From: an uncultured virus (IMG/VR IMGVR_UViG_3300025653_003319)
Lineage: Duplodnaviria; Heunggongvirae; Uroviricota; Caudoviricetes
Length of the DNA: 64,000 bases
Strand: one strand, 5' to 3'
Virus record (IMG/VR): IMGVR_UViG_3300025653_003319
The notes below the pieces were generated by a model that saw only the letters and a list, made by a program, of their open reading frames with translations, did not search any database and had not been told where the DNA came from. The translations under genes were made by a program, and so were the position numbers. Numbering within the stretch: the stretch's first letter is position 1; each line of letters begins with the position of its first letter. Below, piece after piece: positions 1 through 64,000 of this stretch.

Positions 1-81
1 GAACATAATAGACAACTGTTCTTTAATGCAAAAACCTGTGCTAGAATTTACGATAAATTAATAGATGACATTTTAAAATAG
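1..81 (+). CDS. 3' end of an upstream ORF (partial)
   Basis: Frame 1 is open from the window edge (EHNRQLFFNAKTCARIYDKLIDDILK) to TAG at 79-81. Confidence 0.5.
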   Translation, partial: EHNRQLFFNAKTCARIYDKLIDDILK

Positions 82-90
82 CATAAATAC
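82..90 (+). promoter_or_regulatory. Late-promoter-like motif CATAAATAC
   Basis: TAAATA at 84-89, 5 nt before ATG 95; resembles the T4 late promoter TATAAATA; a gp55-like sigma is encoded in the window. Confidence 0.6.
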
Positions 91-94
91 TGTT

Positions 95-271
95 ATGAAC
101 GACTACAAGAAAACACAGAAAGAACTCACAGAACTTAATCATGACGGCAATGAGGATCGAGACGAACACGGTAACGATACTTCGGAACAGTCAAAACTGA
201 CAGAGAAAGAAAAACTTATACAAAAGAAGTTAGAAGAATTGAGAAAAAGAGACCCTTTTATTTACAGATAA
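95..271 (+). CDS. 58-aa small charged protein, not in the ORF track
   Basis: ATG 95 to TAA 269-271: MNDYKKTQKELTELNHDGNEDRDEHGNDTSEQSKLTEKEKLIQKKLEELRKRDPFIYR; fills the gap and ends 4 nt before the carbamoyltransferase. Confidence 0.75.
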   Translation: MNDYKKTQKELTELNHDGNEDRDEHGNDTSEQSKLTEKEKLIQKKLEELRKRDPFIYR

Positions 272-275
272 TAAA

Positions 276-1814
276 ATGCGTATTCTCGGTTTAAGTTTTT
301 TATTTCATGATGCCGCCGCCACCGTTGTAGAAGATGGCGAAATTCTGTATGCTTCACATTCCGAAAGATACAGCAAATTCAAAAACGACCCATACTTAAA
401 TCACGATATGATTGCTGACTGCTTAAAGTTTGGCAAGCCAGATGTAATTGTATTACACGAAAAACCATGGGCAAAAAAACTAAGAAATATATATGCAGGT
501 AATTGGAGAGCATTACTAGAACCAACAATGAAATCATGGATCAAAGATTTTTTCCCAGAGTTACATGGCATTCCAATTAAAACTTACTGGCATCACGAAA
601 CACATGCCGCCGCTGGTGTATTAACTAGTGACTTTGATGAGTGTGCTGTGATATGTATTGATGCTATAGGCGAATTCGATACTGCAACTACATGGCAATG
701 GAAGAAAGGTAATCTTAAGAAAATACACAGCACAAAATTTCCTAGCAGTCTAGGATTATTTTATAGTGCTATGACGGCCCATGTTGGTCTGAAACCAATG
801 GAAGACGAATATGTTTTAATGGGCATGGCCGCATACGGTAAACCCATTTATGAAACTGCTATGCATCAAGAATTTTTTGTAGATGCTGATTGTAACGAAC
901 CAGCAAATGTTATTGAAATGACAAAAAATTTGCAAAAGGGTGTGCCTGCTAATTATTTAGGCAGAGACAAATGTGCATTAATTGATGAATGGGGACATCA
1001 CAGTTTAGATTACGACATAGCCGCAAGTGCTCAGGCTGTAGCAGAAAAAAGAATATTCGAATATGCCAGACATGCCCTTGTAATGACAAATAGTAATAAC
1101 TTAGTGTTTATGGGCGGATGTGCGTTAAACTGTGTTGCTAATGGAAATTTACTTAAACTGTTTGGTAATGTACACATAATGCCTAACCCAGGTGATGCTG
1201 GAAGTAGTTTAGGTGCCGCGGCATTACATTACTACAACGAAACTAAAAAGAAAGTAAATTGGACTGGTGCATATTTAGGTAATAGTATTAGAGGCGATTA
1301 CCCTATTAAGAAATCATTAGCAAGTCTACTTAAAGGTGAAATATTTGGTATTGCTAATGGCCCTGCAGAGTTTGGCCCAAGAGCATTGGGTAACAGAACT
1401 TTGTGTGCTGACCCACGTGGTAATAAAATAAAAGACAAAGTAAACAAAATAAAACGTAGACAAGAGTTTAGACCTTTTGCACCAATTATATTAGAAGAGC
1501 ATGTACACGAATATTTTGAAATGCCAGGGCATATTAGTAATGCTCCTTATATGCAATTTGTTGCAAAATGCAAAAAGCCAAAAGAATTTCCAGCAATAGT
1601 CCATGCAGATGGTACAAGTCGAGTGCAAACAGTTAATGAATCTGAACACCCAGACTTGTATGAACTAATGACACAATTTTATAACGAGACAGGTTGCCCA
1701 ATGATACTGAATACTAGTTTAAATATCAAAGGCATGCCTATAGTCAATGATGAGAACGATGCCGCAGACTTCGAAGAAAAATATAACGTCCCAGTCCACA
1801 CTAAGGACGATTAA
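276..1814 (+). CDS. O-carbamoyltransferase, NodU/CmcH/TobZ family
   Basis: Motifs HDAAA, HHETHAA, IDAIGE, SLGLFYS, MGMAAYG, GGCALN, GDAGSSLGAA, EFGPRALGNR, RPFAP, HADGTSRVQTV, LNTSLN. Confidence 0.95.
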   Translation: MRILGLSFLFHDAAATVVEDGEILYASHSERYSKFKNDPYLNHDMIADCLKFGKPDVIVLHEKPWAKKLRNIYAGNWRALLEPTMKSWIKDFFPELHGIPIKTYWHHETHAAAGVLTSDFDECAVICIDAIGEFDTATTWQWKKGNLKKIHSTKFPSSLGLFYSAMTAHVGLKPMEDEYVLMGMAAYGKPIYETAMHQEFFVDADCNEPANVIEMTKNLQKGVPANYLGRDKCALIDEWGHHSLDYDIAASAQAVAEKRIFEYARHALVMTNSNNLVFMGGCALNCVANGNLLKLFGNVHIMPNPGDAGSSLGAAALHYYNETKKKVNWTGAYLGNSIRGDYPIKKSLASLLKGEIFGIANGPAEFGPRALGNRTLCADPRGNKIKDKVNKIKRRQEFRPFAPIILEEHVHEYFEMPGHISNAPYMQFVAKCKKPKEFPAIVHADGTSRVQTVNESEHPDLYELMTQFYNETGCPMILNTSLNIKGMPIVNDENDAADFEEKYNVPVHTKDD

Positions 1815-1995
1815 GAAAAAGTTACAAGGTAAGTGTACTACCTGTGGTGGAACTTTGCCGGATCATATTGGTGTATGTCCTGTATGGGGTAAACAATTAC
1901 AAGATCGTTATAACAAGATAAATGTTGAAGTACAGCATATTAGCACATTAGTACAAACAGTAGTAGACAACTTAGAAGCAGAAAGAAATGTATGA
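1747..1995 (+). CDS. Small putative zinc-binding protein (start may be 1759)
   Basis: CTTCGGTLPDHIGVC (CxxC-x6-H-x3-C) followed by a helical tail; overlaps both neighbours. Confidence 0.55.
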   Translation: MMRTMPQTSKKNITSQSTLRTIKKKLQGKCTTCGGTLPDHIGVCPVWGKQLQDRYNKINVEVQHISTLVQTVVDNLEAERNV

Positions 1996-4900
1996 TATTT
2001 TTTACATAGGTGAAAACCAAAGTCTCAAAGATAATTTTCCATTTGCAAGGAAAGTAGATGACATTGACTTAAAAAAGATATCAAAAATTTCTAAAACAAA
2101 ATTATTTTTTATAGTAGAAAATAACATAGAAGTAACAGACTATGAAGTATTTAGATATGTTCCTTCACACTACACTGAAAACTTTATTCACAAGTGGAAG
2201 TGGGACAGTAACAACTATGGCGGTGTATCGCTATATCCAACAAATTATGAAAATACAGATACATCATATATAAACGAAATTGTGTGCAAAAAGAGTTTTG
2301 ATATTTTATATCAGGCAGAACCAAAAGACTATTTTAATAATAACAATCTTTCATCGCATGTATGGTGTGTTGACCCAGAATATAAACTTAATAACGATAT
2401 TAACTGGGCACCTGGTAATTTTGAACCAGACTTTATACACAGTTTTCACCTGCGTGGACAATTAGAGCATAAGTACCCTGCTCAAGAAGGAGGCATAAAA
2501 TTATTTCCTAGAGAATGGTTAACAGCCAATACAAAATATCACAGTTACTTAGATGCTAGTGTTGAATACCCTGTTATCTTTGTTAAAGATATTAATGACT
2601 ACTCGCAACGTAATACTTTTAAAGAAGACTATGTGTGGCTAGTAGACAGCAAACACAAAGTTAATTTAAAAACATTTGATTGGGTACCAAGTCCGTTTGA
2701 TGACGACATGATACATACTTTTAGGATGCCGTATCAACTAACAGAAACATATCCATTAGCAATGGGAGGTGTCAGACTGGTACCTCAAAAATGGGAATCA
2801 GCAGAAACAAAGATTCATCCTGCATGTCCTATAGAAGACGAACAGTATGATGTGTTTTATATAGATGAAGACGAATTCACTTCTGAAACATATAGCGAAT
2901 ATGCTGAACGTAGTAAAACCGAGTGGTTTTGGATAGTTGATAGAGAATTTGATTTTAATGGTAAGTTATTGTTTGTGCCTGCAGAATATGAACAAGAATA
3001 TATACATGTTTTCAAAATACCAGGATATTTAGAAGAAAGATACCCTGCAGATTTTGAAGACCCATGGGATAACAGATGCGGCGGTATTAGGCTAGTCCAT
3101 AAAGATTTTGATATAACTAAACACAAATATCAAAACAACATTTGCCCTATTCGTTACGATGTATTTTACACAAATAACTTAGGCGACTATGAAACTTATG
3201 CTCGTAAAAGTAGAACTAAAATGTTCTGGCTTATTGATGATGAGCACGAGGTAGACAATGTGTTTAATTATGTTCCGCATAGATATGATCAAAAAACTAT
3301 ACACATTTTTAAGATACCAAATCAATTAACACACAAATATCCTAAAGCAGTAACAAATGTAAGCGACAATAGGTGCGGTGGAGTAAAACTTGTACCGGTA
3401 AAATATGATGTTGATAATATAAAATATATCGATCATTCACCTACAGGATATAAGCAATACCCTATTTTGTATGTAGAGGACACATCAGATTATAATATAG
3501 TAACCCAAGACTGTTGGATAATAGACAAAGAATATCAATTTGATGACGAAGTAGATTGGACTCCACCTGACTTTCAAAAGAATATGATTCATACATTTCA
3601 TTTAAGTAATCAATTAAAGCATAAGTATCCAGAAAAAATGGGTGGTATACGTTGGGTGCCTAAATTATGGAAGGACGCCGAAATAGTTATTCATAACATA
3701 GCACCATTTAAAGATTTAGATTTTGAAAAGTTTACCAACGAAGATGAAGGTAGAGAAAAATGCAAGAATAATTGGTTTTGGGTAATTGACCCAGACGTAG
3801 ATGTAGTAGAAGATTTTGATTTTGATTTTGTGCCTGATACATGGGACGAAGGAAAACAACATGTGTGGCAAAAACTAAATCCTATTACAGGCAAGCAATA
3901 CGATTATGGCGGTGTAAGTTTATGTCCCAAAGAGCCACAAACAAAAGGCAGACCAAAATATATTAGAAAAATTTGTAGCACACAAAAAGAGTATCCTGTT
4001 TACACAATGACATCAAAAGATGTCAAAGACGGTGTAGCAGAGTTTTATAAAAAATGTGCAGAAAAAACACAAACAAAAATGTTTTGGGTAGTAGACTATT
4101 GTGTACAAATCTGTGAGTCGTTCGACTTTAGTTACTACCCAACTCAGTGGGATATTAAAAACGTTCATGTGTGGCAAAATGAAAATGGTGATCACACAGA
4201 TGTTAGACTATGTCCTACTGCTTTATTTTTAGATAACAGTTTTACTGAAAAAGAAATAGTCAACAATACATTTGATGACTTAAAATTAATGCCTAAACAG
4301 GCCAGTGAAATGCCAGAATGGAATGTGTACACATTTAATAATACGCCACTTAAACAACAATTAATTGACTTTGCTGAGCAAGATAATAATGCATACTTTT
4401 GGACAGTTGACAGTAATGTAGATACATATGATAACTGGAATGCTAAGTTTAAACCTTCTGTAGAGAATGCTGATAAACTACATGTATGGCAAAAACTAAA
4501 CCCAAGAACAGGCAAGGTACATGCATACGGCGGCGTAAGGCTGTGGCCAAACCCCCTATTAGACGTATTTAAAACGTCTTACAGCAGTGATGATATCAAG
4601 TATAGTAAAACATCAAGGGGTAAGTTACAATACGTTAAAGACGCTCTAAGTGTGTCTAAACCATACGATATAGTGTTCCTATCCTACAAAGAAGCGGGGT
4701 CTACAACTGCATATGAGCGTCTTACAGCAAGGTTTGATGCAACCTGGGTCAAAGACATTAAAGGCATATTTAATGCACACAAAGAAGCGGCAAATAGGGT
4801 TAAAAGCGATATGTTCTGGGTAGTAGATGCTGATGCTGATATTAGTGAGGACTTTGATTTTAGTTATATACCCGATGTTTATGACGAGGAAGTAGTACAT

Positions 4901-5323
4901 GTATGGGCAAGTAAAAATCCTGTAACAGGTGAAGAATACGGTTATGGCGGTGTTAAATTGTTTAACAGGCAACAAATACTAGATGCTACTAGTTGGGGAT
5001 TAGACTTTACCACAGGACTTAGTAAACGTTTTAAAGCAATGCCTGAAATAAGTTGTACAACTAGATTTAATACAGATGCGTTTAGTACATGGCGTAGTGC
5101 TTTTAGAGAATGTGTTAAATTAACACTTAGTAATGATCCTGACAGTGAGAAACGTTTAGAATCTTGGTTACATCCTATACCTGATGCTGACTTTAGACAT
5201 GATGCCAAACGAGGAGCAGAAGAAGGTAAAGCATTCGCTTTAGCAAATAAGGATAACTTAGAACAATTAAATAATATTAACGATTACGACTGGTTAAATG
5301 AACAATACAATAAATCTAAATAG
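1988..5323 (+). CDS. 1111-aa protein of about ten tandem glycosyltransferase (GT-A)-like repeats
   Basis: Repeating Y(D/P)(I/V)..W(I/V)(V/I)D..P..H.(F/W)..GG(V/I).L units; the last unit has YDIVFLSY, AHKEAA, WVVDADA (DxD), WRSAFRECVKL. Confidence 0.75.
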   Translation: MYDIFYIGENQSLKDNFPFARKVDDIDLKKISKISKTKLFFIVENNIEVTDYEVFRYVPSHYTENFIHKWKWDSNNYGGVSLYPTNYENTDTSYINEIVCKKSFDILYQAEPKDYFNNNNLSSHVWCVDPEYKLNNDINWAPGNFEPDFIHSFHLRGQLEHKYPAQEGGIKLFPREWLTANTKYHSYLDASVEYPVIFVKDINDYSQRNTFKEDYVWLVDSKHKVNLKTFDWVPSPFDDDMIHTFRMPYQLTETYPLAMGGVRLVPQKWESAETKIHPACPIEDEQYDVFYIDEDEFTSETYSEYAERSKTEWFWIVDREFDFNGKLLFVPAEYEQEYIHVFKIPGYLEERYPADFEDPWDNRCGGIRLVHKDFDITKHKYQNNICPIRYDVFYTNNLGDYETYARKSRTKMFWLIDDEHEVDNVFNYVPHRYDQKTIHIFKIPNQLTHKYPKAVTNVSDNRCGGVKLVPVKYDVDNIKYIDHSPTGYKQYPILYVEDTSDYNIVTQDCWIIDKEYQFDDEVDWTPPDFQKNMIHTFHLSNQLKHKYPEKMGGIRWVPKLWKDAEIVIHNIAPFKDLDFEKFTNEDEGREKCKNNWFWVIDPDVDVVEDFDFDFVPDTWDEGKQHVWQKLNPITGKQYDYGGVSLCPKEPQTKGRPKYIRKICSTQKEYPVYTMTSKDVKDGVAEFYKKCAEKTQTKMFWVVDYCVQICESFDFSYYPTQWDIKNVHVWQNENGDHTDVRLCPTALFLDNSFTEKEIVNNTFDDLKLMPKQASEMPEWNVYTFNNTPLKQQLIDFAEQDNNAYFWTVDSNVDTYDNWNAKFKPSVENADKLHVWQKLNPRTGKVHAYGGVRLWPNPLLDVFKTSYSSDDIKYSKTSRGKLQYVKDALSVSKPYDIVFLSYKEAGSTTAYERLTARFDATWVKDIKGIFNAHKEAANRVKSDMFWVVDADADISEDFDFSYIPDVYDEEVVHVWASKNPVTGEEYGYGGVKLFNRQQILDATSWGLDFTTGLSKRFKAMPEISCTTRFNTDAFSTWRSAFRECVKLTLSNDPDSEKRLESWLHPIPDADFRHDAKRGAEEGKAFALANKDNLEQLNNINDYDWLNEQYNKSK

Positions 5324-5978
5324 TTGGGAGCAAGTAACAAAGTACATTGATAATGGCTTTTGGAAACCTTCCCCTAGTTGGTTTGAGCATATCATACAGC
5401 ATCAGGGTGTTTATCCACGTGATGCTTTTAGCAAAGGCCAGTTAGCAAGTAAGACTTGGTTACTAGGTGAACTTTATAAAGTTACTCCATTACCAAGTAA
5501 TATGACAGTTGCTATTTTAGGTTGCTGGATAGGTACTTTGGTTGAACCATTACATAAGGCATTAACCATAGAACGTATATATGGTATCGACATAGACCCA
5601 CAAGCAATAGAACTATCAGAAAAACTCAATCAAAGATATGTCGAAAATTCGTGGAAATATAAAGGTGTGGTGGCAGACATGTCGATGCTGTCGACACATA
5701 ACATGGAATTCACTACAGGCGGAGAACTAATTAGAGTCAAACCCGATTGTATTATTAATACCAGTTGCGAACACATGGATAACGAATGGTTCGACTCGGC
5801 AGACGATGATCAATTAATTGTTATGCAAACTAACAATAGCGAAGATTTCGAAGGGCATATTAATATATGCGATAGCATAGACGACATGAAAGCAAAATAT
5901 CCATTATCAAAAACACATTTTATAGGGCAGTTAATTACACCTGCTTATACAAGATTTATGCAAATAGGTTACAAATAG
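5298..5978 (+). CDS. Class I SAM-dependent methyltransferase
   Basis: VAILGCWIG motif I, YGIDID acidic motif, VVADM, IINTSCEHM. Confidence 0.8.
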   Translation: MNNTINLNSWEQVTKYIDNGFWKPSPSWFEHIIQHQGVYPRDAFSKGQLASKTWLLGELYKVTPLPSNMTVAILGCWIGTLVEPLHKALTIERIYGIDIDPQAIELSEKLNQRYVENSWKYKGVVADMSMLSTHNMEFTTGGELIRVKPDCIINTSCEHMDNEWFDSADDDQLIVMQTNNSEDFEGHINICDSIDDMKAKYPLSKTHFIGQLITPAYTRFMQIGYK

Positions 5979-5979
5979 G

Positions 5980-6008
5980 TTGACAAACGCCTTAAAATTT
6001 ACTATAAT
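5980..6008 (+). promoter_or_regulatory. Consensus sigma70 promoter
   Basis: TTGACA 5980-5985, 17-nt spacer, TATAAT 6003-6008; AGGAG RBS at 6029-6033. Confidence 0.85.
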
Positions 6009-6042
6009 ATAAGAGTAATAAAAATTGTAGGAGATTTTATTT

Positions 6043-6222
6043 ATGTTTGAATTTTTCATTTTTTTACTTATAGGCACATTTTTATACTTTGGCGGTGTTC
6101 AAGGTGTTATAGGTCTAATTAGTGGATTATTTAATCTTGTAATTAATATTGCGTATTGGATTCCTGTTATTGTTGGAATACTGTTTTGTTACGGAATTTA
6201 CTGGATTACTTACATATACTAA
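6043..6222 (+). CDS. 59-aa very hydrophobic membrane protein, not in the ORF track
   Basis: MFEFFIFLLIGTFLYFGGVQGVIGLISGLFNLVINIAYWIPVIVGILFCYGIYWITYIY; has its own promoter and RBS; its stop abuts the convergent gene. Confidence 0.8.
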   Translation: MFEFFIFLLIGTFLYFGGVQGVIGLISGLFNLVINIAYWIPVIVGILFCYGIYWITYIY

Positions 6223-7641
6223 TCATCGTTGATTGTGTTTAGGGTCCGGCCTATTCCACCAACTCCATAATTCAGGATGTTGGCTGTAAATATCATTTAT
6301 AGTTAAACGACCATCTTGACCATCTTTTCTTATTGATTGAATAATTTGCTGATATTTACGACCATTAAAGAATTGATCGTTTGCTGTGTCAGGCCATTGC
6401 TCTTGGAATGTAGGTGATTCTAGTAATCCTTCTAGTTCGCGTATAAGTGTTTGTTGCTTTTCAGTTACTCTTGGTCTACAGTAATCTAATAAGTCATTTA
6501 CTATTTCATCGAGTATGTGTCTAGGCCATGCCATGGGCGATAATACTATATCGGCATGAAAGGCAAACATACGTTTTGTTTCTATTTTAACATCAAGTTC
6601 TAATGCATAATCTAAAAAGTTTTTAATATCAAATAAACCTGGACCAGTTATAGTTAAGTCCATAATCATTTTATCATGTCCGCCGGGTAGTTCAACACCT
6701 TCTCTAAAGTTTCTATCCCACTCTTCCCAATTAAGACCTGTCCTAATAAACTCACCTATAGGTCCAGTGCCGTCTATACTTGCACACATAGTCCAATCTT
6801 TTGCTTGTGGTAACCAATCGTACAAGTAATAATCTTTATATCTAACTCTGCTTAGATTACTGTTATATCTTAAATGTACTTTGTGTAGATTATTATCTGC
6901 TTGTAGTCTATCCATTGACTTCCAGTGTATGTCATACATCAGTGGCTCACCACCAACCCAATATAATTCTTCAACTGTACCTGATTTAATATATTCCCAA
7001 AATTCTTCTTCGACTACTTCCTTTTGAAACTTCTCGATAATCTTCTTGTTCTCAGGAACCATAAACGGTTGTTGCTCAGGTGTCCAAAGGTCGTGTTTCC
7101 TTTTTTCTGTCTCCCAACTGCTACTGAGTTGTTCGCCACACATACGGCATTTAAAATTGCATAAATTACTATACCTATAATCAAAAGATATAGGTTCCAT
7201 TGTAGTTCTTCCATCTTCGTCTGTCTCCTCAAAGCATTGGTCTATTTTATCATTGAATAAAAAGCCTGTAAACCATTGACGATATGTGCTGTTACTTAAT
7301 AAACTGTCGTTGCATACATCACATTGTGGTATTTTTTCTCCTGCCATAAGTTTTTTTCTTATGTCCATCATATATGGTGAGTTCCAATGTTCTTTTAAAC
7401 TTACAGGGTTGTAGTCAGCAATAGTTCCTGACTCTTTTACTTCTCCGTACTTTTCGTCATTACTAGCATCAATGTATTGCTTTTGGAATTGATGCTCTTC
7501 CCTACTAGCACAACACATACGTCTTTCGCTTTGCGGCGAAATATATGTATGAGTCCACGGAGCAGTACAAAACACCTTGTTAGGCGATTCTGGACTTACT
7601 GAACCATGCTCCCATATGGGTTTAATTTTACTCATATTCAA
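6223..7641 (-). CDS. Radical SAM enzyme with N-terminal Twitch/SPASM-like domain
   Basis: FCTAPW..RMCC..WNS..CDVC precedes CNFKCRMC (CxxxCxxC) and GGEP. Confidence 0.9.
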   Translation of the reverse strand: MNMSKIKPIWEHGSVSPESPNKVFCTAPWTHTYISPQSERRMCCASREEHQFQKQYIDASNDEKYGEVKESGTIADYNPVSLKEHWNSPYMMDIRKKLMAGEKIPQCDVCNDSLLSNSTYRQWFTGFLFNDKIDQCFEETDEDGRTTMEPISFDYRYSNLCNFKCRMCGEQLSSSWETEKRKHDLWTPEQQPFMVPENKKIIEKFQKEVVEEEFWEYIKSGTVEELYWVGGEPLMYDIHWKSMDRLQADNNLHKVHLRYNSNLSRVRYKDYYLYDWLPQAKDWTMCASIDGTGPIGEFIRTGLNWEEWDRNFREGVELPGGHDKMIMDLTITGPGLFDIKNFLDYALELDVKIETKRMFAFHADIVLSPMAWPRHILDEIVNDLLDYCRPRVTEKQQTLIRELEGLLESPTFQEQWPDTANDQFFNGRKYQQIIQSIRKDGQDGRLTINDIYSQHPELWSWWNRPDPKHNQR

Positions 7642-8266
7642 ATCCTATGTGTATTGTATCTCTATGGTTGTTTATAGGAAAGTTTATTCTATGTAATTGT
7701 CTTGCTTTAAAAATTACAGCAGTACCACTTGTACCATTAAAAAATTTTCCTTGTATTTGGTTTACATGTTTATATTTATTTTTAAGTTCGCTATACGAAT
7801 CATCATTTATGTATGTAAGATCTTCCTCCATACAAACTGCACCGCTTTCTTTATTTACATTGTTTAAGTATATAATCATTTTAATTCTATTTTCTGGTTG
7901 GTATGTATCAGCATGCCAAAATAAAGATGGCCAACCATTAGACAACTTTTGCTTTAATTCTGATTCGTCAAACTCTACATCTGGTATTCTAGAGTTCCAT
8001 AAATAAGAATTTGTCATTTCTCCTATAGGGTGCATTCGCTCTAATCTAAATTCTTTTATATTCATTCCTACCCACTCTGCAATATGTTTATATTCTTCTG
8101 TGGATTGCAGTTGACCATCACCACTGTATAAGTCAATCGCTGGTTGGTCATCAAAATATAATTCAGTTGGCAATGTTTGGCTGTGATATATTTTATATAA
8201 TTGTAGTAAAACAGAAGGCGGAACTTCTTTAACTAATACTTCTCCTTTGTTTGGCACATCAATCAT
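7628..8266 (-). CDS. 2OG-Fe(II) oxygenase-like protein
   Basis: WHAD (HxD), KMIIYLNNV, GTAVIF, LHR, and a distal R in HRDTI. Confidence 0.75.
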   Translation of the reverse strand: MIDVPNKGEVLVKEVPPSVLLQLYKIYHSQTLPTELYFDDQPAIDLYSGDGQLQSTEEYKHIAEWVGMNIKEFRLERMHPIGEMTNSYLWNSRIPDVEFDESELKQKLSNGWPSLFWHADTYQPENRIKMIIYLNNVNKESGAVCMEEDLTYINDDSYSELKNKYKHVNQIQGKFFNGTSGTAVIFKARQLHRINFPINNHRDTIHIGFEYE

Positions 8267-8928
8267 AATAAATCTTTTAAAGGCACAACTACATTTTTTA
8301 TTTTATCCCCTCGCTCATTTGCATTATCATCTGCCTCTTGTAGCACTTGTTCATATGTGCTAATATTATATCCTGTACTTATACGCATAGCATCTTGTGG
8401 ATTTGGTGTTGCCCAATGTAGTAAATGTGCAGGCATAAATGTAAAGTGCCCATCAAAATTATCTAAGCCTACTACTTCGTTTATATCTTTATCTGGTTGA
8501 TAATATGTAGTAGTGCCTGTATCCTTAATTACATAATAACCATGCCAAACACCATAATGTCTGTGTGCAATAATTTGTTGACCTTTAGGCCAAACATTTA
8601 TCCAACTTTTAAAATAATACTTGTTGTAATCAGTGTCTCCAACCATTTCTAAGCATTCCTTAATATATGGAAATAAAAACTTTAATTGCGGGAAAACTTC
8701 TATACAAGTATACTCATGATAACTCGCCCAGTCAAAACTAGGATAATTGTAATCTAATTCGCTAGTGGTATCTGCATGTGGATATATTTCAAAACGTCTA
8801 GCAACAATGTCTTGGTAAATTTCTCGTAGGTCACTGGGTATTATTTTACCATCTATTAATACTTCGTTACCTATTGACTTTTTCTCAAGTTGGTAATCTA
8901 CCGTTCTATTGTCCACCAAGTCCATCAC
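8263..8928 (-). CDS. Putative 2OG-Fe(II) oxygenase (HxH type)
   Basis: KSWINV, AHRH, GYYVI, FMPAHLLH, RISTGYN. Confidence 0.7.
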   Translation of the reverse strand: MMDLVDNRTVDYQLEKKSIGNEVLIDGKIIPSDLREIYQDIVARRFEIYPHADTTSELDYNYPSFDWASYHEYTCIEVFPQLKFLFPYIKECLEMVGDTDYNKYYFKSWINVWPKGQQIIAHRHYGVWHGYYVIKDTGTTTYYQPDKDINEVVGLDNFDGHFTFMPAHLLHWATPNPQDAMRISTGYNISTYEQVLQEADDNANERGDKIKNVVVPLKDLL

Positions 8929-10588
8929 TATCAGTATCCCATCCTATGCTACTACCTGATTTTTTCTTAAAGTCAGGTTCGTCTGCATACTTGTCATCAT
9001 CATAGTCGTCTTGGCTTTCGCCTGTGTTACGTCTATCTTTTCTGTTGTCAGTTCTATCACGTACATCTATAACCTGTACTACACCGTCCTCATCGACTTC
9101 TCTGTGAGCATATATTTCTACTGCACGTTCGCCTTTGGGTTTCTGAATATCTTCTTCCTCAACCTCTAATGGTCTAACTTCTAAACTGTCATACCATTCT
9201 ACTAAGTTAGGAAATGTTTTTCTAAAATCCTTTCCTCTTCTTACATCATACTGATCATAAAAAACTTTAAAGTCATGTTCTAACTTCCATCTATCAGCAG
9301 TATTTCTATGAGGTGTTTTAACAACGTCTAAGTATTCTATTAGTCTACTTAGTTGATCTGCTTCCCAGTCTTGAACTAATGCTCTGCCAGTTCCGTCTAG
9401 TTCTTGTTTTTGTTGCACTTTTCTGTGCCATGCTAATAACTGATCATGATATTTTGTTCTTAGGTCATCTGGTAGTGTTAATGCACTTTGGAAACTTGGA
9501 AAACGCAATATGTTTACACTAAAACTTGGCTTGTTATGTCCAAATTCTCTTTTGAGTTCTAAGACCCAATCTAAAAACTCTACCATACTATCTAAGCATA
9601 AAGCATTAATAGTCATCATCATATGGAAGCCTTCGATCTTGCCTTCCCTTAACATTTTTACACAATTTTGACTAAACTGCGGAAAGTCTAACCCGTCTCT
9701 GATGTATTCACCTTGGGCACCAAAAGCCTCGCCACTAGTGTATAAATGAAAACGTTCAACATGCTGTGTTGCTTCTGCAAGTTTGGCAATTAGTGTATCT
9801 TTAGCACCTAAGTTACTGTTAATTGCATAACGCATGTTTTTTGCGTTAGGATGGCTTTCACCATTTTCTTTGAACCAATCAAATAGGCCCCAAACACTTG
9901 CACTCATTGTAGGTTCGCCGCCTGTAATTCTTAATTCATCTAATTCTAAACTTAGTTCAGGCCACCATTCCCAAAATGCTTTTACATAAGGATTTTCTTC
10001 GTCTTTCTCAAATGGGTCGGCATACGGGGCATCATCTATAAAGTGACCTCTAGCATCACTTCTAATATTTGAGTATCCACCGTTTGTTCTAATATCTTTT
10101 ACCCATGTTGTACTAAATGCTGGATTACAATAACTACATGCAAACTGACATGTTCTGTCAAACGCAATTTCTAAAGTTTTTAAGTTTACATCTTCTGCAG
10201 GGTCCATTGTAGCAATTCGTTCTAATTCTTTATCACTATAAATATGTGTTTTAAAAGTACGATCACTGACAGGTCTTCCGCCATCTGCATCATGCTCCAT
10301 ATCTTCTATTTTCCAGCAGTATTCACATTCCTTAGGTCGTGTGCCTTCTAACATCATTTGACGCATTTTCTTCTTGTGCCTAGTATTGTGAATAGCACTT
10401 GGATTAGTTTTAATTTCTTCTTTGTCTATATTATGTGCAGGGGGATGGTGACAACTTGCTGTGCCTCCGTGTCCTAGCCATATGGTAGCATTGTACCATT
10501 TAGCACCACAAAACGAATCTGATATAGGATCAATTACTCTTTTCCTGTAATCATCAAATGATTCATTACCTTGTCTACCTTTGCTCAT
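8906..10588 (-). CDS. Radical SAM enzyme with N-terminal Twitch-like domain
   Basis: FCGAKW..SCHHP..CEYCW, then CQFACSYC and TGGEP; acidic C-terminal extension. Confidence 0.9.
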   Translation of the reverse strand: MSKGRQGNESFDDYRKRVIDPISDSFCGAKWYNATIWLGHGGTASCHHPPAHNIDKEEIKTNPSAIHNTRHKKKMRQMMLEGTRPKECEYCWKIEDMEHDADGGRPVSDRTFKTHIYSDKELERIATMDPAEDVNLKTLEIAFDRTCQFACSYCNPAFSTTWVKDIRTNGGYSNIRSDARGHFIDDAPYADPFEKDEENPYVKAFWEWWPELSLELDELRITGGEPTMSASVWGLFDWFKENGESHPNAKNMRYAINSNLGAKDTLIAKLAEATQHVERFHLYTSGEAFGAQGEYIRDGLDFPQFSQNCVKMLREGKIEGFHMMMTINALCLDSMVEFLDWVLELKREFGHNKPSFSVNILRFPSFQSALTLPDDLRTKYHDQLLAWHRKVQQKQELDGTGRALVQDWEADQLSRLIEYLDVVKTPHRNTADRWKLEHDFKVFYDQYDVRRGKDFRKTFPNLVEWYDSLEVRPLEVEEEDIQKPKGERAVEIYAHREVDEDGVVQVIDVRDRTDNRKDRRNTGESQDDYDDDKYADEPDFKKKSGSSIGWDTDSDGLGGQ

Positions 10589-10598
10589 CTTTTCTCCT

Positions 10599-12131
10599 TT
10601 ATAGCAATGCGTCTGCTTCTTTACAAATATCCCACCAGTCTTCCATTTCAGGAAATGTTTCTAAGAAATCTGTGTTTCTTCTGGTATCATGTTGTGTAAA
10701 GAATTTGTAAAAGTTTGCTCTTGCTTTTGTTATTTCTTGCTGTGACATTTTTCGGCCTTCTTTCATCCAGGCCAAGTTACGTCTTACTTTGTCTATTTCA
10801 AAATCTTTAAATCCTCTATAGTCTATATTTACTTCATCTGCTTGATTTAACTCCATAAAAGCAATACATTCTTCTAGATAGTCTTCGTAATGCTGTGGCA
10901 TTACTTGTATGCATTGCCATAATGGCGCTCTCAATAAAGGAATATCAAACCATATTCTTTGTTTAGGTCTTATTTCATAATCACAATGTTTATGTCCACC
11001 ATTGTCTGGTACAGGTATATACTTAATGCCCTGTACGTCTTTGGCATATTGATCTCTAAGTTCTAATATCCATTGTAAATAATCTTTTAAACTTGTCATA
11101 CTAAGTGAATTAAATGTGTTAATAAATGTTATTGTTGTATTATCTGTTTCGCTTAATATTCTTTGCACGTTATCTTGTAACATGCGAAAATCCATACCGT
11201 TACGCATATATTCTGCTTGTTCTCCAAATCCATCGACACTTACAAATACTGCGAAGTTCTTAGTTGCTGGTGCTACATACCAGTTATTCCCTGAGTTCGG
11301 ATTGAACTTTTCCGGGTCCTCCCATATTTGTATCTCTTCTAATTTCTGTAGCGATTCGATAAACTTATCCATTAACACCGGCTTAGGTGGACACATATTT
11401 GATGTTACGCTCATTTCTAGCCAAGCATTTGGATTTTCATACACATAGTCTAATACTTTAAATGTATTACTATCCATTAACGGCTCGCCCCCTGTCATAC
11501 GAAAAACTTCTAAGTTTTTATATAACTCAGGCCACCATTTCCAAAATGCAGTAACGTATGGATTATCTGCCTGTGATAGTTTAGGCGGCATCAATCCACC
11601 TCTATCTAAACTTTCTATGTTGTTGTGTTCTCCATCTACAATTTTGTAAGGGCCATGTTCTTTTATTTCTTTTTCCCATGTATTACTTAAATGAGGAGAG
11701 CAGTAACTACATTTTAAATTACATGCTTGGTTAAAGTTTACTTCTACATATCTGGGATTAATATTTCCGTCAGCACCTGCTTCTGCTATTTCTTCTCTGG
11801 CATTTTGTGCCCAATATTCTCCGCTTCTGTAAACTCTATCACTTCTACCGCCTACATCTTCTATACGCCAACAGTAACTACAACCTTCTGGACGTTCACC
11901 TGCTAACATTTGAGCACGTTGCTCTTTCTTTTCTTTTGTGTTATGTAGTGCAGAAGGATTATCAGCAAGTTCTTCTAAATTTATTTTGTGTGTCGGAGGA
12001 TGATAGCAACTATGTGTCATGCCGTTAGTAAGGTGCATAGAAACTTGCGTCCACTTTGCGTAACACATTGTAGGACTTATTTCGTCTAACTGTTCCTTGG
12101 CCTTGTCTGCGGCTTGATCGTAATTACTCAT
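10599..12131 (-). CDS. Radical SAM enzyme with N-terminal Twitch-like domain
   Basis: MCYAKW..SCYHP..CSYCW, then CNLKCSYC and TGGEP; paralog of 8906-10588. Confidence 0.9.
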   Translation of the reverse strand: MSNYDQAADKAKEQLDEISPTMCYAKWTQVSMHLTNGMTHSCYHPPTHKINLEELADNPSALHNTKEKKEQRAQMLAGERPEGCSYCWRIEDVGGRSDRVYRSGEYWAQNAREEIAEAGADGNINPRYVEVNFNQACNLKCSYCSPHLSNTWEKEIKEHGPYKIVDGEHNNIESLDRGGLMPPKLSQADNPYVTAFWKWWPELYKNLEVFRMTGGEPLMDSNTFKVLDYVYENPNAWLEMSVTSNMCPPKPVLMDKFIESLQKLEEIQIWEDPEKFNPNSGNNWYVAPATKNFAVFVSVDGFGEQAEYMRNGMDFRMLQDNVQRILSETDNTTITFINTFNSLSMTSLKDYLQWILELRDQYAKDVQGIKYIPVPDNGGHKHCDYEIRPKQRIWFDIPLLRAPLWQCIQVMPQHYEDYLEECIAFMELNQADEVNIDYRGFKDFEIDKVRRNLAWMKEGRKMSQQEITKARANFYKFFTQHDTRRNTDFLETFPEMEDWWDICKEADALL

Positions 12132-12727
12132 CTTTGTAAATTTACTACTTCTTTACCTATTGTAAGATCTATTAGTTTTAAATCTGTTCTATTTGTAATT
12201 AATTCTACAACACGTTTTGCATAGTCTGTAATGTTAGTGGCATCAATACCGCTAGGACTTACACAGAACGCATTACACACGTTGCTAGACGCACTATATA
12301 CTAATTGTTGCATCATACTTCTTAATACTGCATACATTACAAACTGTTTATCCTGTTGTGGCCATGCTGTTATTGAACTGCTTACACCACAAATTGTTAT
12401 TTCTTTACTGCTATTTTCTAACCATTTTATTAACTTTGTAAAAAATAAAAACAAGGGTGTATAATTAAAAAACATACTTGACATTTGTTGTAAAGTTATA
12501 TTACTATAATTCTTATTATCTATTACTAATGCAATTTGTTCTTCTATGTTTGCATTTATTACAATTATATCAGGTACTACTTTACCATCTATAAACTTAT
12601 CAAAGTCTGCATAATCAACATTATCTCTACCAAAGCCATATGTACTAATATCTTGTTCTTTAAGTTTATTAATAATATTACCTGCGAAATCAGACGACTT
12701 TCCAAACACCCATGCTAATTTTCTCAT
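12128..12727 (-). CDS. Degenerate short-chain dehydrogenase (Rossmann-fold)-like protein
   Basis: AWVFGKSSDFA at the N-terminus, DIIVINAN, GVSS, YAVLR in place of YxxxK, VSPSG. Confidence 0.55.
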   Translation of the reverse strand: MRKLAWVFGKSSDFAGNIINKLKEQDISTYGFGRDNVDYADFDKFIDGKVVPDIIVINANIEEQIALVIDNKNYSNITLQQMSSMFFNYTPLFLFFTKLIKWLENSSKEITICGVSSSITAWPQQDKQFVMYAVLRSMMQQLVYSASSNVCNAFCVSPSGIDATNITDYAKRVVELITNRTDLKLIDLTIGKEVVNLQR

Positions 12728-13686
12728 GTACCTATCAATCCTTTTTCTAATAGGTCTTGTATTTGTCGCTCAGTGATCATTGCACCCCATCTTTTTGGGT
12801 TTACAAATGTTGCTTTGAAAAATTTACTCATTTGATCGTTGGGTTCGAACAGCATCATGCCTTGCACTTCTTCATTTAATCTATTGCCAATGGCAATAGT
12901 TTTTTGTTTTAGATGCTCGTCATTATCTATATAACTTTTTTCTTTTTCAAAGAAGCCTTTGAACCAATCGTAGTCTGATATTTGATTTGTGTCCCAATCA
13001 CTAAGTACTGTTTTTTCACATCCAAGTCTTGCTCCGTATATTGCCCACCATCCGTTCTCAACGTCTGTGCCAACATTACACCAAACATTTAATCTGTTAA
13101 AGTTGCCATACCATATGTCGTCTTGAAACTTATGTGGTTCAACACGTTTACCTTGGTCTAAACTTAGTTTAACACCTTCTCTAAAGCCTGCTCTAAAGGC
13201 TTGGAATGGACTAGCAGTTTGATGTACTTCTGAGAATATATCATTCATTTGTATGTAGTTAAGTTTCCAACAAAACTCCATACCTTCACCGTCTGTTGCG
13301 GCTTCGTGTGTGTTAATACTTTTTGTATATTCCTTGGGCCAACACTTTAGGCCACCGTTGCCATACACTAAGCCATTCAATAAGTTCTTAGCATTCCAAC
13401 TGAATATGCTTTCTGATATATCGTTACCGTCATGATCTTTTTCTGGGAATTCTAATTCTTGATTAAAGAATTCATCCATAACAATATTATCACCATCTAC
13501 TGTGATAAAACGATCTGTTTCTGATTGATTTGCACATTCCTTATGTGCGGCATCAAAGCCTTTGACTCCGTGTACACGTTTTGCCCACGGCACTTTGTTT
13601 AGTAAGTCTGCCCAATGCTCTTCGCAGTTGGGTTCATCATAACTAATGTAAAATATGTCTAGTTCTGTGACGTCTATTTTTGCCAT
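12724..13686 (-). CDS. Glycosyltransferase (GT-A)-like protein, single-domain paralog of 1988-5323
   Basis: DIFYISYDEP, AHKECA, ITVDGDN (DxD), YGNGGLK, AFRAGFREGVKL. Confidence 0.75.
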   Translation of the reverse strand: MAKIDVTELDIFYISYDEPNCEEHWADLLNKVPWAKRVHGVKGFDAAHKECANQSETDRFITVDGDNIVMDEFFNQELEFPEKDHDGNDISESIFSWNAKNLLNGLVYGNGGLKCWPKEYTKSINTHEAATDGEGMEFCWKLNYIQMNDIFSEVHQTASPFQAFRAGFREGVKLSLDQGKRVEPHKFQDDIWYGNFNRLNVWCNVGTDVENGWWAIYGARLGCEKTVLSDWDTNQISDYDWFKGFFEKEKSYIDNDEHLKQKTIAIGNRLNEEVQGMMLFEPNDQMSKFFKATFVNPKRWGAMITERQIQDLLEKGLIGT

Positions 13687-13710
13687 ATGTGTGTCCTAAT
13701 AATATACACA

Positions 13711-13718
13711 TATTTATC
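13711..13718 (-). promoter_or_regulatory. Late-promoter-like motif GATAAATA
   Basis: tatttatc on the + strand in the intergenic gap; AGGAC RBS precedes ATG 13686. Confidence 0.6.
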
Positions 13719-13735
13719 ATGATTTTAAATAGGTA

Positions 13736-14353
13736 CTATGCGACTCTGATATACTTGTCGAATAATTTTCTAGTGTAGATACTTTTGTTGGTCGAATCAT
13801 TATTCAATTTAAATACTAGTTCATCATTTTTAAATAATTCCAACAAAGGTATTTCTATACTGTCATATAGAAAATGCGGATCGTTAATACTGGTAATATA
13901 CAAAGCCATACGTTGTTCGCCTTTAAAAGAAAAATTATTAATGTCAATACTATTGGTAATATTAGAACGCAGTTTTTCGCTTAGTGATACAGTTATTGTA
14001 TCTTTTACTGCTTGAACTTTTACATCAAAGTCTGTGTTTTTGGAAAGTCGTACCTGCGATAACATCTTAGATGCTGACTTAAATTTTTCTAGTTCAACTA
14101 CTTTATTTACAAAAGAAAATACGCCTTCTTCGTTAGGATTTGTTAATACCAAGAAGTCATTAATTGTTTTATTATTATCTGGGTTTTCAAATATGCTACA
14201 TTGCTCATATGTAAATACAGCATGATTAGATTCTACATAGTCATCAGACTCTGCCCTGCCATAATAGACAATGTTGCCTTTGTCATCAAAGTAAACATGT
14301 CTGTCACTTTGTCGCTGGGCCTTTCTAGCCTTTTCTAAGTCCTCTAATTTCAT
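13736..14353 (-). CDS. Hypothetical protein
   Basis: 205-aa ORF co-oriented in the operon; no motif recognised. Confidence 0.7.
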   Translation of the reverse strand: MKLEDLEKARKAQRQSDRHVYFDDKGNIVYYGRAESDDYVESNHAVFTYEQCSIFENPDNNKTINDFLVLTNPNEEGVFSFVNKVVELEKFKSASKMLSQVRLSKNTDFDVKVQAVKDTITVSLSEKLRSNITNSIDINNFSFKGEQRMALYITSINDPHFLYDSIEIPLLELFKNDELVFKLNNDSTNKSIYTRKLFDKYIRVA

Positions 14354-15203
14354 CTTCTAATGTCTCTATAATATTATTTGTTAACCATTCCTTGTCTACA
14401 TAATGAAAAGGATAATGTTGTTGAAAGTTCCCTACTTTAAAGTTAGATACACTACTAAAATAAGTAGGTATACTTAATGTCCAACGTTCATCTAGTAATG
14501 AGCCGCCTGGCAAATCTTGTATAAAACTTTTCATATGCGTAAACGTGGGCATATCTGTTAAATCATCAACTGTTGTTTCGTTTTCTAGACCTAATAGTTG
14601 TATTGCAAGAGCATATACAACATCAGCACTTAACTTATCTGGCTTGCCGTTTGGCATATATTTAAAATAAAACCTTTGCCAATTTTCAAAAATTAATTCA
14701 ATCATTTTAAAAAGTTCACTTGCTGTTTCTGATTTTTTAAAATAAAAGAATGCTGTATATATGTTTGGCATATTATTTTTTATGAAGTATTCTCTGTAAT
14801 ATTTATTACTAGGATCTGCTGGTTCGCCTCTAAAAGTTTTGATGTTTGTAGTTGCCCATATATCTTTTTCTTTTAGTGAATCCCACCAATGACTTACATC
14901 TGATGGAAATATCATATCAGCATCTAGTATGACTGTTTCGTCATACGGTGTCATATAATAGTATTTCCATTTGTTATCTATCTTCCAAGCAGAATCTTTT
15001 GCATCGTCTGTCCATGGAATTTCAATTACTTGATCAAATACTTTTTTGTATTTTTCAGGTACTGTACTTTTATCTTCAACACATACTGCTAAATTACTTA
15101 CTTTGGATTGTGTAATTTTTAAACTAAGTGCAAGAGCATAAGCCATTCTAAGATAATTTGTATCTTCTGAATTTTGTGCAATTACAATATACCCTTTAGA
15201 CAT
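14325..15203 (-). CDS. GT8-like glycosyltransferase
   Basis: MAYALALSLK, FDQVIEI, TPYDETVILDAD (DxD), FFYFKK, PFHY. Confidence 0.75.
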   Translation of the reverse strand: MSKGYIVIAQNSEDTNYLRMAYALALSLKITQSKVSNLAVCVEDKSTVPEKYKKVFDQVIEIPWTDDAKDSAWKIDNKWKYYYMTPYDETVILDADMIFPSDVSHWWDSLKEKDIWATTNIKTFRGEPADPSNKYYREYFIKNNMPNIYTAFFYFKKSETASELFKMIELIFENWQRFYFKYMPNGKPDKLSADVVYALAIQLLGLENETTVDDLTDMPTFTHMKSFIQDLPGGSLLDERWTLSIPTYFSSVSNFKVGNFQQHYPFHYVDKEWLTNNIIETLEDEIRGLRKG

Positions 15204-15975
15204 CTACTAACTCCGGCTTAATGTGTTCTTCAAAATACATTCTATGACCTATTTCGTTTGGGTGACCTCTATAGTCTGCCCACACATCTGGAATAGTTTC
15301 TTCATACTTGATTACTTGTTGCCTTATACCTGGTAAGTCAATACTGTTTTCAATATGTGTTGTAAGATGATCGTATAACCATGTATGAGTTGGATTTAAA
15401 ACTCGTTGTCTGTCGGCCTCGTCCATCCATGTAAACATTACTTTTACATTATTCTTATCACAAAAATATTTAAGTAAACTGTATAACGATACTGTATTTA
15501 ATATATCTGTATAACTGTTTTGCAAATTAGTGTAATACTCTGTTGATAAATGATGTAAGTCAGGTGTTTCTCTTGCTGGTTCTTGGGTAGTTTGCCATGG
15601 TGCTATACTTACCCAGCCATTGTTTTCTTTTGCAGTTGCATTGTAATCTGTAAATGTTCTAGGATAGACCACTCTGTCACCTATAAATAAATTTGGATTA
15701 TCGCTTAATTGTTCTTCACCAGAAATAAAAGCATATCGATGTATCATGCTCCATTGTACTATACCTAATATATCTTCACCTGCAACACCGTCATTGAGTT
15801 TTTGTTGTACAGTATTCATAAAACTATGTGCTATGAATTGATTGCCTGTGCCGCCAATACCGAGTGATATTAATTCACAATCTAAATATTCTGCAACAAA
15901 GTTATTCCATAGTTTATGTGGTGTGTTTTGTGCATCACTAAAACTGCAACCTGCAGATATAAAATATTTAGGCAT
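15196..15975 (-). CDS. SGNH/GDSL hydrolase or acyltransferase-like protein
   Basis: AGCSFS (block I), LGIGGTGN (block II), DYRGHPNEIGH (block V); ATG 15975 chosen because it overlaps the upstream stop. Confidence 0.65.
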   Translation of the reverse strand: MPKYFISAGCSFSDAQNTPHKLWNNFVAEYLDCELISLGIGGTGNQFIAHSFMNTVQQKLNDGVAGEDILGIVQWSMIHRYAFISGEEQLSDNPNLFIGDRVVYPRTFTDYNATAKENNGWVSIAPWQTTQEPARETPDLHHLSTEYYTNLQNSYTDILNTVSLYSLLKYFCDKNNVKVMFTWMDEADRQRVLNPTHTWLYDHLTTHIENSIDLPGIRQQVIKYEETIPDVWADYRGHPNEIGHRMYFEEHIKPELVDV

Positions 15976-16849
15976 TATATATCTCCAATAGTTTGTCAGC
16001 ATTTCGTTGTAATGCCCATTTATTCATAATGTGTAAGTCAACATCTTTCCATCTTCCAAGTTGAAAGTCTGCATTTGATTTTGGCTTTTCTAAAAACATT
16101 GTAATATCGTTTACAGCATTAATTTCATGTATGTCGTCCCAATCAAATGTTTTGTACATTTTTTCTATTGGTAATTGTTCTTGTGCTTCGCTTTTAAAAC
16201 CATTCATTACATGTGCGGCAACACTAAAACTGTAATCATTTCTGTAAAGCATACCTGGTATCTCATATAAATCCTTATAGTAGTTCCAATTCTCTTTTAC
16301 ATCTTTTACTACATCGAAAAAACTTTCTACATAAGGTGTCTTTTTAAAATAAACAACTGTTGCCCAGTACATAGACACACCAAAATCACTTATTCTTTTA
16401 TATGATTCTGTTCTAGCAAATTGTATGTCTTGAACATCTCTGTGCATCATCAAATCATTTTTATGACCCCAACATGCATTAAGACTGTCACTCATTACAA
16501 GATAGTCAACATCCATTACAATAGTTTCATCATAAGGTGAAATATCATATGCATCGCATCTATTGGCGTTATAAAATGGTAATACTTTTACACTATGATT
16601 AGTGTCTCTATAGTTTCTATGATTTTTTGCTTTGAACTCTAGATCTTTCTCAGCAACAATTATGTTATCAATATAATCTTCTACTTTGATATTCTTTGAT
16701 GTGTAATCGTAAGAGTTTTGATCTGTGACTACTGTAATACTATGCTCACCAAGATTGTGTCTTATCATACTTGCCGTTACGCAGGCAATTTTAAGATACT
16801 CGATCTCCTCATTGTTATGAGCGTATAATAAAAATCCTTTAGTCGTCAT
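15968..16849 (-). CDS. GT8-like glycosyltransferase (paralog of 14325-15203)
   Basis: KGFLLYA, SPYDETIVMDVD (DxD), VVYFKK, RNDYSFSVA, HIMNK. Confidence 0.75.
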   Translation of the reverse strand: MTTKGFLLYAHNNEEIEYLKIACVTASMIRHNLGEHSITVVTDQNSYDYTSKNIKVEDYIDNIIVAEKDLEFKAKNHRNYRDTNHSVKVLPFYNANRCDAYDISPYDETIVMDVDYLVMSDSLNACWGHKNDLMMHRDVQDIQFARTESYKRISDFGVSMYWATVVYFKKTPYVESFFDVVKDVKENWNYYKDLYEIPGMLYRNDYSFSVAAHVMNGFKSEAQEQLPIEKMYKTFDWDDIHEINAVNDITMFLEKPKSNADFQLGRWKDVDLHIMNKWALQRNADKLLEIYNA

Positions 16850-17201
16850 CGAGATCTATGTCTATTAGTTTATGGACTTTGCGAGCCTTCCTTAACTTGA
16901 CATATTCTGCATGATAATCATTTGTGACCTCAAAGTACCTACTCAGAAGTTCGTCTAAGAATTCTGATAAGTCTTCAATTTGAATAGGGTTTTGGTAATT
17001 GTCAATGAGTACACTTTCTGTATACTCTTTTTCAATTAATGTATTGACAAATGTAATTAGTTCTTGTGATACTGTGAATGTACCACCATTTGTAGAAAGG
17101 ATAAGCCTCGTTTGAGTTTTAGATCTTAACGAGGCTATCTGATTATTTAATGTTTGCCTATAATTGGCGAATTCTAATGCTTTGGTTAGTCGCTCACTCA
17201 T
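16839..17201 (-). CDS. Hypothetical protein
   Basis: 120-aa ORF with AGGAC RBS and TAAATA motifs at 17221-17237. Confidence 0.7.
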   Translation of the reverse strand: MSERLTKALEFANYRQTLNNQIASLRSKTQTRLILSTNGGTFTVSQELITFVNTLIEKEYTESVLIDNYQNPIQIEDLSEFLDELLSRYFEVTNDYHAEYVKLRKARKVHKLIDIDLDDD

Positions 17202-17240
17202 ACAAGTCCTGTGTTGTGTTTATTTACAAACTATTTATTA

Positions 17241-18140
17241 TTATAAATCTGAGTTTGTAGTATAAGTCGGCGTAGCAACTGTAACTGCATAACCATTAGG
17301 TAAAGTACCACTATTTGGTCTATACTGTCCAGCAACACTTGTTAAAGTTCCATCAACACTATCAAAGTATCCTCTACCTGTGTGCGAGTCACCAAATGTA
17401 ATCAAGAATTGAATACTTGAGGCATTTGGAGCCTTTGCTTGTATTGAATAATAGTTAGTTGAGTATGCACCTGAACCTGCTTTGGTATAGATAGTCTGAT
17501 AACTTGTTGTTAAATCATACATACCAATACTTGTAGTAGTTCCTGAACTTGCTGTAGTCTGAGTAAAATTCATTTTAACTGTGCCAATAGCACTTAACAT
17601 GTTTGTCCAGTCAGTGTTTTGGTTATTAGTCGATCCACCGCTTCTACTTGCTGTAAAATAAATACTTCCACCTGCATTAAAGAATGAATTCCTGTGTGCT
17701 TCATTAGAAAATGCTACAGAGCAATCATGAGTAACTGTAGTACTCCATGCGGCTGTTCTAGTGCTGGTATCTTTTGCTTCTTGCGACAAGTATGAACCTG
17801 AAGCAGTTGTTCTGCCATTATACCCATTAGTAATTGTGGATTGAATGTTATTTAAATCAGTATCTTGAATAGTTGCGGCGTTGGCTACATCAGAAACATT
17901 GTTACTTGCACCTGTGTAAACTGCAATATCCTGAGCGGCATTAATGATATCATTGGTGTTTGTGTCGGTAATTGTTGCACCTGCGGCTGGATTGTAAACA
18001 CTCCAACTTTGACCCCACCCTTCCTGAGTGCTGTCTTCAGCAGTTCCAGTTATTAATAAAATATTATTTCTTGCAATATCCCAGTCAGACGCAGTTATTG
18101 TTGCTCCTGCTGTTCTATTTGTCATGGTTGATAATGCCAT
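17241..18140 (-). CDS. Putative virion structural protein (Thr/Ser/Asn-rich)
   Basis: Repeated AGATIT-like N-terminal units, FFNAGG, beta-rich T/S composition; AGGAG RBS and late motif at 18196-18204. Confidence 0.6.
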   Translation of the reverse strand: MALSTMTNRTAGATITASDWDIARNNILLITGTAEDSTQEGWGQSWSVYNPAAGATITDTNTNDIINAAQDIAVYTGASNNVSDVANAATIQDTDLNNIQSTITNGYNGRTTASGSYLSQEAKDTSTRTAAWSTTVTHDCSVAFSNEAHRNSFFNAGGSIYFTASRSGGSTNNQNTDWTNMLSAIGTVKMNFTQTTASSGTTTSIGMYDLTTSYQTIYTKAGSGAYSTNYYSIQAKAPNASSIQFLITFGDSHTGRGYFDSVDGTLTSVAGQYRPNSGTLPNGYAVTVATPTYTTNSDL

Positions 18141-18195
18141 TGTTTTTCTCCTAAATCGATTTAGTCGTTATCATGTGATAACAAATTGTACAAAT

Positions 18196-18204
18196 GTATT
18201 TATC
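18196..18204 (-). promoter_or_regulatory. Late-promoter-like motif GATAAATAC
   Basis: gtatttatc on the + strand upstream of 18140. Confidence 0.6.
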
Positions 18205-18216
18205 AAAAATTTTAGA

Positions 18217-20154
18217 TTATGTGTCTTGAGTAAACCTTTTTGTCCACAATGTAAGGCTGTATTTAACGCCTTCTTCTAGCGGTTCACACACATGAGGATG
18301 TGTAACTTGCCCAGGCCACATCAGCATTAAACCTCGTGGTATATGCCTGTTTGTATAATGCTGTCTAGGAAAAGTTAATTCAGCACCTTGATAATCGTCA
18401 TTTAATTTAACACTACCGCTGACCATACTAGCATCATTATGTAATGCTAATTCTGTTTGTGTATCTAAACTATATCGCATAGCAAAGAAGTCTCTTATAC
18501 CGTACATGCTCATTGGAGGCCAGTATGCTTCCAACTGCGGCCATATGTTTTTAGTTAAATGATTATCTAAGTACTTGTATAGACTTGGGCATAATGTCTT
18601 GATTCTTATTTCTTGTGCCGGATAGGCGTCATCTGGTCTTGGCTCCCAACCGCCTCTGGCATCACAGGCACCAATTAAGTCATCGCACATCTGAGGTGTC
18701 ATGTATTCAAATGCCACAATGTTATCGGCTACTGTCCATATTTTATTGTATCTGGCAATGTTAATTGGAATAACAGCACCCTGATTTAGTATTAAATTTA
18801 CTAATCTTGTGTATGCTTCTTTGTCTTGATCTCCACCATTACCATGTAGCACACAACTATAACAACCTGTTTCTGAATTGTAAACTTGATTATTATCTGA
18901 CACACTTAAACTATTTGCACTACCACTTACACATTGAAAAAGATAGTTTTCTACATCTAATCTAATATTGTATTTGCCACTTAAAAATAATTTTTGGTAA
19001 TAAAGTTGATCGTCATCTTTTTTCTTTATATCGTTTTTGAGCATTTCTTTTATAACAACTGCTCTCCCAATAAATACACCACTGTTTAAATATCTATTTC
19101 TTGTGTGTACTTGTGGAAATTGATCTGCAATAGTATTATCAGGCCATATTATTGGCTCTGCGGCAAATACCACATCTGCTCCAAACTGTTTAAATCTTTT
19201 TATTAATTCATTTTGATTATCGTTTATAACTACATCATAACCATCTACAAACATTACTATATCATGGTCGTCGACATTACGCAACCTACTTCTTAAATAA
19301 TGAACTTTGTGTCCGCCTCCGGGACCATCAGCCATTACACCACCTTCCCATGGCTCGCCAACACCTAACATTTCTAATTCTAGACCATGTACTTCACAAC
19401 TTTTAATTAAGTTTTCTGCTTTAAGACTTTCTGTTGCAACTGTAAGTAATTTAAAATTTTTCCATTCTTTAAATGTAGTTGCGGTTTCTGTGTCGGTTCT
19501 GCCAATTTCTGTTTCTCTTTTGTATGGATGAAAAATATTTTCTTTGTATGCTAGACCTTTTAATTTTGGTAATTCTTTAAACTGTGGATACTTGTCTAAC
19601 AAGGGACTGGTACCTAGCATCATTGGTAAGTATTCATCTGCTGGTATTAAGTTATTTAATCCTACATCATTTAATAACATTTGAGCACCTTGAACACTTA
19701 AGGCATATCCGGCTGTCCAATAGCAGTATCCAGGCGTTTCAAATAAATCATCAAAGCCTACCATTTCCATATCCATATTCCACTTAGACAAATAGACTAA
19801 ATCAAACTCATCAAGTCTTTCTTTTATCTGTGTTAAATTATATTTGTCACTGCTGTGAAATAGATCATCTTCTAAAACAACACCTGGCTCGCCGCTCTTA
19901 ACTATTCTAGACCATGCTACTATGTGACTAAGAATACAACCAACTTCTCCTGTAGTAAGCGGTCTGTCTTCTAATGGGTCTAACCAATTTTTGCATACTT
20001 GCATACCGCTTTTGAGTACTTTGCTATAATCGACTAAATTACCGTCTACTGCTTCAATTCTTTCATAATCTGTTATTTCAAGTTTAGCAAACAAATCAAT
20101 CATGTTTTGATTACGCTCAGGTCTTCTATTTAAATTTATATAATAATGTTTCAT
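18217..20154 (-). CDS. Three-domain fusion: COLGALT-like GT25 + PLOD-type glycosyltransferase + PLOD-type 2OG-Fe(II) lysyl hydroxylase
   Basis: GT25: YINLNRRPER, EAVDG, RPLTTGEVGCILSH, LEDD, YWTAGY, PADEYLP, DTET. PLOD GT: TVAT, LGVGEPWEGG, GGGHKV, FVDGYDV, FAAE, YLNSG, DDDQLYY, HGNG. Hydroxylase: MRY, LHND, YQGA, PGQVTHPH. Start 20154 overlaps the upstream stop (ATGA). Confidence 0.88.
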   Translation of the reverse strand: MKHYYINLNRRPERNQNMIDLFAKLEITDYERIEAVDGNLVDYSKVLKSGMQVCKNWLDPLEDRPLTTGEVGCILSHIVAWSRIVKSGEPGVVLEDDLFHSSDKYNLTQIKERLDEFDLVYLSKWNMDMEMVGFDDLFETPGYCYWTAGYALSVQGAQMLLNDVGLNNLIPADEYLPMMLGTSPLLDKYPQFKELPKLKGLAYKENIFHPYKRETEIGRTDTETATTFKEWKNFKLLTVATESLKAENLIKSCEVHGLELEMLGVGEPWEGGVMADGPGGGHKVHYLRSRLRNVDDHDIVMFVDGYDVVINDNQNELIKRFKQFGADVVFAAEPIIWPDNTIADQFPQVHTRNRYLNSGVFIGRAVVIKEMLKNDIKKKDDDQLYYQKLFLSGKYNIRLDVENYLFQCVSGSANSLSVSDNNQVYNSETGCYSCVLHGNGGDQDKEAYTRLVNLILNQGAVIPINIARYNKIWTVADNIVAFEYMTPQMCDDLIGACDARGGWEPRPDDAYPAQEIRIKTLCPSLYKYLDNHLTKNIWPQLEAYWPPMSMYGIRDFFAMRYSLDTQTELALHNDASMVSGSVKLNDDYQGAELTFPRQHYTNRHIPRGLMLMWPGQVTHPHVCEPLEEGVKYSLTLWTKRFTQDT

Positions 20155-20723
20155 CGCCAATGTGGTCCTTCTACCCAAGTTACTAAACTGTGTCGTAATC
20201 CGCTGGTTACTGGAGTTACTCTATGCCTGTGAAAACTAGGAAATACAATTACGGAACCTTTATTGAATGCTCCATCTGGTAATGCCGGCAACGTATTATC
20301 AAATTCAAACTTACCACCCTCGTATTCACTAGGGTCTGTTAATTGAAATATTATACTAAGTTTTCTATGAAATGCTCTGCTTTCGGCCCAGTCTACATCA
20401 TGGTGCCAATCATACTTACCTGGATTGTCTGGGTCGCCAATATACTTTGTAAACTGTATATCGTTTACATATCGTAAATCTAAATCAAATGAATCTCTGT
20501 TTGCCTGGTTGGCGTAGTGCCAAATTTCTTTGGTTATTGCTTCTTCTGTTTTTGGATTGAGCCAACGTATTTCGCTTTTGCGATACGTTTCGTCATGTGT
20601 TGCATTTTCAAAACCAATAACTGCATCACGTGGTTCATAGTTTTCTAAAGCATAATTAACAATGTAATCACACCAATCAGAACTTAATGCTGAATCAAAA
20701 AATAGCCAATAGTCTCCTTTCAT
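20151..20723 (-). CDS. 2OG-Fe(II) oxygenase, prolyl-4-hydroxylase/PKHD-like
   Basis: RKSEIRW, IQFTKY, YDWHHD (HxD), RKLSII, YEGG, FPSFHRHRVTPVTSGLRHSLVTWVEGP. Confidence 0.9.
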   Translation of the reverse strand: MKGDYWLFFDSALSSDWCDYIVNYALENYEPRDAVIGFENATHDETYRKSEIRWLNPKTEEAITKEIWHYANQANRDSFDLDLRYVNDIQFTKYIGDPDNPGKYDWHHDVDWAESRAFHRKLSIIFQLTDPSEYEGGKFEFDNTLPALPDGAFNKGSVIVFPSFHRHRVTPVTSGLRHSLVTWVEGPHWR

Positions 20724-20759
20724 ACTATTAGTTATCTTAACCTAGGGGGAATTTAAAAA

Positions 20760-22871
20760 TTATTTGACGCCGATTACTACTTCGACTACATCATCATCAA
20801 AAGTGTCTTTGTCTTGTAGTGCTCTACCAATAACACATCTCATGTCGTATTCGTTTTTCATTAATGCTTTTGCATAGCCTGGTTTAGAACCACTTACAAG
20901 TCTTTCACCTTTCTTTATACGACCTTCAACTTTAACAGGTACTCTACCTGTTAGTGCTACTGCAACACCTTCTGCTTCACTGTTCATTAGATAAGCAGGG
21001 TTAGTACTCACTACACCAAATACTTCTGGGTCGTTAAATGAAGTTGTTTGTGTAACTTCTGCACTACCGCCTAGTTTTACAACTGTACCTGGTTCGTAGT
21101 CTGCGTCTGCAGAATATATCTCAGCCAAGTCAGCATATTGAGCCGAAGTTGCTGTACCTTCAAAATAATTACCAATAACATTTGCACTGGTTGTTATATT
21201 TTCGCCTACAAATAATCTTTTCTCTATTACTGCACCACCGGTTGTGTAAAATGATGCACTTGTATCTGACGCACTTGTTGGATTAGCAAGATCTTTTAAT
21301 TTTAATTTCCATAGTTCTGCGTCTCTGCCATCAATAGTTTCGCCTACATATAATTTTTTCTCAATTACTGCACCACCATCTAGATATAATGGGGCACTTA
21401 CATCTGAGTTACTGCTTGGACTTGCTGTACTTGTAAGATTTAGCAAACCAGCAAAGGTCATATTACCAGAAGCATTAATTGTATTAATATATAAATTATT
21501 CCAATAATTTGTACTGGAACCTAAGTTATATGTTGTTGTTGCATCTGGTATTAAATGTGATTTTAGTTGACCATTTATTGTAATATCGTCGGTGTTATTA
21601 TCACCAAGTATCACCGAGCCGTTTAGTGTTGTTAAACCTGAGTTTGTTATACTTCCAAATGAGCCATTGCCTGTTAATATTGCTGTCGTACCTTTAAAAA
21701 TAGTTCCGTCAATATTACCTGTTATTGCCGCTCCACCTGATACTGCTAAACTGCTTGATGTGATAGAACCAGTAGCAATAACATTACCAATGTTAATATT
21801 ACCTGAGCCACCTTGATAATTTGTAACTCTGATTGTGTTTACTGTAGCATCGCTGATATTTGATGTTGTAATAGGAAATGCTGTTGTACCAATTTTTGTT
21901 GTAACGTTGGCGGCAGTTGATCTAACTTCTGCTGTGCCACCTGTTTGGCCTAATGAAAGTATACCATTTACATAAACATTTTGCCATCTATTTGTGCTAC
22001 TACCTAAATCAAATGTATCACCTGAGTCAGGAATAATATCACTTGATGATGTAACAATAGATGTAATGCCAACATTACTAGCACCTATAACTAAATTACC
22101 TGTAATGCCGTCTGCTCTATAGGCTCTGTCTGCTAATGCTATAGATGTATTAGCATACTCCTGCCTTAAGTTCATACCAGGACTGATTTCAATACCAATA
22201 CCGTCTGCTTCTGCTAATTGATCATACCAATTATATGCATCACCATGAGATGAACCTGCGACATCCTTAACAGTGAATGCTGTGTGATCACTAAATATAG
22301 CCATGATAGTTTCACCACCTGGCCTTGTGCTACTAGTTTCACCGTCATTAACATATACTAATGCACTAACGGCTCTTGGAATATCACCGTTGTCTTTTAA
22401 GAATATATTTCTTAATTTAGTACCATAAGAACTTGGTGTATTTAAATTATTTACATTAGTGTATTCATTTGATATTTCACCAGCATAACTACTGTCAACA
22501 TAAGCAACACCGTTGTGTATTTTTAATTTATCATCTGTTGTGTCAAAATACATTGCTCCGGCACTTACTCCGTCTGCAGGTGCACTAGATGATATAACTG
22601 GTGATGTTCTTACCCATGTTGATGTATTATCTTTATAAACTCTTAAAACTTTTTCTGTGGTATCGTACCAAACTTGACCTACTAATGTTGTATTTGGTGT
22701 AGGTGCTAAAGGACTTGCAAAGTTTTCTAAATGTCTTAGACTGTTTTCTGCAAATACCTGGCCATAGTTAGTAACATTCTTACCAACTAATTTTAGGCTA
22801 AAAATATTATTAATTGTACCGTCTTCTACAGTATAACTGACTCCTGTACTTGATGTAATTGTATATGCCAT
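20760..22871 (-). CDS. Tail fibre/spike with C-terminal autocleaving intramolecular chaperone (peptidase G2-like)
   Basis: N-terminal LVGKN..YGQ..LENFA..GQVWY attachment domain, Gly/Thr-rich shaft, C-terminal SAQYADLAE..GVVSTNPAYLMN..GRVPVKV. Confidence 0.8.
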   Translation of the reverse strand: MAYTITSSTGVSYTVEDGTINNIFSLKLVGKNVTNYGQVFAENSLRHLENFASPLAPTPNTTLVGQVWYDTTEKVLRVYKDNTSTWVRTSPVISSSAPADGVSAGAMYFDTTDDKLKIHNGVAYVDSSYAGEISNEYTNVNNLNTPSSYGTKLRNIFLKDNGDIPRAVSALVYVNDGETSSTRPGGETIMAIFSDHTAFTVKDVAGSSHGDAYNWYDQLAEADGIGIEISPGMNLRQEYANTSIALADRAYRADGITGNLVIGASNVGITSIVTSSSDIIPDSGDTFDLGSSTNRWQNVYVNGILSLGQTGGTAEVRSTAANVTTKIGTTAFPITTSNISDATVNTIRVTNYQGGSGNINIGNVIATGSITSSSLAVSGGAAITGNIDGTIFKGTTAILTGNGSFGSITNSGLTTLNGSVILGDNNTDDITINGQLKSHLIPDATTTYNLGSSTNYWNNLYINTINASGNMTFAGLLNLTSTASPSSNSDVSAPLYLDGGAVIEKKLYVGETIDGRDAELWKLKLKDLANPTSASDTSASFYTTGGAVIEKRLFVGENITTSANVIGNYFEGTATSAQYADLAEIYSADADYEPGTVVKLGGSAEVTQTTSFNDPEVFGVVSTNPAYLMNSEAEGVAVALTGRVPVKVEGRIKKGERLVSGSKPGYAKALMKNEYDMRCVIGRALQDKDTFDDDVVEVVIGVK

Positions 22872-24850
22872 TATTTAACTAGAGCCTCCACTGTTCCAGC
22901 ACCTTCGTCTGTTTTTTCCGTAATTGCTATACCTATGCAACTAGGTCCATTAACGTTCATGTTGTTGACTGCCGCTTCGGCATGGCCTGGTTTAGCACTA
23001 TGTACTAGCACATCACCTTTTGATACTGCTCCTACTACTTTGACCGGTACCCTACCTTTAAGTGCAACCGCTGTTACATGGTCGCCTTGTAATTCTGAAT
23101 TCATTAAATATGCAGGATTATGTGATACTACTCCTGCTATTGACGGACTTGCTTTTACATCAGAAGTTGTTACTTCTGCTTCGCCGCCAAATACTAAAAT
23201 TGTTCCTTCTTCATATTCAGCATCTGCCAAATACATTTCTGCCAAGTCAGCATATTGAGCCGAACTTGCTGTTCCACTAAACGTGTTTGCATACATAGTA
23301 CCAAACTTAACACTACTCGAACCTACATTGTAAGTTCCAGTTGGGCCTGTTGCTACAATATTTTTTGTTGTAATATTATTATCGGCTATTGCAGTTACTA
23401 CTCTTGCTGGCGTAAAGTATAAATTTGTTGATCCTTCTGATACATCGTCAGTACTACCACTTAATTCACTTAATGCATCTTTTGTTGCAATTTGTGTGGC
23501 AATGTATGCCTTAACTGATTGCTGAGATGGCGCTCTGGTTGAACTGTTGGTAGCAAAAGTATCTTCATCTATAAGATTGGCTTGTATTCTAGCATCTGCT
23601 AACGTATTAACTTGTGCATCTGTTCTTTGTGTGAAACTGATAACACCAGTACCGCTATTGTATGATAAGTCACCGCTGGCACTAAGATGTGCTCTTACTT
23701 CACTAGCACTCGGACCTGTATATGTAAATACGCCATTACTATATGATAGGCTTCCGTCTCCGCCACTGTCGGTTACTGAAAACTTGCCCCTAATAGTTGC
23801 ATCGGATATACTAAACTGTCCACCCGAATATGTTGTGTTAGTACCTGCTGAAAAATGTGCTCTTACTTCACTGGTACTTGGACCTGTATATGTAAATACT
23901 CCAGCACCATTGTACGCAAATGATCCGTCACCACCTGCATCTGTGGCACTAAAAAATCCTTCTATTTCTGATTCTGTATAAATTTTTTCGTAAGTTGAGC
24001 CGTCTCTTGTTACTTCCCAGTAATCTCCGCTTTCGTTCCATCTTAATTGAACGTTAGTCGATGTACCTCTTTCAACTTCTATACCTGCATTTGCACTTGG
24101 AGTACCTGCTTCGTTGTTGTTAAGAACAATTAAGTTATCATCAACTGTTAATGTTTCAGTGTTAAGAACTGTTTGCGTACCGTTAACTGTTAAGTCACCG
24201 TCAACTACTAAATTGTTAAATTGAACATTGGATGTAGTTTCTACTGCTTGTCCTATAGCAATTTCTCCAGTGCTACTATTATAAGTTACACCAGTACCGC
24301 CTGAAAACTTACTTCTAATAGTTGCATCTGATATTACTAAGTCTATTGCGGCATCATTGGCGTCATCATATGTAGCAGTTATGTTTGTGTGAGTGCCATT
24401 TGTTACTAATTGGGCGGCTGTAATGTCTTGAATATATTCTGTGCCTATTACATTTACCCATGCAGTACCATTATAAATTTTTAAATTTAACTCACCATTG
24501 ATAGTGCTATAATAAAGTTCGCCAGTTTGTATGTTGTTAGATGGCTCAGTTCCAGTTACTTTAGGTACATACGCCAATTGAGTAAAACCTCTGTCACTAT
24601 TTTTACCTCTATAAACTGTTAAATGTTCATCAGCAGTATTGTACCAAAGTTGCCCATTTAATTTAATTGTTGCAACAGGTTCACTAGGACCAGCAAAGTT
24701 TTCTAATTGCCTAATTGTATTTTGTGCAATAATTTGGCCGTAGTTAGTAACATTTTTACCTAGTAATGTTAACGAATATGTAGACTGATCTAACTGATTG
24801 TCATTTACAGTTATTGCAGTTCCTTGCGTATTTGAAAATGTGTAAGCCAT
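22871..24850 (-). CDS. Tail fibre/spike with C-terminal autocleaving chaperone (paralog)
   Basis: Same N- and C-terminal domains as 20760-22871; internal GGDGS..GVFTYTGPS.SEVRAH repeats; AGIEVERG motif. Confidence 0.8.
   Translation of the reverse strand: MAYTFSNTQGTAITVNDNQLDQSTYSLTLLGKNVTNYGQIIAQNTIRQLENFAGPSEPVATIKLNGQLWYNTADEHLTVYRGKNSDRGFTQLAYVPKVTGTEPSNNIQTGELYYSTINGELNLKIYNGTAWVNVIGTEYIQDITAAQLVTNGTHTNITATYDDANDAAIDLVISDATIRSKFSGGTGVTYNSSTGEIAIGQAVETTSNVQFNNLVVDGDLTVNGTQTVLNTETLTVDDNLIVLNNNEAGTPSANAGIEVERGTSTNVQLRWNESGDYWEVTRDGSTYEKIYTESEIEGFFSATDAGGDGSFAYNGAGVFTYTGPSTSEVRAHFSAGTNTTYSGGQFSISDATIRGKFSVTDSGGDGSLSYSNGVFTYTGPSASEVRAHLSASGDLSYNSGTGVISFTQRTDAQVNTLADARIQANLIDEDTFATNSSTRAPSQQSVKAYIATQIATKDALSELSGSTDDVSEGSTNLYFTPARVVTAIADNNITTKNIVATGPTGTYNVGSSSVKFGTMYANTFSGTASSAQYADLAEMYLADAEYEEGTILVFGGEAEVTTSDVKASPSIAGVVSHNPAYLMNSELQGDHVTAVALKGRVPVKVVGAVSKGDVLVHSAKPGHAEAAVNNMNVNGPSCIGIAITEKTDEGAGTVEALVK
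23687..23899. repeat. 45-nt imperfect direct repeat inside a fibre gene
   Basis: 23687-23731 vs 23855-23899, 3 mismatches, 168-nt (56-aa) period. Confidence 0.85.
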
Positions 24851-24859
24851 ATGTTCCTA

Positions 24860-25537
24860 TTAAGTCATTTGTATTCTTAAAGTATAAACTACTTCAATTA
24901 TTCTGTTTGCACTCTTTTGCACAGGGTGAAATACCACATGAGTTAATAGTTCTGAACTACTACTTGCTGTGGTGGCATTATCGCCTGCCGTATAAGTCAT
25001 CAATCCTAGTTCGTCAAATATAAAGTCTCCTTCATTATTTGAACTAGTATCAAAGTTATCTTGTCCTGCAGGTTCACCTAAACCTAATGTACAAGTAACT
25101 TTTAAATCTGTAAATCCAGCACCTTCTATAATTTCAATTTTATTATTTGGTTTTTCAGCATCTGGATTGGCATCTGTATTACTGACTACTTTTGCATAAG
25201 TTTTTCTATACAATGTTGCATCAGTTTCTCTTGTTTCGCTGGTATTAGTACTTTTATAAAGTACTCTACCTGTGCTGTCAACACTAGAAGCACCGTTTCC
25301 AAATGCCATAAAATGTACATAGTCATTTGTTTCTACACCGCCACCTGTGCCTTTTCCTATAGAATTCGCAATCAGATATCCAAGATTTCCATAATGGATA
25401 GCATTTCTTTTGTTTACAATTTCTTCACCAGATTCTTTATCTCTAATAAGAATGTGTCCAGATATGTTAAAACCAACTGTGGTATCAACTTGTTCTGTTT
25501 GTGGCTTATTTTCGTTTGTTGCGTTTTCTTCTTTCAT
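24860..25537 (-). CDS. Putative baseplate/tail structural protein
   Basis: GHILIRD, KRNAIH, MAFGNG, FIFDELGL, LLTHVVFHPVQKSANR; lies between the giant protein and the fibres; late motif upstream. Confidence 0.6.
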   Translation of the reverse strand: MKEENATNENKPQTEQVDTTVGFNISGHILIRDKESGEEIVNKRNAIHYGNLGYLIANSIGKGTGGGVETNDYVHFMAFGNGASSVDSTGRVLYKSTNTSETRETDATLYRKTYAKVVSNTDANPDAEKPNNKIEIIEGAGFTDLKVTCTLGLGEPAGQDNFDTSSNNEGDFIFDELGLMTYTAGDNATTASSSSELLTHVVFHPVQKSANRIIEVVYTLRIQMT

Positions 25538-25541
25538 ATAG

Positions 25542-25550
25542 GTATTTATC
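25542..25550 (-). promoter_or_regulatory. Late-promoter-like motif GATAAATAC
   Basis: TAAATA ends 5 nt before ATG 25537; no Shine-Dalgarno sequence. Confidence 0.65.
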
Positions 25551-25576
25551 TCTTTTTTAAACTACTGCTATAATTA

Positions 25577-28500
25577 CTAGCCAAAGTATGACCCTGGACT
25601 TGCTTGTAGGAATCTTGCTATAGATGTATTAGCATTTGATAGTGGTAATGAAGCACCTCCGCTATCAACATTCCATAAAGTTATCTCTGGATCTGCATTG
25701 GCCCCGTATGCAAATGCACTAGTATTAATGTTATTTGATTCAGTTGCATCGTATACTGACTCTCCTACTGTATGAGGTTCTGCCGATGTACCGTTTGTTC
25801 CTCTTGTTACACCTGTTAAGGTATTGCCTTCAATTCCTTCAAATGTTATTCTTTCGTCTCCAATAAAGACTGCTGTTGCTGGACTTCCTGTATATGGTGG
25901 TGTAATAGTACTTGCATCTGTAATTTGTATTGTCAAACTCTTAGCAGTAATATTTGCCGCTAGTGTTGTTTTATTACTGTCGCTTAGTCTAACATACTCA
26001 GTATTACCGCTCATTCCAACAAATATTTTGTATGAAACATTAGCATTACCGTATGTACCTGCTAATTGTGTAGCACCAGATTTAGGTCTGAATATGCCAT
26101 CTTGATTACCAACTACTGTACCGTCATTATCATATGCTGTCATATTTGATTGAACATTAATCTGCAAACCTTCTAATGGTTTAAATAATGCATGTTCTGG
26201 TGGTATACTAGGTCCTGTTAAACCTGTAAAGAATGTGCTACTATCAAATCCTTGATATGTTAGTGTATCTCTAATTAATTGACTTTGTACTGCGGCATTA
26301 ACTGTGTAATTGTTTACACTTTGCTTAGAATCAAAACCTGAACTATCAAAACCAAACAAGTCGTATCCAAGTCCTGTAGACATTATCTCTTTACCAATAG
26401 AATCATAATATGCTTTTGCAAAAACATTAGCATCTAGTTCTTCACCAAAGAAGTCTGCGTATGCTAGTGTTCTTAATGTTGCATCTCTTGTTGCAATAAA
26501 TCCTGCAATAATATCACTTGAGTATATGCTTGTATTAGCAATTTTCTTAGTTAAATCTGTGACAACTGTATTATGCTTAAACACTCTCTCAATGTGATTT
26601 ATAGGCGTTGCATTACTACTTGCATTGGCTAATTGTTCCATCCTAATAGCACTTGTATTAGATTGTGGCTGTTTATATTTTGATGCCAATTGCACAGTCA
26701 TTATGCCATTTTTATCTGTATGATTATAAATTGGCGATATCTCATCATCTATTCTGTCAATGAATATTTTTTCTGTTATAGTTCTAATCTTTGTACTATT
26801 ATTACTATAATTATTTGACCAGTTGACATATTCGTTATTATTTGTTAAAATACTAACATCTGCAGAATTATTGTCATCAAGTATCTTGGCAGTAGTTGAT
26901 AAGTCTGGCTGATAAGGCGGTCTATCAAAATCTGTTGCAAATGATTTCAGTGAATCAATACTAATCTTTCTATCTTCAAAATCTCTTAATTTACTTGTAT
27001 ACGGTTTGTTTTCTTTAATACTTTTAACAACACTATCAAATGTATCTATTTTAGTTGACGGTGTTTGTATTAAATTTTCTGCACTTTGACGAACATTGAA
27101 GTATGTTGTTTTGAAACACCAGTCTGTTTGATATTGTTCGGTTAATACATAATTTAGCATTGAGAAATATAATCTATTTTCTAAATTAGTGTTCTTAAAT
27201 ATATTATCGCGTATAGCAAATAATAGTTTTCTAAGTTCAGATGCAAGTCCCGGATTTATTGTACCAAAAACACTATCCTTCAGTTTTATTGTACCGCCTA
27301 CAATTTTAACTAAATCATAATCATCTTTTACAGAATCGTATATGTAGAATTTATCTGGATTTGTACCAGTACCGACTAACCTTACAAATGCTCCATCTGG
27401 AATATTTGTCAAGCCTCTCATTTGTTTTATTGATTTAACACTGGCTCTGGATTTAATAGTATTTGTATCATAACCTGTTTCTACCCAATCTATAAATTCA
27501 TAAAAAGCACTGGTTGTTAATGTTGAATTCCATCCTGTATATAAATCATCTGTAAGTTTGATATTTTTCATTATGCTGTTAATAAAGTATACTAACTCTC
27601 TTCTAGCATTTTTTGGATTAACAAACATTGTTTGTCTTGGCCTGATAGATATACCGTATTTTTCAAATTTGTTTAAATATGGATCTGGAACAACCTTTCC
27701 TAATCTGTCTTCTTCAACTAAACTATCAACTAGTTTTTGGAAAAATTCGTCAGGTATCTTACCTGCAATATTATCTTCGCCTAATAGTATATAAGATTCA
27801 TGTTTGTTTTTATATTTGGTTTCAGTTCTTTTGAAGTTTATTTGGAATACACTTTCATCATCTGTTAAGTAAGATTTTACATTATTAAGAACTATACTGT
27901 TGTTGGATATTGCACCAAATGTTGGTATATTTTCTAACTTAGGTGATGCTATTAGTGAAGCAACACTTGAAGCACTTGCTGTCCTACCTTTTACTTGCGG
28001 CACTTCTGTTATATCTTTAACCCAATAATAATATAGATTCGTAAATATGCCTGTACTAGACATATATTTTTGATCTATTAAATATTTTTCTATGTCTAAT
28101 GGGGTGCCTTCTCCACTATATTCTATCGGTGTTTCTGTTGATTCTATCCATTCATATACATCAACCTTTGAGCCGTCTACATATGACCCCCAGTATTGCC
28201 TTCTATAATCATCATCAGATTGTTCATACCATCGTACACGCATATTTGATGTATTCCACCAAAGTTCGCCTACATTTTTACTGTTAAAGTTACTACTATC
28301 GTCTGCATAATAAACAGGGTCACTTTCTGAAATATAAGTTAAGTTTCTTTCTACTTCAGGCATGTGTACATTTTTAAATGGATCATTTAAATATACATCG
28401 GAAATTCTTTCACCTGTAATATTATCGTAAATTAATGCAGATTTAATTTTACTACTATCAACTAATGCGTCTTTTCTGTAAATAACTTTGCCATTCTCTA

Positions 28501-31500
28501 AATATGCCCAGCCATTTACATCATAGTTGTCCACCCATGCCTTAGGCATAAGCGACTTCAATTCATATCTACTTCTGACTCTTGCAGATTTTAAATACAA
28601 TACATCAACTTCTGATTGTAATTTTTCTGTAATTAATTGCCCACCATTAACTCTATTAATATCGTAACTATAAACATTACCAAAATTTGAACTACTTAAA
28701 CCATCAAATTCTGGAGGTGTTGATGCATTATACAATATCAAACTATCAGGGTCACCTTTGTCAAAAGGATTATCTTTTCTAATTCCACTGTCGTTTAGGC
28801 CAAACCCGTTTCCGCCATCGCCTACTTCTGCACTAAATCCAAAAGCATTTGGACCGTAATCACCTGCTGGAATACCTAATGCATCGAGTGTTCCCGGCAC
28901 TATGTCACTTAATTCAAACCCATCGGCATCTGTTTTTATTGACAATGTATGCACTGATGGGTTAATTGGATATGAACTTAATGTAATGCCTCCGTCTAAT
29001 CCTCCGGCAGTATTAATTGCATCCGCCAGTATTTCAGTTGGTGTAGCAGGCCTAGATGGCCCTGCATTTCTATCAACAATGCCTGGTGGTTGTTGGCAAT
29101 TTATAACACTTCTTGATGTGCATTGTACTCTAGCACCATAACCTTCGCCAGCCGGTCTTGTCTGCATACCTGGGCTCGCCATATCGCCATCAAGATATTT
29201 AAGTGCTACACCTCTTTCAAATTCTGCTGGGAATACTTCGTATACTCCTCTGTCTAATATTCTAAGTTTTGTAACACTACCTGCTTGGTTGATTTTTAAT
29301 ACTTCAAATACTGCTGTTTGACTCTTGAGTTCTGGATTATCTTCCCCTACTAATTTACCTTTTTTCAGGAATGCCTGTGCTTCGAATCCACTACCACTAC
29401 TGCCTTTTGCTACTACAGTATATCGTCGAGTTGCAAACTCAGGCTGGAAACCACCTTTTTGTATAATGGTAACATCGCCAATGCTCTCTTTGTCGGCTGT
29501 ATCGTATGCTGGGTTTTCACTAGCAGATGTGTATTTAATTTTTATGTTCGGTGTGCGTATTTTAGTTTTTTTATTACCTGCTTGTTCAGGATCATAATTC
29601 GAATCTATAATTCTACCAGGTCTAGACCATTCAAGGAACCAAGTACCTTTACCTAATATACCTCTGATATTTCCGTCGGTCTCCCTTAAGAATTTTCTAA
29701 GAACATTTTCTGCAGAGTTATAATTTATTCCATATTGACTTGCTAAAATACTATCTCCATATGGACTACCTAATATTTTAGAAATATCACCGTTTGCTCT
29801 ATCATAATCTTGTCCATTGTTTTCTGCATGTCTAGTTGGCATACCTATTGAAGGTTTAACTTTATTACTATAAAGAAGATTAACGCCTCCATATTTTATA
29901 GCCTCAGCACTCTGGTTAGATGTTAATGTAAAATCAAATTGTTGTAATAAACCAGAATTGTGATAATCATAACCATCAAGGAAACCAAGTTGGTCGTGTT
30001 GGCCTGCTGTGCCAAACTTACCTAAAGTTTGCAATATAGGTATTCTTCGGCCTTCTGGTGATGTTAACCACATCATATCAAAGTCACCTGGTGCATAACT
30101 GTCAAACCTTATATCAATATCTATATCATTAACTTTGGCATCATCAGGCAAATTACTAAAATCAAATTTGTAAATAATTGCTTGTGACTCTTCTAATTCG
30201 TTAACTGGTTGTACTACTGGTCTATAAACAGTACTGTAATTTAGTTTAGACATATTAGTTGCTAAAGTAGTACCTGTAATATCAAATTCACCACCATGAG
30301 TATTCGCTGGAATAGTAAAATGTATTGTTGCAGGTATTCTAAGATACCCTACATCAACCCCGTCTTGGAATATGAATATGTCAAACTGTTGCATTGTGGC
30401 ATCAGGATTTGTACCTAATCGTTTTGCTTTTACTTTAAGACCGTGTACAGCATCTTTTGAATTCATTGTAAATGTTGCTGTACCAGATGCTGTTACATTA
30501 CTAGAAATACTAGTATCATTTTCTATAGTTATTTCGTAGTTATCTGCAAAAGTAGATGTGGTGTCAGTGCTAAATTCATTTAATGCATTAATTGGATAGA
30601 ATCTTGCAAACATGTTTGTAAAATCTGGTGTACCTATAGATCTGCCTGCTGATGTATCTAAATCATATGGATTCATAACTTGGAAGTAAACTCTATCATT
30701 TGCAAGTTTTAAGAACTTAACAATTCGACCATTTGTTTCTTTTATATTATCGCTTAAAAAGTGATTAAAGTCATCTCTTGTTAAAGGTCCAAATGCTTCT
30801 GCATCAAAGTATGATTTCATTATACCAACTGTGCCTGTTGTTAAGTTACTAAAATTATCATGTGCATTTGTAGAATTAAATTTATTTTGTATGTTAGGAA
30901 TATTCCAGCACATGATCCACGCACCATTTAAATTAGTTCTTTCGCTTTCACTGAAAGAACTTGTAAAGTTACTTTGTCCTCTGTCATTGATACCTGTTGT
31001 ACTATTCTCTTCAAAATTGAACATCATGAATTCGCCAAAGTTTTCATACTTTCTTGTACCAATAAATGCTTTATATGTTGTGCCTAATTCCATAGCAGTT
31101 GTGGCTGATAAGGCAACTGTTTCTTCATAGTATGTATTCAGTGAATCTATACCAATGTCGACACGTCTAGCATCTAGTGTTATTCCATTAATAGAATTAC
31201 CTGCTCTATCAATAAATGCTGTATTAGTATCTAAGTCATTTAACCAATTTGTTTCTCTACAGCCTTTGTAGCCTACATAAGTTTTGTAAGGTAGTATAGC
31301 AGATGATATTGCAGTTCTTCCTGTATTTTTTGTTACAGGAGTAACAGCATCATCTCTTGGTTGGAATACTGGATTAATCTGTACTCCAGGTAGAATAGTT
31401 CCTAATTCTGCATCAACGATTTCTAATCTTGTTGTTGATGAATTATATCCAGCACCTGGGTTTGTTACAATAATATCACTAAGATAATAAGCATCTTCGT

Positions 31501-34500
31501 CGATTGTTTTTGGTCTTCCTCCTACTATGGTTAATTTATCACCAACCATGTAGTTGAAACCTGTGCTGTCTTCAACCATACCAGTTTGCACAACACCAAC
31601 ATTAGCATTTGCTATTTGGCCATCTCTAGTACCTTCACCTGATCTTGGATTAACAGGATAGCCATCTATCCTAATATAGTCGGATGTCATAAACGGATTA
31701 CTTGTATCCGGAGCACCCATAATATCTACAATAGTAACTTCTTGTCCAGGTAAACCGCCTGATATAACTTTTGGAGTGAATACTGAAGTAGTATCGCCAC
31801 CTAACTCATTGTATTGCTCAGGTGTAAGAGCGTTTGCTATTGTTAAGTTAGCACTTGAATTTATTACTTTTTCTCTGTAAGGTTGGAAGTCACCTACTTC
31901 AGTAAATGGACTTCTAGCACATCCTGTTCCTAAACTAAACGGCACAGCACTCTTGATTCTTACTATTGGATTAAGTTGTGGTATATTGGCATCTTCGGCA
32001 CTAGTACACCCTTGTACACGTCTTTGCTGTTTAGCATGATATTGCCATAAACCTTGGAACCAGCCGCCTGTTCTGTCTTTCCACTTACCACCGGATTGTA
32101 CCCGTTCTCCGTAGCCTGTTATTTTTGTAAACTTAAATCCTCTATCGTCTTGCTCTTCTGTTGTAGTAATTGCATTGCTTCTTGTATCTTCATCTGTTCT
32201 GCTACCAAATCCTCCTAAATATAAATCATCAATAACTGTGAAGTTAAATAAGTCTCCTAGGTATTTGTGCTGACTTGATCCATTTTTTGGTAATCTGTAT
32301 AAAATACCTTTTCCTTTTGTACCATAATCATAACTGCTTCTGTTTAATTTACTCACGTAAACTGAAATAGTATCTTTATTAATACCTCGATGCATATTGT
32401 CTTTACCATATTGAATGGTTTGCAGTTGCTGGCCTTCGTCAAACACTGAGCCTGATGCTGGTGCGTACACGATTGCAAATGGACGGTCATCTATATTATT
32501 GTACTCGCCTTTTATACCAGAACCAGTATTTGTTATTCTGCTTGTAGAATTCTTCCAATGTAATAACTCACCTGCTTGATCGTTGTTTGTTGTACTTCTT
32601 AGCACAATTGATTTGTATGAGTTTGGGTCGAGGCCTTTTTCTTCTAATTGTAACTTAATAGTTTTTAACAAATTTGGACCGTCTATGCTAACCATTAATC
32701 TCGCATCATCGTGTCTTGAACCAAATAATACTGTTGGTACACCATCTTTTCTACCTTCAAGTAATTTATAGTTGTCGTCTCTTTGCCCAACATAAACCAT
32801 TGACTGACCTTTGCTATTGCCGAGTTTAACAATTTTATCAACACCTCTAAAGTCTGTGGTTCCCCACGCCTGCCTGCCGCCTTTTATAACACAAGACTTA
32901 GGTTCGCGTTTATCTTCTGCTGGTACACATTCTGCTCTAAAGTTTGGTGATTGAGCATTTATAGAATCTGCTAATGAACAAGGATCACATCCTTCAGGTA
33001 AGTTTACTGCTGAACCACCTAAATGTAATACTTCACCGCTTGAAGTACATGTGTTGCCACTTATATCTTTAATATGTAGATCTTGTAATTCACATAAATC
33101 AACATCTATTTGATTATATGGAATTTTAGTATAATTTTCTCCTATGCCTTCAATATATGAAAGTACAGTTGTCCAGTCTGCACCAGTACCGCCTGCTTCT
33201 ATAAATTGGTTCTGGTAACCTGAAATATTCTGATATTCAGAATCTATGTATTGCTGTACAATATCAAACAGGCCGTCATCAAATTCGTATGTTGTTCCTT
33301 CTTCACCAGAATTAGTATCGTATAATGTTATTCTAAACTTACCACAAGTTTCTTGTACTGGTGGATCTTGCGGTGGTGGATCTTGTGGTGGTGTATTACC
33401 TGGACCGCCTCCGCCTCCGGAAATACCGCCACCGCCGCCATGGCCGTTAAGTTGTCGACGTACTCCATCATAATGATCATAAAAATTAAACCCAGCAACA
33501 TCTCCGCCATAATATCCTGTATATCCTGTATATGGCCATACACTAAATTTAGGAGAACCAAATGGTGGTTCTGCCTTGTTTTTAATTGTTCTCAATGTTG
33601 GATCTAAATACATATTACTTAGATTGTTTTCATAGTCTTTGACTAATTGCTTATCTGATGTTATTTTTCCATCTAGTACTTTATATGCTGGTGCGCCATG
33701 TGGTCGTTTTGTTCTTTCTTCGTTTAATGTTCCATAATATACTTGTTCTTCGAGTCCTTGCATATCAATAATATACTTTCCTGATAATTTACTAGGTGCT
33801 CTTCTTTCTGCAATAGTCTCATTTAATTTAATTGGTGAATATTTATTTACACCGCCTTTGAGTGCATTACCACCGGGTGCTCCAATATATTCATATGAAT
33901 AAACCTGATCTAGTCCTGTGACATCTGCTGGCCTTTGAATATATTTTTGATTAAAGTCTGGTGCTGATCTATTATCACTTCTTGGATCTCTATAACCAAA
34001 CAAGAAGCCAACTTCTATTTTCTTTTCTTTATCAATTGCACCTGCTTTGAAGTCAGATACAAAATTTATACTATCTGCCACTTGTTCAACTGTGTCTTGC
34101 ATTGGCAAGTATGTTTTGTTATCATTAACTTCTACAACATTATGATCTGTTAAACTATAAGAAACATTTTTATCTGTAAATTCTAGTGCTACATTTGAAT
34201 TAGTAAATCCAAATACTTGAATTTGATTTTTATTTAAACGGCGTTGATCTAATCCTATTGGTGCCATTTTGTAAGTTGCATTATAGTTTCTTATTGGTGA
34301 ATTTTTAATAGCAATATGATTATGTGATGGTTTAAGATTTATTTCATTTTGAAAATCGGTTGTACCTGTAATCAACATTGTGTCAGAAACCCAATGCCCA
34401 TTTGTAATTGCATTTCCTGTGTAAACAGTATTAACTACAAATGAATCTTTATCTGCCATAAATGGTGTAGCAAATCCATCATAATTTTTAGTTTTACTAA

Positions 34501-37500
34501 TTTTAATTGATCTGTTTTGCGATGGTATGTAGTTATCATATGATACTGAGAATACATTTGCTGTTGCTGTGGCACCAGGTGCCTCAATAGTAATATATTG
34601 TTCACTACCGCCTTCTATGTTATCTACTATATTAACAAAATCTTTTACAACAAAACTATTACCAGATAATACATGTCCAGTCTGACTGTGCGAGAATGTA
34701 ACATTTGCGCCGACTGATAATCCTCTAAGACCATTTGGCAATTCAATATTTACTAAACCTTCGCTACTTGCATTAGTAGAAGATACTACTAATTGATTAT
34801 CATCAACTTTTCCAATTTTATGATCTTTACTGTAGAACCTTGTTGCTTCGTAGATGTCTATCATGTATTCGTCATCATTAAATGATGTGCCTAAATCTTT
34901 TTCAAAATACATTACTGGCTTACTATCAGTAGTAGTGAAATTTTTATCAAAATCTAAATCTGTTATTTTGTTTAAGGTAACAGTAGTATTACTACCAAGT
35001 GAATAATTATTTTCAGGGTCATATATACTTCCTGTGACCCCAGGTATAGCATATCCTCTAGGTAGTGTTACAATATGTAAATTTGCATTTCCTGTGAGTG
35101 ATGCTGTTAAATTTGTTGTTAAACTTGTAGGAGCAGTAGCATGATTGATCATTATTGCATTTTCAAGTACAGCACTTACAATATACGTTTGACCATTTAC
35201 ACTTGCTGTATCTACTGCACCAGTATTTAATGTAATGTTGTCACCAGGCTCAAATACATGTATATTTGCAGGTACGTGAATTGTTCTTGTAGTTACTGTG
35301 CTTGTCGATGCAGTTCCTTGTATGATCGGTGACCCGTATGTCAAATACTTCATACTGCTTAATTCTGCTGTAGGTATTACATTAGTATTTGCTAATTTAA
35401 TTGTAAATGTATTTTCTGTAACTTCTCTAATTCTAAATTCAGTATTGTTTATTCCGTTAGCCGAACCGCTAGTATTTACAAAAATTGTATCGTTTACACT
35501 TAATAAATTATTTGGCTTATTTAACACCAGATGCGGTCCATAAGCAGACGACACAATTATACCTAAACTATTTTTTTGAGTTTCATTGATTGCAAAATCT
35601 CCAACATTATTAGATATACCTTTTGGAATAATTGCATAATTTGTTTGAGTATTTGCTACAAGTATATTACCTGTTAATATAGAATTTGCACCGTGTACAG
35701 TATCAGCAAATCGTAAAATACTATTATTAACTGCTTCTGTGTCCATAAACATTTTATGCTGTGGCTCAATTACATGTACATCTATTGCAACATTGACATT
35801 AGTCACGTCAATTTGTTTAGAAGTTACACCAGTGTGATTCAACGGTAAGTAATCTAATGCAATATCTAAGTTACTTCCAAAAATAGAATCTAACGATACA
35901 TTTGCTGAATTATTAATGCCCACATAGAATGTGCCTGCTGAACCTATTTGTGTAGGTAATGTGCTAATGTAACCTAATGTATTTCCGTTACTTAACGAAC
36001 TTAATGCATTCTTTGGTTGCAATAGTACTGCTGAATAACCATTATCAGTAGTAGATTTTTCTACTGGCGAACCATAGTCATTTGCTAATACTTGTTTGTT
36101 TTTATTTTCATCTACTTGATAAATTATTGCATTTAAATTATTTGTTGTGTCATTAGTTGTAAATGTATTATCACTATTATCAATTGTGATACTAGACTGT
36201 CCTACTGAAGTAATTTTTCTATCTACTACTTGCGATATATTACCAGTGTCATCTTTGATAGCAACTCTTAAATTTAATAATTCGTTTTTAGTTGTAGGAG
36301 CAAGTGTATATTTAAATTTTGCTCCATGTACTATTACTAATGGTACTGCAATATCAAAATTATTATTACCAGGATATGTTGTTAATCCATTTTCAAATCC
36401 TAAATTTAATATAATTTTATTGTCTGCACCCTGAGATAAAACATTCTTTACATCTTCGCTCCACCATTCAAATGGATAATGCCCACCATTTACATGACTA
36501 GGTTTAAGTTTGTTTGTTTTTAACGAACTCCTTATTTTCATAGGTTGCGAAGGATGTACCTGTATTATATTTCCATTAGGGTCAGTCCAAATTAAATCAT
36601 TTTGTTTTTTATCTATTACTGATATTACTTTTGTAAATGACATAGGATGTAGATCAGAGAAATCAAGTTTTAATTTGTGCTTATTATTTTTATCAAGCAG
36701 TCTTGATGCTACAGTGGAAATTGTTAATCCTTTTTCTACTTCACCTGTTATATTAAATGCCTCGTGTTCTCCTATATGTCTTGGTATAAGATCTAACTTG
36801 CTTGTGACATTATTTCCGTTTCTGGCTTGTAATTCAATATACATACCATCCAATGAAGGATTGTCACTTGTATATGTAAAGTTTTCTATCCACCATGCTG
36901 AGTCAAAATTTTCTGTTTTGGATAACATTTCGTATGCATTATTAACAAATTCTACTGAACTTGTATCTGACGTTACTAGTTTTCCTTTAATGCCAGTTTG
37001 TCTTAATAGTTCTAGTAAGCCTTGTTCTGTTACATATCTAAATTCTAGGTCTAACTCTACTCCATCAATTGATCTTAACGATTCTGGTATACCTGTAAAG
37101 TCAGTTTCTAATGATAGTTGATTTCGACTTATTGGTAATCCTAAGCCTAGGTAAACTGGTTTATTATTATAATTAAATAGTTTACTCGGATCGTTACTTA
37201 GTAACTGTTGTTCTTCTGGTGTTTTTTCACTGTCATTAAACAATACTCTGGCAAACTCGCCTGCACCATTATCTCTAAAGAATAAATCAACAGTATTGTT
37301 TGTGGTATCTCTTAATGTATGTACAGGGAATCTAGTTTGCATTGTTCTTACTGAATCTGCAACATCTACAATAACAGTATTTCCATTAATTTTAAATGGT
37401 CTTTCTGAACCGGACACACCAGGTATTACACCGGTGCTAGTATTTGAATTCATATATTGAACATTACCAAATCCATAGTTTCCTAAATTACTGGTTGTAA

Positions 37501-40500
37501 AACTAGATAATGTCAATGCGTTACTTGTTAGACTGGAAATACTTCCTGTTCTAGTTTCTTTAGAACCTGTGTATACCACTGCTGTTCTTCCTGCTGTATT
37601 ACTTGTTATTGCAGGATCATAAATTTGTATAAAGTTACCATCATTGCTTTGAACTGGGTATACATTACCTGAATAATTACCTACACTGGTAAATTGCACA
37701 AAGTCACCTTTGTCAATTATTGCTGAGTTGGCTCCAGCAAGTGTGCTATTTCCCTTGCCATCGCTATTACCAAATGCGGCTAGTGTAATTTCATTAAATC
37801 CTGGTCTTGTAATTGCGGCTGTTTGTGTTGTAACATTACTTGAAATTTCAAATGTTTTACTGGAAGAATTCCAATTAGCAACTGCATAACTAGAATCCTC
37901 TACATAAAAATCATTTGTATTAGTAATTCTTTCTCCACTAGTTAAACCAAAGTCTATATCTAAACCATTTGATATATAACTGGAAACATTTAAATTATAT
38001 GTGTCTCCTACTTCTAGCAATACAGTACTTGCACCGGATAGTCCTTTAACTTTCATATTTACGTTAAAGTCTAAATCTGATTCATATGTAACATAACAAT
38101 CTGAATTAATAGACGCATAGTCTGTGCCAGTGACGTTAGCCTCATTGATTGTGAAGAAACCTTTTGAAGGATCATCAACATCTACAGCACCTGGGTTACC
38201 GCCAAGTCCTCTTTCACTTATACCTGTTACAGTATATGCTTTACCAAGTGTTAAATTTGCGGCAGTTGCCTGTGTGCCTGTAAATCTTACTATGTCACCT
38301 ACACCTAATCCTGCTAATGAATTAGGAGATATTAATACTGAATTTGCATGAGCATTTGGTAAGTTATCTTTAATAACACTTGCTCTAGTAAAAAATTCTA
38401 AACCAGGCGCAGGGTGAGATTTTTCTGCATATATCCTTGCCATATAATTTTGATCTTTATATGGTTCTACTTTTGTTATAGGCTTTGTGTGCCCTGGCTC
38501 AATTTTTACAATGCCTCTATTAATTTTCTTTAACGGTTTATAGTCGCCTTTATATACTACTCTTGGAGTGAATACAAAGTTTTCATTGCTCCACTCTAAT
38601 ACGGTATCTGACAAATTAGCATTTTTAATTACAACTATGTTATCGTAAAAATTTGCATTTGTTTTATCACCTAAAATATTTCCATCTGTCCATTTAGACA
38701 ATCGCTGATCTGAAAACAACATTGCTCTGCCGTTTACATTGTCAATGTAATTTTTAGCACCTGATACATTTCCTGTTGTACTTTCTATTCCGTGTTTCTT
38801 TAATTGGAAAACATTCCAATCTTCATTTTCTGATTTTCCTAAATGCAAGTAATCATTTTCATTTGGTATATTTACTTTGCCAGATCCAATTAGATTTGCA
38901 AAATAAGGAAGGTCGATACTTTCCCAATTTACTTTGTTTCTGTTTACATATCCTGCATTTGGTACTATATAATCTTGTTTGTTATCTCTATACCATAACC
39001 CATCTTGTAACGAGTTGCTTGGTCTTTTTAACATAGTCTCTGTGTCGTCTATGTCAATTGTGATTTTATTATCTGTTAAAATATCTTTGGTGCGTTCATA
39101 TGTACGTTTACTAATGGTATTTGCAATAAGTGTATCGTTTGCTACACTCTTAATGCTTAACACTTTTCCTGGTACATCTGCTGTAAATGTATTGTTAAAT
39201 TGTACTGAACCGCTTTCTATAACTGTAATGTTAGAACCAATGCTGAAATTATCAGTGTATAGTGATGCATTACTAAAACTAATTGTTGTTTCAGTTAAAT
39301 TATTAGTTAATGTAAATGCATCATAGTCTGGTGTATTATTAACTTTATTTCCATCAATGTAAATTTCTGCAAATGGATATAATCCGTTTAGTCTAGTAAT
39401 ATTTTGATCTTCAAACCTGTTTTGTCCTCCTAAAACAATACTAAAGGCATTGTTAGGATTTATGTTATAATCGTTGACAATTGAGGCATTTGCTGTTATA
39501 CTAGTTCTAGCACCTCTATCATATGACCAATATGTTGTACCTACGTTTTTGCCGTCTACACTAACAATAATATCGTTAGTTGTTGTATTGTTAGCAGACC
39601 TTATTGGGAATCTTTGAGTAGGCTGATATCTTCCTGCAGGTATATTTAAAACTTCTAGAGTTGTTTCATCTGACAATTTACCAGGCAGTCTTACTTCTCT
39701 AATAGTAAAATCGGTACCTTTTATAAACAGCCTATTGTCGCCGCCTGTTCCTAAGACTGTAACATTTGCTTGTATGAAATCGTTTGCAAGGTTAGTGTCT
39801 GAGAATGGTTTTGATAATGCAGTTGTATTAAGTGGTATCTGTAATGCTGGATCAGTATATAACTTAATTTGTGTATTACTTGTACCTGCTTCTGCATAAT
39901 ACGAATTATTAAATGCACTTAATTCTGCAAAATAACTTGTATTACGAATTCCTGATCCTGTAATTGTACTGTAATTAAAATCTACATTTACTAGGTCTGC
40001 TTCTGCACTTCGATATGCTCCAACAGATTGTAAGTGTGTATCTGTACCGCTTACAGATTCATTGTACCACGAAGTAGCATCTACGTTTGCTGTTAATGTT
40101 TCATTTGTGTATAATTCATATATAGTTGAGTCAGCAGTTGCTTTTACAAAATATGTTTTATTCAGTATGTCTGACGTAAGAACACTATAAGGTTCATGGT
40201 TAACAAAAGTTAATGTATCACCATTTTGCAATGGCGTAAATCCTGTTTTAGTTGTTAATGTAACTGTAGCAGGGTTAGTATTTGTTATTGAATCAACATT
40301 ACTTAATGTCAAAGTTGACGCACCGTTTGTAATAACAAAGGCATTACTGCCAACTGGTGTGTTAATTTCTATTGATGTGTTAGAAGTAATTGTTGCTCTA
40401 TCTGTTGATATCCTAGTATTAGAACCAGCCTTAGTGACTTGGGTCACAAGGTGTTTTTCTGTTTCAGTATCAATGTCTCCGTATGCAACAATATTTGCAA

Positions 40501-43500
40501 TATTGGCATTGGTAAATTTGTTGTTAAGTAATTCAACAACACTATCAATACTTCTTTCATTGCCTAAGTAAATATCTAAATTACTTTCAGTTGTATGATC
40601 ATATATGTTTACATTTGTTACTGCATTTGCACCAGTTAGTGGTAAATCTACCGAAGCATTACTGCCTGCTAATCCAAATGCTAATACATCACTAAATTGA
40701 GAAATAACAATATTACCTGTAATAACTGCAACATTTGGCTTACTTGCATATCCGTCGCCGCCGTTTGTAATTGTAACACTTTCTAATTGAGCATTAGCAA
40801 AAAGTTTTGCTGTTGCCTGTGCGGCATTTCCACTTGCTGGTGGATCAATTTCTATGGTAGGTACATTGTAATATGTTGTATTTCTTTCAAACACAAAAAT
40901 ATTTGATACTGCACCTGTGACATTTTCAGGATAAATTATTTCTATTTGTTGATTATCTCTAGTAAACTTATCTTGTTCTAATTTTATATCCATACTTTGA
41001 TGATTATAAACATCACCAAATTCGCCACGTTTAATTGCCCATTCTTCAAAAATCTCAATGTTTTTATTTGTATTCACAACATTAGATCTAATCAAACTTG
41101 TAAGTGAATTAGCAGTACCTTTTTGATTTATTAATCCTTTATAGTACTGGAACCCAATGGTGTCATCTATTTTGATATCAGCATACTCATTGGTAGTTTG
41201 ATATCCTAGTAATCCTTTTGCTAGTTGCGATTTTAATGGATCTAATTGTGTAGTATCTTTGTCGTGGTACAATCGTATGCTGTCTATTAGTGTATCAAAG
41301 TTTGGCAATACTGCATCGCCAACAATCACTAAACCTTCTGCTTGATATCTACCATCCCAATTTCTACTTCGTTGAGTATTAATTTCTAGCCTGTCTTGTC
41401 TTATTCCAAGAACATTGTCGTTAATTATATCATTGAAAACTGTTTTGTTGTTTATAACAAAAGCATGTTCAACTAATTCTGTATGTAACAGCATACCATA
41501 TATTCTATTGCCAATTGGAGAAACAGTAATTGTATTATCTTCTCTAACAATTGAACAGTCTTCAGGTATAATTGCTTTGTTGTTTTCGTCTACTATAGAA
41601 TATTGTTCATTAATTTGCCTGTTAATTTTTGATATTTTACCAGTTGTACTAACAAATTTTAATGTCTCTGCTAACGGACTTAGTTTAATACTATCACCGA
41701 TTTCATGATTTTCTGTTGACCAAAATAGGAATCGTTTTCCTGCAAGTATCCAGTCATTCATGCTATTAATACTGCTATCAAACTCGCCAAAGTCAAAGCC
41801 AATCTCTTTTTGTTTTCTGCTTAAACTTATTAAGAAATCAAAAACTTTTCCTGCATTTTGAAATACTGTATCGTAATAAACTTTTTCTGTAACACCTGTG
41901 CCTAATTGATAGACAGTACCGGATGCTCCGCCAATTGTGGGCAATGATTTTAACGGTGTCCACATATTAGAATCAAATGCACCTGGTGATATATTCTGTT
42001 TGGCTATGTAATAAACACTACCTAATTTAATAATTTCGTCTTTGAGATAAGATGTTAGTGTTTCGAATACACTAAAGTCTGCTGGAGTCCCGCCTTCTTG
42101 TACGCCTTCAAATGGCCCTGCAACATCACTAGGTATAATATCAAAATATTGCGATACTGTATCAAAACCTGAAACACTATATCCTTCTGCTTGTTTTGTA
42201 ATTTTTACACCTGTGTAAAAGTTTCTACTGTTAAAAGGACTTGTATGTAAGTTTACTGTTACATCTTCTTTAGGCAGTACTTGACTTGCACTTAACCCAT
42301 CTGTACTGATGCTTTCACTAAAGACGTTAAGTTGTTTACTGTTTACAAATCCTGCAAATTTATGCCCTAGTCGTGTGTCCAAAGTTTTAACAGGATTTCC
42401 TATTTCAACATTTATATTCAATGAGTAAAATGACAAATATTGATATAATAATGTCGTGTATCCTGGTCTCAATGTTATAATATTGTCTGTAGACTTATAA
42501 CCATGTGGTTCAAAATTTTGTCTTAATTTACGTTTACCTGTAGTTTTGTCAACTAGTTGCTCAGGCTGAACACTTAATCTTTGTAAATTTCTTTTATCAT
42601 AAAATAATTTAGCAAACTCACCTGGTCTAGACAAGTAAAGCATTTCTAATATTGCAAACGGATAGTGACTGCTTTTTCTCCAAGCATATTCTACTGGTGC
42701 AATATCACCGAAGGCCCATAGATTGTCTATGTTTAAAGAATCTCCTGTGAGCGATGTGTAAACTATTTCTTTGGGTGATCTTAAGTTACCAGAGGAATCA
42801 ACTGGCAAGTAACTATAAATAGTTGGTCTTGCCCAACGTTTCCAGTATCCTTTTCTACTTCCTGCTGGTATGTATCCATCTCTAACATTATTCCAAAATG
42901 CTGTATATGAACTTGTAATTGCTGTTGGATATTCAGTGTCCCACCATGATGGCTTTTTACAGTAGCCAAACATTTCCCACGGAGTAACTGTAGGTGTTTG
43001 TGTATCATAGTAGTAATCATACATGCCTCTCCAGTATCCTGGTTCTGTGGGTCCACTTGCATAATTCCATGTAAATTCATTTGTGCTATCGAATACAGTA
43101 TTTGTTCTATAATCTACTTTGCTTTGTCTATTCCATTTGTTAAAATTTGTGGTTAATAATTTGTTGTATTCAACTAGGCTGTAATCGGTTTCACAGAAGA
43201 AACTTGGTTTAATTTCATACTCATTTAGTTCTATGTATTCACAGTTCCTGTATTCTTCTTCTATATTACTGTAAATAATTTGTTCAAATGTTAATATAAT
43301 ATCATCAATTTTGTCGTTTTGTTTAATCACATAACTACCATCATGACACAAAATTACATCTTTGTTGACCTGATATGATGTATCGGTCATAAACTGAGGC
43401 TGGAATGCCCTGAACATACCTAGTTTAGATAAACTTGCTGGAACATCTGCAGATTCGCTGTCTTCATATATTCGTAAATTTAGAGTGTCATTTTCTGCTA

Positions 43501-46500
43501 ATGTAATACTATTGTTCAATGTAATATCAAACGGTAAGTATGAATCCACAGTAAAATCTTTGTCTGCACATAAAACTGTATTATTATGTTGTAATATGTA
43601 TAAGTTTTTATCTAATGCAATATTGACTGTGTTACTAAATGTGTATTCCTGTAAACTCACATTGCTAATTACAATTTCTTCATTGCTGTAATCTGTACCA
43701 ATTGGAACCATATAAGACAAGTCAAACCCACCTTCAGTGACTTTGCTAGATTTTATAGTTTTTAGTACCGTGTCTAGTATTTCTAAATTTGTTTGACTTA
43801 AATAGTCATTGTTATTGATATAAAGTTCTAAATTTGATATAAATTTCTTTTTAAAGTTATTGTATTGATCATTGCCAAATCTCAATGCATTAATTAAATT
43901 CCTGTCTTCGTTCTTACTTAAATACATGGAGTGCAGTAAATCAGAATCTATTTGGCCAATGTTAATATCATTTACATTAAATGTTTTACTTGTATCTTTG
44001 AAATTGTTATTGCCAGTGACTTTACCGCTAAAACCTTCTTGCCCTAGTAACAATTTATTTCCATGACCAATAAGATCGCTCAATCTGGTTTCTGTGATTT
44101 CAGTGTTCAACGGATTATATTTTAATGCACTTGGAATCTCAAAGAATCCGTATGAATCAATTGTTGTTTTTCTTCCTTCTTTTGTAAATGTCTTAACATT
44201 TAATACATCTGTATTTTTTAAAGTTACTGTTTGATTAAATGTAAAGTTAAATGTTGCATCGACTCCGTGTCCGTTATTAGATGCTGTAGTAACAATTGAT
44301 GTAATATTTCCAGGGTGGCCAACCAATTCGCTGTAAAGGCCATAGTTTGAAACTGAAATAGTTTTAATCTGTCCGCCGCCGTTACTGATGTTTCCGTCAT
44401 ATGATTCTGCATCGGTAACAGTAATTGCAATATTACTATTGCTTCCTGCTATACTTAAAGTAAGTATATCACCAACTTCATACCCTAAACCTGTGTTATT
44501 TAATGACACGTCATTAAGTGTAGGATTTATTACAATACCTGTACTGCTATTTCTAATTGCAAAGTCTTTGTTTATAGTGAGAGCAGTATCGTTTAATTTA
44601 ACAATTATATCATTATTGTGAGGTGATGCACTTGTTGTAAAAAATTTATCTGCTGAATTAACTTTGTCAATTATAATGACATCTTCTACATACTGTTTTG
44701 AATATAAGGAATTATCGTCTTCATAATATTTAAAATTACTAATATTAAAACTACCTGCAGAAATATTTGCATTTGCTATAAAATATTGCCCTTCGTATTT
44801 TACAACTTCGTTTGTAAAATATGTTTCTACATTACTAAAGTCTCTGTATTGATGTGGATAACTTATTGGATGCCAATTGTTCTTAAATCTTGTGTTGTCA
44901 TTGCCTTTATAATCTTGTTGTAAATCTTTGTAAAACAAATATCCAGGTATTGTAGATGTATTTGCTAATAAATTTGCTTTGTAATTTACTGTATGATTAC
45001 CCAGATGATTAAAAAATGTTGGCTCACTGTTGAATTTGCTTGTTTGGTAAACAACATTAGCACCTAAAACTGCATCATATGATGTTTGTTTAGTACTTGT
45101 TTTATCAGTGTTGTATGTAAATACAGGACAGCCTTTGAAATCACTGTGCGGATATTTTGCAGGGTCATCTACTTTTGTACCTGCAGAGTCATATAAATTA
45201 AATAACGGCTCTTGATTAATTTGAATTTTTTGTTGTGCTTGTTTCCATGATGTGCCTGTCCAATAGTAATCTAAACCTATATTAGTTCCTGTGATGCTAT
45301 ACACCTGTCCATTAGTAACAACTAAATTACTTAAAGATGTATCTTCAACAAATTGAATTGTACCGCTGTTGTCTTGTATTCTATAAATTTTTTCTGCTAT
45401 TGCTGTATCGTCTTGTGGAAAAATAATACTGGCATTTGCAGTACCCGATGCACTATTAATTGGGAATCCTAATGCCAATCCTTCTAGATCTTCTTTTTTC
45501 TTATCTGCTATTATGTCCACTTTAGATATAAATGAGTTGCCCCAATTATATAATTCTATATCTCTATCAAATTCTAAAATAGGTCGTGTTGCTCTTTGAG
45601 CCGATTCTGGTAAAGCAAATCCCGTTACATTATCTTTAAGTGGTTGCCGTAACTCGTTTACATGCCACCAGTAATTTAATCTACTCCATGGATTCTTATT
45701 TTTAGCACCTTTTTCCATAACCATGTAATCAGGTTGATTTTGTGTTGATTCTGATCCCCATGGTGTTGCGCCCCAACCGTAAACTGTATCAATGTTCCAT
45801 TGTAGTTGCGGTTGTATATATGTTTGATGATAATCGTCTAATGCAAAATTTCTAGTCCCTTGCACACTATCAGGCAATAAATAGTTGCCTAATGATTCGA
45901 CATCTAAGTAAACAACGTTTCCTGTTCTCTGGGCATTGTTACCTAAATAATATACATTGGCCGCTACTGCATCGCCTACTTTGAGTGCAAGATTACCAAT
46001 GTACAGTCTAGTATTATTATGCACTGATGCACTTGCGGCTCCTGATGCCTCACTATCTGCTAAGTTTCTATAGTACTCTTTGAAATCACCACCTGGTGTA
46101 ACAACAAAATCTTCTGGTAAAGTTGTTTCTAAATTATAATACGAACTGGAATTTGCCTGAGTATATGTTATTGAAATTGATTGTTCTAAAGGAAAATCAC
46201 TAAATTCTGCATAAGCAGATGTGGAATCGCCTGGCAAAATAAATTGTATTCCTTTTCCTACGCCTGTAACAATATAAGCAGTATCTTTAGTTAGCACACT
46301 GGTATTTGAAATATGGTCGCCTGTGAATTTTACTACCATGTCATTTCTAAGTTCTTGACCTGCTGGCGATGTATATGACTTTAGACCTTGTATGTTATCT
46401 ATGTTAATTTGTACGTTTGCATTACCATTAATTTCAGTAACTTCTGGACCTGTTGGGTACCAATAGTAATCTTGATAGTTAATTAATTTGTCTATGTTTA

Positions 46501-46858
46501 TAGGCGGTGCAAATGCATATTGATTTGTTTTAAATAATCTGTCGTGGTTATCGATTAAGCCACCTTTGCTTCTTATGTCATACAAAAAGTCCTCATAGAA
46601 AACATAATTTACAGGTTTACCCGAATCTGGATTTATAGTAGTCACTACAGGATCAAAACTGTAGTATTCTCTATTAGGTGCTGGTTGCTCTACAAAGGAT
46701 GTATTGCTACTACCTATTTCTCTTGGTGTCCCTATAAAGCCTTGTATATTTTCTATATTTGCTTTTGAAAATAATTGCTCAACTGTGCTTTCAAAGAAAT
46801 TTTTATTAACACTAGTTTGGTGCTGTATAGGTAATAGATCAAAAAATTTGTTTGTCAT
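25577..46858 (-). CDS. Giant 7093-aa virion protein (baseplate wedge/tail-associated)
   Basis: Uninterrupted 21.3-kb ORF coupled to the gp6-like gene; NxGxGY repeats, CBM-like and beta-rich T/N/S segments, C-terminal LTGVTRGTNGT motif. Confidence 0.75.
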   Translation of the reverse strand: MTNKFFDLLPIQHQTSVNKNFFESTVEQLFSKANIENIQGFIGTPREIGSSNTSFVEQPAPNREYYSFDPVVTTINPDSGKPVNYVFYEDFLYDIRSKGGLIDNHDRLFKTNQYAFAPPINIDKLINYQDYYWYPTGPEVTEINGNANVQINIDNIQGLKSYTSPAGQELRNDMVVKFTGDHISNTSVLTKDTAYIVTGVGKGIQFILPGDSTSAYAEFSDFPLEQSISITYTQANSSSYYNLETTLPEDFVVTPGGDFKEYYRNLADSEASGAASASVHNNTRLYIGNLALKVGDAVAANVYYLGNNAQRTGNVVYLDVESLGNYLLPDSVQGTRNFALDDYHQTYIQPQLQWNIDTVYGWGATPWGSESTQNQPDYMVMEKGAKNKNPWSRLNYWWHVNELRQPLKDNVTGFALPESAQRATRPILEFDRDIELYNWGNSFISKVDIIADKKKEDLEGLALGFPINSASGTANASIIFPQDDTAIAEKIYRIQDNSGTIQFVEDTSLSNLVVTNGQVYSITGTNIGLDYYWTGTSWKQAQQKIQINQEPLFNLYDSAGTKVDDPAKYPHSDFKGCPVFTYNTDKTSTKQTSYDAVLGANVVYQTSKFNSEPTFFNHLGNHTVNYKANLLANTSTIPGYLFYKDLQQDYKGNDNTRFKNNWHPISYPHQYRDFSNVETYFTNEVVKYEGQYFIANANISAGSFNISNFKYYEDDNSLYSKQYVEDVIIIDKVNSADKFFTTSASPHNNDIIVKLNDTALTINKDFAIRNSSTGIVINPTLNDVSLNNTGLGYEVGDILTLSIAGSNSNIAITVTDAESYDGNISNGGGQIKTISVSNYGLYSELVGHPGNITSIVTTASNNGHGVDATFNFTFNQTVTLKNTDVLNVKTFTKEGRKTTIDSYGFFEIPSALKYNPLNTEITETRLSDLIGHGNKLLLGQEGFSGKVTGNNNFKDTSKTFNVNDINIGQIDSDLLHSMYLSKNEDRNLINALRFGNDQYNNFKKKFISNLELYINNNDYLSQTNLEILDTVLKTIKSSKVTEGGFDLSYMVPIGTDYSNEEIVISNVSLQEYTFSNTVNIALDKNLYILQHNNTVLCADKDFTVDSYLPFDITLNNSITLAENDTLNLRIYEDSESADVPASLSKLGMFRAFQPQFMTDTSYQVNKDVILCHDGSYVIKQNDKIDDIILTFEQIIYSNIEEEYRNCEYIELNEYEIKPSFFCETDYSLVEYNKLLTTNFNKWNRQSKVDYRTNTVFDSTNEFTWNYASGPTEPGYWRGMYDYYYDTQTPTVTPWEMFGYCKKPSWWDTEYPTAITSSYTAFWNNVRDGYIPAGSRKGYWKRWARPTIYSYLPVDSSGNLRSPKEIVYTSLTGDSLNIDNLWAFGDIAPVEYAWRKSSHYPFAILEMLYLSRPGEFAKLFYDKRNLQRLSVQPEQLVDKTTGKRKLRQNFEPHGYKSTDNIITLRPGYTTLLYQYLSFYSLNINVEIGNPVKTLDTRLGHKFAGFVNSKQLNVFSESISTDGLSASQVLPKEDVTVNLHTSPFNSRNFYTGVKITKQAEGYSVSGFDTVSQYFDIIPSDVAGPFEGVQEGGTPADFSVFETLTSYLKDEIIKLGSVYYIAKQNISPGAFDSNMWTPLKSLPTIGGASGTVYQLGTGVTEKVYYDTVFQNAGKVFDFLISLSRKQKEIGFDFGEFDSSINSMNDWILAGKRFLFWSTENHEIGDSIKLSPLAETLKFVSTTGKISKINRQINEQYSIVDENNKAIIPEDCSIVREDNTITVSPIGNRIYGMLLHTELVEHAFVINNKTVFNDIINDNVLGIRQDRLEINTQRSRNWDGRYQAEGLVIVGDAVLPNFDTLIDSIRLYHDKDTTQLDPLKSQLAKGLLGYQTTNEYADIKIDDTIGFQYYKGLINQKGTANSLTSLIRSNVVNTNKNIEIFEEWAIKRGEFGDVYNHQSMDIKLEQDKFTRDNQQIEIIYPENVTGAVSNIFVFERNTTYYNVPTIEIDPPASGNAAQATAKLFANAQLESVTITNGGDGYASKPNVAVITGNIVISQFSDVLAFGLAGSNASVDLPLTGANAVTNVNIYDHTTESNLDIYLGNERSIDSVVELLNNKFTNANIANIVAYGDIDTETEKHLVTQVTKAGSNTRISTDRATITSNTSIEINTPVGSNAFVITNGASTLTLSNVDSITNTNPATVTLTTKTGFTPLQNGDTLTFVNHEPYSVLTSDILNKTYFVKATADSTIYELYTNETLTANVDATSWYNESVSGTDTHLQSVGAYRSAEADLVNVDFNYSTITGSGIRNTSYFAELSAFNNSYYAEAGTSNTQIKLYTDPALQIPLNTTALSKPFSDTNLANDFIQANVTVLGTGGDNRLFIKGTDFTIREVRLPGKLSDETTLEVLNIPAGRYQPTQRFPIRSANNTTTNDIIVSVDGKNVGTTYWSYDRGARTSITANASIVNDYNINPNNAFSIVLGGQNRFEDQNITRLNGLYPFAEIYIDGNKVNNTPDYDAFTLTNNLTETTISFSNASLYTDNFSIGSNITVIESGSVQFNNTFTADVPGKVLSIKSVANDTLIANTISKRTYERTKDILTDNKITIDIDDTETMLKRPSNSLQDGLWYRDNKQDYIVPNAGYVNRNKVNWESIDLPYFANLIGSGKVNIPNENDYLHLGKSENEDWNVFQLKKHGIESTTGNVSGAKNYIDNVNGRAMLFSDQRLSKWTDGNILGDKTNANFYDNIVVIKNANLSDTVLEWSNENFVFTPRVVYKGDYKPLKKINRGIVKIEPGHTKPITKVEPYKDQNYMARIYAEKSHPAPGLEFFTRASVIKDNLPNAHANSVLISPNSLAGLGVGDIVRFTGTQATAANLTLGKAYTVTGISERGLGGNPGAVDVDDPSKGFFTINEANVTGTDYASINSDCYVTYESDLDFNVNMKVKGLSGASTVLLEVGDTYNLNVSSYISNGLDIDFGLTSGERITNTNDFYVEDSSYAVANWNSSSKTFEISSNVTTQTAAITRPGFNEITLAAFGNSDGKGNSTLAGANSAIIDKGDFVQFTSVGNYSGNVYPVQSNDGNFIQIYDPAITSNTAGRTAVVYTGSKETRTGSISSLTSNALTLSSFTTSNLGNYGFGNVQYMNSNTSTGVIPGVSGSERPFKINGNTVIVDVADSVRTMQTRFPVHTLRDTTNNTVDLFFRDNGAGEFARVLFNDSEKTPEEQQLLSNDPSKLFNYNNKPVYLGLGLPISRNQLSLETDFTGIPESLRSIDGVELDLEFRYVTEQGLLELLRQTGIKGKLVTSDTSSVEFVNNAYEMLSKTENFDSAWWIENFTYTSDNPSLDGMYIELQARNGNNVTSKLDLIPRHIGEHEAFNITGEVEKGLTISTVASRLLDKNNKHKLKLDFSDLHPMSFTKVISVIDKKQNDLIWTDPNGNIIQVHPSQPMKIRSSLKTNKLKPSHVNGGHYPFEWWSEDVKNVLSQGADNKIILNLGFENGLTTYPGNNNFDIAVPLVIVHGAKFKYTLAPTTKNELLNLRVAIKDDTGNISQVVDRKITSVGQSSITIDNSDNTFTTNDTTNNLNAIIYQVDENKNKQVLANDYGSPVEKSTTDNGYSAVLLQPKNALSSLSNGNTLGYISTLPTQIGSAGTFYVGINNSANVSLDSIFGSNLDIALDYLPLNHTGVTSKQIDVTNVNVAIDVHVIEPQHKMFMDTEAVNNSILRFADTVHGANSILTGNILVANTQTNYAIIPKGISNNVGDFAINETQKNSLGIIVSSAYGPHLVLNKPNNLLSVNDTIFVNTSGSANGINNTEFRIREVTENTFTIKLANTNVIPTAELSSMKYLTYGSPIIQGTASTSTVTTRTIHVPANIHVFEPGDNITLNTGAVDTASVNGQTYIVSAVLENAIMINHATAPTSLTTNLTASLTGNANLHIVTLPRGYAIPGVTGSIYDPENNYSLGSNTTVTLNKITDLDFDKNFTTTDSKPVMYFEKDLGTSFNDDEYMIDIYEATRFYSKDHKIGKVDDNQLVVSSTNASSEGLVNIELPNGLRGLSVGANVTFSHSQTGHVLSGNSFVVKDFVNIVDNIEGGSEQYITIEAPGATATANVFSVSYDNYIPSQNRSIKISKTKNYDGFATPFMADKDSFVVNTVYTGNAITNGHWVSDTMLITGTTDFQNEINLKPSHNHIAIKNSPIRNYNATYKMAPIGLDQRRLNKNQIQVFGFTNSNVALEFTDKNVSYSLTDHNVVEVNDNKTYLPMQDTVEQVADSINFVSDFKAGAIDKEKKIEVGFLFGYRDPRSDNRSAPDFNQKYIQRPADVTGLDQVYSYEYIGAPGGNALKGGVNKYSPIKLNETIAERRAPSKLSGKYIIDMQGLEEQVYYGTLNEERTKRPHGAPAYKVLDGKITSDKQLVKDYENNLSNMYLDPTLRTIKNKAEPPFGSPKFSVWPYTGYTGYYGGDVAGFNFYDHYDGVRRQLNGHGGGGGISGGGGGPGNTPPQDPPPQDPPVQETCGKFRITLYDTNSGEEGTTYEFDDGLFDIVQQYIDSEYQNISGYQNQFIEAGGTGADWTTVLSYIEGIGENYTKIPYNQIDVDLCELQDLHIKDISGNTCTSSGEVLHLGGSAVNLPEGCDPCSLADSINAQSPNFRAECVPAEDKREPKSCVIKGGRQAWGTTDFRGVDKIVKLGNSKGQSMVYVGQRDDNYKLLEGRKDGVPTVLFGSRHDDARLMVSIDGPNLLKTIKLQLEEKGLDPNSYKSIVLRSTTNNDQAGELLHWKNSTSRITNTGSGIKGEYNNIDDRPFAIVYAPASGSVFDEGQQLQTIQYGKDNMHRGINKDTISVYVSKLNRSSYDYGTKGKGILYRLPKNGSSQHKYLGDLFNFTVIDDLYLGGFGSRTDEDTRSNAITTTEEQDDRGFKFTKITGYGERVQSGGKWKDRTGGWFQGLWQYHAKQQRRVQGCTSAEDANIPQLNPIVRIKSAVPFSLGTGCARSPFTEVGDFQPYREKVINSSANLTIANALTPEQYNELGGDTTSVFTPKVISGGLPGQEVTIVDIMGAPDTSNPFMTSDYIRIDGYPVNPRSGEGTRDGQIANANVGVVQTGMVEDSTGFNYMVGDKLTIVGGRPKTIDEDAYYLSDIIVTNPGAGYNSSTTRLEIVDAELGTILPGVQINPVFQPRDDAVTPVTKNTGRTAISSAILPYKTYVGYKGCRETNWLNDLDTNTAFIDRAGNSINGITLDARRVDIGIDSLNTYYEETVALSATTAMELGTTYKAFIGTRKYENFGEFMMFNFEENSTTGINDRGQSNFTSSFSESERTNLNGAWIMCWNIPNIQNKFNSTNAHDNFSNLTTGTVGIMKSYFDAEAFGPLTRDDFNHFLSDNIKETNGRIVKFLKLANDRVYFQVMNPYDLDTSAGRSIGTPDFTNMFARFYPINALNEFSTDTTSTFADNYEITIENDTSISSNVTASGTATFTMNSKDAVHGLKVKAKRLGTNPDATMQQFDIFIFQDGVDVGYLRIPATIHFTIPANTHGGEFDITGTTLATNMSKLNYSTVYRPVVQPVNELEESQAIIYKFDFSNLPDDAKVNDIDIDIRFDSYAPGDFDMMWLTSPEGRRIPILQTLGKFGTAGQHDQLGFLDGYDYHNSGLLQQFDFTLTSNQSAEAIKYGGVNLLYSNKVKPSIGMPTRHAENNGQDYDRANGDISKILGSPYGDSILASQYGINYNSAENVLRKFLRETDGNIRGILGKGTWFLEWSRPGRIIDSNYDPEQAGNKKTKIRTPNIKIKYTSASENPAYDTADKESIGDVTIIQKGGFQPEFATRRYTVVAKGSSGSGFEAQAFLKKGKLVGEDNPELKSQTAVFEVLKINQAGSVTKLRILDRGVYEVFPAEFERGVALKYLDGDMASPGMQTRPAGEGYGARVQCTSRSVINCQQPPGIVDRNAGPSRPATPTEILADAINTAGGLDGGITLSSYPINPSVHTLSIKTDADGFELSDIVPGTLDALGIPAGDYGPNAFGFSAEVGDGGNGFGLNDSGIRKDNPFDKGDPDSLILYNASTPPEFDGLSSSNFGNVYSYDINRVNGGQLITEKLQSEVDVLYLKSARVRSRYELKSLMPKAWVDNYDVNGWAYLENGKVIYRKDALVDSSKIKSALIYDNITGERISDVYLNDPFKNVHMPEVERNLTYISESDPVYYADDSSNFNSKNVGELWWNTSNMRVRWYEQSDDDYRRQYWGSYVDGSKVDVYEWIESTETPIEYSGEGTPLDIEKYLIDQKYMSSTGIFTNLYYYWVKDITEVPQVKGRTASASSVASLIASPKLENIPTFGAISNNSIVLNNVKSYLTDDESVFQINFKRTETKYKNKHESYILLGEDNIAGKIPDEFFQKLVDSLVEEDRLGKVVPDPYLNKFEKYGISIRPRQTMFVNPKNARRELVYFINSIMKNIKLTDDLYTGWNSTLTTSAFYEFIDWVETGYDTNTIKSRASVKSIKQMRGLTNIPDGAFVRLVGTGTNPDKFYIYDSVKDDYDLVKIVGGTIKLKDSVFGTINPGLASELRKLLFAIRDNIFKNTNLENRLYFSMLNYVLTEQYQTDWCFKTTYFNVRQSAENLIQTPSTKIDTFDSVVKSIKENKPYTSKLRDFEDRKISIDSLKSFATDFDRPPYQPDLSTTAKILDDNNSADVSILTNNNEYVNWSNNYSNNSTKIRTITEKIFIDRIDDEISPIYNHTDKNGIMTVQLASKYKQPQSNTSAIRMEQLANASSNATPINHIERVFKHNTVVTDLTKKIANTSIYSSDIIAGFIATRDATLRTLAYADFFGEELDANVFAKAYYDSIGKEIMSTGLGYDLFGFDSSGFDSKQSVNNYTVNAAVQSQLIRDTLTYQGFDSSTFFTGLTGPSIPPEHALFKPLEGLQINVQSNMTAYDNDGTVVGNQDGIFRPKSGATQLAGTYGNANVSYKIFVGMSGNTEYVRLSDSNKTTLAANITAKSLTIQITDASTITPPYTGSPATAVFIGDERITFEGIEGNTLTGVTRGTNGTSAEPHTVGESVYDATESNNINTSAFAYGANADPEITLWNVDSGGASLPLSNANTSIARFLQASPGSYFG

Positions 46859-49800
46859 TAGTATCCACTTCCACTTGAACCACTGCTACTGCTACTGCTA
46901 CTGCTACTGCTACTGTTTGTTGTAGATGATTTATTAATTACGTTGCCTTTCAATTGTTTTAAATTTGCTGAAGATAGACTTTTAACTACTTCTACATTAT
47001 CCACTGTTGCTGTAGAAAAGAATAATTCATCTGATGCCGCTCTAACTTGATATAAATCTCCAAATATAGATTCGGACTTACTAGGCACAATTACTACTGA
47101 TGCTATTGCTTTACCTAGTTCCTGATGAATGTACGCACTTAATTCTGAGAAATAAAATGTTTCACCAAAGTCCCAGTTTTCTACATTAAAATAAGTGTCA
47201 ATTAATTCTAACACCGCACTTCTAACTTCTGCATCTGTAGTTGTACTTCCTGGTAGTTTTACAACTTTAATTTTTGCTTGTAATTCTGGTTCTGCGTCAT
47301 TGCCAAATAATAATTTAAATTTACCACTGCTGTAAACTAATTGATCACTAACACTCTTAAATTCATCTAAGCCTGCAAAATCTTGTGCAAGTTGTTCTGA
47401 AGTTGGTGCACTAGGCAATATACTAGTACCGCCATTTTTATAACTTAGCATTGCTTGATAATACGATTTAGTAAGCATAAACATTTCAACAACATTGCTG
47501 ATACTAGGATCTATTCTAACATCACTTGGAGCAATGTGTTGCCATTCAAATGAACATTTTCTTGGATTTGCCTGTAATGTGTTTTGCTCAAAACTTCTAC
47601 CTACTTTTACATTGTACTGGTTGTTTTCTGTTAGTACAATCATTTTAGGTGTTGTTAAGTCATTGATTAATTCATATACTTTAGGTAAAAGCGATCTTGG
47701 AAAAACTAATTTGTGATTAAGTTTACCTAAATTATTTTTTAGATATTTTTCTGCTACACTTAAATCTTTTACAATAATCAAATCAAAATCTGTAAATGGT
47801 GTTTTGTTATCTGGGTCACTACCTGGAGCAACTGTGTCTAATACATAATCAACTGATATTTCTGTTTCAGTTGCAAAATTTAATATTTTGAATTTTGCTG
47901 GTCTTTCGTATGTATAGCCATCTAAGTCAGTGTATTGCTCAAAGAAAACAAAGTCTGTACTACCTACAAACTTGTCAAATAAGTCTGGATCATCTGGAAA
48001 ACCATCATAGTCGCTGTCGACAGGTTTAACAACAACTTTTGCCGGATCGGCAAAGCCGTCACCATATCTGTATGAATCCACAATTTCAAATTGCAGTGGT
48101 TTGTCTAATGACTCTTTGACGTTTTTATAAACTACCTGCAATTTATCTGCATGTTTAAATCCGTTCCATCTGCTACTTAAACTGTCAAAGTCTGAAATTT
48201 TTAAACTTGTGGTTGACGTCAAATCAATAAATCCTTCTGATGCGGAATCTCCTACCTCAAATGTAGTTGTGGTTGCATTACCTGTATAAGTTTTATAACT
48301 ACTTGAACCTGTGTCGTAATTAACATAAGCAATATTACCGTTTGCTCCACCAATAATAGATGTACCAAATTTACTTAATGGTATAGTAATACCACTCGGC
48401 AATGCTGATAATTTTGCACTATTTAATTTTACCACTGCTTTACCAGTTGTTGCTGATATTGGATCTACTGCTATTGTTGTAGATACTGCTGGTGCAAAAT
48501 CACCTTGGCTATAATCTGCTGTGGGCGACACTGATGCTTCACCGTTGACCAGTAAACCAAAATTACTAATAAATCTTATTTCTAAATCTTTTGCTTTTGT
48601 GTCTCTGCTTCTTAAAATTATTTCTGGACTGTTTCCTACATTTGGAGTATATGTTGCATTTGTAGATTCTAATTGCCAACTATCACCTATATCATCTAAA
48701 TTTGTATCAACCCAGTTATATGTTTCTACCAGTTCTGGTTTGAAGTTTGCTGTGGTTAATGCGATAGTATCCTTTAATACCCTTCCTGTTTTACTGTCAA
48801 ATGTTTTTTCATCACTGGAAAAATAAAATTTTATATCTTTGAGACTTTCAAATATAATTCTGGTACCTCTTGTAGTTACTGTGTAATTTGAAATATTTGT
48901 TGTACTGTTAGTACTATTGTATTCAAATTTCATTAACCAACTAGCACCGCTGGTAAGATCCGGATTAAAGTCTGCATTTTTCTGTAAATTACTATTGTCT
49001 ATAACATACCAGTGTGTAATATTACTTCCACCTGGTCTAAAATTATATCCTATACCAAAATCCTCTTTAGCCTTTATTCTTGTATCAAATGCGTTGCCTA
49101 TATCTGTTTCTAGACTATTAGAATTTAATGTAGGTATAATTTCTGTGGCTCTCCATGCATTTGGAATTTCTTTGTTTAATTTTACGACGCCTTCTGTGAC
49201 ACTTAGTAAATTTGTCGGAACGCCATTATTTGTAATACTTGTAATAGTTGCTAATTCTTCTTGTGTTGGATCGTTTGGATTTTTAAATTTTATATAAGAG
49301 CCGGCTTGTATAATTCTATTTTCGTTTACACTATTGTTTAATGTAGTTCTTATGCCGCCATCTAATCTAGTAAAATAACCTGTGTTATTTTTATTTTTAC
49401 TAGGCTGGGTAACCCATGTGATATCTTTATTGTTTGATGTCAAGTCAAATGCTAATGCATCTAAGCCTTTATGTAATTTCCTATAATCATCGTATACAAA
49501 GTTTTGTAAATTTACATCTTTAGTAATATTAGCAACATCCTCTTTTAAAATTTGCATTGCTGTTCTACTTGTACCAAATGTCAAATAAGTGTCTTTATTT
49601 TCTATGTCTTTGTATAATGCCCCATCGTCTGCAAATGATGTGACACTACTAAATCTTCCTGTTGGGTCTTCGATATCAATATATCTACTATGACCTGCAT
49701 GGGTTCTATTTGTAGATTTAAGTTTTAATATGTTTACACTTTGACTCAGTGGAAATACATTATAGTCTTGAGCACTGACCATTCTATTTTGTGTATAATA

Positions 49801-51069
49801 TGTTTGTGGTGCTCTTCGTTTAATGCTTTGTAAAGTTTCTGCGGCTGAACCATTTGAAACTGTGCCTTTTAATGACATCCTTAGAGTGAGTCTGTGTAAT
49901 TCACCTTTTCTGTTATAATAAGGTAATACTAATTCTTTGTTTTGAAAATCTGCTGGTCTAATAGATAAGTTTTCGCCAATGCTGGTTCTGTAATAAATTC
50001 TAAAAATTCCAGAAGGTATGTTTGCAAAATTACCGTCTGAGAATCTTATTCTCACACCGTCGTCAAATAAGTTGTCAATTGCATATAAGTTTCTGGATTC
50101 TAGACTAGTTGCATTATATAATAAAGTCTGTCCTTGAAGATTGCTGACTTTTTGCCAAGTAAGTTGGTTAACAGCATTATTATCCATTTGATGCACAAAT
50201 ACATCTGTTTCGTTTATGTTAGCAACCGGTATATCTACTGTTCTGTTAGGCAATGCCCTTTCAAAAATATAATCTTCAAAACTTAATACACCCTGCTTAA
50301 ACATCATAAAAAATCCTGTATAAGGACTTTCTAAACCTCTTTTATCATTTCGATAACAAATTCTCATTTGACTATAAATGTCTGGTTGTGCTTCTTTGAA
50401 AACACCGTTTTCTATATGTGTACTAACAAATTCAAAAGGTACACTAACACCATTTACAGTTGCACTGGTTGGGAATATAGGGGTTGAGCCTATTTCATTA
50501 TTGAACCCATATATCTGTGTAGCAATACCGCCTACTGTTCCTTCAACAATAGGTTTTGTAAAAGGGTTTGTTACAGAAAATGCACTATTTAAAACTGTAA
50601 TAAATTGATCAAAACTATTTGCATTTGTTGGATCATTCCAGTCTATTCTGATATCTTGTAAACTTTCGCCCGAAGCGTCTAGTAAAGGTTCGTCTGTTTC
50701 TATACTATCAATTTTTACTAATCCACTTGCTGGTATATTTCTTTTAGGAGCATAACCTAGCATATCTGCTAAACGTAAAATACTGTCTCTACTTTCTGCG
50801 GTAGCAAGGAAGTTTTCCCTGGTATTTAAATCTGCTCTGAATGATAAACTTTGCGAAAGATATGCTAATAATTCTATAATAGCAATAAATTCAGAACTCT
50901 CAATGTAGTCATTGAAAGATTCTGGATAATTTTCTCTTATGTAATTAAGCATAGATGTACGCATTGTACTAAAATCATATGCCTTGAAACTTACTTGGGT
51001 GAATGCCTGATAGGCTAATTCCCAGTCCTCTGCGGCAAATAGATTTTGATTTCTATTGCTAATTGACAT
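46858..51069 (-). CDS. gp6: Baseplate wedge subunit, T4 gp6-like, extended
   Basis: YDFSTMR, FNDYIESSE, ELLAY, ENFLATAE, LGYAPKR, FSDGNFANIP, QNRMVSAQDY; directly follows gp25. Confidence 0.85.
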   Translation of the reverse strand: MSISNRNQNLFAAEDWELAYQAFTQVSFKAYDFSTMRTSMLNYIRENYPESFNDYIESSEFIAIIELLAYLSQSLSFRADLNTRENFLATAESRDSILRLADMLGYAPKRNIPASGLVKIDSIETDEPLLDASGESLQDIRIDWNDPTNANSFDQFITVLNSAFSVTNPFTKPIVEGTVGGIATQIYGFNNEIGSTPIFPTSATVNGVSVPFEFVSTHIENGVFKEAQPDIYSQMRICYRNDKRGLESPYTGFFMMFKQGVLSFEDYIFERALPNRTVDIPVANINETDVFVHQMDNNAVNQLTWQKVSNLQGQTLLYNATSLESRNLYAIDNLFDDGVRIRFSDGNFANIPSGIFRIYYRTSIGENLSIRPADFQNKELVLPYYNRKGELHRLTLRMSLKGTVSNGSAAETLQSIKRRAPQTYYTQNRMVSAQDYNVFPLSQSVNILKLKSTNRTHAGHSRYIDIEDPTGRFSSVTSFADDGALYKDIENKDTYLTFGTSRTAMQILKEDVANITKDVNLQNFVYDDYRKLHKGLDALAFDLTSNNKDITWVTQPSKNKNNTGYFTRLDGGIRTTLNNSVNENRIIQAGSYIKFKNPNDPTQEELATITSITNNGVPTNLLSVTEGVVKLNKEIPNAWRATEIIPTLNSNSLETDIGNAFDTRIKAKEDFGIGYNFRPGGSNITHWYVIDNSNLQKNADFNPDLTSGASWLMKFEYNSTNSTTNISNYTVTTRGTRIIFESLKDIKFYFSSDEKTFDSKTGRVLKDTIALTTANFKPELVETYNWVDTNLDDIGDSWQLESTNATYTPNVGNSPEIILRSRDTKAKDLEIRFISNFGLLVNGEASVSPTADYSQGDFAPAVSTTIAVDPISATTGKAVVKLNSAKLSALPSGITIPLSKFGTSIIGGANGNIAYVNYDTGSSSYKTYTGNATTTTFEVGDSASEGFIDLTSTTSLKISDFDSLSSRWNGFKHADKLQVVYKNVKESLDKPLQFEIVDSYRYGDGFADPAKVVVKPVDSDYDGFPDDPDLFDKFVGSTDFVFFEQYTDLDGYTYERPAKFKILNFATETEISVDYVLDTVAPGSDPDNKTPFTDFDLIIVKDLSVAEKYLKNNLGKLNHKLVFPRSLLPKVYELINDLTTPKMIVLTENNQYNVKVGRSFEQNTLQANPRKCSFEWQHIAPSDVRIDPSISNVVEMFMLTKSYYQAMLSYKNGGTSILPSAPTSEQLAQDFAGLDEFKSVSDQLVYSSGKFKLLFGNDAEPELQAKIKVVKLPGSTTTDAEVRSAVLELIDTYFNVENWDFGETFYFSELSAYIHQELGKAIASVVIVPSKSESIFGDLYQVRAASDELFFSTATVDNVEVVKSLSSANLKQLKGNVINKSSTTNSSSSSSSSSSSGSSGSGY
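46882..46915. repeat. (ACTGCT)n microsatellite encoding the poly-Ser tail of gp6
   Basis: About 5.7 copies; reads AGT AGC repeats on the minus strand, giving a Ser run followed by GSSGSGY. Confidence 0.9.
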
Positions 51070-51440
51070 TATGTATCTCCATTAAATTCTCTTTCTAACC
51101 TAACCTCTAATACATCTTGACTTTGATCTACATTATATTCTAAATAAAGTTCTACTTGTAAAAAATGATCTGTATTTGTAATTTTTACATCAAGTAATTC
51201 TACTCTTGGGTCATTACCAACTATAGTGTTGCATTCTTCTTGTACATCTTGCATTGTTAGATTATCAAACGGCTCCATTAGAACATCGTGTATAATACTA
51301 CCATATTCTGGTCTCATAACTCTTTCCCCTTTACGAGTCTGAAAATGATTTAATAAATCTTGTTTAACTAAATCTAAATCCGTAAGTGTGTAAGGTGGTT
51401 TTTTCTTGTTATCTGTACTGAATCCAATAAATGTTGCCAT
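51069..51440 (-). CDS. gp25: Baseplate wedge subunit gp25-like
   Basis: LVKQDLLNHFQTRKGERVMRPEYGSII..EP..DPRV. Confidence 0.92.
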   Translation of the reverse strand: MATFIGFSTDNKKKPPYTLTDLDLVKQDLLNHFQTRKGERVMRPEYGSIIHDVLMEPFDNLTMQDVQEECNTIVGNDPRVELLDVKITNTDHFLQVELYLEYNVDQSQDVLEVRLEREFNGDT

Positions 51441-51444
51441 ACAA

Positions 51445-51453
51445 GTATTTATC
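51445..51453 (-). promoter_or_regulatory. Late-promoter-like motif GATAAATAC
   Basis: TAAATA ends 5 nt before ATG 51440; no Shine-Dalgarno sequence. Confidence 0.65.
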
Positions 51454-51517
51454 AGTAATATTAACGGATGCTTTAATGATGGGGGTTTTTGGGCCTTTTA
51501 CTGTTTTACTAAAAAAT

Positions 51518-52102
51518 CTACTTTTGAAGTTTTGCCGTTCCGGCTTGTATCACTGCGGCTAAAACATCATCTGGAGCATTTTGCACCCACTTATTAACTT
51601 CCTGTTGCTGATTAGAGTCTAAATTATCACCTTTCACATTTGGTATATTTGTATTATCGTTAGAGGAAGGCTGTGTCTGTGCATCAGCATAAGCCAAGTT
51701 TAAAAATATCGCACTTTTGTTTTCGCCATCAAATTGCACTGGAGCATCTGAGGATGATTGCTTTGCAAGATTTTGCAATGGCGGATTGGCTTTTAAAAAA
51801 TCAAATGTGCTAGTTTGGTTCTTCAGTCTAGGAGATGTTGCCATCCATTGTTTGAATTGTTCAATATTGAGTGTCTCAGGTGGTTGATCCGGATGATTTT
51901 GTACCAACCATTTCTGATATTTTGTAGCAATAACATTTGCGGCTTTCATGCCTTTTGCTTTAACGTCACCGCGAATGTTGGAAATTTTTGCACGATTACT
52001 GCCTAATTTACTTCCAATTTTACTGACAACATTTTTTGCACCTTGCTTCATTCGGTCAACTGCACCGAATTCAACTTCGTTTATTACTTCATCAATTCTC
52101 AT
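51518..52102 (-). CDS. Hypothetical protein, possible internal head protein
   Basis: N-terminus MRIDEVINEVE followed by a basic region; AGGAG RBS and GATAAATA at 52121-52128. Confidence 0.6.
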   Translation of the reverse strand: MRIDEVINEVEFGAVDRMKQGAKNVVSKIGSKLGSNRAKISNIRGDVKAKGMKAANVIATKYQKWLVQNHPDQPPETLNIEQFKQWMATSPRLKNQTSTFDFLKANPPLQNLAKQSSSDAPVQFDGENKSAIFLNLAYADAQTQPSSNDNTNIPNVKGDNLDSNQQQEVNKWVQNAPDDVLAAVIQAGTAKLQK

Positions 52103-52120
52103 TTAATATCTCCTGCCAGT

Positions 52121-52152
52121 TATTTATCTCTTTTCTTATATCAATTAAATAA
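52121..52152. promoter_or_regulatory. Divergent pair of late-promoter-like TAAATA motifs
   Basis: GATAAATA on the minus strand (52121-52128) and TTAAATAA on the plus strand (52145-52152) between divergent genes. Confidence 0.45.
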
Positions 52153-52182
52153 TTACAAGTACAACTATTACTAGAGGAAATT

Positions 52183-52728
52183 ATGAAATATGTTTTAGCA
52201 GTTGCACTGGCAGACGAACTCGAAGGATTGCAAGGCAACTATAACACAATTATTACAGGTGTTGGTAAGATTAACGCCACACTTAAACTCACTGAGTATT
52301 TGACAAATAATCCAGATACAGAACTGGTTATCAATTATGGTACTGCTGGAGGAGTAGACCCTAATATGAAAGGCATGTTGCACATTGGAAAATTTGTACA
52401 AGCAGATATGGATTGTAGAGAATTTGGCTTTGACAAATATCAAACACCATTTGAAACAAATACCCAAGAAATTGTGGTTGACCACAAAGGATTTACATGT
52501 TATACTCAAGATAAGTTTGCTACAACTAAACCTGATGGTTATTGCAATGTAGTTGACATGGAGGCTTATGCAATCGCTAAAGTGTGTATGCATTTTGGCG
52601 TAGACTTTAAATGTTTAAAGTTTATAAGCGATATAATCGGACAAGGAGATCAGACATCCGAATGGCAGGCGAATAAAGCATTAGGTGTCGAGATGTTCGA
52701 GTCCACATTAAAGGATTTAATAAAATAA
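52183..52728 (+). CDS. mtnN: 5'-methylthioadenosine/S-adenosylhomocysteine nucleosidase (compact)
   Basis: TGVGKINAT, INYGTAGG, QADMD, TQDKF, VDMEAYAIAKVC, KFISD. Confidence 0.9.
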   Translation: MKYVLAVALADELEGLQGNYNTIITGVGKINATLKLTEYLTNNPDTELVINYGTAGGVDPNMKGMLHIGKFVQADMDCREFGFDKYQTPFETNTQEIVVDHKGFTCYTQDKFATTKPDGYCNVVDMEAYAIAKVCMHFGVDFKCLKFISDIIGQGDQTSEWQANKALGVEMFESTLKDLIK

Positions 52729-52730
52729 AA

Positions 52731-54716
52731 ATGAACGAATTTGATAAAAACTTTCACATAAACTTTAGTCCACTTTACATTGCCGCAGTTGTGATGTTTT
52801 TTCTATTATGGGCAGTAGAGGCTAAAGCAGACGAGATAGAAGAAATTGTTGTAACTGCTCAACAAGAAAAAGTGGTCAAAGCAGACCCAATAACTAGCGG
52901 TAGTTTAATAAGTGCTATTATGCCAGCCTTTACTTGGAATCCAGGTGGCTATGGAGGCTTTGTAGGTTTCAATGAAAGAGGTGCTCAAACATCTCACACT
53001 TCAGTTTATGTGAATGGTATCCCGGCAAATGATCCAGGGGCAAGTTGGTATGACTTTGGACATGACTTTGCAAGTGGACAAACAGTAAAAGTAATTACTG
53101 GTGCAAATGGTGTTATATATGGCTCAGGCAGTATGGCAGGATCAGTACTTATACAGGATACAATAGAAAGAGGTATTACACTTAGAGTAGAAGATGGTAT
53201 AAACTATGTCAGAGTTGCTCCAATAGATCAGTTAGAGTTTAGTACGGTTAAAGATGGCATGGATAGTGTTCGTAATGACAATGAAGAGGAAGATAATTAC
53301 GAAAACAAAACTGCTAGGTTTAATGTAGATGCAGGAGACTTTACTATTGTAGGTAAGTTTACTGAATACGAATACGACTATGACAACTGTTATGATTATA
53401 ATTGGGGTCAAAGCAATGACTGTTTACAAGACGGCCAAAGATATAATATTGCTATTAGAAATGATTATATTACAATAGGTAGAAACTATAATACTGCTGA
53501 GTATTTCACAGTAGAAGATCCTACATATTTAAATGAGGGTTATAGAGATTATTTTAGAATAGGCAATCAAGTAGAACTCAGTCAAAGTTTAAATGTTGCA
53601 TTTGGTATAGATGTAGAAAAACAGTATTACAATACAAGCAGTTGGCAAAATGTGGAAGGATCTGAAACAGTTTTAGTAAGTGATACAAGACCAGGTTCCT
53701 TTACAGATGAAAATTTAACATATAATGATGGTACATTATTACCTTTGTGGAACGGTACAATAGAACCTGATCTTGATAATGCATATGAAGTTATACAAGG
53801 TAACGGTGTATATACTCTAACACAAATAGATGAAAAGTATTCAGACGAAAATGGAGGTATATACTTTCAAGCCAATGCTAACTTTATACTAAATTATAAC
53901 TTTGGTATTAGACTGGGCAACGATGATCAGAATGCTCTTAGACTGGGTATTGAAAAAGGCGACTGGTTCTTTAATATAGGAAACAGTTTTAGAAAGCCTA
54001 ATCTATATGAAAAGTTTGGCGATGGATATGTACAAGGTAATGAAGAACTAGAACCTGAAAAAGGTGTAGGCATTGAATTAGGATATGGTGTGCTAAGTGT
54101 GTTTATGTATGATTTTGAAGAATCAATAGAGTATGTTCCAGGATATTATACAGACAATATTACAACATCATTGGAATTAGATGCTGAAGCATCTGTTAAT
54201 ACAGATGGTACATATGGTGGTTGTGTTTTAGATCCTAATTATACAGCATCAGATGGAATGCCATTAGGTTGTGCATATGAAATTGTAGAAGATAATAATC
54301 CAGTTTACACTATGGCTACATATTCTAACACAGGAGAGTACACCACAGCAGGTGTTAGATATGCAAATAACTTTGGTCCTGTTTTTATAATGTTAAAATA
54401 TACTGATACAGACCAAACTAGAGTACCTAAATTTGCTGGTGTATTACAATACAGCGAAGACTTTTTTGATGTAAACTTTAGATTAAAGTACGCATTTAAT
54501 TTAGATAGAGCACCTGGTCCCTATGATGTATTAGAAGAAGGGCAGGAGTATTTGGAAGATCTAAATAAGTTAAACTTATATGTAACCAAAGTGTTTACAA
54601 ATGGCTTAACACTTTCTTTTAAAGCAGAAAACATAACAGATGAAATTGTAGAGGTTGTTCCTTTTTATAATACACAAGGTAGAGAAATTTACTTGACATT
54701 ACATTATAACTGGTAA
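52731..54716 (+). CDS. TonB-dependent outer-membrane receptor (BtuB-like architecture)
   Basis: Signal peptide ending AKA; TonB box EEIVVTA; plug motifs RGAQTSHTSVYVNGIP and GANGVIYGSGSMAGSVLI; barrel motifs SFRKPNLYE, GNEELEPEKG, ENITDE; C-terminus GREIYLTLHYNW. Confidence 0.9.
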   Translation: MNEFDKNFHINFSPLYIAAVVMFFLLWAVEAKADEIEEIVVTAQQEKVVKADPITSGSLISAIMPAFTWNPGGYGGFVGFNERGAQTSHTSVYVNGIPANDPGASWYDFGHDFASGQTVKVITGANGVIYGSGSMAGSVLIQDTIERGITLRVEDGINYVRVAPIDQLEFSTVKDGMDSVRNDNEEEDNYENKTARFNVDAGDFTIVGKFTEYEYDYDNCYDYNWGQSNDCLQDGQRYNIAIRNDYITIGRNYNTAEYFTVEDPTYLNEGYRDYFRIGNQVELSQSLNVAFGIDVEKQYYNTSSWQNVEGSETVLVSDTRPGSFTDENLTYNDGTLLPLWNGTIEPDLDNAYEVIQGNGVYTLTQIDEKYSDENGGIYFQANANFILNYNFGIRLGNDDQNALRLGIEKGDWFFNIGNSFRKPNLYEKFGDGYVQGNEELEPEKGVGIELGYGVLSVFMYDFEESIEYVPGYYTDNITTSLELDAEASVNTDGTYGGCVLDPNYTASDGMPLGCAYEIVEDNNPVYTMATYSNTGEYTTAGVRYANNFGPVFIMLKYTDTDQTRVPKFAGVLQYSEDFFDVNFRLKYAFNLDRAPGPYDVLEEGQEYLEDLNKLNLYVTKVFTNGLTLSFKAENITDEIVEVVPFYNTQGREIYLTLHYNW

Positions 54717-54792
54717 AAAATATCATATTTTGATTTGTTTGAATTGAATTAGTAGTAAATACAAGTGTATCATTTAACAACATAGGACTAAA

Positions 54793-55056
54793 ATGAAAAC
54801 TGATAAAATTATTAAGAATATTGTATCTACTTTTAAAGATCTAGAGGAAAAGGCCAGTCACATTAATTCGGCAAGTGGTAAGACTGTAATTCACTCTATG
54901 ATACAAAGAGATAGGAGAGGCAAGTTTGATAGTTTGGGATTTTATAATTCTAAAACTAAAAGATATGCCTTAGTTTTTATAAGAGATTACATTGCAAGAA
55001 ATGTAGATGTAATTCCTGAACTGGATGACATGAAAAGAGTTATCACTGTAAAATAA
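54793..55056 (+). CDS. Hypothetical small basic protein
   Basis: 87 aa; AGGAC RBS; GTAAATAC at 54755-54762. Confidence 0.65.
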   Translation: MKTDKIIKNIVSTFKDLEEKASHINSASGKTVIHSMIQRDRRGKFDSLGFYNSKTKRYALVFIRDYIARNVDVIPELDDMKRVITVK

Positions 55057-55262
55057 TGACCGACCACTTAACAAAAAAATTCACAAACAATACCTTAGAA
55101 GAAGATTTAAGAATTATGCTCGTTGAAAAAAACAACGAGTGTAATGCACTTAGAGAAGAAATAAAAATGCTTAAAGTGTCTGTTGCTGAAGAGTCAGATG
55201 CAAAGTATAGAGCATTTGTTAAAATTTCTGATTTACAAAGAGAATTAAATTCGACTAAATAG
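55056..55262 (+). CDS. Hypothetical coiled-coil protein
   Basis: 68 aa; TAATG coupling to the upstream ORF; heptad-like Leu/Ile spacing. Confidence 0.6.
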   Translation: MTDHLTKKFTNNTLEEDLRIMLVEKNNECNALREEIKMLKVSVAEESDAKYRAFVKISDLQRELNSTK

Positions 55263-56063
55263 GTTGGCTTCGGCTACACGTCTATTGTATAATAATGTGC
55301 TGATTCCATTACCTCTTTTAATAGGTATTTCAGTAAACTCCATAAAGTATGTAGCACAATTATAATTTTCACTATTGAGTGCTTTTATTAATTTGCTAGT
55401 TGTAAATTTTTTCATACCTATATCAAATGCTAGAGATATTAATGCAACTGTTTGATTTGTATTAAGCGGTACTTTGACTCTGTCTACTACCACACTAAAA
55501 GCACGGGTCAAATCAAGTTTATACAGCCTATCGATAAATTCTGGTTTTGCACCATTTACTAGACTATAAACATAAAAATTATTTATTTGGTCATATACAG
55601 CAATTGATTTTACTGCTAATTCATAATCAACTCTACCATTTTTAATAATAGTTGCTCCTTGTAAGTAAGCATGATTATTTCTAATAATTTTTCTTACATC
55701 AGGATGATCTAAATCCAGTTTACTATAATCATTGAATGCTATCATTTTGTTTGATATTTCTAGAGAACTCATTTTATGAGATATACCAATGTATGTTTCG
55801 TTTTGTATTTCAGTTGGCACAAGATATGTATTAAAATTACCAATTATAAAATCATTTGCATGTATTAAAATTTGAGTCGTATCTACTAAATTAGGCAGAA
55901 TAAATTTAGGTACTACTGTATTTGTTTTAGAATATACTCCAGTAAGATAATCTGTGCCTTCAAAATGTGATCCTATATAAAAACCACCTGGGTTACAATA
56001 ACTTAACGGTACATTATCCGATGGATCCAACTGCCCTATATTTAGATCATCTATGTATGCCAT
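55245..56063 (-). CDS. Baseplate-associated GH24 lysozyme-like protein, possibly degenerate
   Basis: VPLNTNQTVALISLAFDIG, SKLIKALN, LYNRRVAEANLF; YIGISH matches the TIGYGH position; start 56063 from the TAATG overlap with gp5. Confidence 0.7.
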   Translation of the reverse strand: MAYIDDLNIGQLDPSDNVPLSYCNPGGFYIGSHFEGTDYLTGVYSKTNTVVPKFILPNLVDTTQILIHANDFIIGNFNTYLVPTEIQNETYIGISHKMSSLEISNKMIAFNDYSKLDLDHPDVRKIIRNNHAYLQGATIIKNGRVDYELAVKSIAVYDQINNFYVYSLVNGAKPEFIDRLYKLDLTRAFSVVVDRVKVPLNTNQTVALISLAFDIGMKKFTTSKLIKALNSENYNCATYFMEFTEIPIKRGNGISTLLYNRRVAEANLFSRI

Positions 56064-57673
56064 TATTTGTTTGTCCTTGAAGGACTTGGTTCTATACCAG
56101 GCCATCTTGTAATAATAGTATTAACTTTTTTATCAAATAAAAGCAATGGCGTTAATGGACTTTTGCCTTGTTCTGCTCTTTTAGGATAACCACCTGATAG
56201 TATACCTGCTAATTCAAACGATAGTAATGTGTTTGTTGTTTCGGTTGTTTTTATGCCACTCATGTTAGGTGCAACAGGCAAAGGTGGCAAAGTCGGCAAT
56301 GTTGTTGTTTGAATATCAACTGTGTCGCCAGCATTGATGTATGTTTTTGTTAGACCCATTATATGTGTATGAGTTGTTGAAAATATATCTACATCTCCCA
56401 TTGACTTGATTTGTAATGTAGGTTCAGAGGGCGGATTATTTGCAGAGGCTGGTGCGGCTATTTCTATTTGTGTGCCTGCCATATGTACTTTGTTATCACC
56501 AAATAATTGTAAACTACCTGGCATTGTGGTACCAGCGGTTGTAAATAGTCTAGGTCTTGCTTCTATACTTATAGCATTAGAATACATATTAATATCTTTC
56601 ACACCTTCGATGTTCACACTACCGTTATTTAATACACTCTGATATACTGGATTTAAGTATGCTAATTCTTCTACATCTACAATACCTTTTTGTGTTTCGT
56701 TAGGGTCGTTTGGATGTGGATAGTTGTTAGCGGCTTTGATATTAACATTTTGTCCTGCTTCTATATTTACATCCTTGTCCGCTCTGAGGTTCATATCACC
56801 TGATGTTCTTACATTGTAACTGCCTGTGCCGTAAATGTCTATGTTACCATCGGCATCTATTTCTATATGCCCTGTACCTGACTTATTAGATATGTATATT
56901 AAATTTTCTGCGTCATTGAGTACTATTTGATTTCCGCCACCGGTTCGTATTCTTATAAATGGATTATCGTTACTATCATCCATTACAAATTGATGTCCAG
57001 CATGTCTTAGTCCTGGATCTTTAGGATTCTTGGGACCTGGTGTTAATATACCATATACTTCACTTGCGCCTTCCCGCCTAGCACCACTAGTACTTTGCCC
57101 TCTTATAAAATCATCTATCAGTCCTTGTGAAAAAATAACACTTTCTAATTCGTGCATTGATCTGTCATCTGCTTTTACTTTGACACTTTTAACAGTACCG
57201 CTGTATTCTACATTATGATCCTTGATATTTGCAGACATGTTTGCTTCATTAACAGGTGTCACTCCACCTATGGATTTTCCTGCTGGAATACCTGGTACCA
57301 TAAAATTTCTATTTGTTTGAAATAAGCACCCTAAGATTATTCCGGAGAGTTGGCCTTCGTATTCATAAAAACCTACTACAACTTGATTACCATTATCAGG
57401 TGGTCTCATCCACATTCCATAACTGGTTTGTGCAACGTCAGGTGCATTTTTATCGCCTGTGCCTCTCTCAGGAGTTGCACCAGCAAATGGTGATGTCCAT
57501 ATACAATCAAATAAGGCACTAGTACTTTTGTTTGTGCCTGTTAATTCTGGTATATGCACTAAGAGTATTCCATTTCTAGAAGGATCGTCTGCACTAATTA
57601 CTGTGCCAAAATACAGCGACAAACCTTTACTTGCATTGGATGTGATTTTTTCTTTTATGCGGTTTGGTATCAT
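56063..57673 (-). CDS. gp5: Baseplate central spike, gp5/VgrG-like (OB fold + beta-helix)
   Basis: GTVISADDPSRNG.L.V.IP, SYGMWMRPPD.G..V.V, GHQFVMDD, IRIRTGGGNQI, repeated G.(I/V).I strands. Confidence 0.85.
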   Translation of the reverse strand: MIPNRIKEKITSNASKGLSLYFGTVISADDPSRNGILLVHIPELTGTNKSTSALFDCIWTSPFAGATPERGTGDKNAPDVAQTSYGMWMRPPDNGNQVVVGFYEYEGQLSGIILGCLFQTNRNFMVPGIPAGKSIGGVTPVNEANMSANIKDHNVEYSGTVKSVKVKADDRSMHELESVIFSQGLIDDFIRGQSTSGARREGASEVYGILTPGPKNPKDPGLRHAGHQFVMDDSNDNPFIRIRTGGGNQIVLNDAENLIYISNKSGTGHIEIDADGNIDIYGTGSYNVRTSGDMNLRADKDVNIEAGQNVNIKAANNYPHPNDPNETQKGIVDVEELAYLNPVYQSVLNNGSVNIEGVKDINMYSNAISIEARPRLFTTAGTTMPGSLQLFGDNKVHMAGTQIEIAAPASANNPPSEPTLQIKSMGDVDIFSTTHTHIMGLTKTYINAGDTVDIQTTTLPTLPPLPVAPNMSGIKTTETTNTLLSFELAGILSGGYPKRAEQGKSPLTPLLLFDKKVNTIITRWPGIEPSPSRTNK

Positions 57674-57681
57674 ATTACTAT

Positions 57682-60678
57682 TTAACCACCGTCACTATTA
57701 TTAAGTCTATCTATTGATAGGGGATTTACATATCCGGCTGTCGCTAAGTCAGATTCAGTAAAAGTTAAATTGTTTATTGCATTCTCTAACGGATCACCTG
57801 AGTCAAGAACCAATTTGCCGTTTTCATCAAACTGTAATTTAGACGCATCTAAAGATGCTGATATTTGCTCCTCTAAGTGTTCCTCTGCCTCTATTTCTTC
57901 GGCACTTTTTGGAAATTGTCCTTTATAAATTGTTCTATAACATTGTAGAGTTTGTCTAAACTGTCCACCATTAAAGTTATGAAGTACTTTGTAAGGGAAA
58001 AACGTTCCTGAGAAAGAGTTGTCCATGGATAGATCATTTATTTCTCCAGTATGCCTGCTTGGATCATCATGCCATGTATCGTATTCTCTTGGAAACAAAT
58101 ATGTAAAGAAAAAGCCTACTTCGCCTATTCCGTATGGTGCAATATTTTCTTTTATAGACTGTTCGCGTACTTTACCTATATCTGTTTGCAGTGAACCTAA
58201 ATATTCATTGCCTGGCTTGTGAATAAATACATTGTTTACTTTTGGTGCTTCTTTGCCAAGCCAATAAGGATCTCCTTTGATAGTTAATTCCATTTGTACT
58301 AAGTATGGTGCACCCAATTGGCTATTTGACAAAGCCGTTGTAAAAATACTTTTATTTGCAAATTTAGAGTTTGGACCTACTAGTGTTTTTATTTTTGGAT
58401 CATATTCACCAAAAGGTAAATTCTCACCATGGGTGTTTTGAGAACCATATCCTGCTTGATCAAATTCAAATTCTTCCATATATATAGAATTAAAATTTTC
58501 TACCACAGAGTTCTGAACAGTACCAGGGCCTACTCCAGTGGAGAATCCTGCAGGAACTGTAATGGAATTAAGTTCTTTGGTAAATTCGCTCATTTTTTCT
58601 TTGGCGTCATCTAACAATGAGCCTGTGTCAATGCCATATTGGTCTAGTCCAAGATCGCCTACTGCACTTTCAATTTCATTAATAAAGCCACTGACTCCTT
58701 CGCTTATTTCATTAAATGCACTATCTATTACTGCAAAAGGAGTAAAAGCATTTGCTGTAATTTTTGCTATCTGTTCGCTAATTTCATTTGATATAATGTC
58801 TTCCACATCAGACTGCAAAGTTGATATTCTGTTTGTGATTGTATCTAAATCTGAGGTCAAGTCTTTTATGGTTTTGGTTTTTTGTAATATTGCAACCGGA
58901 GAACTGGGTAACTTTAAATTGAGTTTTCTAATATTTTTGGAATTTGGTTTTGTAATACCAACTGGACTCAGTCCAGAGGCTACTGCGGCTAAATCTTCTG
59001 TGAGTGTTATAGGCAACTTTGCTAGTGTTGTAAGTAAATTTTTTGCATCTGTGGCAAGTTGTTCAAACTTCTCAAGAATTTGATCTTTTGTAGTAGGCCT
59101 CACTTTACTATTGAAATCGTTAAGTTTATCAGTGCCTGCTGAACTTATTTGTGCGGCTGGCGACTGTGTGTAATTAGTTTGTCGTCCACCTGCAACTGGT
59201 ACTAAATATCTTATACCATTTTCTATTTTTAAATCAACATCAAAAATCTGATCATTAATGCCAGAATATGTATAAGCATAAAGTTTATTAATATTCCTGT
59301 CTTTTGCGGCTTTTACTAATTTAACCTTTTTCTTCTTGTCACCTTTTGTTGTACTGGTTTCTATGTCTAATTCTTTTGCATCTATCACAGATGATGAATC
59401 TAGTTTGCCGGTAAGTACATAAGTATATTCCATTGCTGGTTTTCCAGTCGATGTATACAAGTATTTGTCATCAAATTTTTGCCACGTGTATTCTCTACGA
59501 ATCGCTGGTGTAATATATTGTGTTTTATCTTTATTGAGTTTTTCAGTATCTAATTGTGCTTCGCCTTCATCCATATCATACCTATGATTGGTTTTTGCAT
59601 ATTTGTGATTCATTGAGGCTAAGCCATACATTACAGTATCAACTGGGGTATTTTTTTTGATATGTATTTTAATTTTGGCTTTTTTGCCATCATCGGCTGG
59701 TTTTTCTTCACCGGCTTCTGCGGCCTGTTCAATTCTACCTATAGTTTCATTGCCATCTTCCTCGGTAGTGAGTGTTAAATTTTGCATTGTATCAAAATAT
59801 TCTTTATCAATAGGCATATCTTTAAATATAGTTTTCAATCCAGGAAGTCCAAGAGGATCTAACATGTAGATGCCTTTTTCAATACCTATACTTGGCTTTG
59901 GTTTTTCTAATTCAATATCCCCAGTCTGCGTCTTTTGTAGTTTTTGCATTTGTTTGGTAAAACTCTCAAACAATTCGTTAACTGTGCCTTTGTCACCTGA
60001 TACAATTTTGATATCCTCCGGGACTCTTTGTACTGATGCATCCGCAGATGCAACTACTTCGTCGATTGCAACTGCTTGAATATTATACTCAGAACCTGTT
60101 GGACTTGGATTTACATCAAAATTTATAATTCTTATGGGTATTGCTGTGTGATAAAAAGGCTCAGCATTGTTAATATCGCCAAATAATTTATCATTTTCTG
60201 TTAATTTGTCTTCCTGACCGATCAATTCTATTTCCAAAAGGTACGGCATAGATTGTAAAGGAAATGGGTCACTCTCGCCCAAAGTTTTGTTAAGTTCAAA
60301 TTGAGATCTATTCAGCAAATCAATAAATGACATTCCAAATGGTTCTTTTAAATCAAAATGCATTATGTAATTGTACATTTTATGACCTTTCATTGTTGGA
60401 GGAGGCGATGGATGTACAACAGTACTAATTGATAAATTATCTATTTGAAATTTAGTAACACTTGTTTGTGCAATAATAATCCTGTTACCTTGTTTTAAAT
60501 CTAAATTCACAAGACCATCAGTATAAAAATTAGATGGCAACATACTAAAAGTTAAACGATAAGTGTATGAAGAATATGCATCTGTAGGATTAAATAGGAT
60601 ATTGCTTTGCAATTCTTCTGGCAGTATGTGTTTGAATAGGTTTGGATTAGCAAAATATTCTGATTTTATTTCTGCCAT
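57682..60678 (-). CDS. Putative baseplate hub protein (gp27/VgrG-N-like)
   Basis: Lies between gp53 and gp5; ELTIKGDPYWLG and FSG..KVLHNFNGGQFRQTL at the C-terminus; central helical insert. Confidence 0.55.
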   Translation of the reverse strand: MAEIKSEYFANPNLFKHILPEELQSNILFNPTDAYSSYTYRLTFSMLPSNFYTDGLVNLDLKQGNRIIIAQTSVTKFQIDNLSISTVVHPSPPPTMKGHKMYNYIMHFDLKEPFGMSFIDLLNRSQFELNKTLGESDPFPLQSMPYLLEIELIGQEDKLTENDKLFGDINNAEPFYHTAIPIRIINFDVNPSPTGSEYNIQAVAIDEVVASADASVQRVPEDIKIVSGDKGTVNELFESFTKQMQKLQKTQTGDIELEKPKPSIGIEKGIYMLDPLGLPGLKTIFKDMPIDKEYFDTMQNLTLTTEEDGNETIGRIEQAAEAGEEKPADDGKKAKIKIHIKKNTPVDTVMYGLASMNHKYAKTNHRYDMDEGEAQLDTEKLNKDKTQYITPAIRREYTWQKFDDKYLYTSTGKPAMEYTYVLTGKLDSSSVIDAKELDIETSTTKGDKKKKVKLVKAAKDRNINKLYAYTYSGINDQIFDVDLKIENGIRYLVPVAGGRQTNYTQSPAAQISSAGTDKLNDFNSKVRPTTKDQILEKFEQLATDAKNLLTTLAKLPITLTEDLAAVASGLSPVGITKPNSKNIRKLNLKLPSSPVAILQKTKTIKDLTSDLDTITNRISTLQSDVEDIISNEISEQIAKITANAFTPFAVIDSAFNEISEGVSGFINEIESAVGDLGLDQYGIDTGSLLDDAKEKMSEFTKELNSITVPAGFSTGVGPGTVQNSVVENFNSIYMEEFEFDQAGYGSQNTHGENLPFGEYDPKIKTLVGPNSKFANKSIFTTALSNSQLGAPYLVQMELTIKGDPYWLGKEAPKVNNVFIHKPGNEYLGSLQTDIGKVREQSIKENIAPYGIGEVGFFFTYLFPREYDTWHDDPSRHTGEINDLSMDNSFSGTFFPYKVLHNFNGGQFRQTLQCYRTIYKGQFPKSAEEIEAEEHLEEQISASLDASKLQFDENGKLVLDSGDPLENAINNLTFTESDLATAGYVNPLSIDRLNNSDGG

Positions 60679-60679
60679 A

Positions 60680-60985
60680 TTAATTACCTGCTATCTGTCT
60701 TGCTCGGCTACCTGTGACTAATCTTATAATTGTACCTTCTTTGAAATCTTGTATAGGATCTTTTATTATTTCTGGATTACTTAGTACCAATATCCACCAT
60801 AACTCAGGACTACCAAATTTTTCAAATGCAAGTAAGTCAGGCCTACTGGCATATTTTTTAGTAATTAAAAATTTTTGATCACTTACCGTAGATGGTACTG
60901 CAGGTAAATTCATGTAATTTAAACCTGTATAAAACGACATATTTTGTGCGTCTTTTAAAAAACTGTTTTTGTTATATACTGCCAT
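60680..60985 (-). CDS. gp53: Baseplate wedge gp53-like (LysM-type)
   Basis: RPDLLAFEKFGSPELWWILVLSNP..DPI.DF..G..I. Confidence 0.85.
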   Translation of the reverse strand: MAVYNKNSFLKDAQNMSFYTGLNYMNLPAVPSTVSDQKFLITKKYASRPDLLAFEKFGSPELWWILVLSNPEIIKDPIQDFKEGTIIRLVTGSRARQIAGN

Positions 60986-61725
60986 TAAATAAATCCTATA
61001 TTTCCGCCTTTTTTCATTTGATCAAGGTCAAATAATCTTCGCTGTCTTCTAGGCGAGTATTGCACCATTAGTGTAATTGTCATTTGTAAGTCTGTTGGTA
61101 CATAAGTTACTCCTGCGGCTTCTCCGGCATTATTTTCTGTAGTCCCATCTGTAGTTGTTTGTGTTTTAAATGCACTAACAAATTTTCCGTTAGTTTTTAT
61201 AATATTATGTTGTACTGGTATGTAGTCTACATTATTTTCCATAATAAAGTTGACGTCATTAATAACAACTGGTACTCTGTCGTATCCATGGGGGCCTAAA
61301 TAACTAAATTCTAAAACAGGCGGCGGTGCACCAAATTTATTAGATGATACTGCCGCTTCACCAAAGTTTGCTTTAGTTGTAACTTTTAAAAAGTGCATTA
61401 TTGCTAGTAAATATCGTGCTTCTTCTTGTGTAGTCACTGAATACTGCACCTGTAATGGTATTGTAGGAGGCGAACTCATCATATAAGTATGTAACGGATA
61501 ATTTGTGCCTTGAAATTGCTGTGTATCATACGTTGCACTAAAGGCTATAAAAATACTTGGCTGGTAGTGAAACATAATGCCGCGGTCAGGCTTGAGAGGA
61601 CTCAATATATCAGTCTTTACTAGGCTATCTGGAAAGAATGAATCTTTATTGGCTCGCATAACCTGTAGTCGTGCTCTCCAGTCAATGTCTAGATTACTAT
61701 TTCTTCCTAAATCTGTATTTGCCAT
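60985..61725 (-). CDS. Putative tail tube initiator/baseplate protein (gp48/gp54-like)
   Basis: F.YQPSI, GAPPPVLEFSYLG, VPVVI, YVPT..ITL; first gene of the baseplate operon. Confidence 0.6.
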   Translation of the reverse strand: MANTDLGRNSNLDIDWRARLQVMRANKDSFFPDSLVKTDILSPLKPDRGIMFHYQPSIFIAFSATYDTQQFQGTNYPLHTYMMSSPPTIPLQVQYSVTTQEEARYLLAIMHFLKVTTKANFGEAAVSSNKFGAPPPVLEFSYLGPHGYDRVPVVINDVNFIMENNVDYIPVQHNIIKTNGKFVSAFKTQTTTDGTTENNAGEAAGVTYVPTDLQMTITLMVQYSPRRQRRLFDLDQMKKGGNIGFI

Positions 61726-61745
61726 TCTTTCTCCTAATGTACTAT

Positions 61746-61754
61746 GTATTTATC
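61746..61754 (-). promoter_or_regulatory. Late-promoter-like motif GATAAATAC heading the baseplate operon
   Basis: gtatttatc on the + strand; AGGAG RBS at 61731-61735. Confidence 0.7.
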
Positions 61755-61800
61755 GATATCAATAAACTAGCCGTTATTGGCCAGAATTGGATAATTATAC

Positions 61801-61828
61801 TTGACACTAGAAAAATTTAATGTATAAT
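61801..61828 (+). promoter_or_regulatory. sigma70-type promoter for gp55-gp47-gp46
   Basis: TTGACA 61801-61806, 16-nt spacer, TATAAT 61823-61828; AAGGAG RBS before ATG 61853. Confidence 0.8.
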
Positions 61829-61852
61829 AAAGGTTAATTATAAGGAGACACA

Positions 61853-62701
61853 ATGGTCGCAAAAGTTAAATACTTGAACAACAAAGATTTACTTAAACAA
61901 ATACATCTCAGTAAGATGTCCTTTTGTTGGGTTAAATCACCCCAATACGATTATCCAGACATTATTATTAATTTAGAAGATGAAATTACTGATGCAGTGA
62001 TACTCGAAGCAAAACAAAACAAAGCAGGAAAAATGAAAGATATTGCTTATAAAAAAGCAGTTGAAAATTACGACGGACCTGCTAATAAAAAGCCTAGACA
62101 AAAAGACTTTTTAGTTGCTCTAGAGGATATTGCAGACGAAGATGTAGTAGTAAGGCAAATGACTTACGAGCATATTCCATTAGAGCCAGGCAGAAAAAAG
62201 AATCCTAGAAACGAAGCAGAAACAAAAGCAAAAGCAAACTTTCCACCATTTAAGCATTATGGCTTGATAAACGGTACATGGGAAGAGGTTGCTAGGAGTC
62301 ACTGGAAAGGCGGTCCTAAGAGTGGTAAGTTTTCTGTTGATCATGGTAGCATTACAAACGAATTAGGTAAGATGTACCTTAAGTTAGTAGATAGATATAG
62401 TCAAAGATCTAATTGGAGAGGCTATACTTATGTTGACGAAATGAGAGGACAGGCATTACTACAACTTGCAATGATTGGATTACAATTCAATGAAGCAAAA
62501 TCGGATAATCCATTTGCTTATTATACAGCCGCAATTACAAATAGTTTTACAAGAGTGTTAAACATAGAAAAGAAAAATCAAAACATCAGAGACGACATAT
62601 TAATCGACTCTGGGCACTTACCAAGTTATGGCAGACAGATAGCACACGAAAATGAAATTAAGGCTTTAAGAGAAGCAAAAAATTCAGAATCGGATGCCTA
62701 A
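61853..62701 (+). CDS. gp55: Late-transcription sigma factor, T4 gp55-like
   Basis: YLNNKDLL, NWRGYTYVDEM, FNEAKSDNPFAYYT..NSF; sits upstream of gp47/gp46 as in T4-like phages. Confidence 0.85.
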   Translation: MVAKVKYLNNKDLLKQIHLSKMSFCWVKSPQYDYPDIIINLEDEITDAVILEAKQNKAGKMKDIAYKKAVENYDGPANKKPRQKDFLVALEDIADEDVVVRQMTYEHIPLEPGRKKNPRNEAETKAKANFPPFKHYGLINGTWEEVARSHWKGGPKSGKFSVDHGSITNELGKMYLKLVDRYSQRSNWRGYTYVDEMRGQALLQLAMIGLQFNEAKSDNPFAYYTAAITNSFTRVLNIEKKNQNIRDDILIDSGHLPSYGRQIAHENEIKALREAKNSESDA

Positions 62702-62703
62702 GT

Positions 62704-63717
62704 ATGACAGACAATTTATTTGAAAAAGCAGTTGTCTTTACGGACATACATTACGGACTAAAATCTAATAGTCATCAACACTTAAAAGATTGTAGTAATT
62801 TTGTTGACTGGTTTATTGCTGAGGCAAAAGTCCGCGGTGCTGAAACCTGTTTCTTTTTAGGCGACTGGCATCATCATAGAGCAAGTGTTAATGTAGCAAC
62901 ACTAAATGCTAGTTGGAGAGACCTTAAGAAACTTAACGAAGCATTTAACAAAGTATACTTTATTACAGGTAATCACGATTTATATTACAGAGATAAACGT
63001 GAATTAAACAGCATGGAGTTTGCTAGAGACTTAAACAACTTTGTAATGATAGACGAGTTGTTTGAAGAAGGCAATGTTGGTATTGTACCTTGGTTAGTAG
63101 AAAACGAATACAAGAGAGTTGCTAAAATGCAATGCAAGTATATGTTTGGTCATTTTGAATTACCGTTCTTTAAAATGAATGCAATGATAGAGATGCCAGA
63201 CCACGGTGGCATTAATGCATCAATGTTGCGTAATCCAGAATATGTGTTTAGTGGACACTTTCATAAAAGACAATATGACGAAAACATTCATTATATAGGT
63301 AATGCATTTCCACACAATTACGCAGACGCACAAGACAATGATAGAGGTTACATGTATCTTGAATGGGGCAAGGAACCAGTATATGTAAACTGGCCTGAGT
63401 GTCCTAAGTATGTTACATGCGGACTTGTTGAATTAATTGATGATCCTGCAAAATACTTAGATGCATATACTTATGCAAGAATCAAATTAGATGTTGATAT
63501 CAGTTATGAAGAAGCAACATTCATAAAAGAAAACTTTATGGAAAAATACAAGTGTAGAGAAATACAACTTGTACCTATTAAAGAAGTTGAAGAAGAATAC
63601 GAAGCCGGCGAAATATCATTTGAAAGTGTTGAACAAATTGTTATAAGCCAATTACAAACCATAGAAAGTAATACAATTAACACAGAAAAGTTAATTGACA
63701 TTTACCAAAATTTATAA
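62704..63717 (+). CDS. gp47: Recombination endonuclease gp47 (Mre11/SbcD-like)
   Basis: Metallophosphoesterase motifs TDIHYG, LGDWHH, GNHD, GHFE, SGHFH. Confidence 0.93.
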   Translation: MTDNLFEKAVVFTDIHYGLKSNSHQHLKDCSNFVDWFIAEAKVRGAETCFFLGDWHHHRASVNVATLNASWRDLKKLNEAFNKVYFITGNHDLYYRDKRELNSMEFARDLNNFVMIDELFEEGNVGIVPWLVENEYKRVAKMQCKYMFGHFELPFFKMNAMIEMPDHGGINASMLRNPEYVFSGHFHKRQYDENIHYIGNAFPHNYADAQDNDRGYMYLEWGKEPVYVNWPECPKYVTCGLVELIDDPAKYLDAYTYARIKLDVDISYEEATFIKENFMEKYKCREIQLVPIKEVEEEYEAGEISFESVEQIVISQLQTIESNTINTEKLIDIYQNL

Positions 63718-63720
63718 TAT

Positions 63721-64000
63721 ATGCTTAAATTAAAAAACATCAGTGTAAAGAATTTCATGAGTGTTGGAAACAACGTTCAAGGTGTGCGGTTTGACGACAA
63801 GAACTTAACACTAGTACTAGGTAACAATCTAGACCTAGGTGGTGACGGTAGTAGAAATGGCACAGGTAAGACTACTATTATTAATGCACTCAGTTACGCA
63901 TTATATGGTGAAGCACTTACTAACATTCGTCGCGATAACTTAATTAACAAAACAAATGCCAAGGGCATGATAGTTAGTGTAGACTTTGAACTTAACGGTG
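63721..64000 (+). CDS. gp46: Recombination ATPase gp46 (Rad50/SbcC-like), partial
   Basis: MLKLKNISVKNFMSVGN..RNGTGKTTIINALSYALYG (Walker A); runs off the window end. Confidence 0.92.
   Translation, partial: MLKLKNISVKNFMSVGNNVQGVRFDDKNLTLVLGNNLDLGGDGSRNGTGKTTIINALSYALYGEALTNIRRDNLINKTNAKGMIVSVDFELNG

What the first reader, a model, noticed from the sequence alone, without database searches (positions are those of the whole stretch)
52731..54716. Phage-encoded TonB-dependent outer-membrane receptor
Seen: an intact ORF with signal peptide, TonB box, compact plug, barrel motifs and an aromatic C-terminus, flanked by phage baseplate genes. It has two Cys-pair loops (NCYDYNWGQSNDC, GCVLD...LGC) and two long acidic inserts, so the barrel itself looks short for 22 strands. 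Known: such receptors import B12, siderophores or metals and are common phage receptors, but are rarely phage-encoded. Inference: either an auxiliary uptake gene (cobalamin or iron) or a decoy that replaces the host receptor or occupies TonB to block competing phages. It implies a Gram-negative host.
Basis: partly seen in the sequence, partly recalled or inferred. Interest (0 to 1): 0.84.

Follow-up and report, generated by a model that had tools for sequence, protein, structure and literature searches.

The report
Phage-borne BtuB-like outer-membrane transporter
A giant aquatic phage carries its own intact copy of a bacterial outer-membrane nutrient gate, most like the vitamin B12 receptor BtuB; it belongs to a large phage-only gene family that related phages swap like a cassette, so these viruses seem to re-equip the surface of the cells they infect.

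Summary
The ORF at 52731-54716 (+) is real, intact and phage-borne. It has a signal-peptide-like leader, a TonB box, a Pfam Plug domain and a C-terminal Trp. It aligns end to end with BtuB-type TonB-dependent transporters (hhalign probability 100%, E = 3e-65 with E. coli BtuB as master). BtuB is the only solved relative found by sequence.

The two long inserts are expansions of BtuB's extracellular loops L5 and L8. Every membrane-spanning segment of BtuB has an aligned counterpart, so the barrel is not short.

The gene belongs to a family seen only in viral or metagenomic contigs: 302 IMG/VR stretches, none in 185,579 species genomes and none in 50,697 deposited phage genomes. It is under purifying selection (dN/dS 0.13-0.22) and sits at three conserved phage loci. 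Close relatives of this phage carry very different alleles between conserved flanks.

Metatranscriptome contigs cover it together with the upstream nucleosidase gene.

The function is inferred, not shown. I favour TonB-powered import of a scarce micronutrient, most likely a corrinoid, because related phages encode a cobalamin-dependent radical SAM enzyme. Surface remodelling or exclusion remains a serious rival.

An October 2026 preprint already reports TonB-dependent receptors in huge phages.

The parts
52731..54716 (+). Gene for the phage-encoded BtuB-like TonB-dependent transporter (661 aa, P0001)
   Evidence: Intact ORF. Plug domain. hhalign with BtuB-like profiles gives probability 100%. 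dN/dS is 0.13-0.22.
52731..52829 (+). Signal-peptide-like leader (aa 1-33; hydrophobic core aa 14-28; A-K-A|D)
   Evidence: Hydropathy scan. It aligns over the BtuB signal peptide. The same leader occurs on an unrelated 154-aa ORF in L032. No dedicated predictor was run.
52839..52859 (+). TonB box EEIVVTA (aa 37-43)
   Evidence: Aligns with BtuB DTLVVTA, 4 of 7 identical. A TonB-box-like core is present in 92 of 93 complete family ORFs.
52830..53171 (+). Plug (hatch) domain, aa 34-147
   Evidence: PF07715, 34.5 bits against a cut-off of 23.9. 113 of the 136 BtuB plug columns align. dN/dS is 0.05-0.18.
53172..54713 (+). Beta-barrel domain, aa 148-661, ending in Trp
   Evidence: Collinear with the BtuB barrel; every inter-loop segment is aligned. 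PF00593 is not detected in this protein, but is found in 47-79% of members of sibling viral clusters.
53259..53423 (+). Loops L2-L3 equivalent (aa 177-231) with invariant acidic/aromatic motifs and the invariant Cys220-Cys231 pair
   Evidence: N184, E186, D188, Y190, Y217, D218, C220 and C231 are invariant in 31 of 31 sequences. They align with BtuB Q191, D193, D195, F197, Y229 and D230. The assignment of the BtuB residues to the calcium cage is recalled.
53643..53822 (+). Insert 1 (aa 305-364): expansion of extracellular loop L5 (11 aa in BtuB, 70 aa here)
   Evidence: hhalign gap after BtuB mature residue 327. BtuB loop ranges come from PMC7360065. The insert is absent from the 550-590 aa family members. 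dN/dS is 0.12-1.29.
54150..54314 (+). Insert 2 (aa 474-528): expansion of extracellular loop L8 (17 aa in BtuB, 73 aa here), holding Cys498 and Cys514
   Evidence: hhalign gap after BtuB mature residue 450. dN/dS is 0.26-0.46.
52183..52728 (+). Upstream co-oriented gene for an MTA/SAH-type nucleosidase (181 aa); its stop lies 3 nt before the transporter's ATG
   Evidence: PF01048, E = 4.5e-13. NF004168 'nucleosidase', 78.5 bits, below the cut-off of 129. RNA-library contigs bridge the junction in 4 of 4 runs.
52103..52182 (.). Divergent intergenic region; probable start of the nucleosidase-transporter transcript
   Evidence: In 4 of 4 RNA-library runs the contigs begin at 52175-52185, and none covers 52111-52174. 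This is a weak hint only.
54793..55056 (+). orf87, a small gene of unknown function that travels with the cassette at this locus
   Evidence: Present in all 16 baseplate-locus cassettes. Not detected at the same locus in the 53 more distant phages. No family hit.
55056..55262 (+). orf68, a small conserved gene of the baseplate region (not specific to the cassette)
   Evidence: Also present in most distant phages that lack the transporter at this locus.
46858..51440 (-). Left flank: gp6-like baseplate wedge (46858-51069) and gp25-like wedge (51069-51440)
   Evidence: phrog_10646, E = 0; phrog_43, E = 5.8e-18. The best deposited relative is the Pseudomonas phage PA5oct group at 40-41%.
55245..57673 (-). 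Right flank: lysozyme-domain protein (55245-56105) and gp5-like baseplate hub (56063-57673)
   Evidence: PF00959, E = 4e-12. phrog_13211, E = 2.4e-27.

Best explanation
The gene encodes a working TonB-dependent outer-membrane transporter of the BtuB lineage, which the phage makes in the infected cell.

Inferred sequence of events:
1. It is transcribed together with the upstream nucleosidase gene.
2. It is exported through Sec by its leader and inserted into the host outer membrane.
3. Its conserved TonB box couples it to the host's own TonB-ExbBD, since the phage has none.
4. It then imports a scarce micronutrient during the long infection of a roughly 360-kb phage.

The substrate I think most likely is a corrinoid (vitamin B12 type). 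This would feed cobalamin- and SAM-dependent chemistry that these phages invest in heavily.

The enlarged, disulfide-stapled surface loops L5 and L8 evolve fast, and whole alleles are exchanged between phage lineages.

Shown here: the gene is intact, phage-borne, constrained, BtuB-like in architecture and present in RNA libraries.

Inferred only: export, membrane insertion, TonB coupling, import and the substrate.

My odds: about 0.9 that it is a real transporter-fold protein made by the phage, about 0.6 that it imports something, and about 0.35-0.4 that the substrate is a corrinoid. The confidence given for this explanation (0.4) is for the whole statement, substrate included.
For: Architecture:
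- Plug domain above Pfam's cut-off.
- End-to-end profile alignment with 28 BtuB-like proteins (probability 100%, E = 1e-45, 521 columns).
- The same with E. coli BtuB as master (E = 3.2e-65, aa 11-661 against 1-614).
- All ten inter-loop barrel segments are aligned.
- TonB box conserved, in 92 of 93 complete family ORFs.

BtuB is the nearest known relative:
- 6 of 6 PDB sequences matched at E <= 1 are BtuB.
- 14 of 14 nearest non-family proteins tested score best on TIGR01779 TonB-B12.
- Two divergent family members hit TIGR01779 at E of about 1e-13.
- Invariant N184/E186/D188/Y190 and Y217/D218 align with BtuB Q191/D193/D195/F197 and Y229/D230 in loops L2/L3.

Constraint: dN/dS is 0.13-0.22 overall, 0.05-0.18 in the plug and 0.02-0.08 in the mid barrel.

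Expression: 6 RNA-library runs hold the stretch. In 4 of 4 runs laid, contigs start at 52175-52185 and bridge the nucleosidase-transporter junction.

Links to cobalamin and SAM:
- Related large records G007 and G008 encode a 616-aa B12-binding plus radical SAM protein. Its best PDB match is the cobalamin-dependent methylase TokK, E = 2.3e-81.
- The transporter's neighbour here is an MTA/SAH-type nucleosidase.
- At the replication locus, SAM synthetase, adenine phosphoribosyltransferase and the same nucleosidase lie 2-6 kb downstream.
- In a third phage type, a CobS-like AAA+ protein (phrog_249, annotated 'porphyrin biosynthesis') lies 2.9 kb downstream.
- The 90-kb record holds at least five radical-SAM-like ORFs.
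Against: No experiment, no structure model and no substrate test were possible.

- The protein fails NCBI's BtuB equivalog models by a wide margin (19.9 and 20.3 bits against cut-offs of 599.7 and 836). The 14 nearest outsiders also fall below those cut-offs, so 'BtuB-like' does not fix the substrate.
- Only 10 of 33 cobalamin-contact residues listed in PMC7360065 are identical, against 21% identity overall. That is no real enrichment.
- Two of the five cage aspartates are not matched: D179 aligns with S179 and D241 with G226.
- No cobalamin riboswitch was found in the window or in 10 related loci.
- The B12-dependent radical SAM gene has no homologue in this phage's own 90-kb record, which is only 25% of the genome.
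- The AAA+ gene next to the transporter at the replication locus is not CobS by NCBIfam.
- PF00593 is not detected in this protein.
- Allele turnover is extreme: 41-63% identity between conserved flanks. That is what one expects of a surface determinant in an arms race, and it fits the exclusion rival at least as well.
- RNA-library contigs cannot exclude carried-over DNA.
Confidence: 0.4

Rival explanations
1. Surface remodelling or superinfection exclusion. The phage-made barrel changes the receptor landscape of the infected cell, competes for host TonB, or stands in for a host receptor. Competing phages or bacteriocins then adsorb or enter less well. Transport is secondary or absent.
For: - The gene is the most diverged of the genes shared with a close relative: 52%, tied lowest of 59 ORFs, against a median of 86%.
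- Alleles of 41-44%, 62-63% and 99-100% identity sit between flanks that stay 74-95% identical. The drop in identity begins and ends at the gene's borders.
- Alleles are shared across phage lineages and across loci.
- The fastest-evolving parts are the two enlarged surface loops (dN/dS up to 1.29).
- The preprint 10.64898/2026.10.24.761521 proposes this role for huge-phage outer-membrane proteins, citing lambda Lom blocking LamB (passages read).
Against: - The plug, the TonB box and the loop L2/L3 acidic motifs are invariant or nearly so, and dN/dS there is 0.02-0.18. A passive decoy would not need these, although titration of TonB would need the box.
- At the ancestral locus the gene lies among replication and nucleotide/SAM metabolism genes, not among known exclusion genes.
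- Fast surface loops are also expected for a true importer that other phages exploit.
Confidence: 0.25
2. It is an importer, but for another scarce substrate: an iron chelate, haem, another metal or another vitamin. This would serve the phage's many iron-dependent enzymes.
For: - The 90-kb record encodes at least five radical-SAM/SPASM-like ORFs and at least six 2OG-Fe(II) oxygenase domains.
- The best NCBIfam hit of the plug region is the haemoglobin/transferrin/lactoferrin receptor subfamily, though weakly (E = 1.6e-4).
- All BtuB-like relatives fall below the BtuB equivalog cut-off.
Against: - No siderophore, haem or metal receptor structure was matched by the family profile at E <= 1; only BtuB was.
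- All 14 nearest outsiders score best on the B12 model, ahead of the siderophore and haem models.
- No iron-related partner genes lie next to it.
Confidence: 0.2
3. Artefact: host DNA joined to phage DNA by misassembly, or a decaying pseudogene without function.
For: Metagenome assemblies can be chimeric, and the record is a fragment (25% complete).
Against: - The same gene order occurs in 16 independent IMG/VR loci of this lineage and at 100% identity in 5 loci.
- Its G+C equals that of the flanks.
- 94 further loci carry the family inside a phage replication module.
- No relative was found in 185,579 species genomes in two pattern scans.
- The frame is intact and dN/dS is 0.13-0.22.
Confidence: 0.02

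Closest known systems
Escherichia coli BtuB, the TonB-dependent cobalamin transporter (PDB 1NQE, 2GSK, 3RGM)
   Same: - The domain order is the same: signal peptide, TonB box, plug, barrel, C-terminal aromatic residue.
- It is the only solved relative found by sequence.
- The profile alignment is global (E = 3.2e-65).
- Part of the loop L2/L3 acidic and aromatic motifs is matched by invariant residues.
   Different: - Identity is only 21%, and the protein fails the BtuB equivalog models.
- Loops L5 and L8 are enlarged to 70 and 73 aa, and L9 is cut to 6 aa.
- The plug is about 22 aa shorter.
- It has two Cys pairs.
- It has no cobalamin riboswitch.
- It is encoded by a phage and has no close cellular relative.
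[quoted passage not shown]
   Same: Both are phage-encoded outer-membrane barrels with a signal peptide in phages of more than 200 kb. The preprint also reports aquatic examples and transcription in natural communities.
   Different: - The passages I read describe a gut Lak-phage receptor and give counts by habitat.
- They do not mention BtuB (0 occurrences), plug domains (0 occurrences), this family's loci or allele swapping.
- I could not check whether this family is in their Supplementary Table 7.
'TonB-dependent receptor protein' annotated in pelagiphage Polarivirus skadi (PMC10504331; passage read)
   Same: A phage ORF annotated with this name and lying among structural genes.
   Different: - It is in a small podovirus, and the authors read it as a hint to the phage's adsorption receptor, not as an outer-membrane protein made in the host.
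- No match to any deposited phage genome was found with three family members, so it is not this family.
Phage devices that act on host TonB-dependent receptors or porins: lambda Lom (cited in the preprint), T5 Llp and the Cor proteins (recalled, not checked here)
   Same: They are made during infection and change what the cell surface offers to other phages. This is the model for the exclusion rival.
   Different: Those are small 8-stranded barrels or lipoproteins that bind or block a host receptor. None is itself a plugged TonB-dependent transporter.

Membership tests
TonB-dependent transporter (TBDT/TBDR) | Plug (hatch) domain, PF07715 | tested here: met
   aa 45-137, E = 3e-8, 34.5 bits against a gathering score of 23.9.
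TonB-dependent transporter (TBDT/TBDR) | TonB box near the mature N-terminus | tested here: met
   EEIVVTA aligns with BtuB DTLVVTA, 4 of 7 identical. A core motif is present in 92 of 93 complete family ORFs. The position of the BtuB box is recalled.
TonB-dependent transporter (TBDT/TBDR) | 22-stranded beta-barrel (PF00593) enclosing the plug | tested here: inconclusive
   PF00593 is not detected at E <= 1. However, the profile alignment with BtuB-like barrels is end to end, and all ten inter-loop segments are aligned. PF00593 is present in 47-79% of members of sibling viral clusters. My own crude strand count depended on the threshold.
TonB-dependent transporter (TBDT/TBDR) | Sec signal peptide and C-terminal aromatic residue for outer-membrane insertion | tested here: met
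   Hydrophobic core aa 14-28 and A-K-A|D; terminal Trp. This is read from the sequence; no predictor was run. Another branch of the family ends in YK, YR or YRP.
TonB-dependent transporter (TBDT/TBDR) | Energy coupling to TonB-ExbB-ExbD | not testable with these tools
   No TonB_C domain in 4 of 4 related phage records, so a host TonB would be needed.
BtuB, cobalamin transporter (NCBIfam equivalogs TIGR01779, NF007926) | Score above the curated equivalog cut-off | tested here: not met
   19.9 bits against 599.7, and 20.3 bits against 836. Not filed as BtuB.
BtuB, cobalamin transporter (NCBIfam equivalogs TIGR01779, NF007926) | Calcium-binding cage of five aspartates beside the cobalamin site (PMC7360065; residue numbers recalled) | tested here: inconclusive
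   D193, D195 and D230 align with invariant E186, D188 and D218, and Q191 aligns with invariant N184. D179 aligns with S179 and D241 with G226.
BtuB, cobalamin transporter (NCBIfam equivalogs TIGR01779, NF007926) | Conservation of cobalamin-contacting residues | tested here: inconclusive
   10 of 33 residues listed in PMC7360065 are identical, against 21% overall identity.
BtuB, cobalamin transporter (NCBIfam equivalogs TIGR01779, NF007926) | Cobalamin riboswitch upstream (usual in bacteria, not strictly defining) | tested here: not met
   No Rfam match at gathering score in the window or in 10 related loci.
Huge-phage outer-membrane beta-barrel proteins (preprint 10.64898/2026.10.24.761521) | Encoded in a phage genome of more than 200 kb, with a signal peptide and a predicted barrel | tested here: met
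   The record is 25% of an estimated genome of about 360 kb. Related records of 250.5 and 339.8 kb (66% and 91% complete) carry one family member each. The barrel is inferred by alignment only.

The most novel reading that the evidence does not exclude
A phage-only lineage of BtuB-derived transporters has evolved inside aquatic giant and T4-like phages for a long time. Some members, at 461-530 aa, would be smaller than any known TonB-dependent transporter. Coinfecting phage lineages exchange it as a cassette. It lets the virus bring its own vitamin gate, importing corrinoids to run phage-encoded cobalamin-dependent radical SAM chemistry and to keep the host's SAM cycle going. Its enlarged L5 and L8 loops are at the same time a moving target in phage-against-phage conflict.
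Probability: 0.25. Interest if true: 0.8.

Novelty: new member of a known kind. Interest (0 to 1): 0.6.

Why it matters
- If the protein imports a vitamin or metal, infected cells in rivers, estuaries and the sea take up micronutrients through viral hardware. That bears on B12 and trace-metal budgets and on how giant phages sustain long infections.
- If it acts in exclusion, it is a new class of phage-phage weapon built from a nutrient gate.
- The family is abundant: 517 protein clusters and 302 IMG/VR stretches.
- It offers compact, diverse natural variants of a well-studied transporter fold for structural and transport studies.
- Its allele swapping marks it as a hot spot of virus-host or virus-virus conflict.

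Tried and rejected
- **Structure prediction.** There is therefore no AlphaFold strand count and no fold search.
- **My own strand predictor.** A predictor based on alternating hydrophobicity gave 9-23 strands for BtuB and 11-21 for this protein, depending on the threshold. I discarded it.
- **ESM Atlas.** It holds no model for P0001 or P0125.
- **Deposited phage genomes.** tblastn with P0001, P0131 and P0125, and megablast of 10.8 kb, found no match in 50,697 records.
- **Species genomes.** Two pattern scans confirmed 0 relatives. These scans only see sequences that hold the patterns.
- **Promoter and terminator scans.** They found no more than chance would give: 28 against 27.8 promoter-like sites.
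- **The T4 late-promoter word TATAAATA.** It does not mark this gene.
- **Cobalamin riboswitch.** None found.
- **TonB gene in the phage.** None in 4 records.
- **The AAA+ gene upstream at the replication locus.** It is not CobS by NCBIfam.
- **The window's two radical-SAM-like ORFs** (8906-10588 and 10599-12131). They have no PDB relative at E <= 0.1. The B12-radical-SAM protein of G008 has no homologue in this 90-kb record.
- **Two copies per genome (baseplate locus plus replication locus).** This idea could not be tested for this lineage. Its four fragments hold no UvsW-like helicase. The three large records of the other lineage hold one copy each.
- **Earlier findings of this scan.** Nothing relevant.
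- **Host identification.** Not attempted beyond this, because the family has no close cellular relative to point to a donor.
Full report
**1.

The ORF 52731..54716 (+) is intact: ATG start, 661 codons, no internal stop. Its G+C is 0.340 against 0.342 for the window.
- Pfam finds a Plug domain at aa 45-137 (E = 3e-8, 34.5 bits, cut-off 23.9). It finds no barrel model.
- NCBIfam gives only weak hits, among them the C-terminal 97 residues against BtuB (E = 1.7e-4). All are far below the curated cut-offs.
- The leader has a hydrophobic core at aa 14-28 and an A-K-A|D site.
- There are exactly four cysteines: 220, 231, 498 and 514.
- The protein ends in Trp.

**2. It is phage DNA, not host contamination**

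The window is part of a 90,575-base IMG/VR virus record judged 25% complete, which implies a genome of roughly 360 kb.

The neighbours are phage genes:
- gp6-like and gp25-like baseplate wedge proteins on one side;
- a lysozyme-domain protein and a gp5-like hub on the other;
- further out, a late sigma factor (gp55-like) and gp47/gp46-like nuclease subunits.

The gp6-like protein is at best 40-41% identical to that of the Pseudomonas jumbo phage PA5oct group. Other matches are jumbo phages of Salicola, Agrobacterium, Sinorhizobium, Pectobacterium and enterobacteria.

The same gene order recurs at 100% identity in 5 IMG/VR loci and at 99% in a sixth. It recurs in 16 of 16 loci of this lineage that reach far enough (gp6 >= 83% identical).

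**3. What the protein is**

A profile of 31 family members (alignment A1) matched only BtuB among all PDB chain sequences. That was 6 of 6 distinct sequences at E <= 1, the best at 3.2e-4, in three collinear pieces.

Against 1.84 billion representative proteins, the profile found 1,659 proteins at E <= 1e-3 but only 37 at E <= 1e-30. There is a sharp gap: family members score 200 bits or more, and ordinary 590-700 aa receptors score 75 bits or less.

I tested 14 of those nearest outsiders. All 14 score best on TIGR01779 (TonB-B12), at 152-372 bits, below its cut-off of 599.7. Two divergent family members also hit that model at E of about 1e-13, and two others hit nothing.

A profile-profile comparison of A1 with 28 of the listed outsiders gave probability 100%, E = 1e-45 and 521 aligned columns from end to end. 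With E. coli BtuB added as master sequence, the result was probability 100%, E = 3.2e-65, aa 11-661 against BtuB 1-614, at 21% identity.

**4. Anatomy against BtuB**

I took BtuB's loop ranges from PMC7360065 (Methods passage read).
- The two long inserts fall in extracellular loops. L5 is 11 aa in BtuB and 70 aa here. L8 is 17 aa in BtuB and 73 aa here.
- L9 is shortened from 13 to 6 aa.
- The plug and all ten inter-loop stretches of the barrel have aligned counterparts: 29/40, 24/29, 30/34, 33/33, 51/61, 21/29, 24/28, 25/25, 26/26 and 10/10 columns.

The alignment therefore gives no sign of missing strands. The strand labels are my inference from the standard topology. A 3D model could not be made.

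The TonB box EEIVVTA aligns with DTLVVTA.

In loops L2 and L3, the family-invariant N184, E186, D188, Y190, Y217 and D218 align with BtuB Q191, D193, D195, F197, Y229 and D230. I recall these as part of the calcium 'aspartate cage'; the paper states only that five aspartates form it. D179 and D241 are not matched.

Of the 33 cobalamin-contact residues named in that paper, 10 are identical. That is hardly more than the overall 21%.

The inserts are no more acidic than the whole mature protein, which has 16% D+E and a net charge of -61.

**5. A large, phage-only family at conserved phage loci**

- The word-indexed protein search gave 517 clusters at E <= 1e-3. All 120 listed come from metagenome-type sources. 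One source calls one of them 'outer membrane cobalamin receptor'.
- IMG/VR holds 32 close loci and, with a profile of divergent members, 302 confirmed stretches.
- Nothing was found in 50,697 deposited phage genomes with three different members.
- Nothing was found in one genome each of 185,579 prokaryote species in two pattern scans.
- The nearest ESM Atlas clusters are labelled 100% viral.

Of the 111 loci classified:
- 94 carry the gene between an AAA+ ATPase (phrog_1250) and a UvsW-like helicase. This is inside a replication module with gp32, UvsX, UvsY, MazG, SAM synthetase and adenine phosphoribosyltransferase.
- 12 carry it in the baseplate position seen here.
- 5 carry a 461-490 aa form in a third setting. 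I annotated one of these, L107: it sits beside gp46/gp47, peptide deformylase, ClpP, an endolysin and a CobS-like AAA+ protein.

**6. The gene moves and is swapped**

Three large records of the helicase-locus lineage (250.5, 216.8 and 339.8 kb; 66%, 59% and 91% complete) hold one copy each. Where their gp6 is present, it is only 43% and 41% identical to the window's.

Between this record and the 250.5-kb record, 30 shared ORFs have a median identity of 47.5%. Yet the window's transporter is 85% identical to the allele of locus L008. L008's helicase is 93% identical to that of the 250.5-kb record.

I built a tree of 74 non-identical complete family ORFs plus 6 outsiders. Incomplete ORFs and identical duplicates were left out.
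- The family is one clade, with support 100 and a stem of 1.87 substitutions per column.
- The baseplate-locus alleles fall in at least 3 well-supported places among helicase-locus alleles.

In the 53 more distant phages found through gp6 (36-55% identity), no transporter was detected in any locus; in most of these gp5 and gp25 flank the site.

Within the window's own lineage, the flanking genes stay 74-95% identical. The transporter allele is 99-100% identical in 6 loci, 62-63% in 5 and 41-44% in 5. Nucleotide identity to one such relative is 0.78-0.97 in the flanks and 0.50-0.68 in the gene (apart from one 200-nt window that is mostly alignment gap). The change occurs at the gene's borders.

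Against record G009, the transporter is the least conserved of 59 shared ORFs: 52%, tied with a 60-aa ORF, median 86%. Against G010 it is 63%, with 11 of 63 ORFs lower.

Whether this lineage also keeps a helicase-locus copy is unknown.

**7. Selection and expression**

Against seven alleles, dN/dS is 0.13-0.22 overall:

| Region | dN/dS |
|---|---|
| Plug | 0.05-0.18 |
| Middle of the barrel | 0.02-0.08 |
| L5 insert | 0.12-1.29 |
| L8 insert | 0.26-0.46 |

The stretch is held by 14 DNA runs labelled freshwater, estuary or seawater. It is also held by 6 metatranscriptome runs, all labelled freshwater and dated 2017, so possibly one campaign.

In the 4 RNA-library runs laid, all 30 bins are covered. 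In 4 of 4 runs a contig begins at 52175-52185, just before the nucleosidase ATG at 52183, and runs across the junction into the transporter. No contig covers 52111-52174.

Contigs cannot show strand or level, and DNA can be present in such libraries. This is a weak hint of a shared transcript, not proof.

**8. How it most likely works**

Shown:
- a constrained, phage-borne gene with the full order of parts of a BtuB-type transporter;
- a conserved TonB box;
- no TonB of its own in 4 of 4 related records.

Inferred: Sec export, insertion into the host outer membrane, coupling to host TonB-ExbBD, and import of a scarce nutrient.

I favour a corrinoid for the following reasons.
- BtuB-type proteins are the only near relatives.
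- Records G007 and G008 encode a B12-binding radical SAM enzyme. PF02310 scores 44.5 bits and PF04055 scores 47.8 bits. TokK is the best PDB match, E = 2.3e-81. G006 has a weak hit of 23 bits.
- The gene travels with SAM-cycle salvage genes. Here that is an MTA/SAH-type nucleosidase directly upstream. At the helicase locus it is SAM synthetase, adenine phosphoribosyltransferase and often the same nucleosidase.
- These phages are rich in radical SAM enzymes.

The counter-evidence is real.
- The BtuB equivalog models are failed.
- Ligand-contact residues are not enriched.
- There is no riboswitch.
- The B12 enzyme is absent from this record's 90 kb.
- The pattern of allele turnover is typical of surface determinants in conflict.

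The rivals are exclusion or receptor remodelling, and import of iron or another cofactor for the many Fe-dependent enzymes.

**9. What is known**

The full-text searches for phage-encoded TonB-dependent or BtuB-like receptors found one directly relevant work: the preprint 10.64898/2026.10.24.761521.
- It reports a transcribed 22-stranded TonB-dependent receptor in Lak phages.
- It proposes receptor interference or transport (passages read).

Two papers on marine and aquatic jumbo phages, PMC9123017 and PMC12619734, do not contain 'TonB', 'outer membrane' or 'cobalamin' (term search).

PMC10504331 annotates a 'TonB-dependent receptor protein' in a pelagiphage (passage read).

So the kind is now known. 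In what I could read, this BtuB-derived, phage-only family, its three loci and its cassette-like exchange are not described.

**10. Limits**

- There is no structure model, no signal-peptide predictor, no host and no experiment.
- Identities from tblastn are for the aligned parts only.
- The pattern scans of genome collections see only sequences that hold the chosen patterns.
- Several BtuB residue roles are recalled rather than taken from a tool or a paper.

Noticed in passing
window 25577-46858 (-): A single uninterrupted ORF of 7,093 aa lies directly downstream of the gp6-like baseplate gene. It is 88% and 75% identical in two related records and only about 32% identical over half its length in a more distant one. 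It is probably a giant tail or baseplate-attached fibre protein, and it is among the longest phage ORFs I know of.
   Followed up: partly
window 6223-17201 (-), and beyond the window at G000:C1:71919-81089 (L035): Two clusters encode at least five radical-SAM/SPASM-like proteins, several 2OG-Fe(II) oxygenases, an aminotransferase, a UDP-glucose-dehydrogenase-like protein and many unknowns. Several are only 55-66% identical between otherwise close phages, so they are hypervariable like the transporter and a tail-fibre-like gene. What they make is unknown.
   Followed up: partly
L032:8001-8465 (+): A 154-aa ORF in another viral contig starts with almost the same leader as the transporter (MNEFDKNF..SPL..ALVMFF...) but continues as an unrelated small protein. 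It sits next to an ORF whose sequence looked to me like a radical-SAM queuosine-type (QueE-like) enzyme; this was by eye and not tested. The leader appears to be a reusable export module in these phages.
   Followed up: no
Loci L036-L101 (helicase-locus alleles of 517-541 aa): This branch of the family ends in ...YK...YR or ...YRP instead of an aromatic last residue. The window's branch ends in ...Y[KN]W. That is unusual for proteins inserted by the outer-membrane assembly machinery.
   Followed up: no
Loci L088, L098, L104, L105, L107: Family members of only 461-490 aa still carry a Plug domain. If they fold as plugged barrels, they would be much smaller than BtuB (594 aa mature).
   Followed up: partly
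window, whole: The T4 late-promoter word TATAAATA occurs 3 times against 14.9 expected; all 100 shuffles had at least 3. It is depleted, although the phage has a gp55-like late sigma factor at 61853-62701.
   Followed up: no
L036:4768-6172 and L044:6091-6162: tRNA genes lie between the recombination genes and the AAA+ gene just upstream of the transporter in some helicase-locus phages: four in L036 and one in L044. None was found in the window's 90-kb record.
   Followed up: no
window 18217-20178 (-): One ORF matches glycosyltransferase family 25 and the PLOD-type glycosyltransferase domain in Pfam, and matches a PHROG family annotated as 2OG-Fe(II) oxygenase along its whole length. This recalls collagen lysyl hydroxylase/glycosyltransferase enzymes. 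It lies next to tail-fibre-like genes.
   Followed up: no
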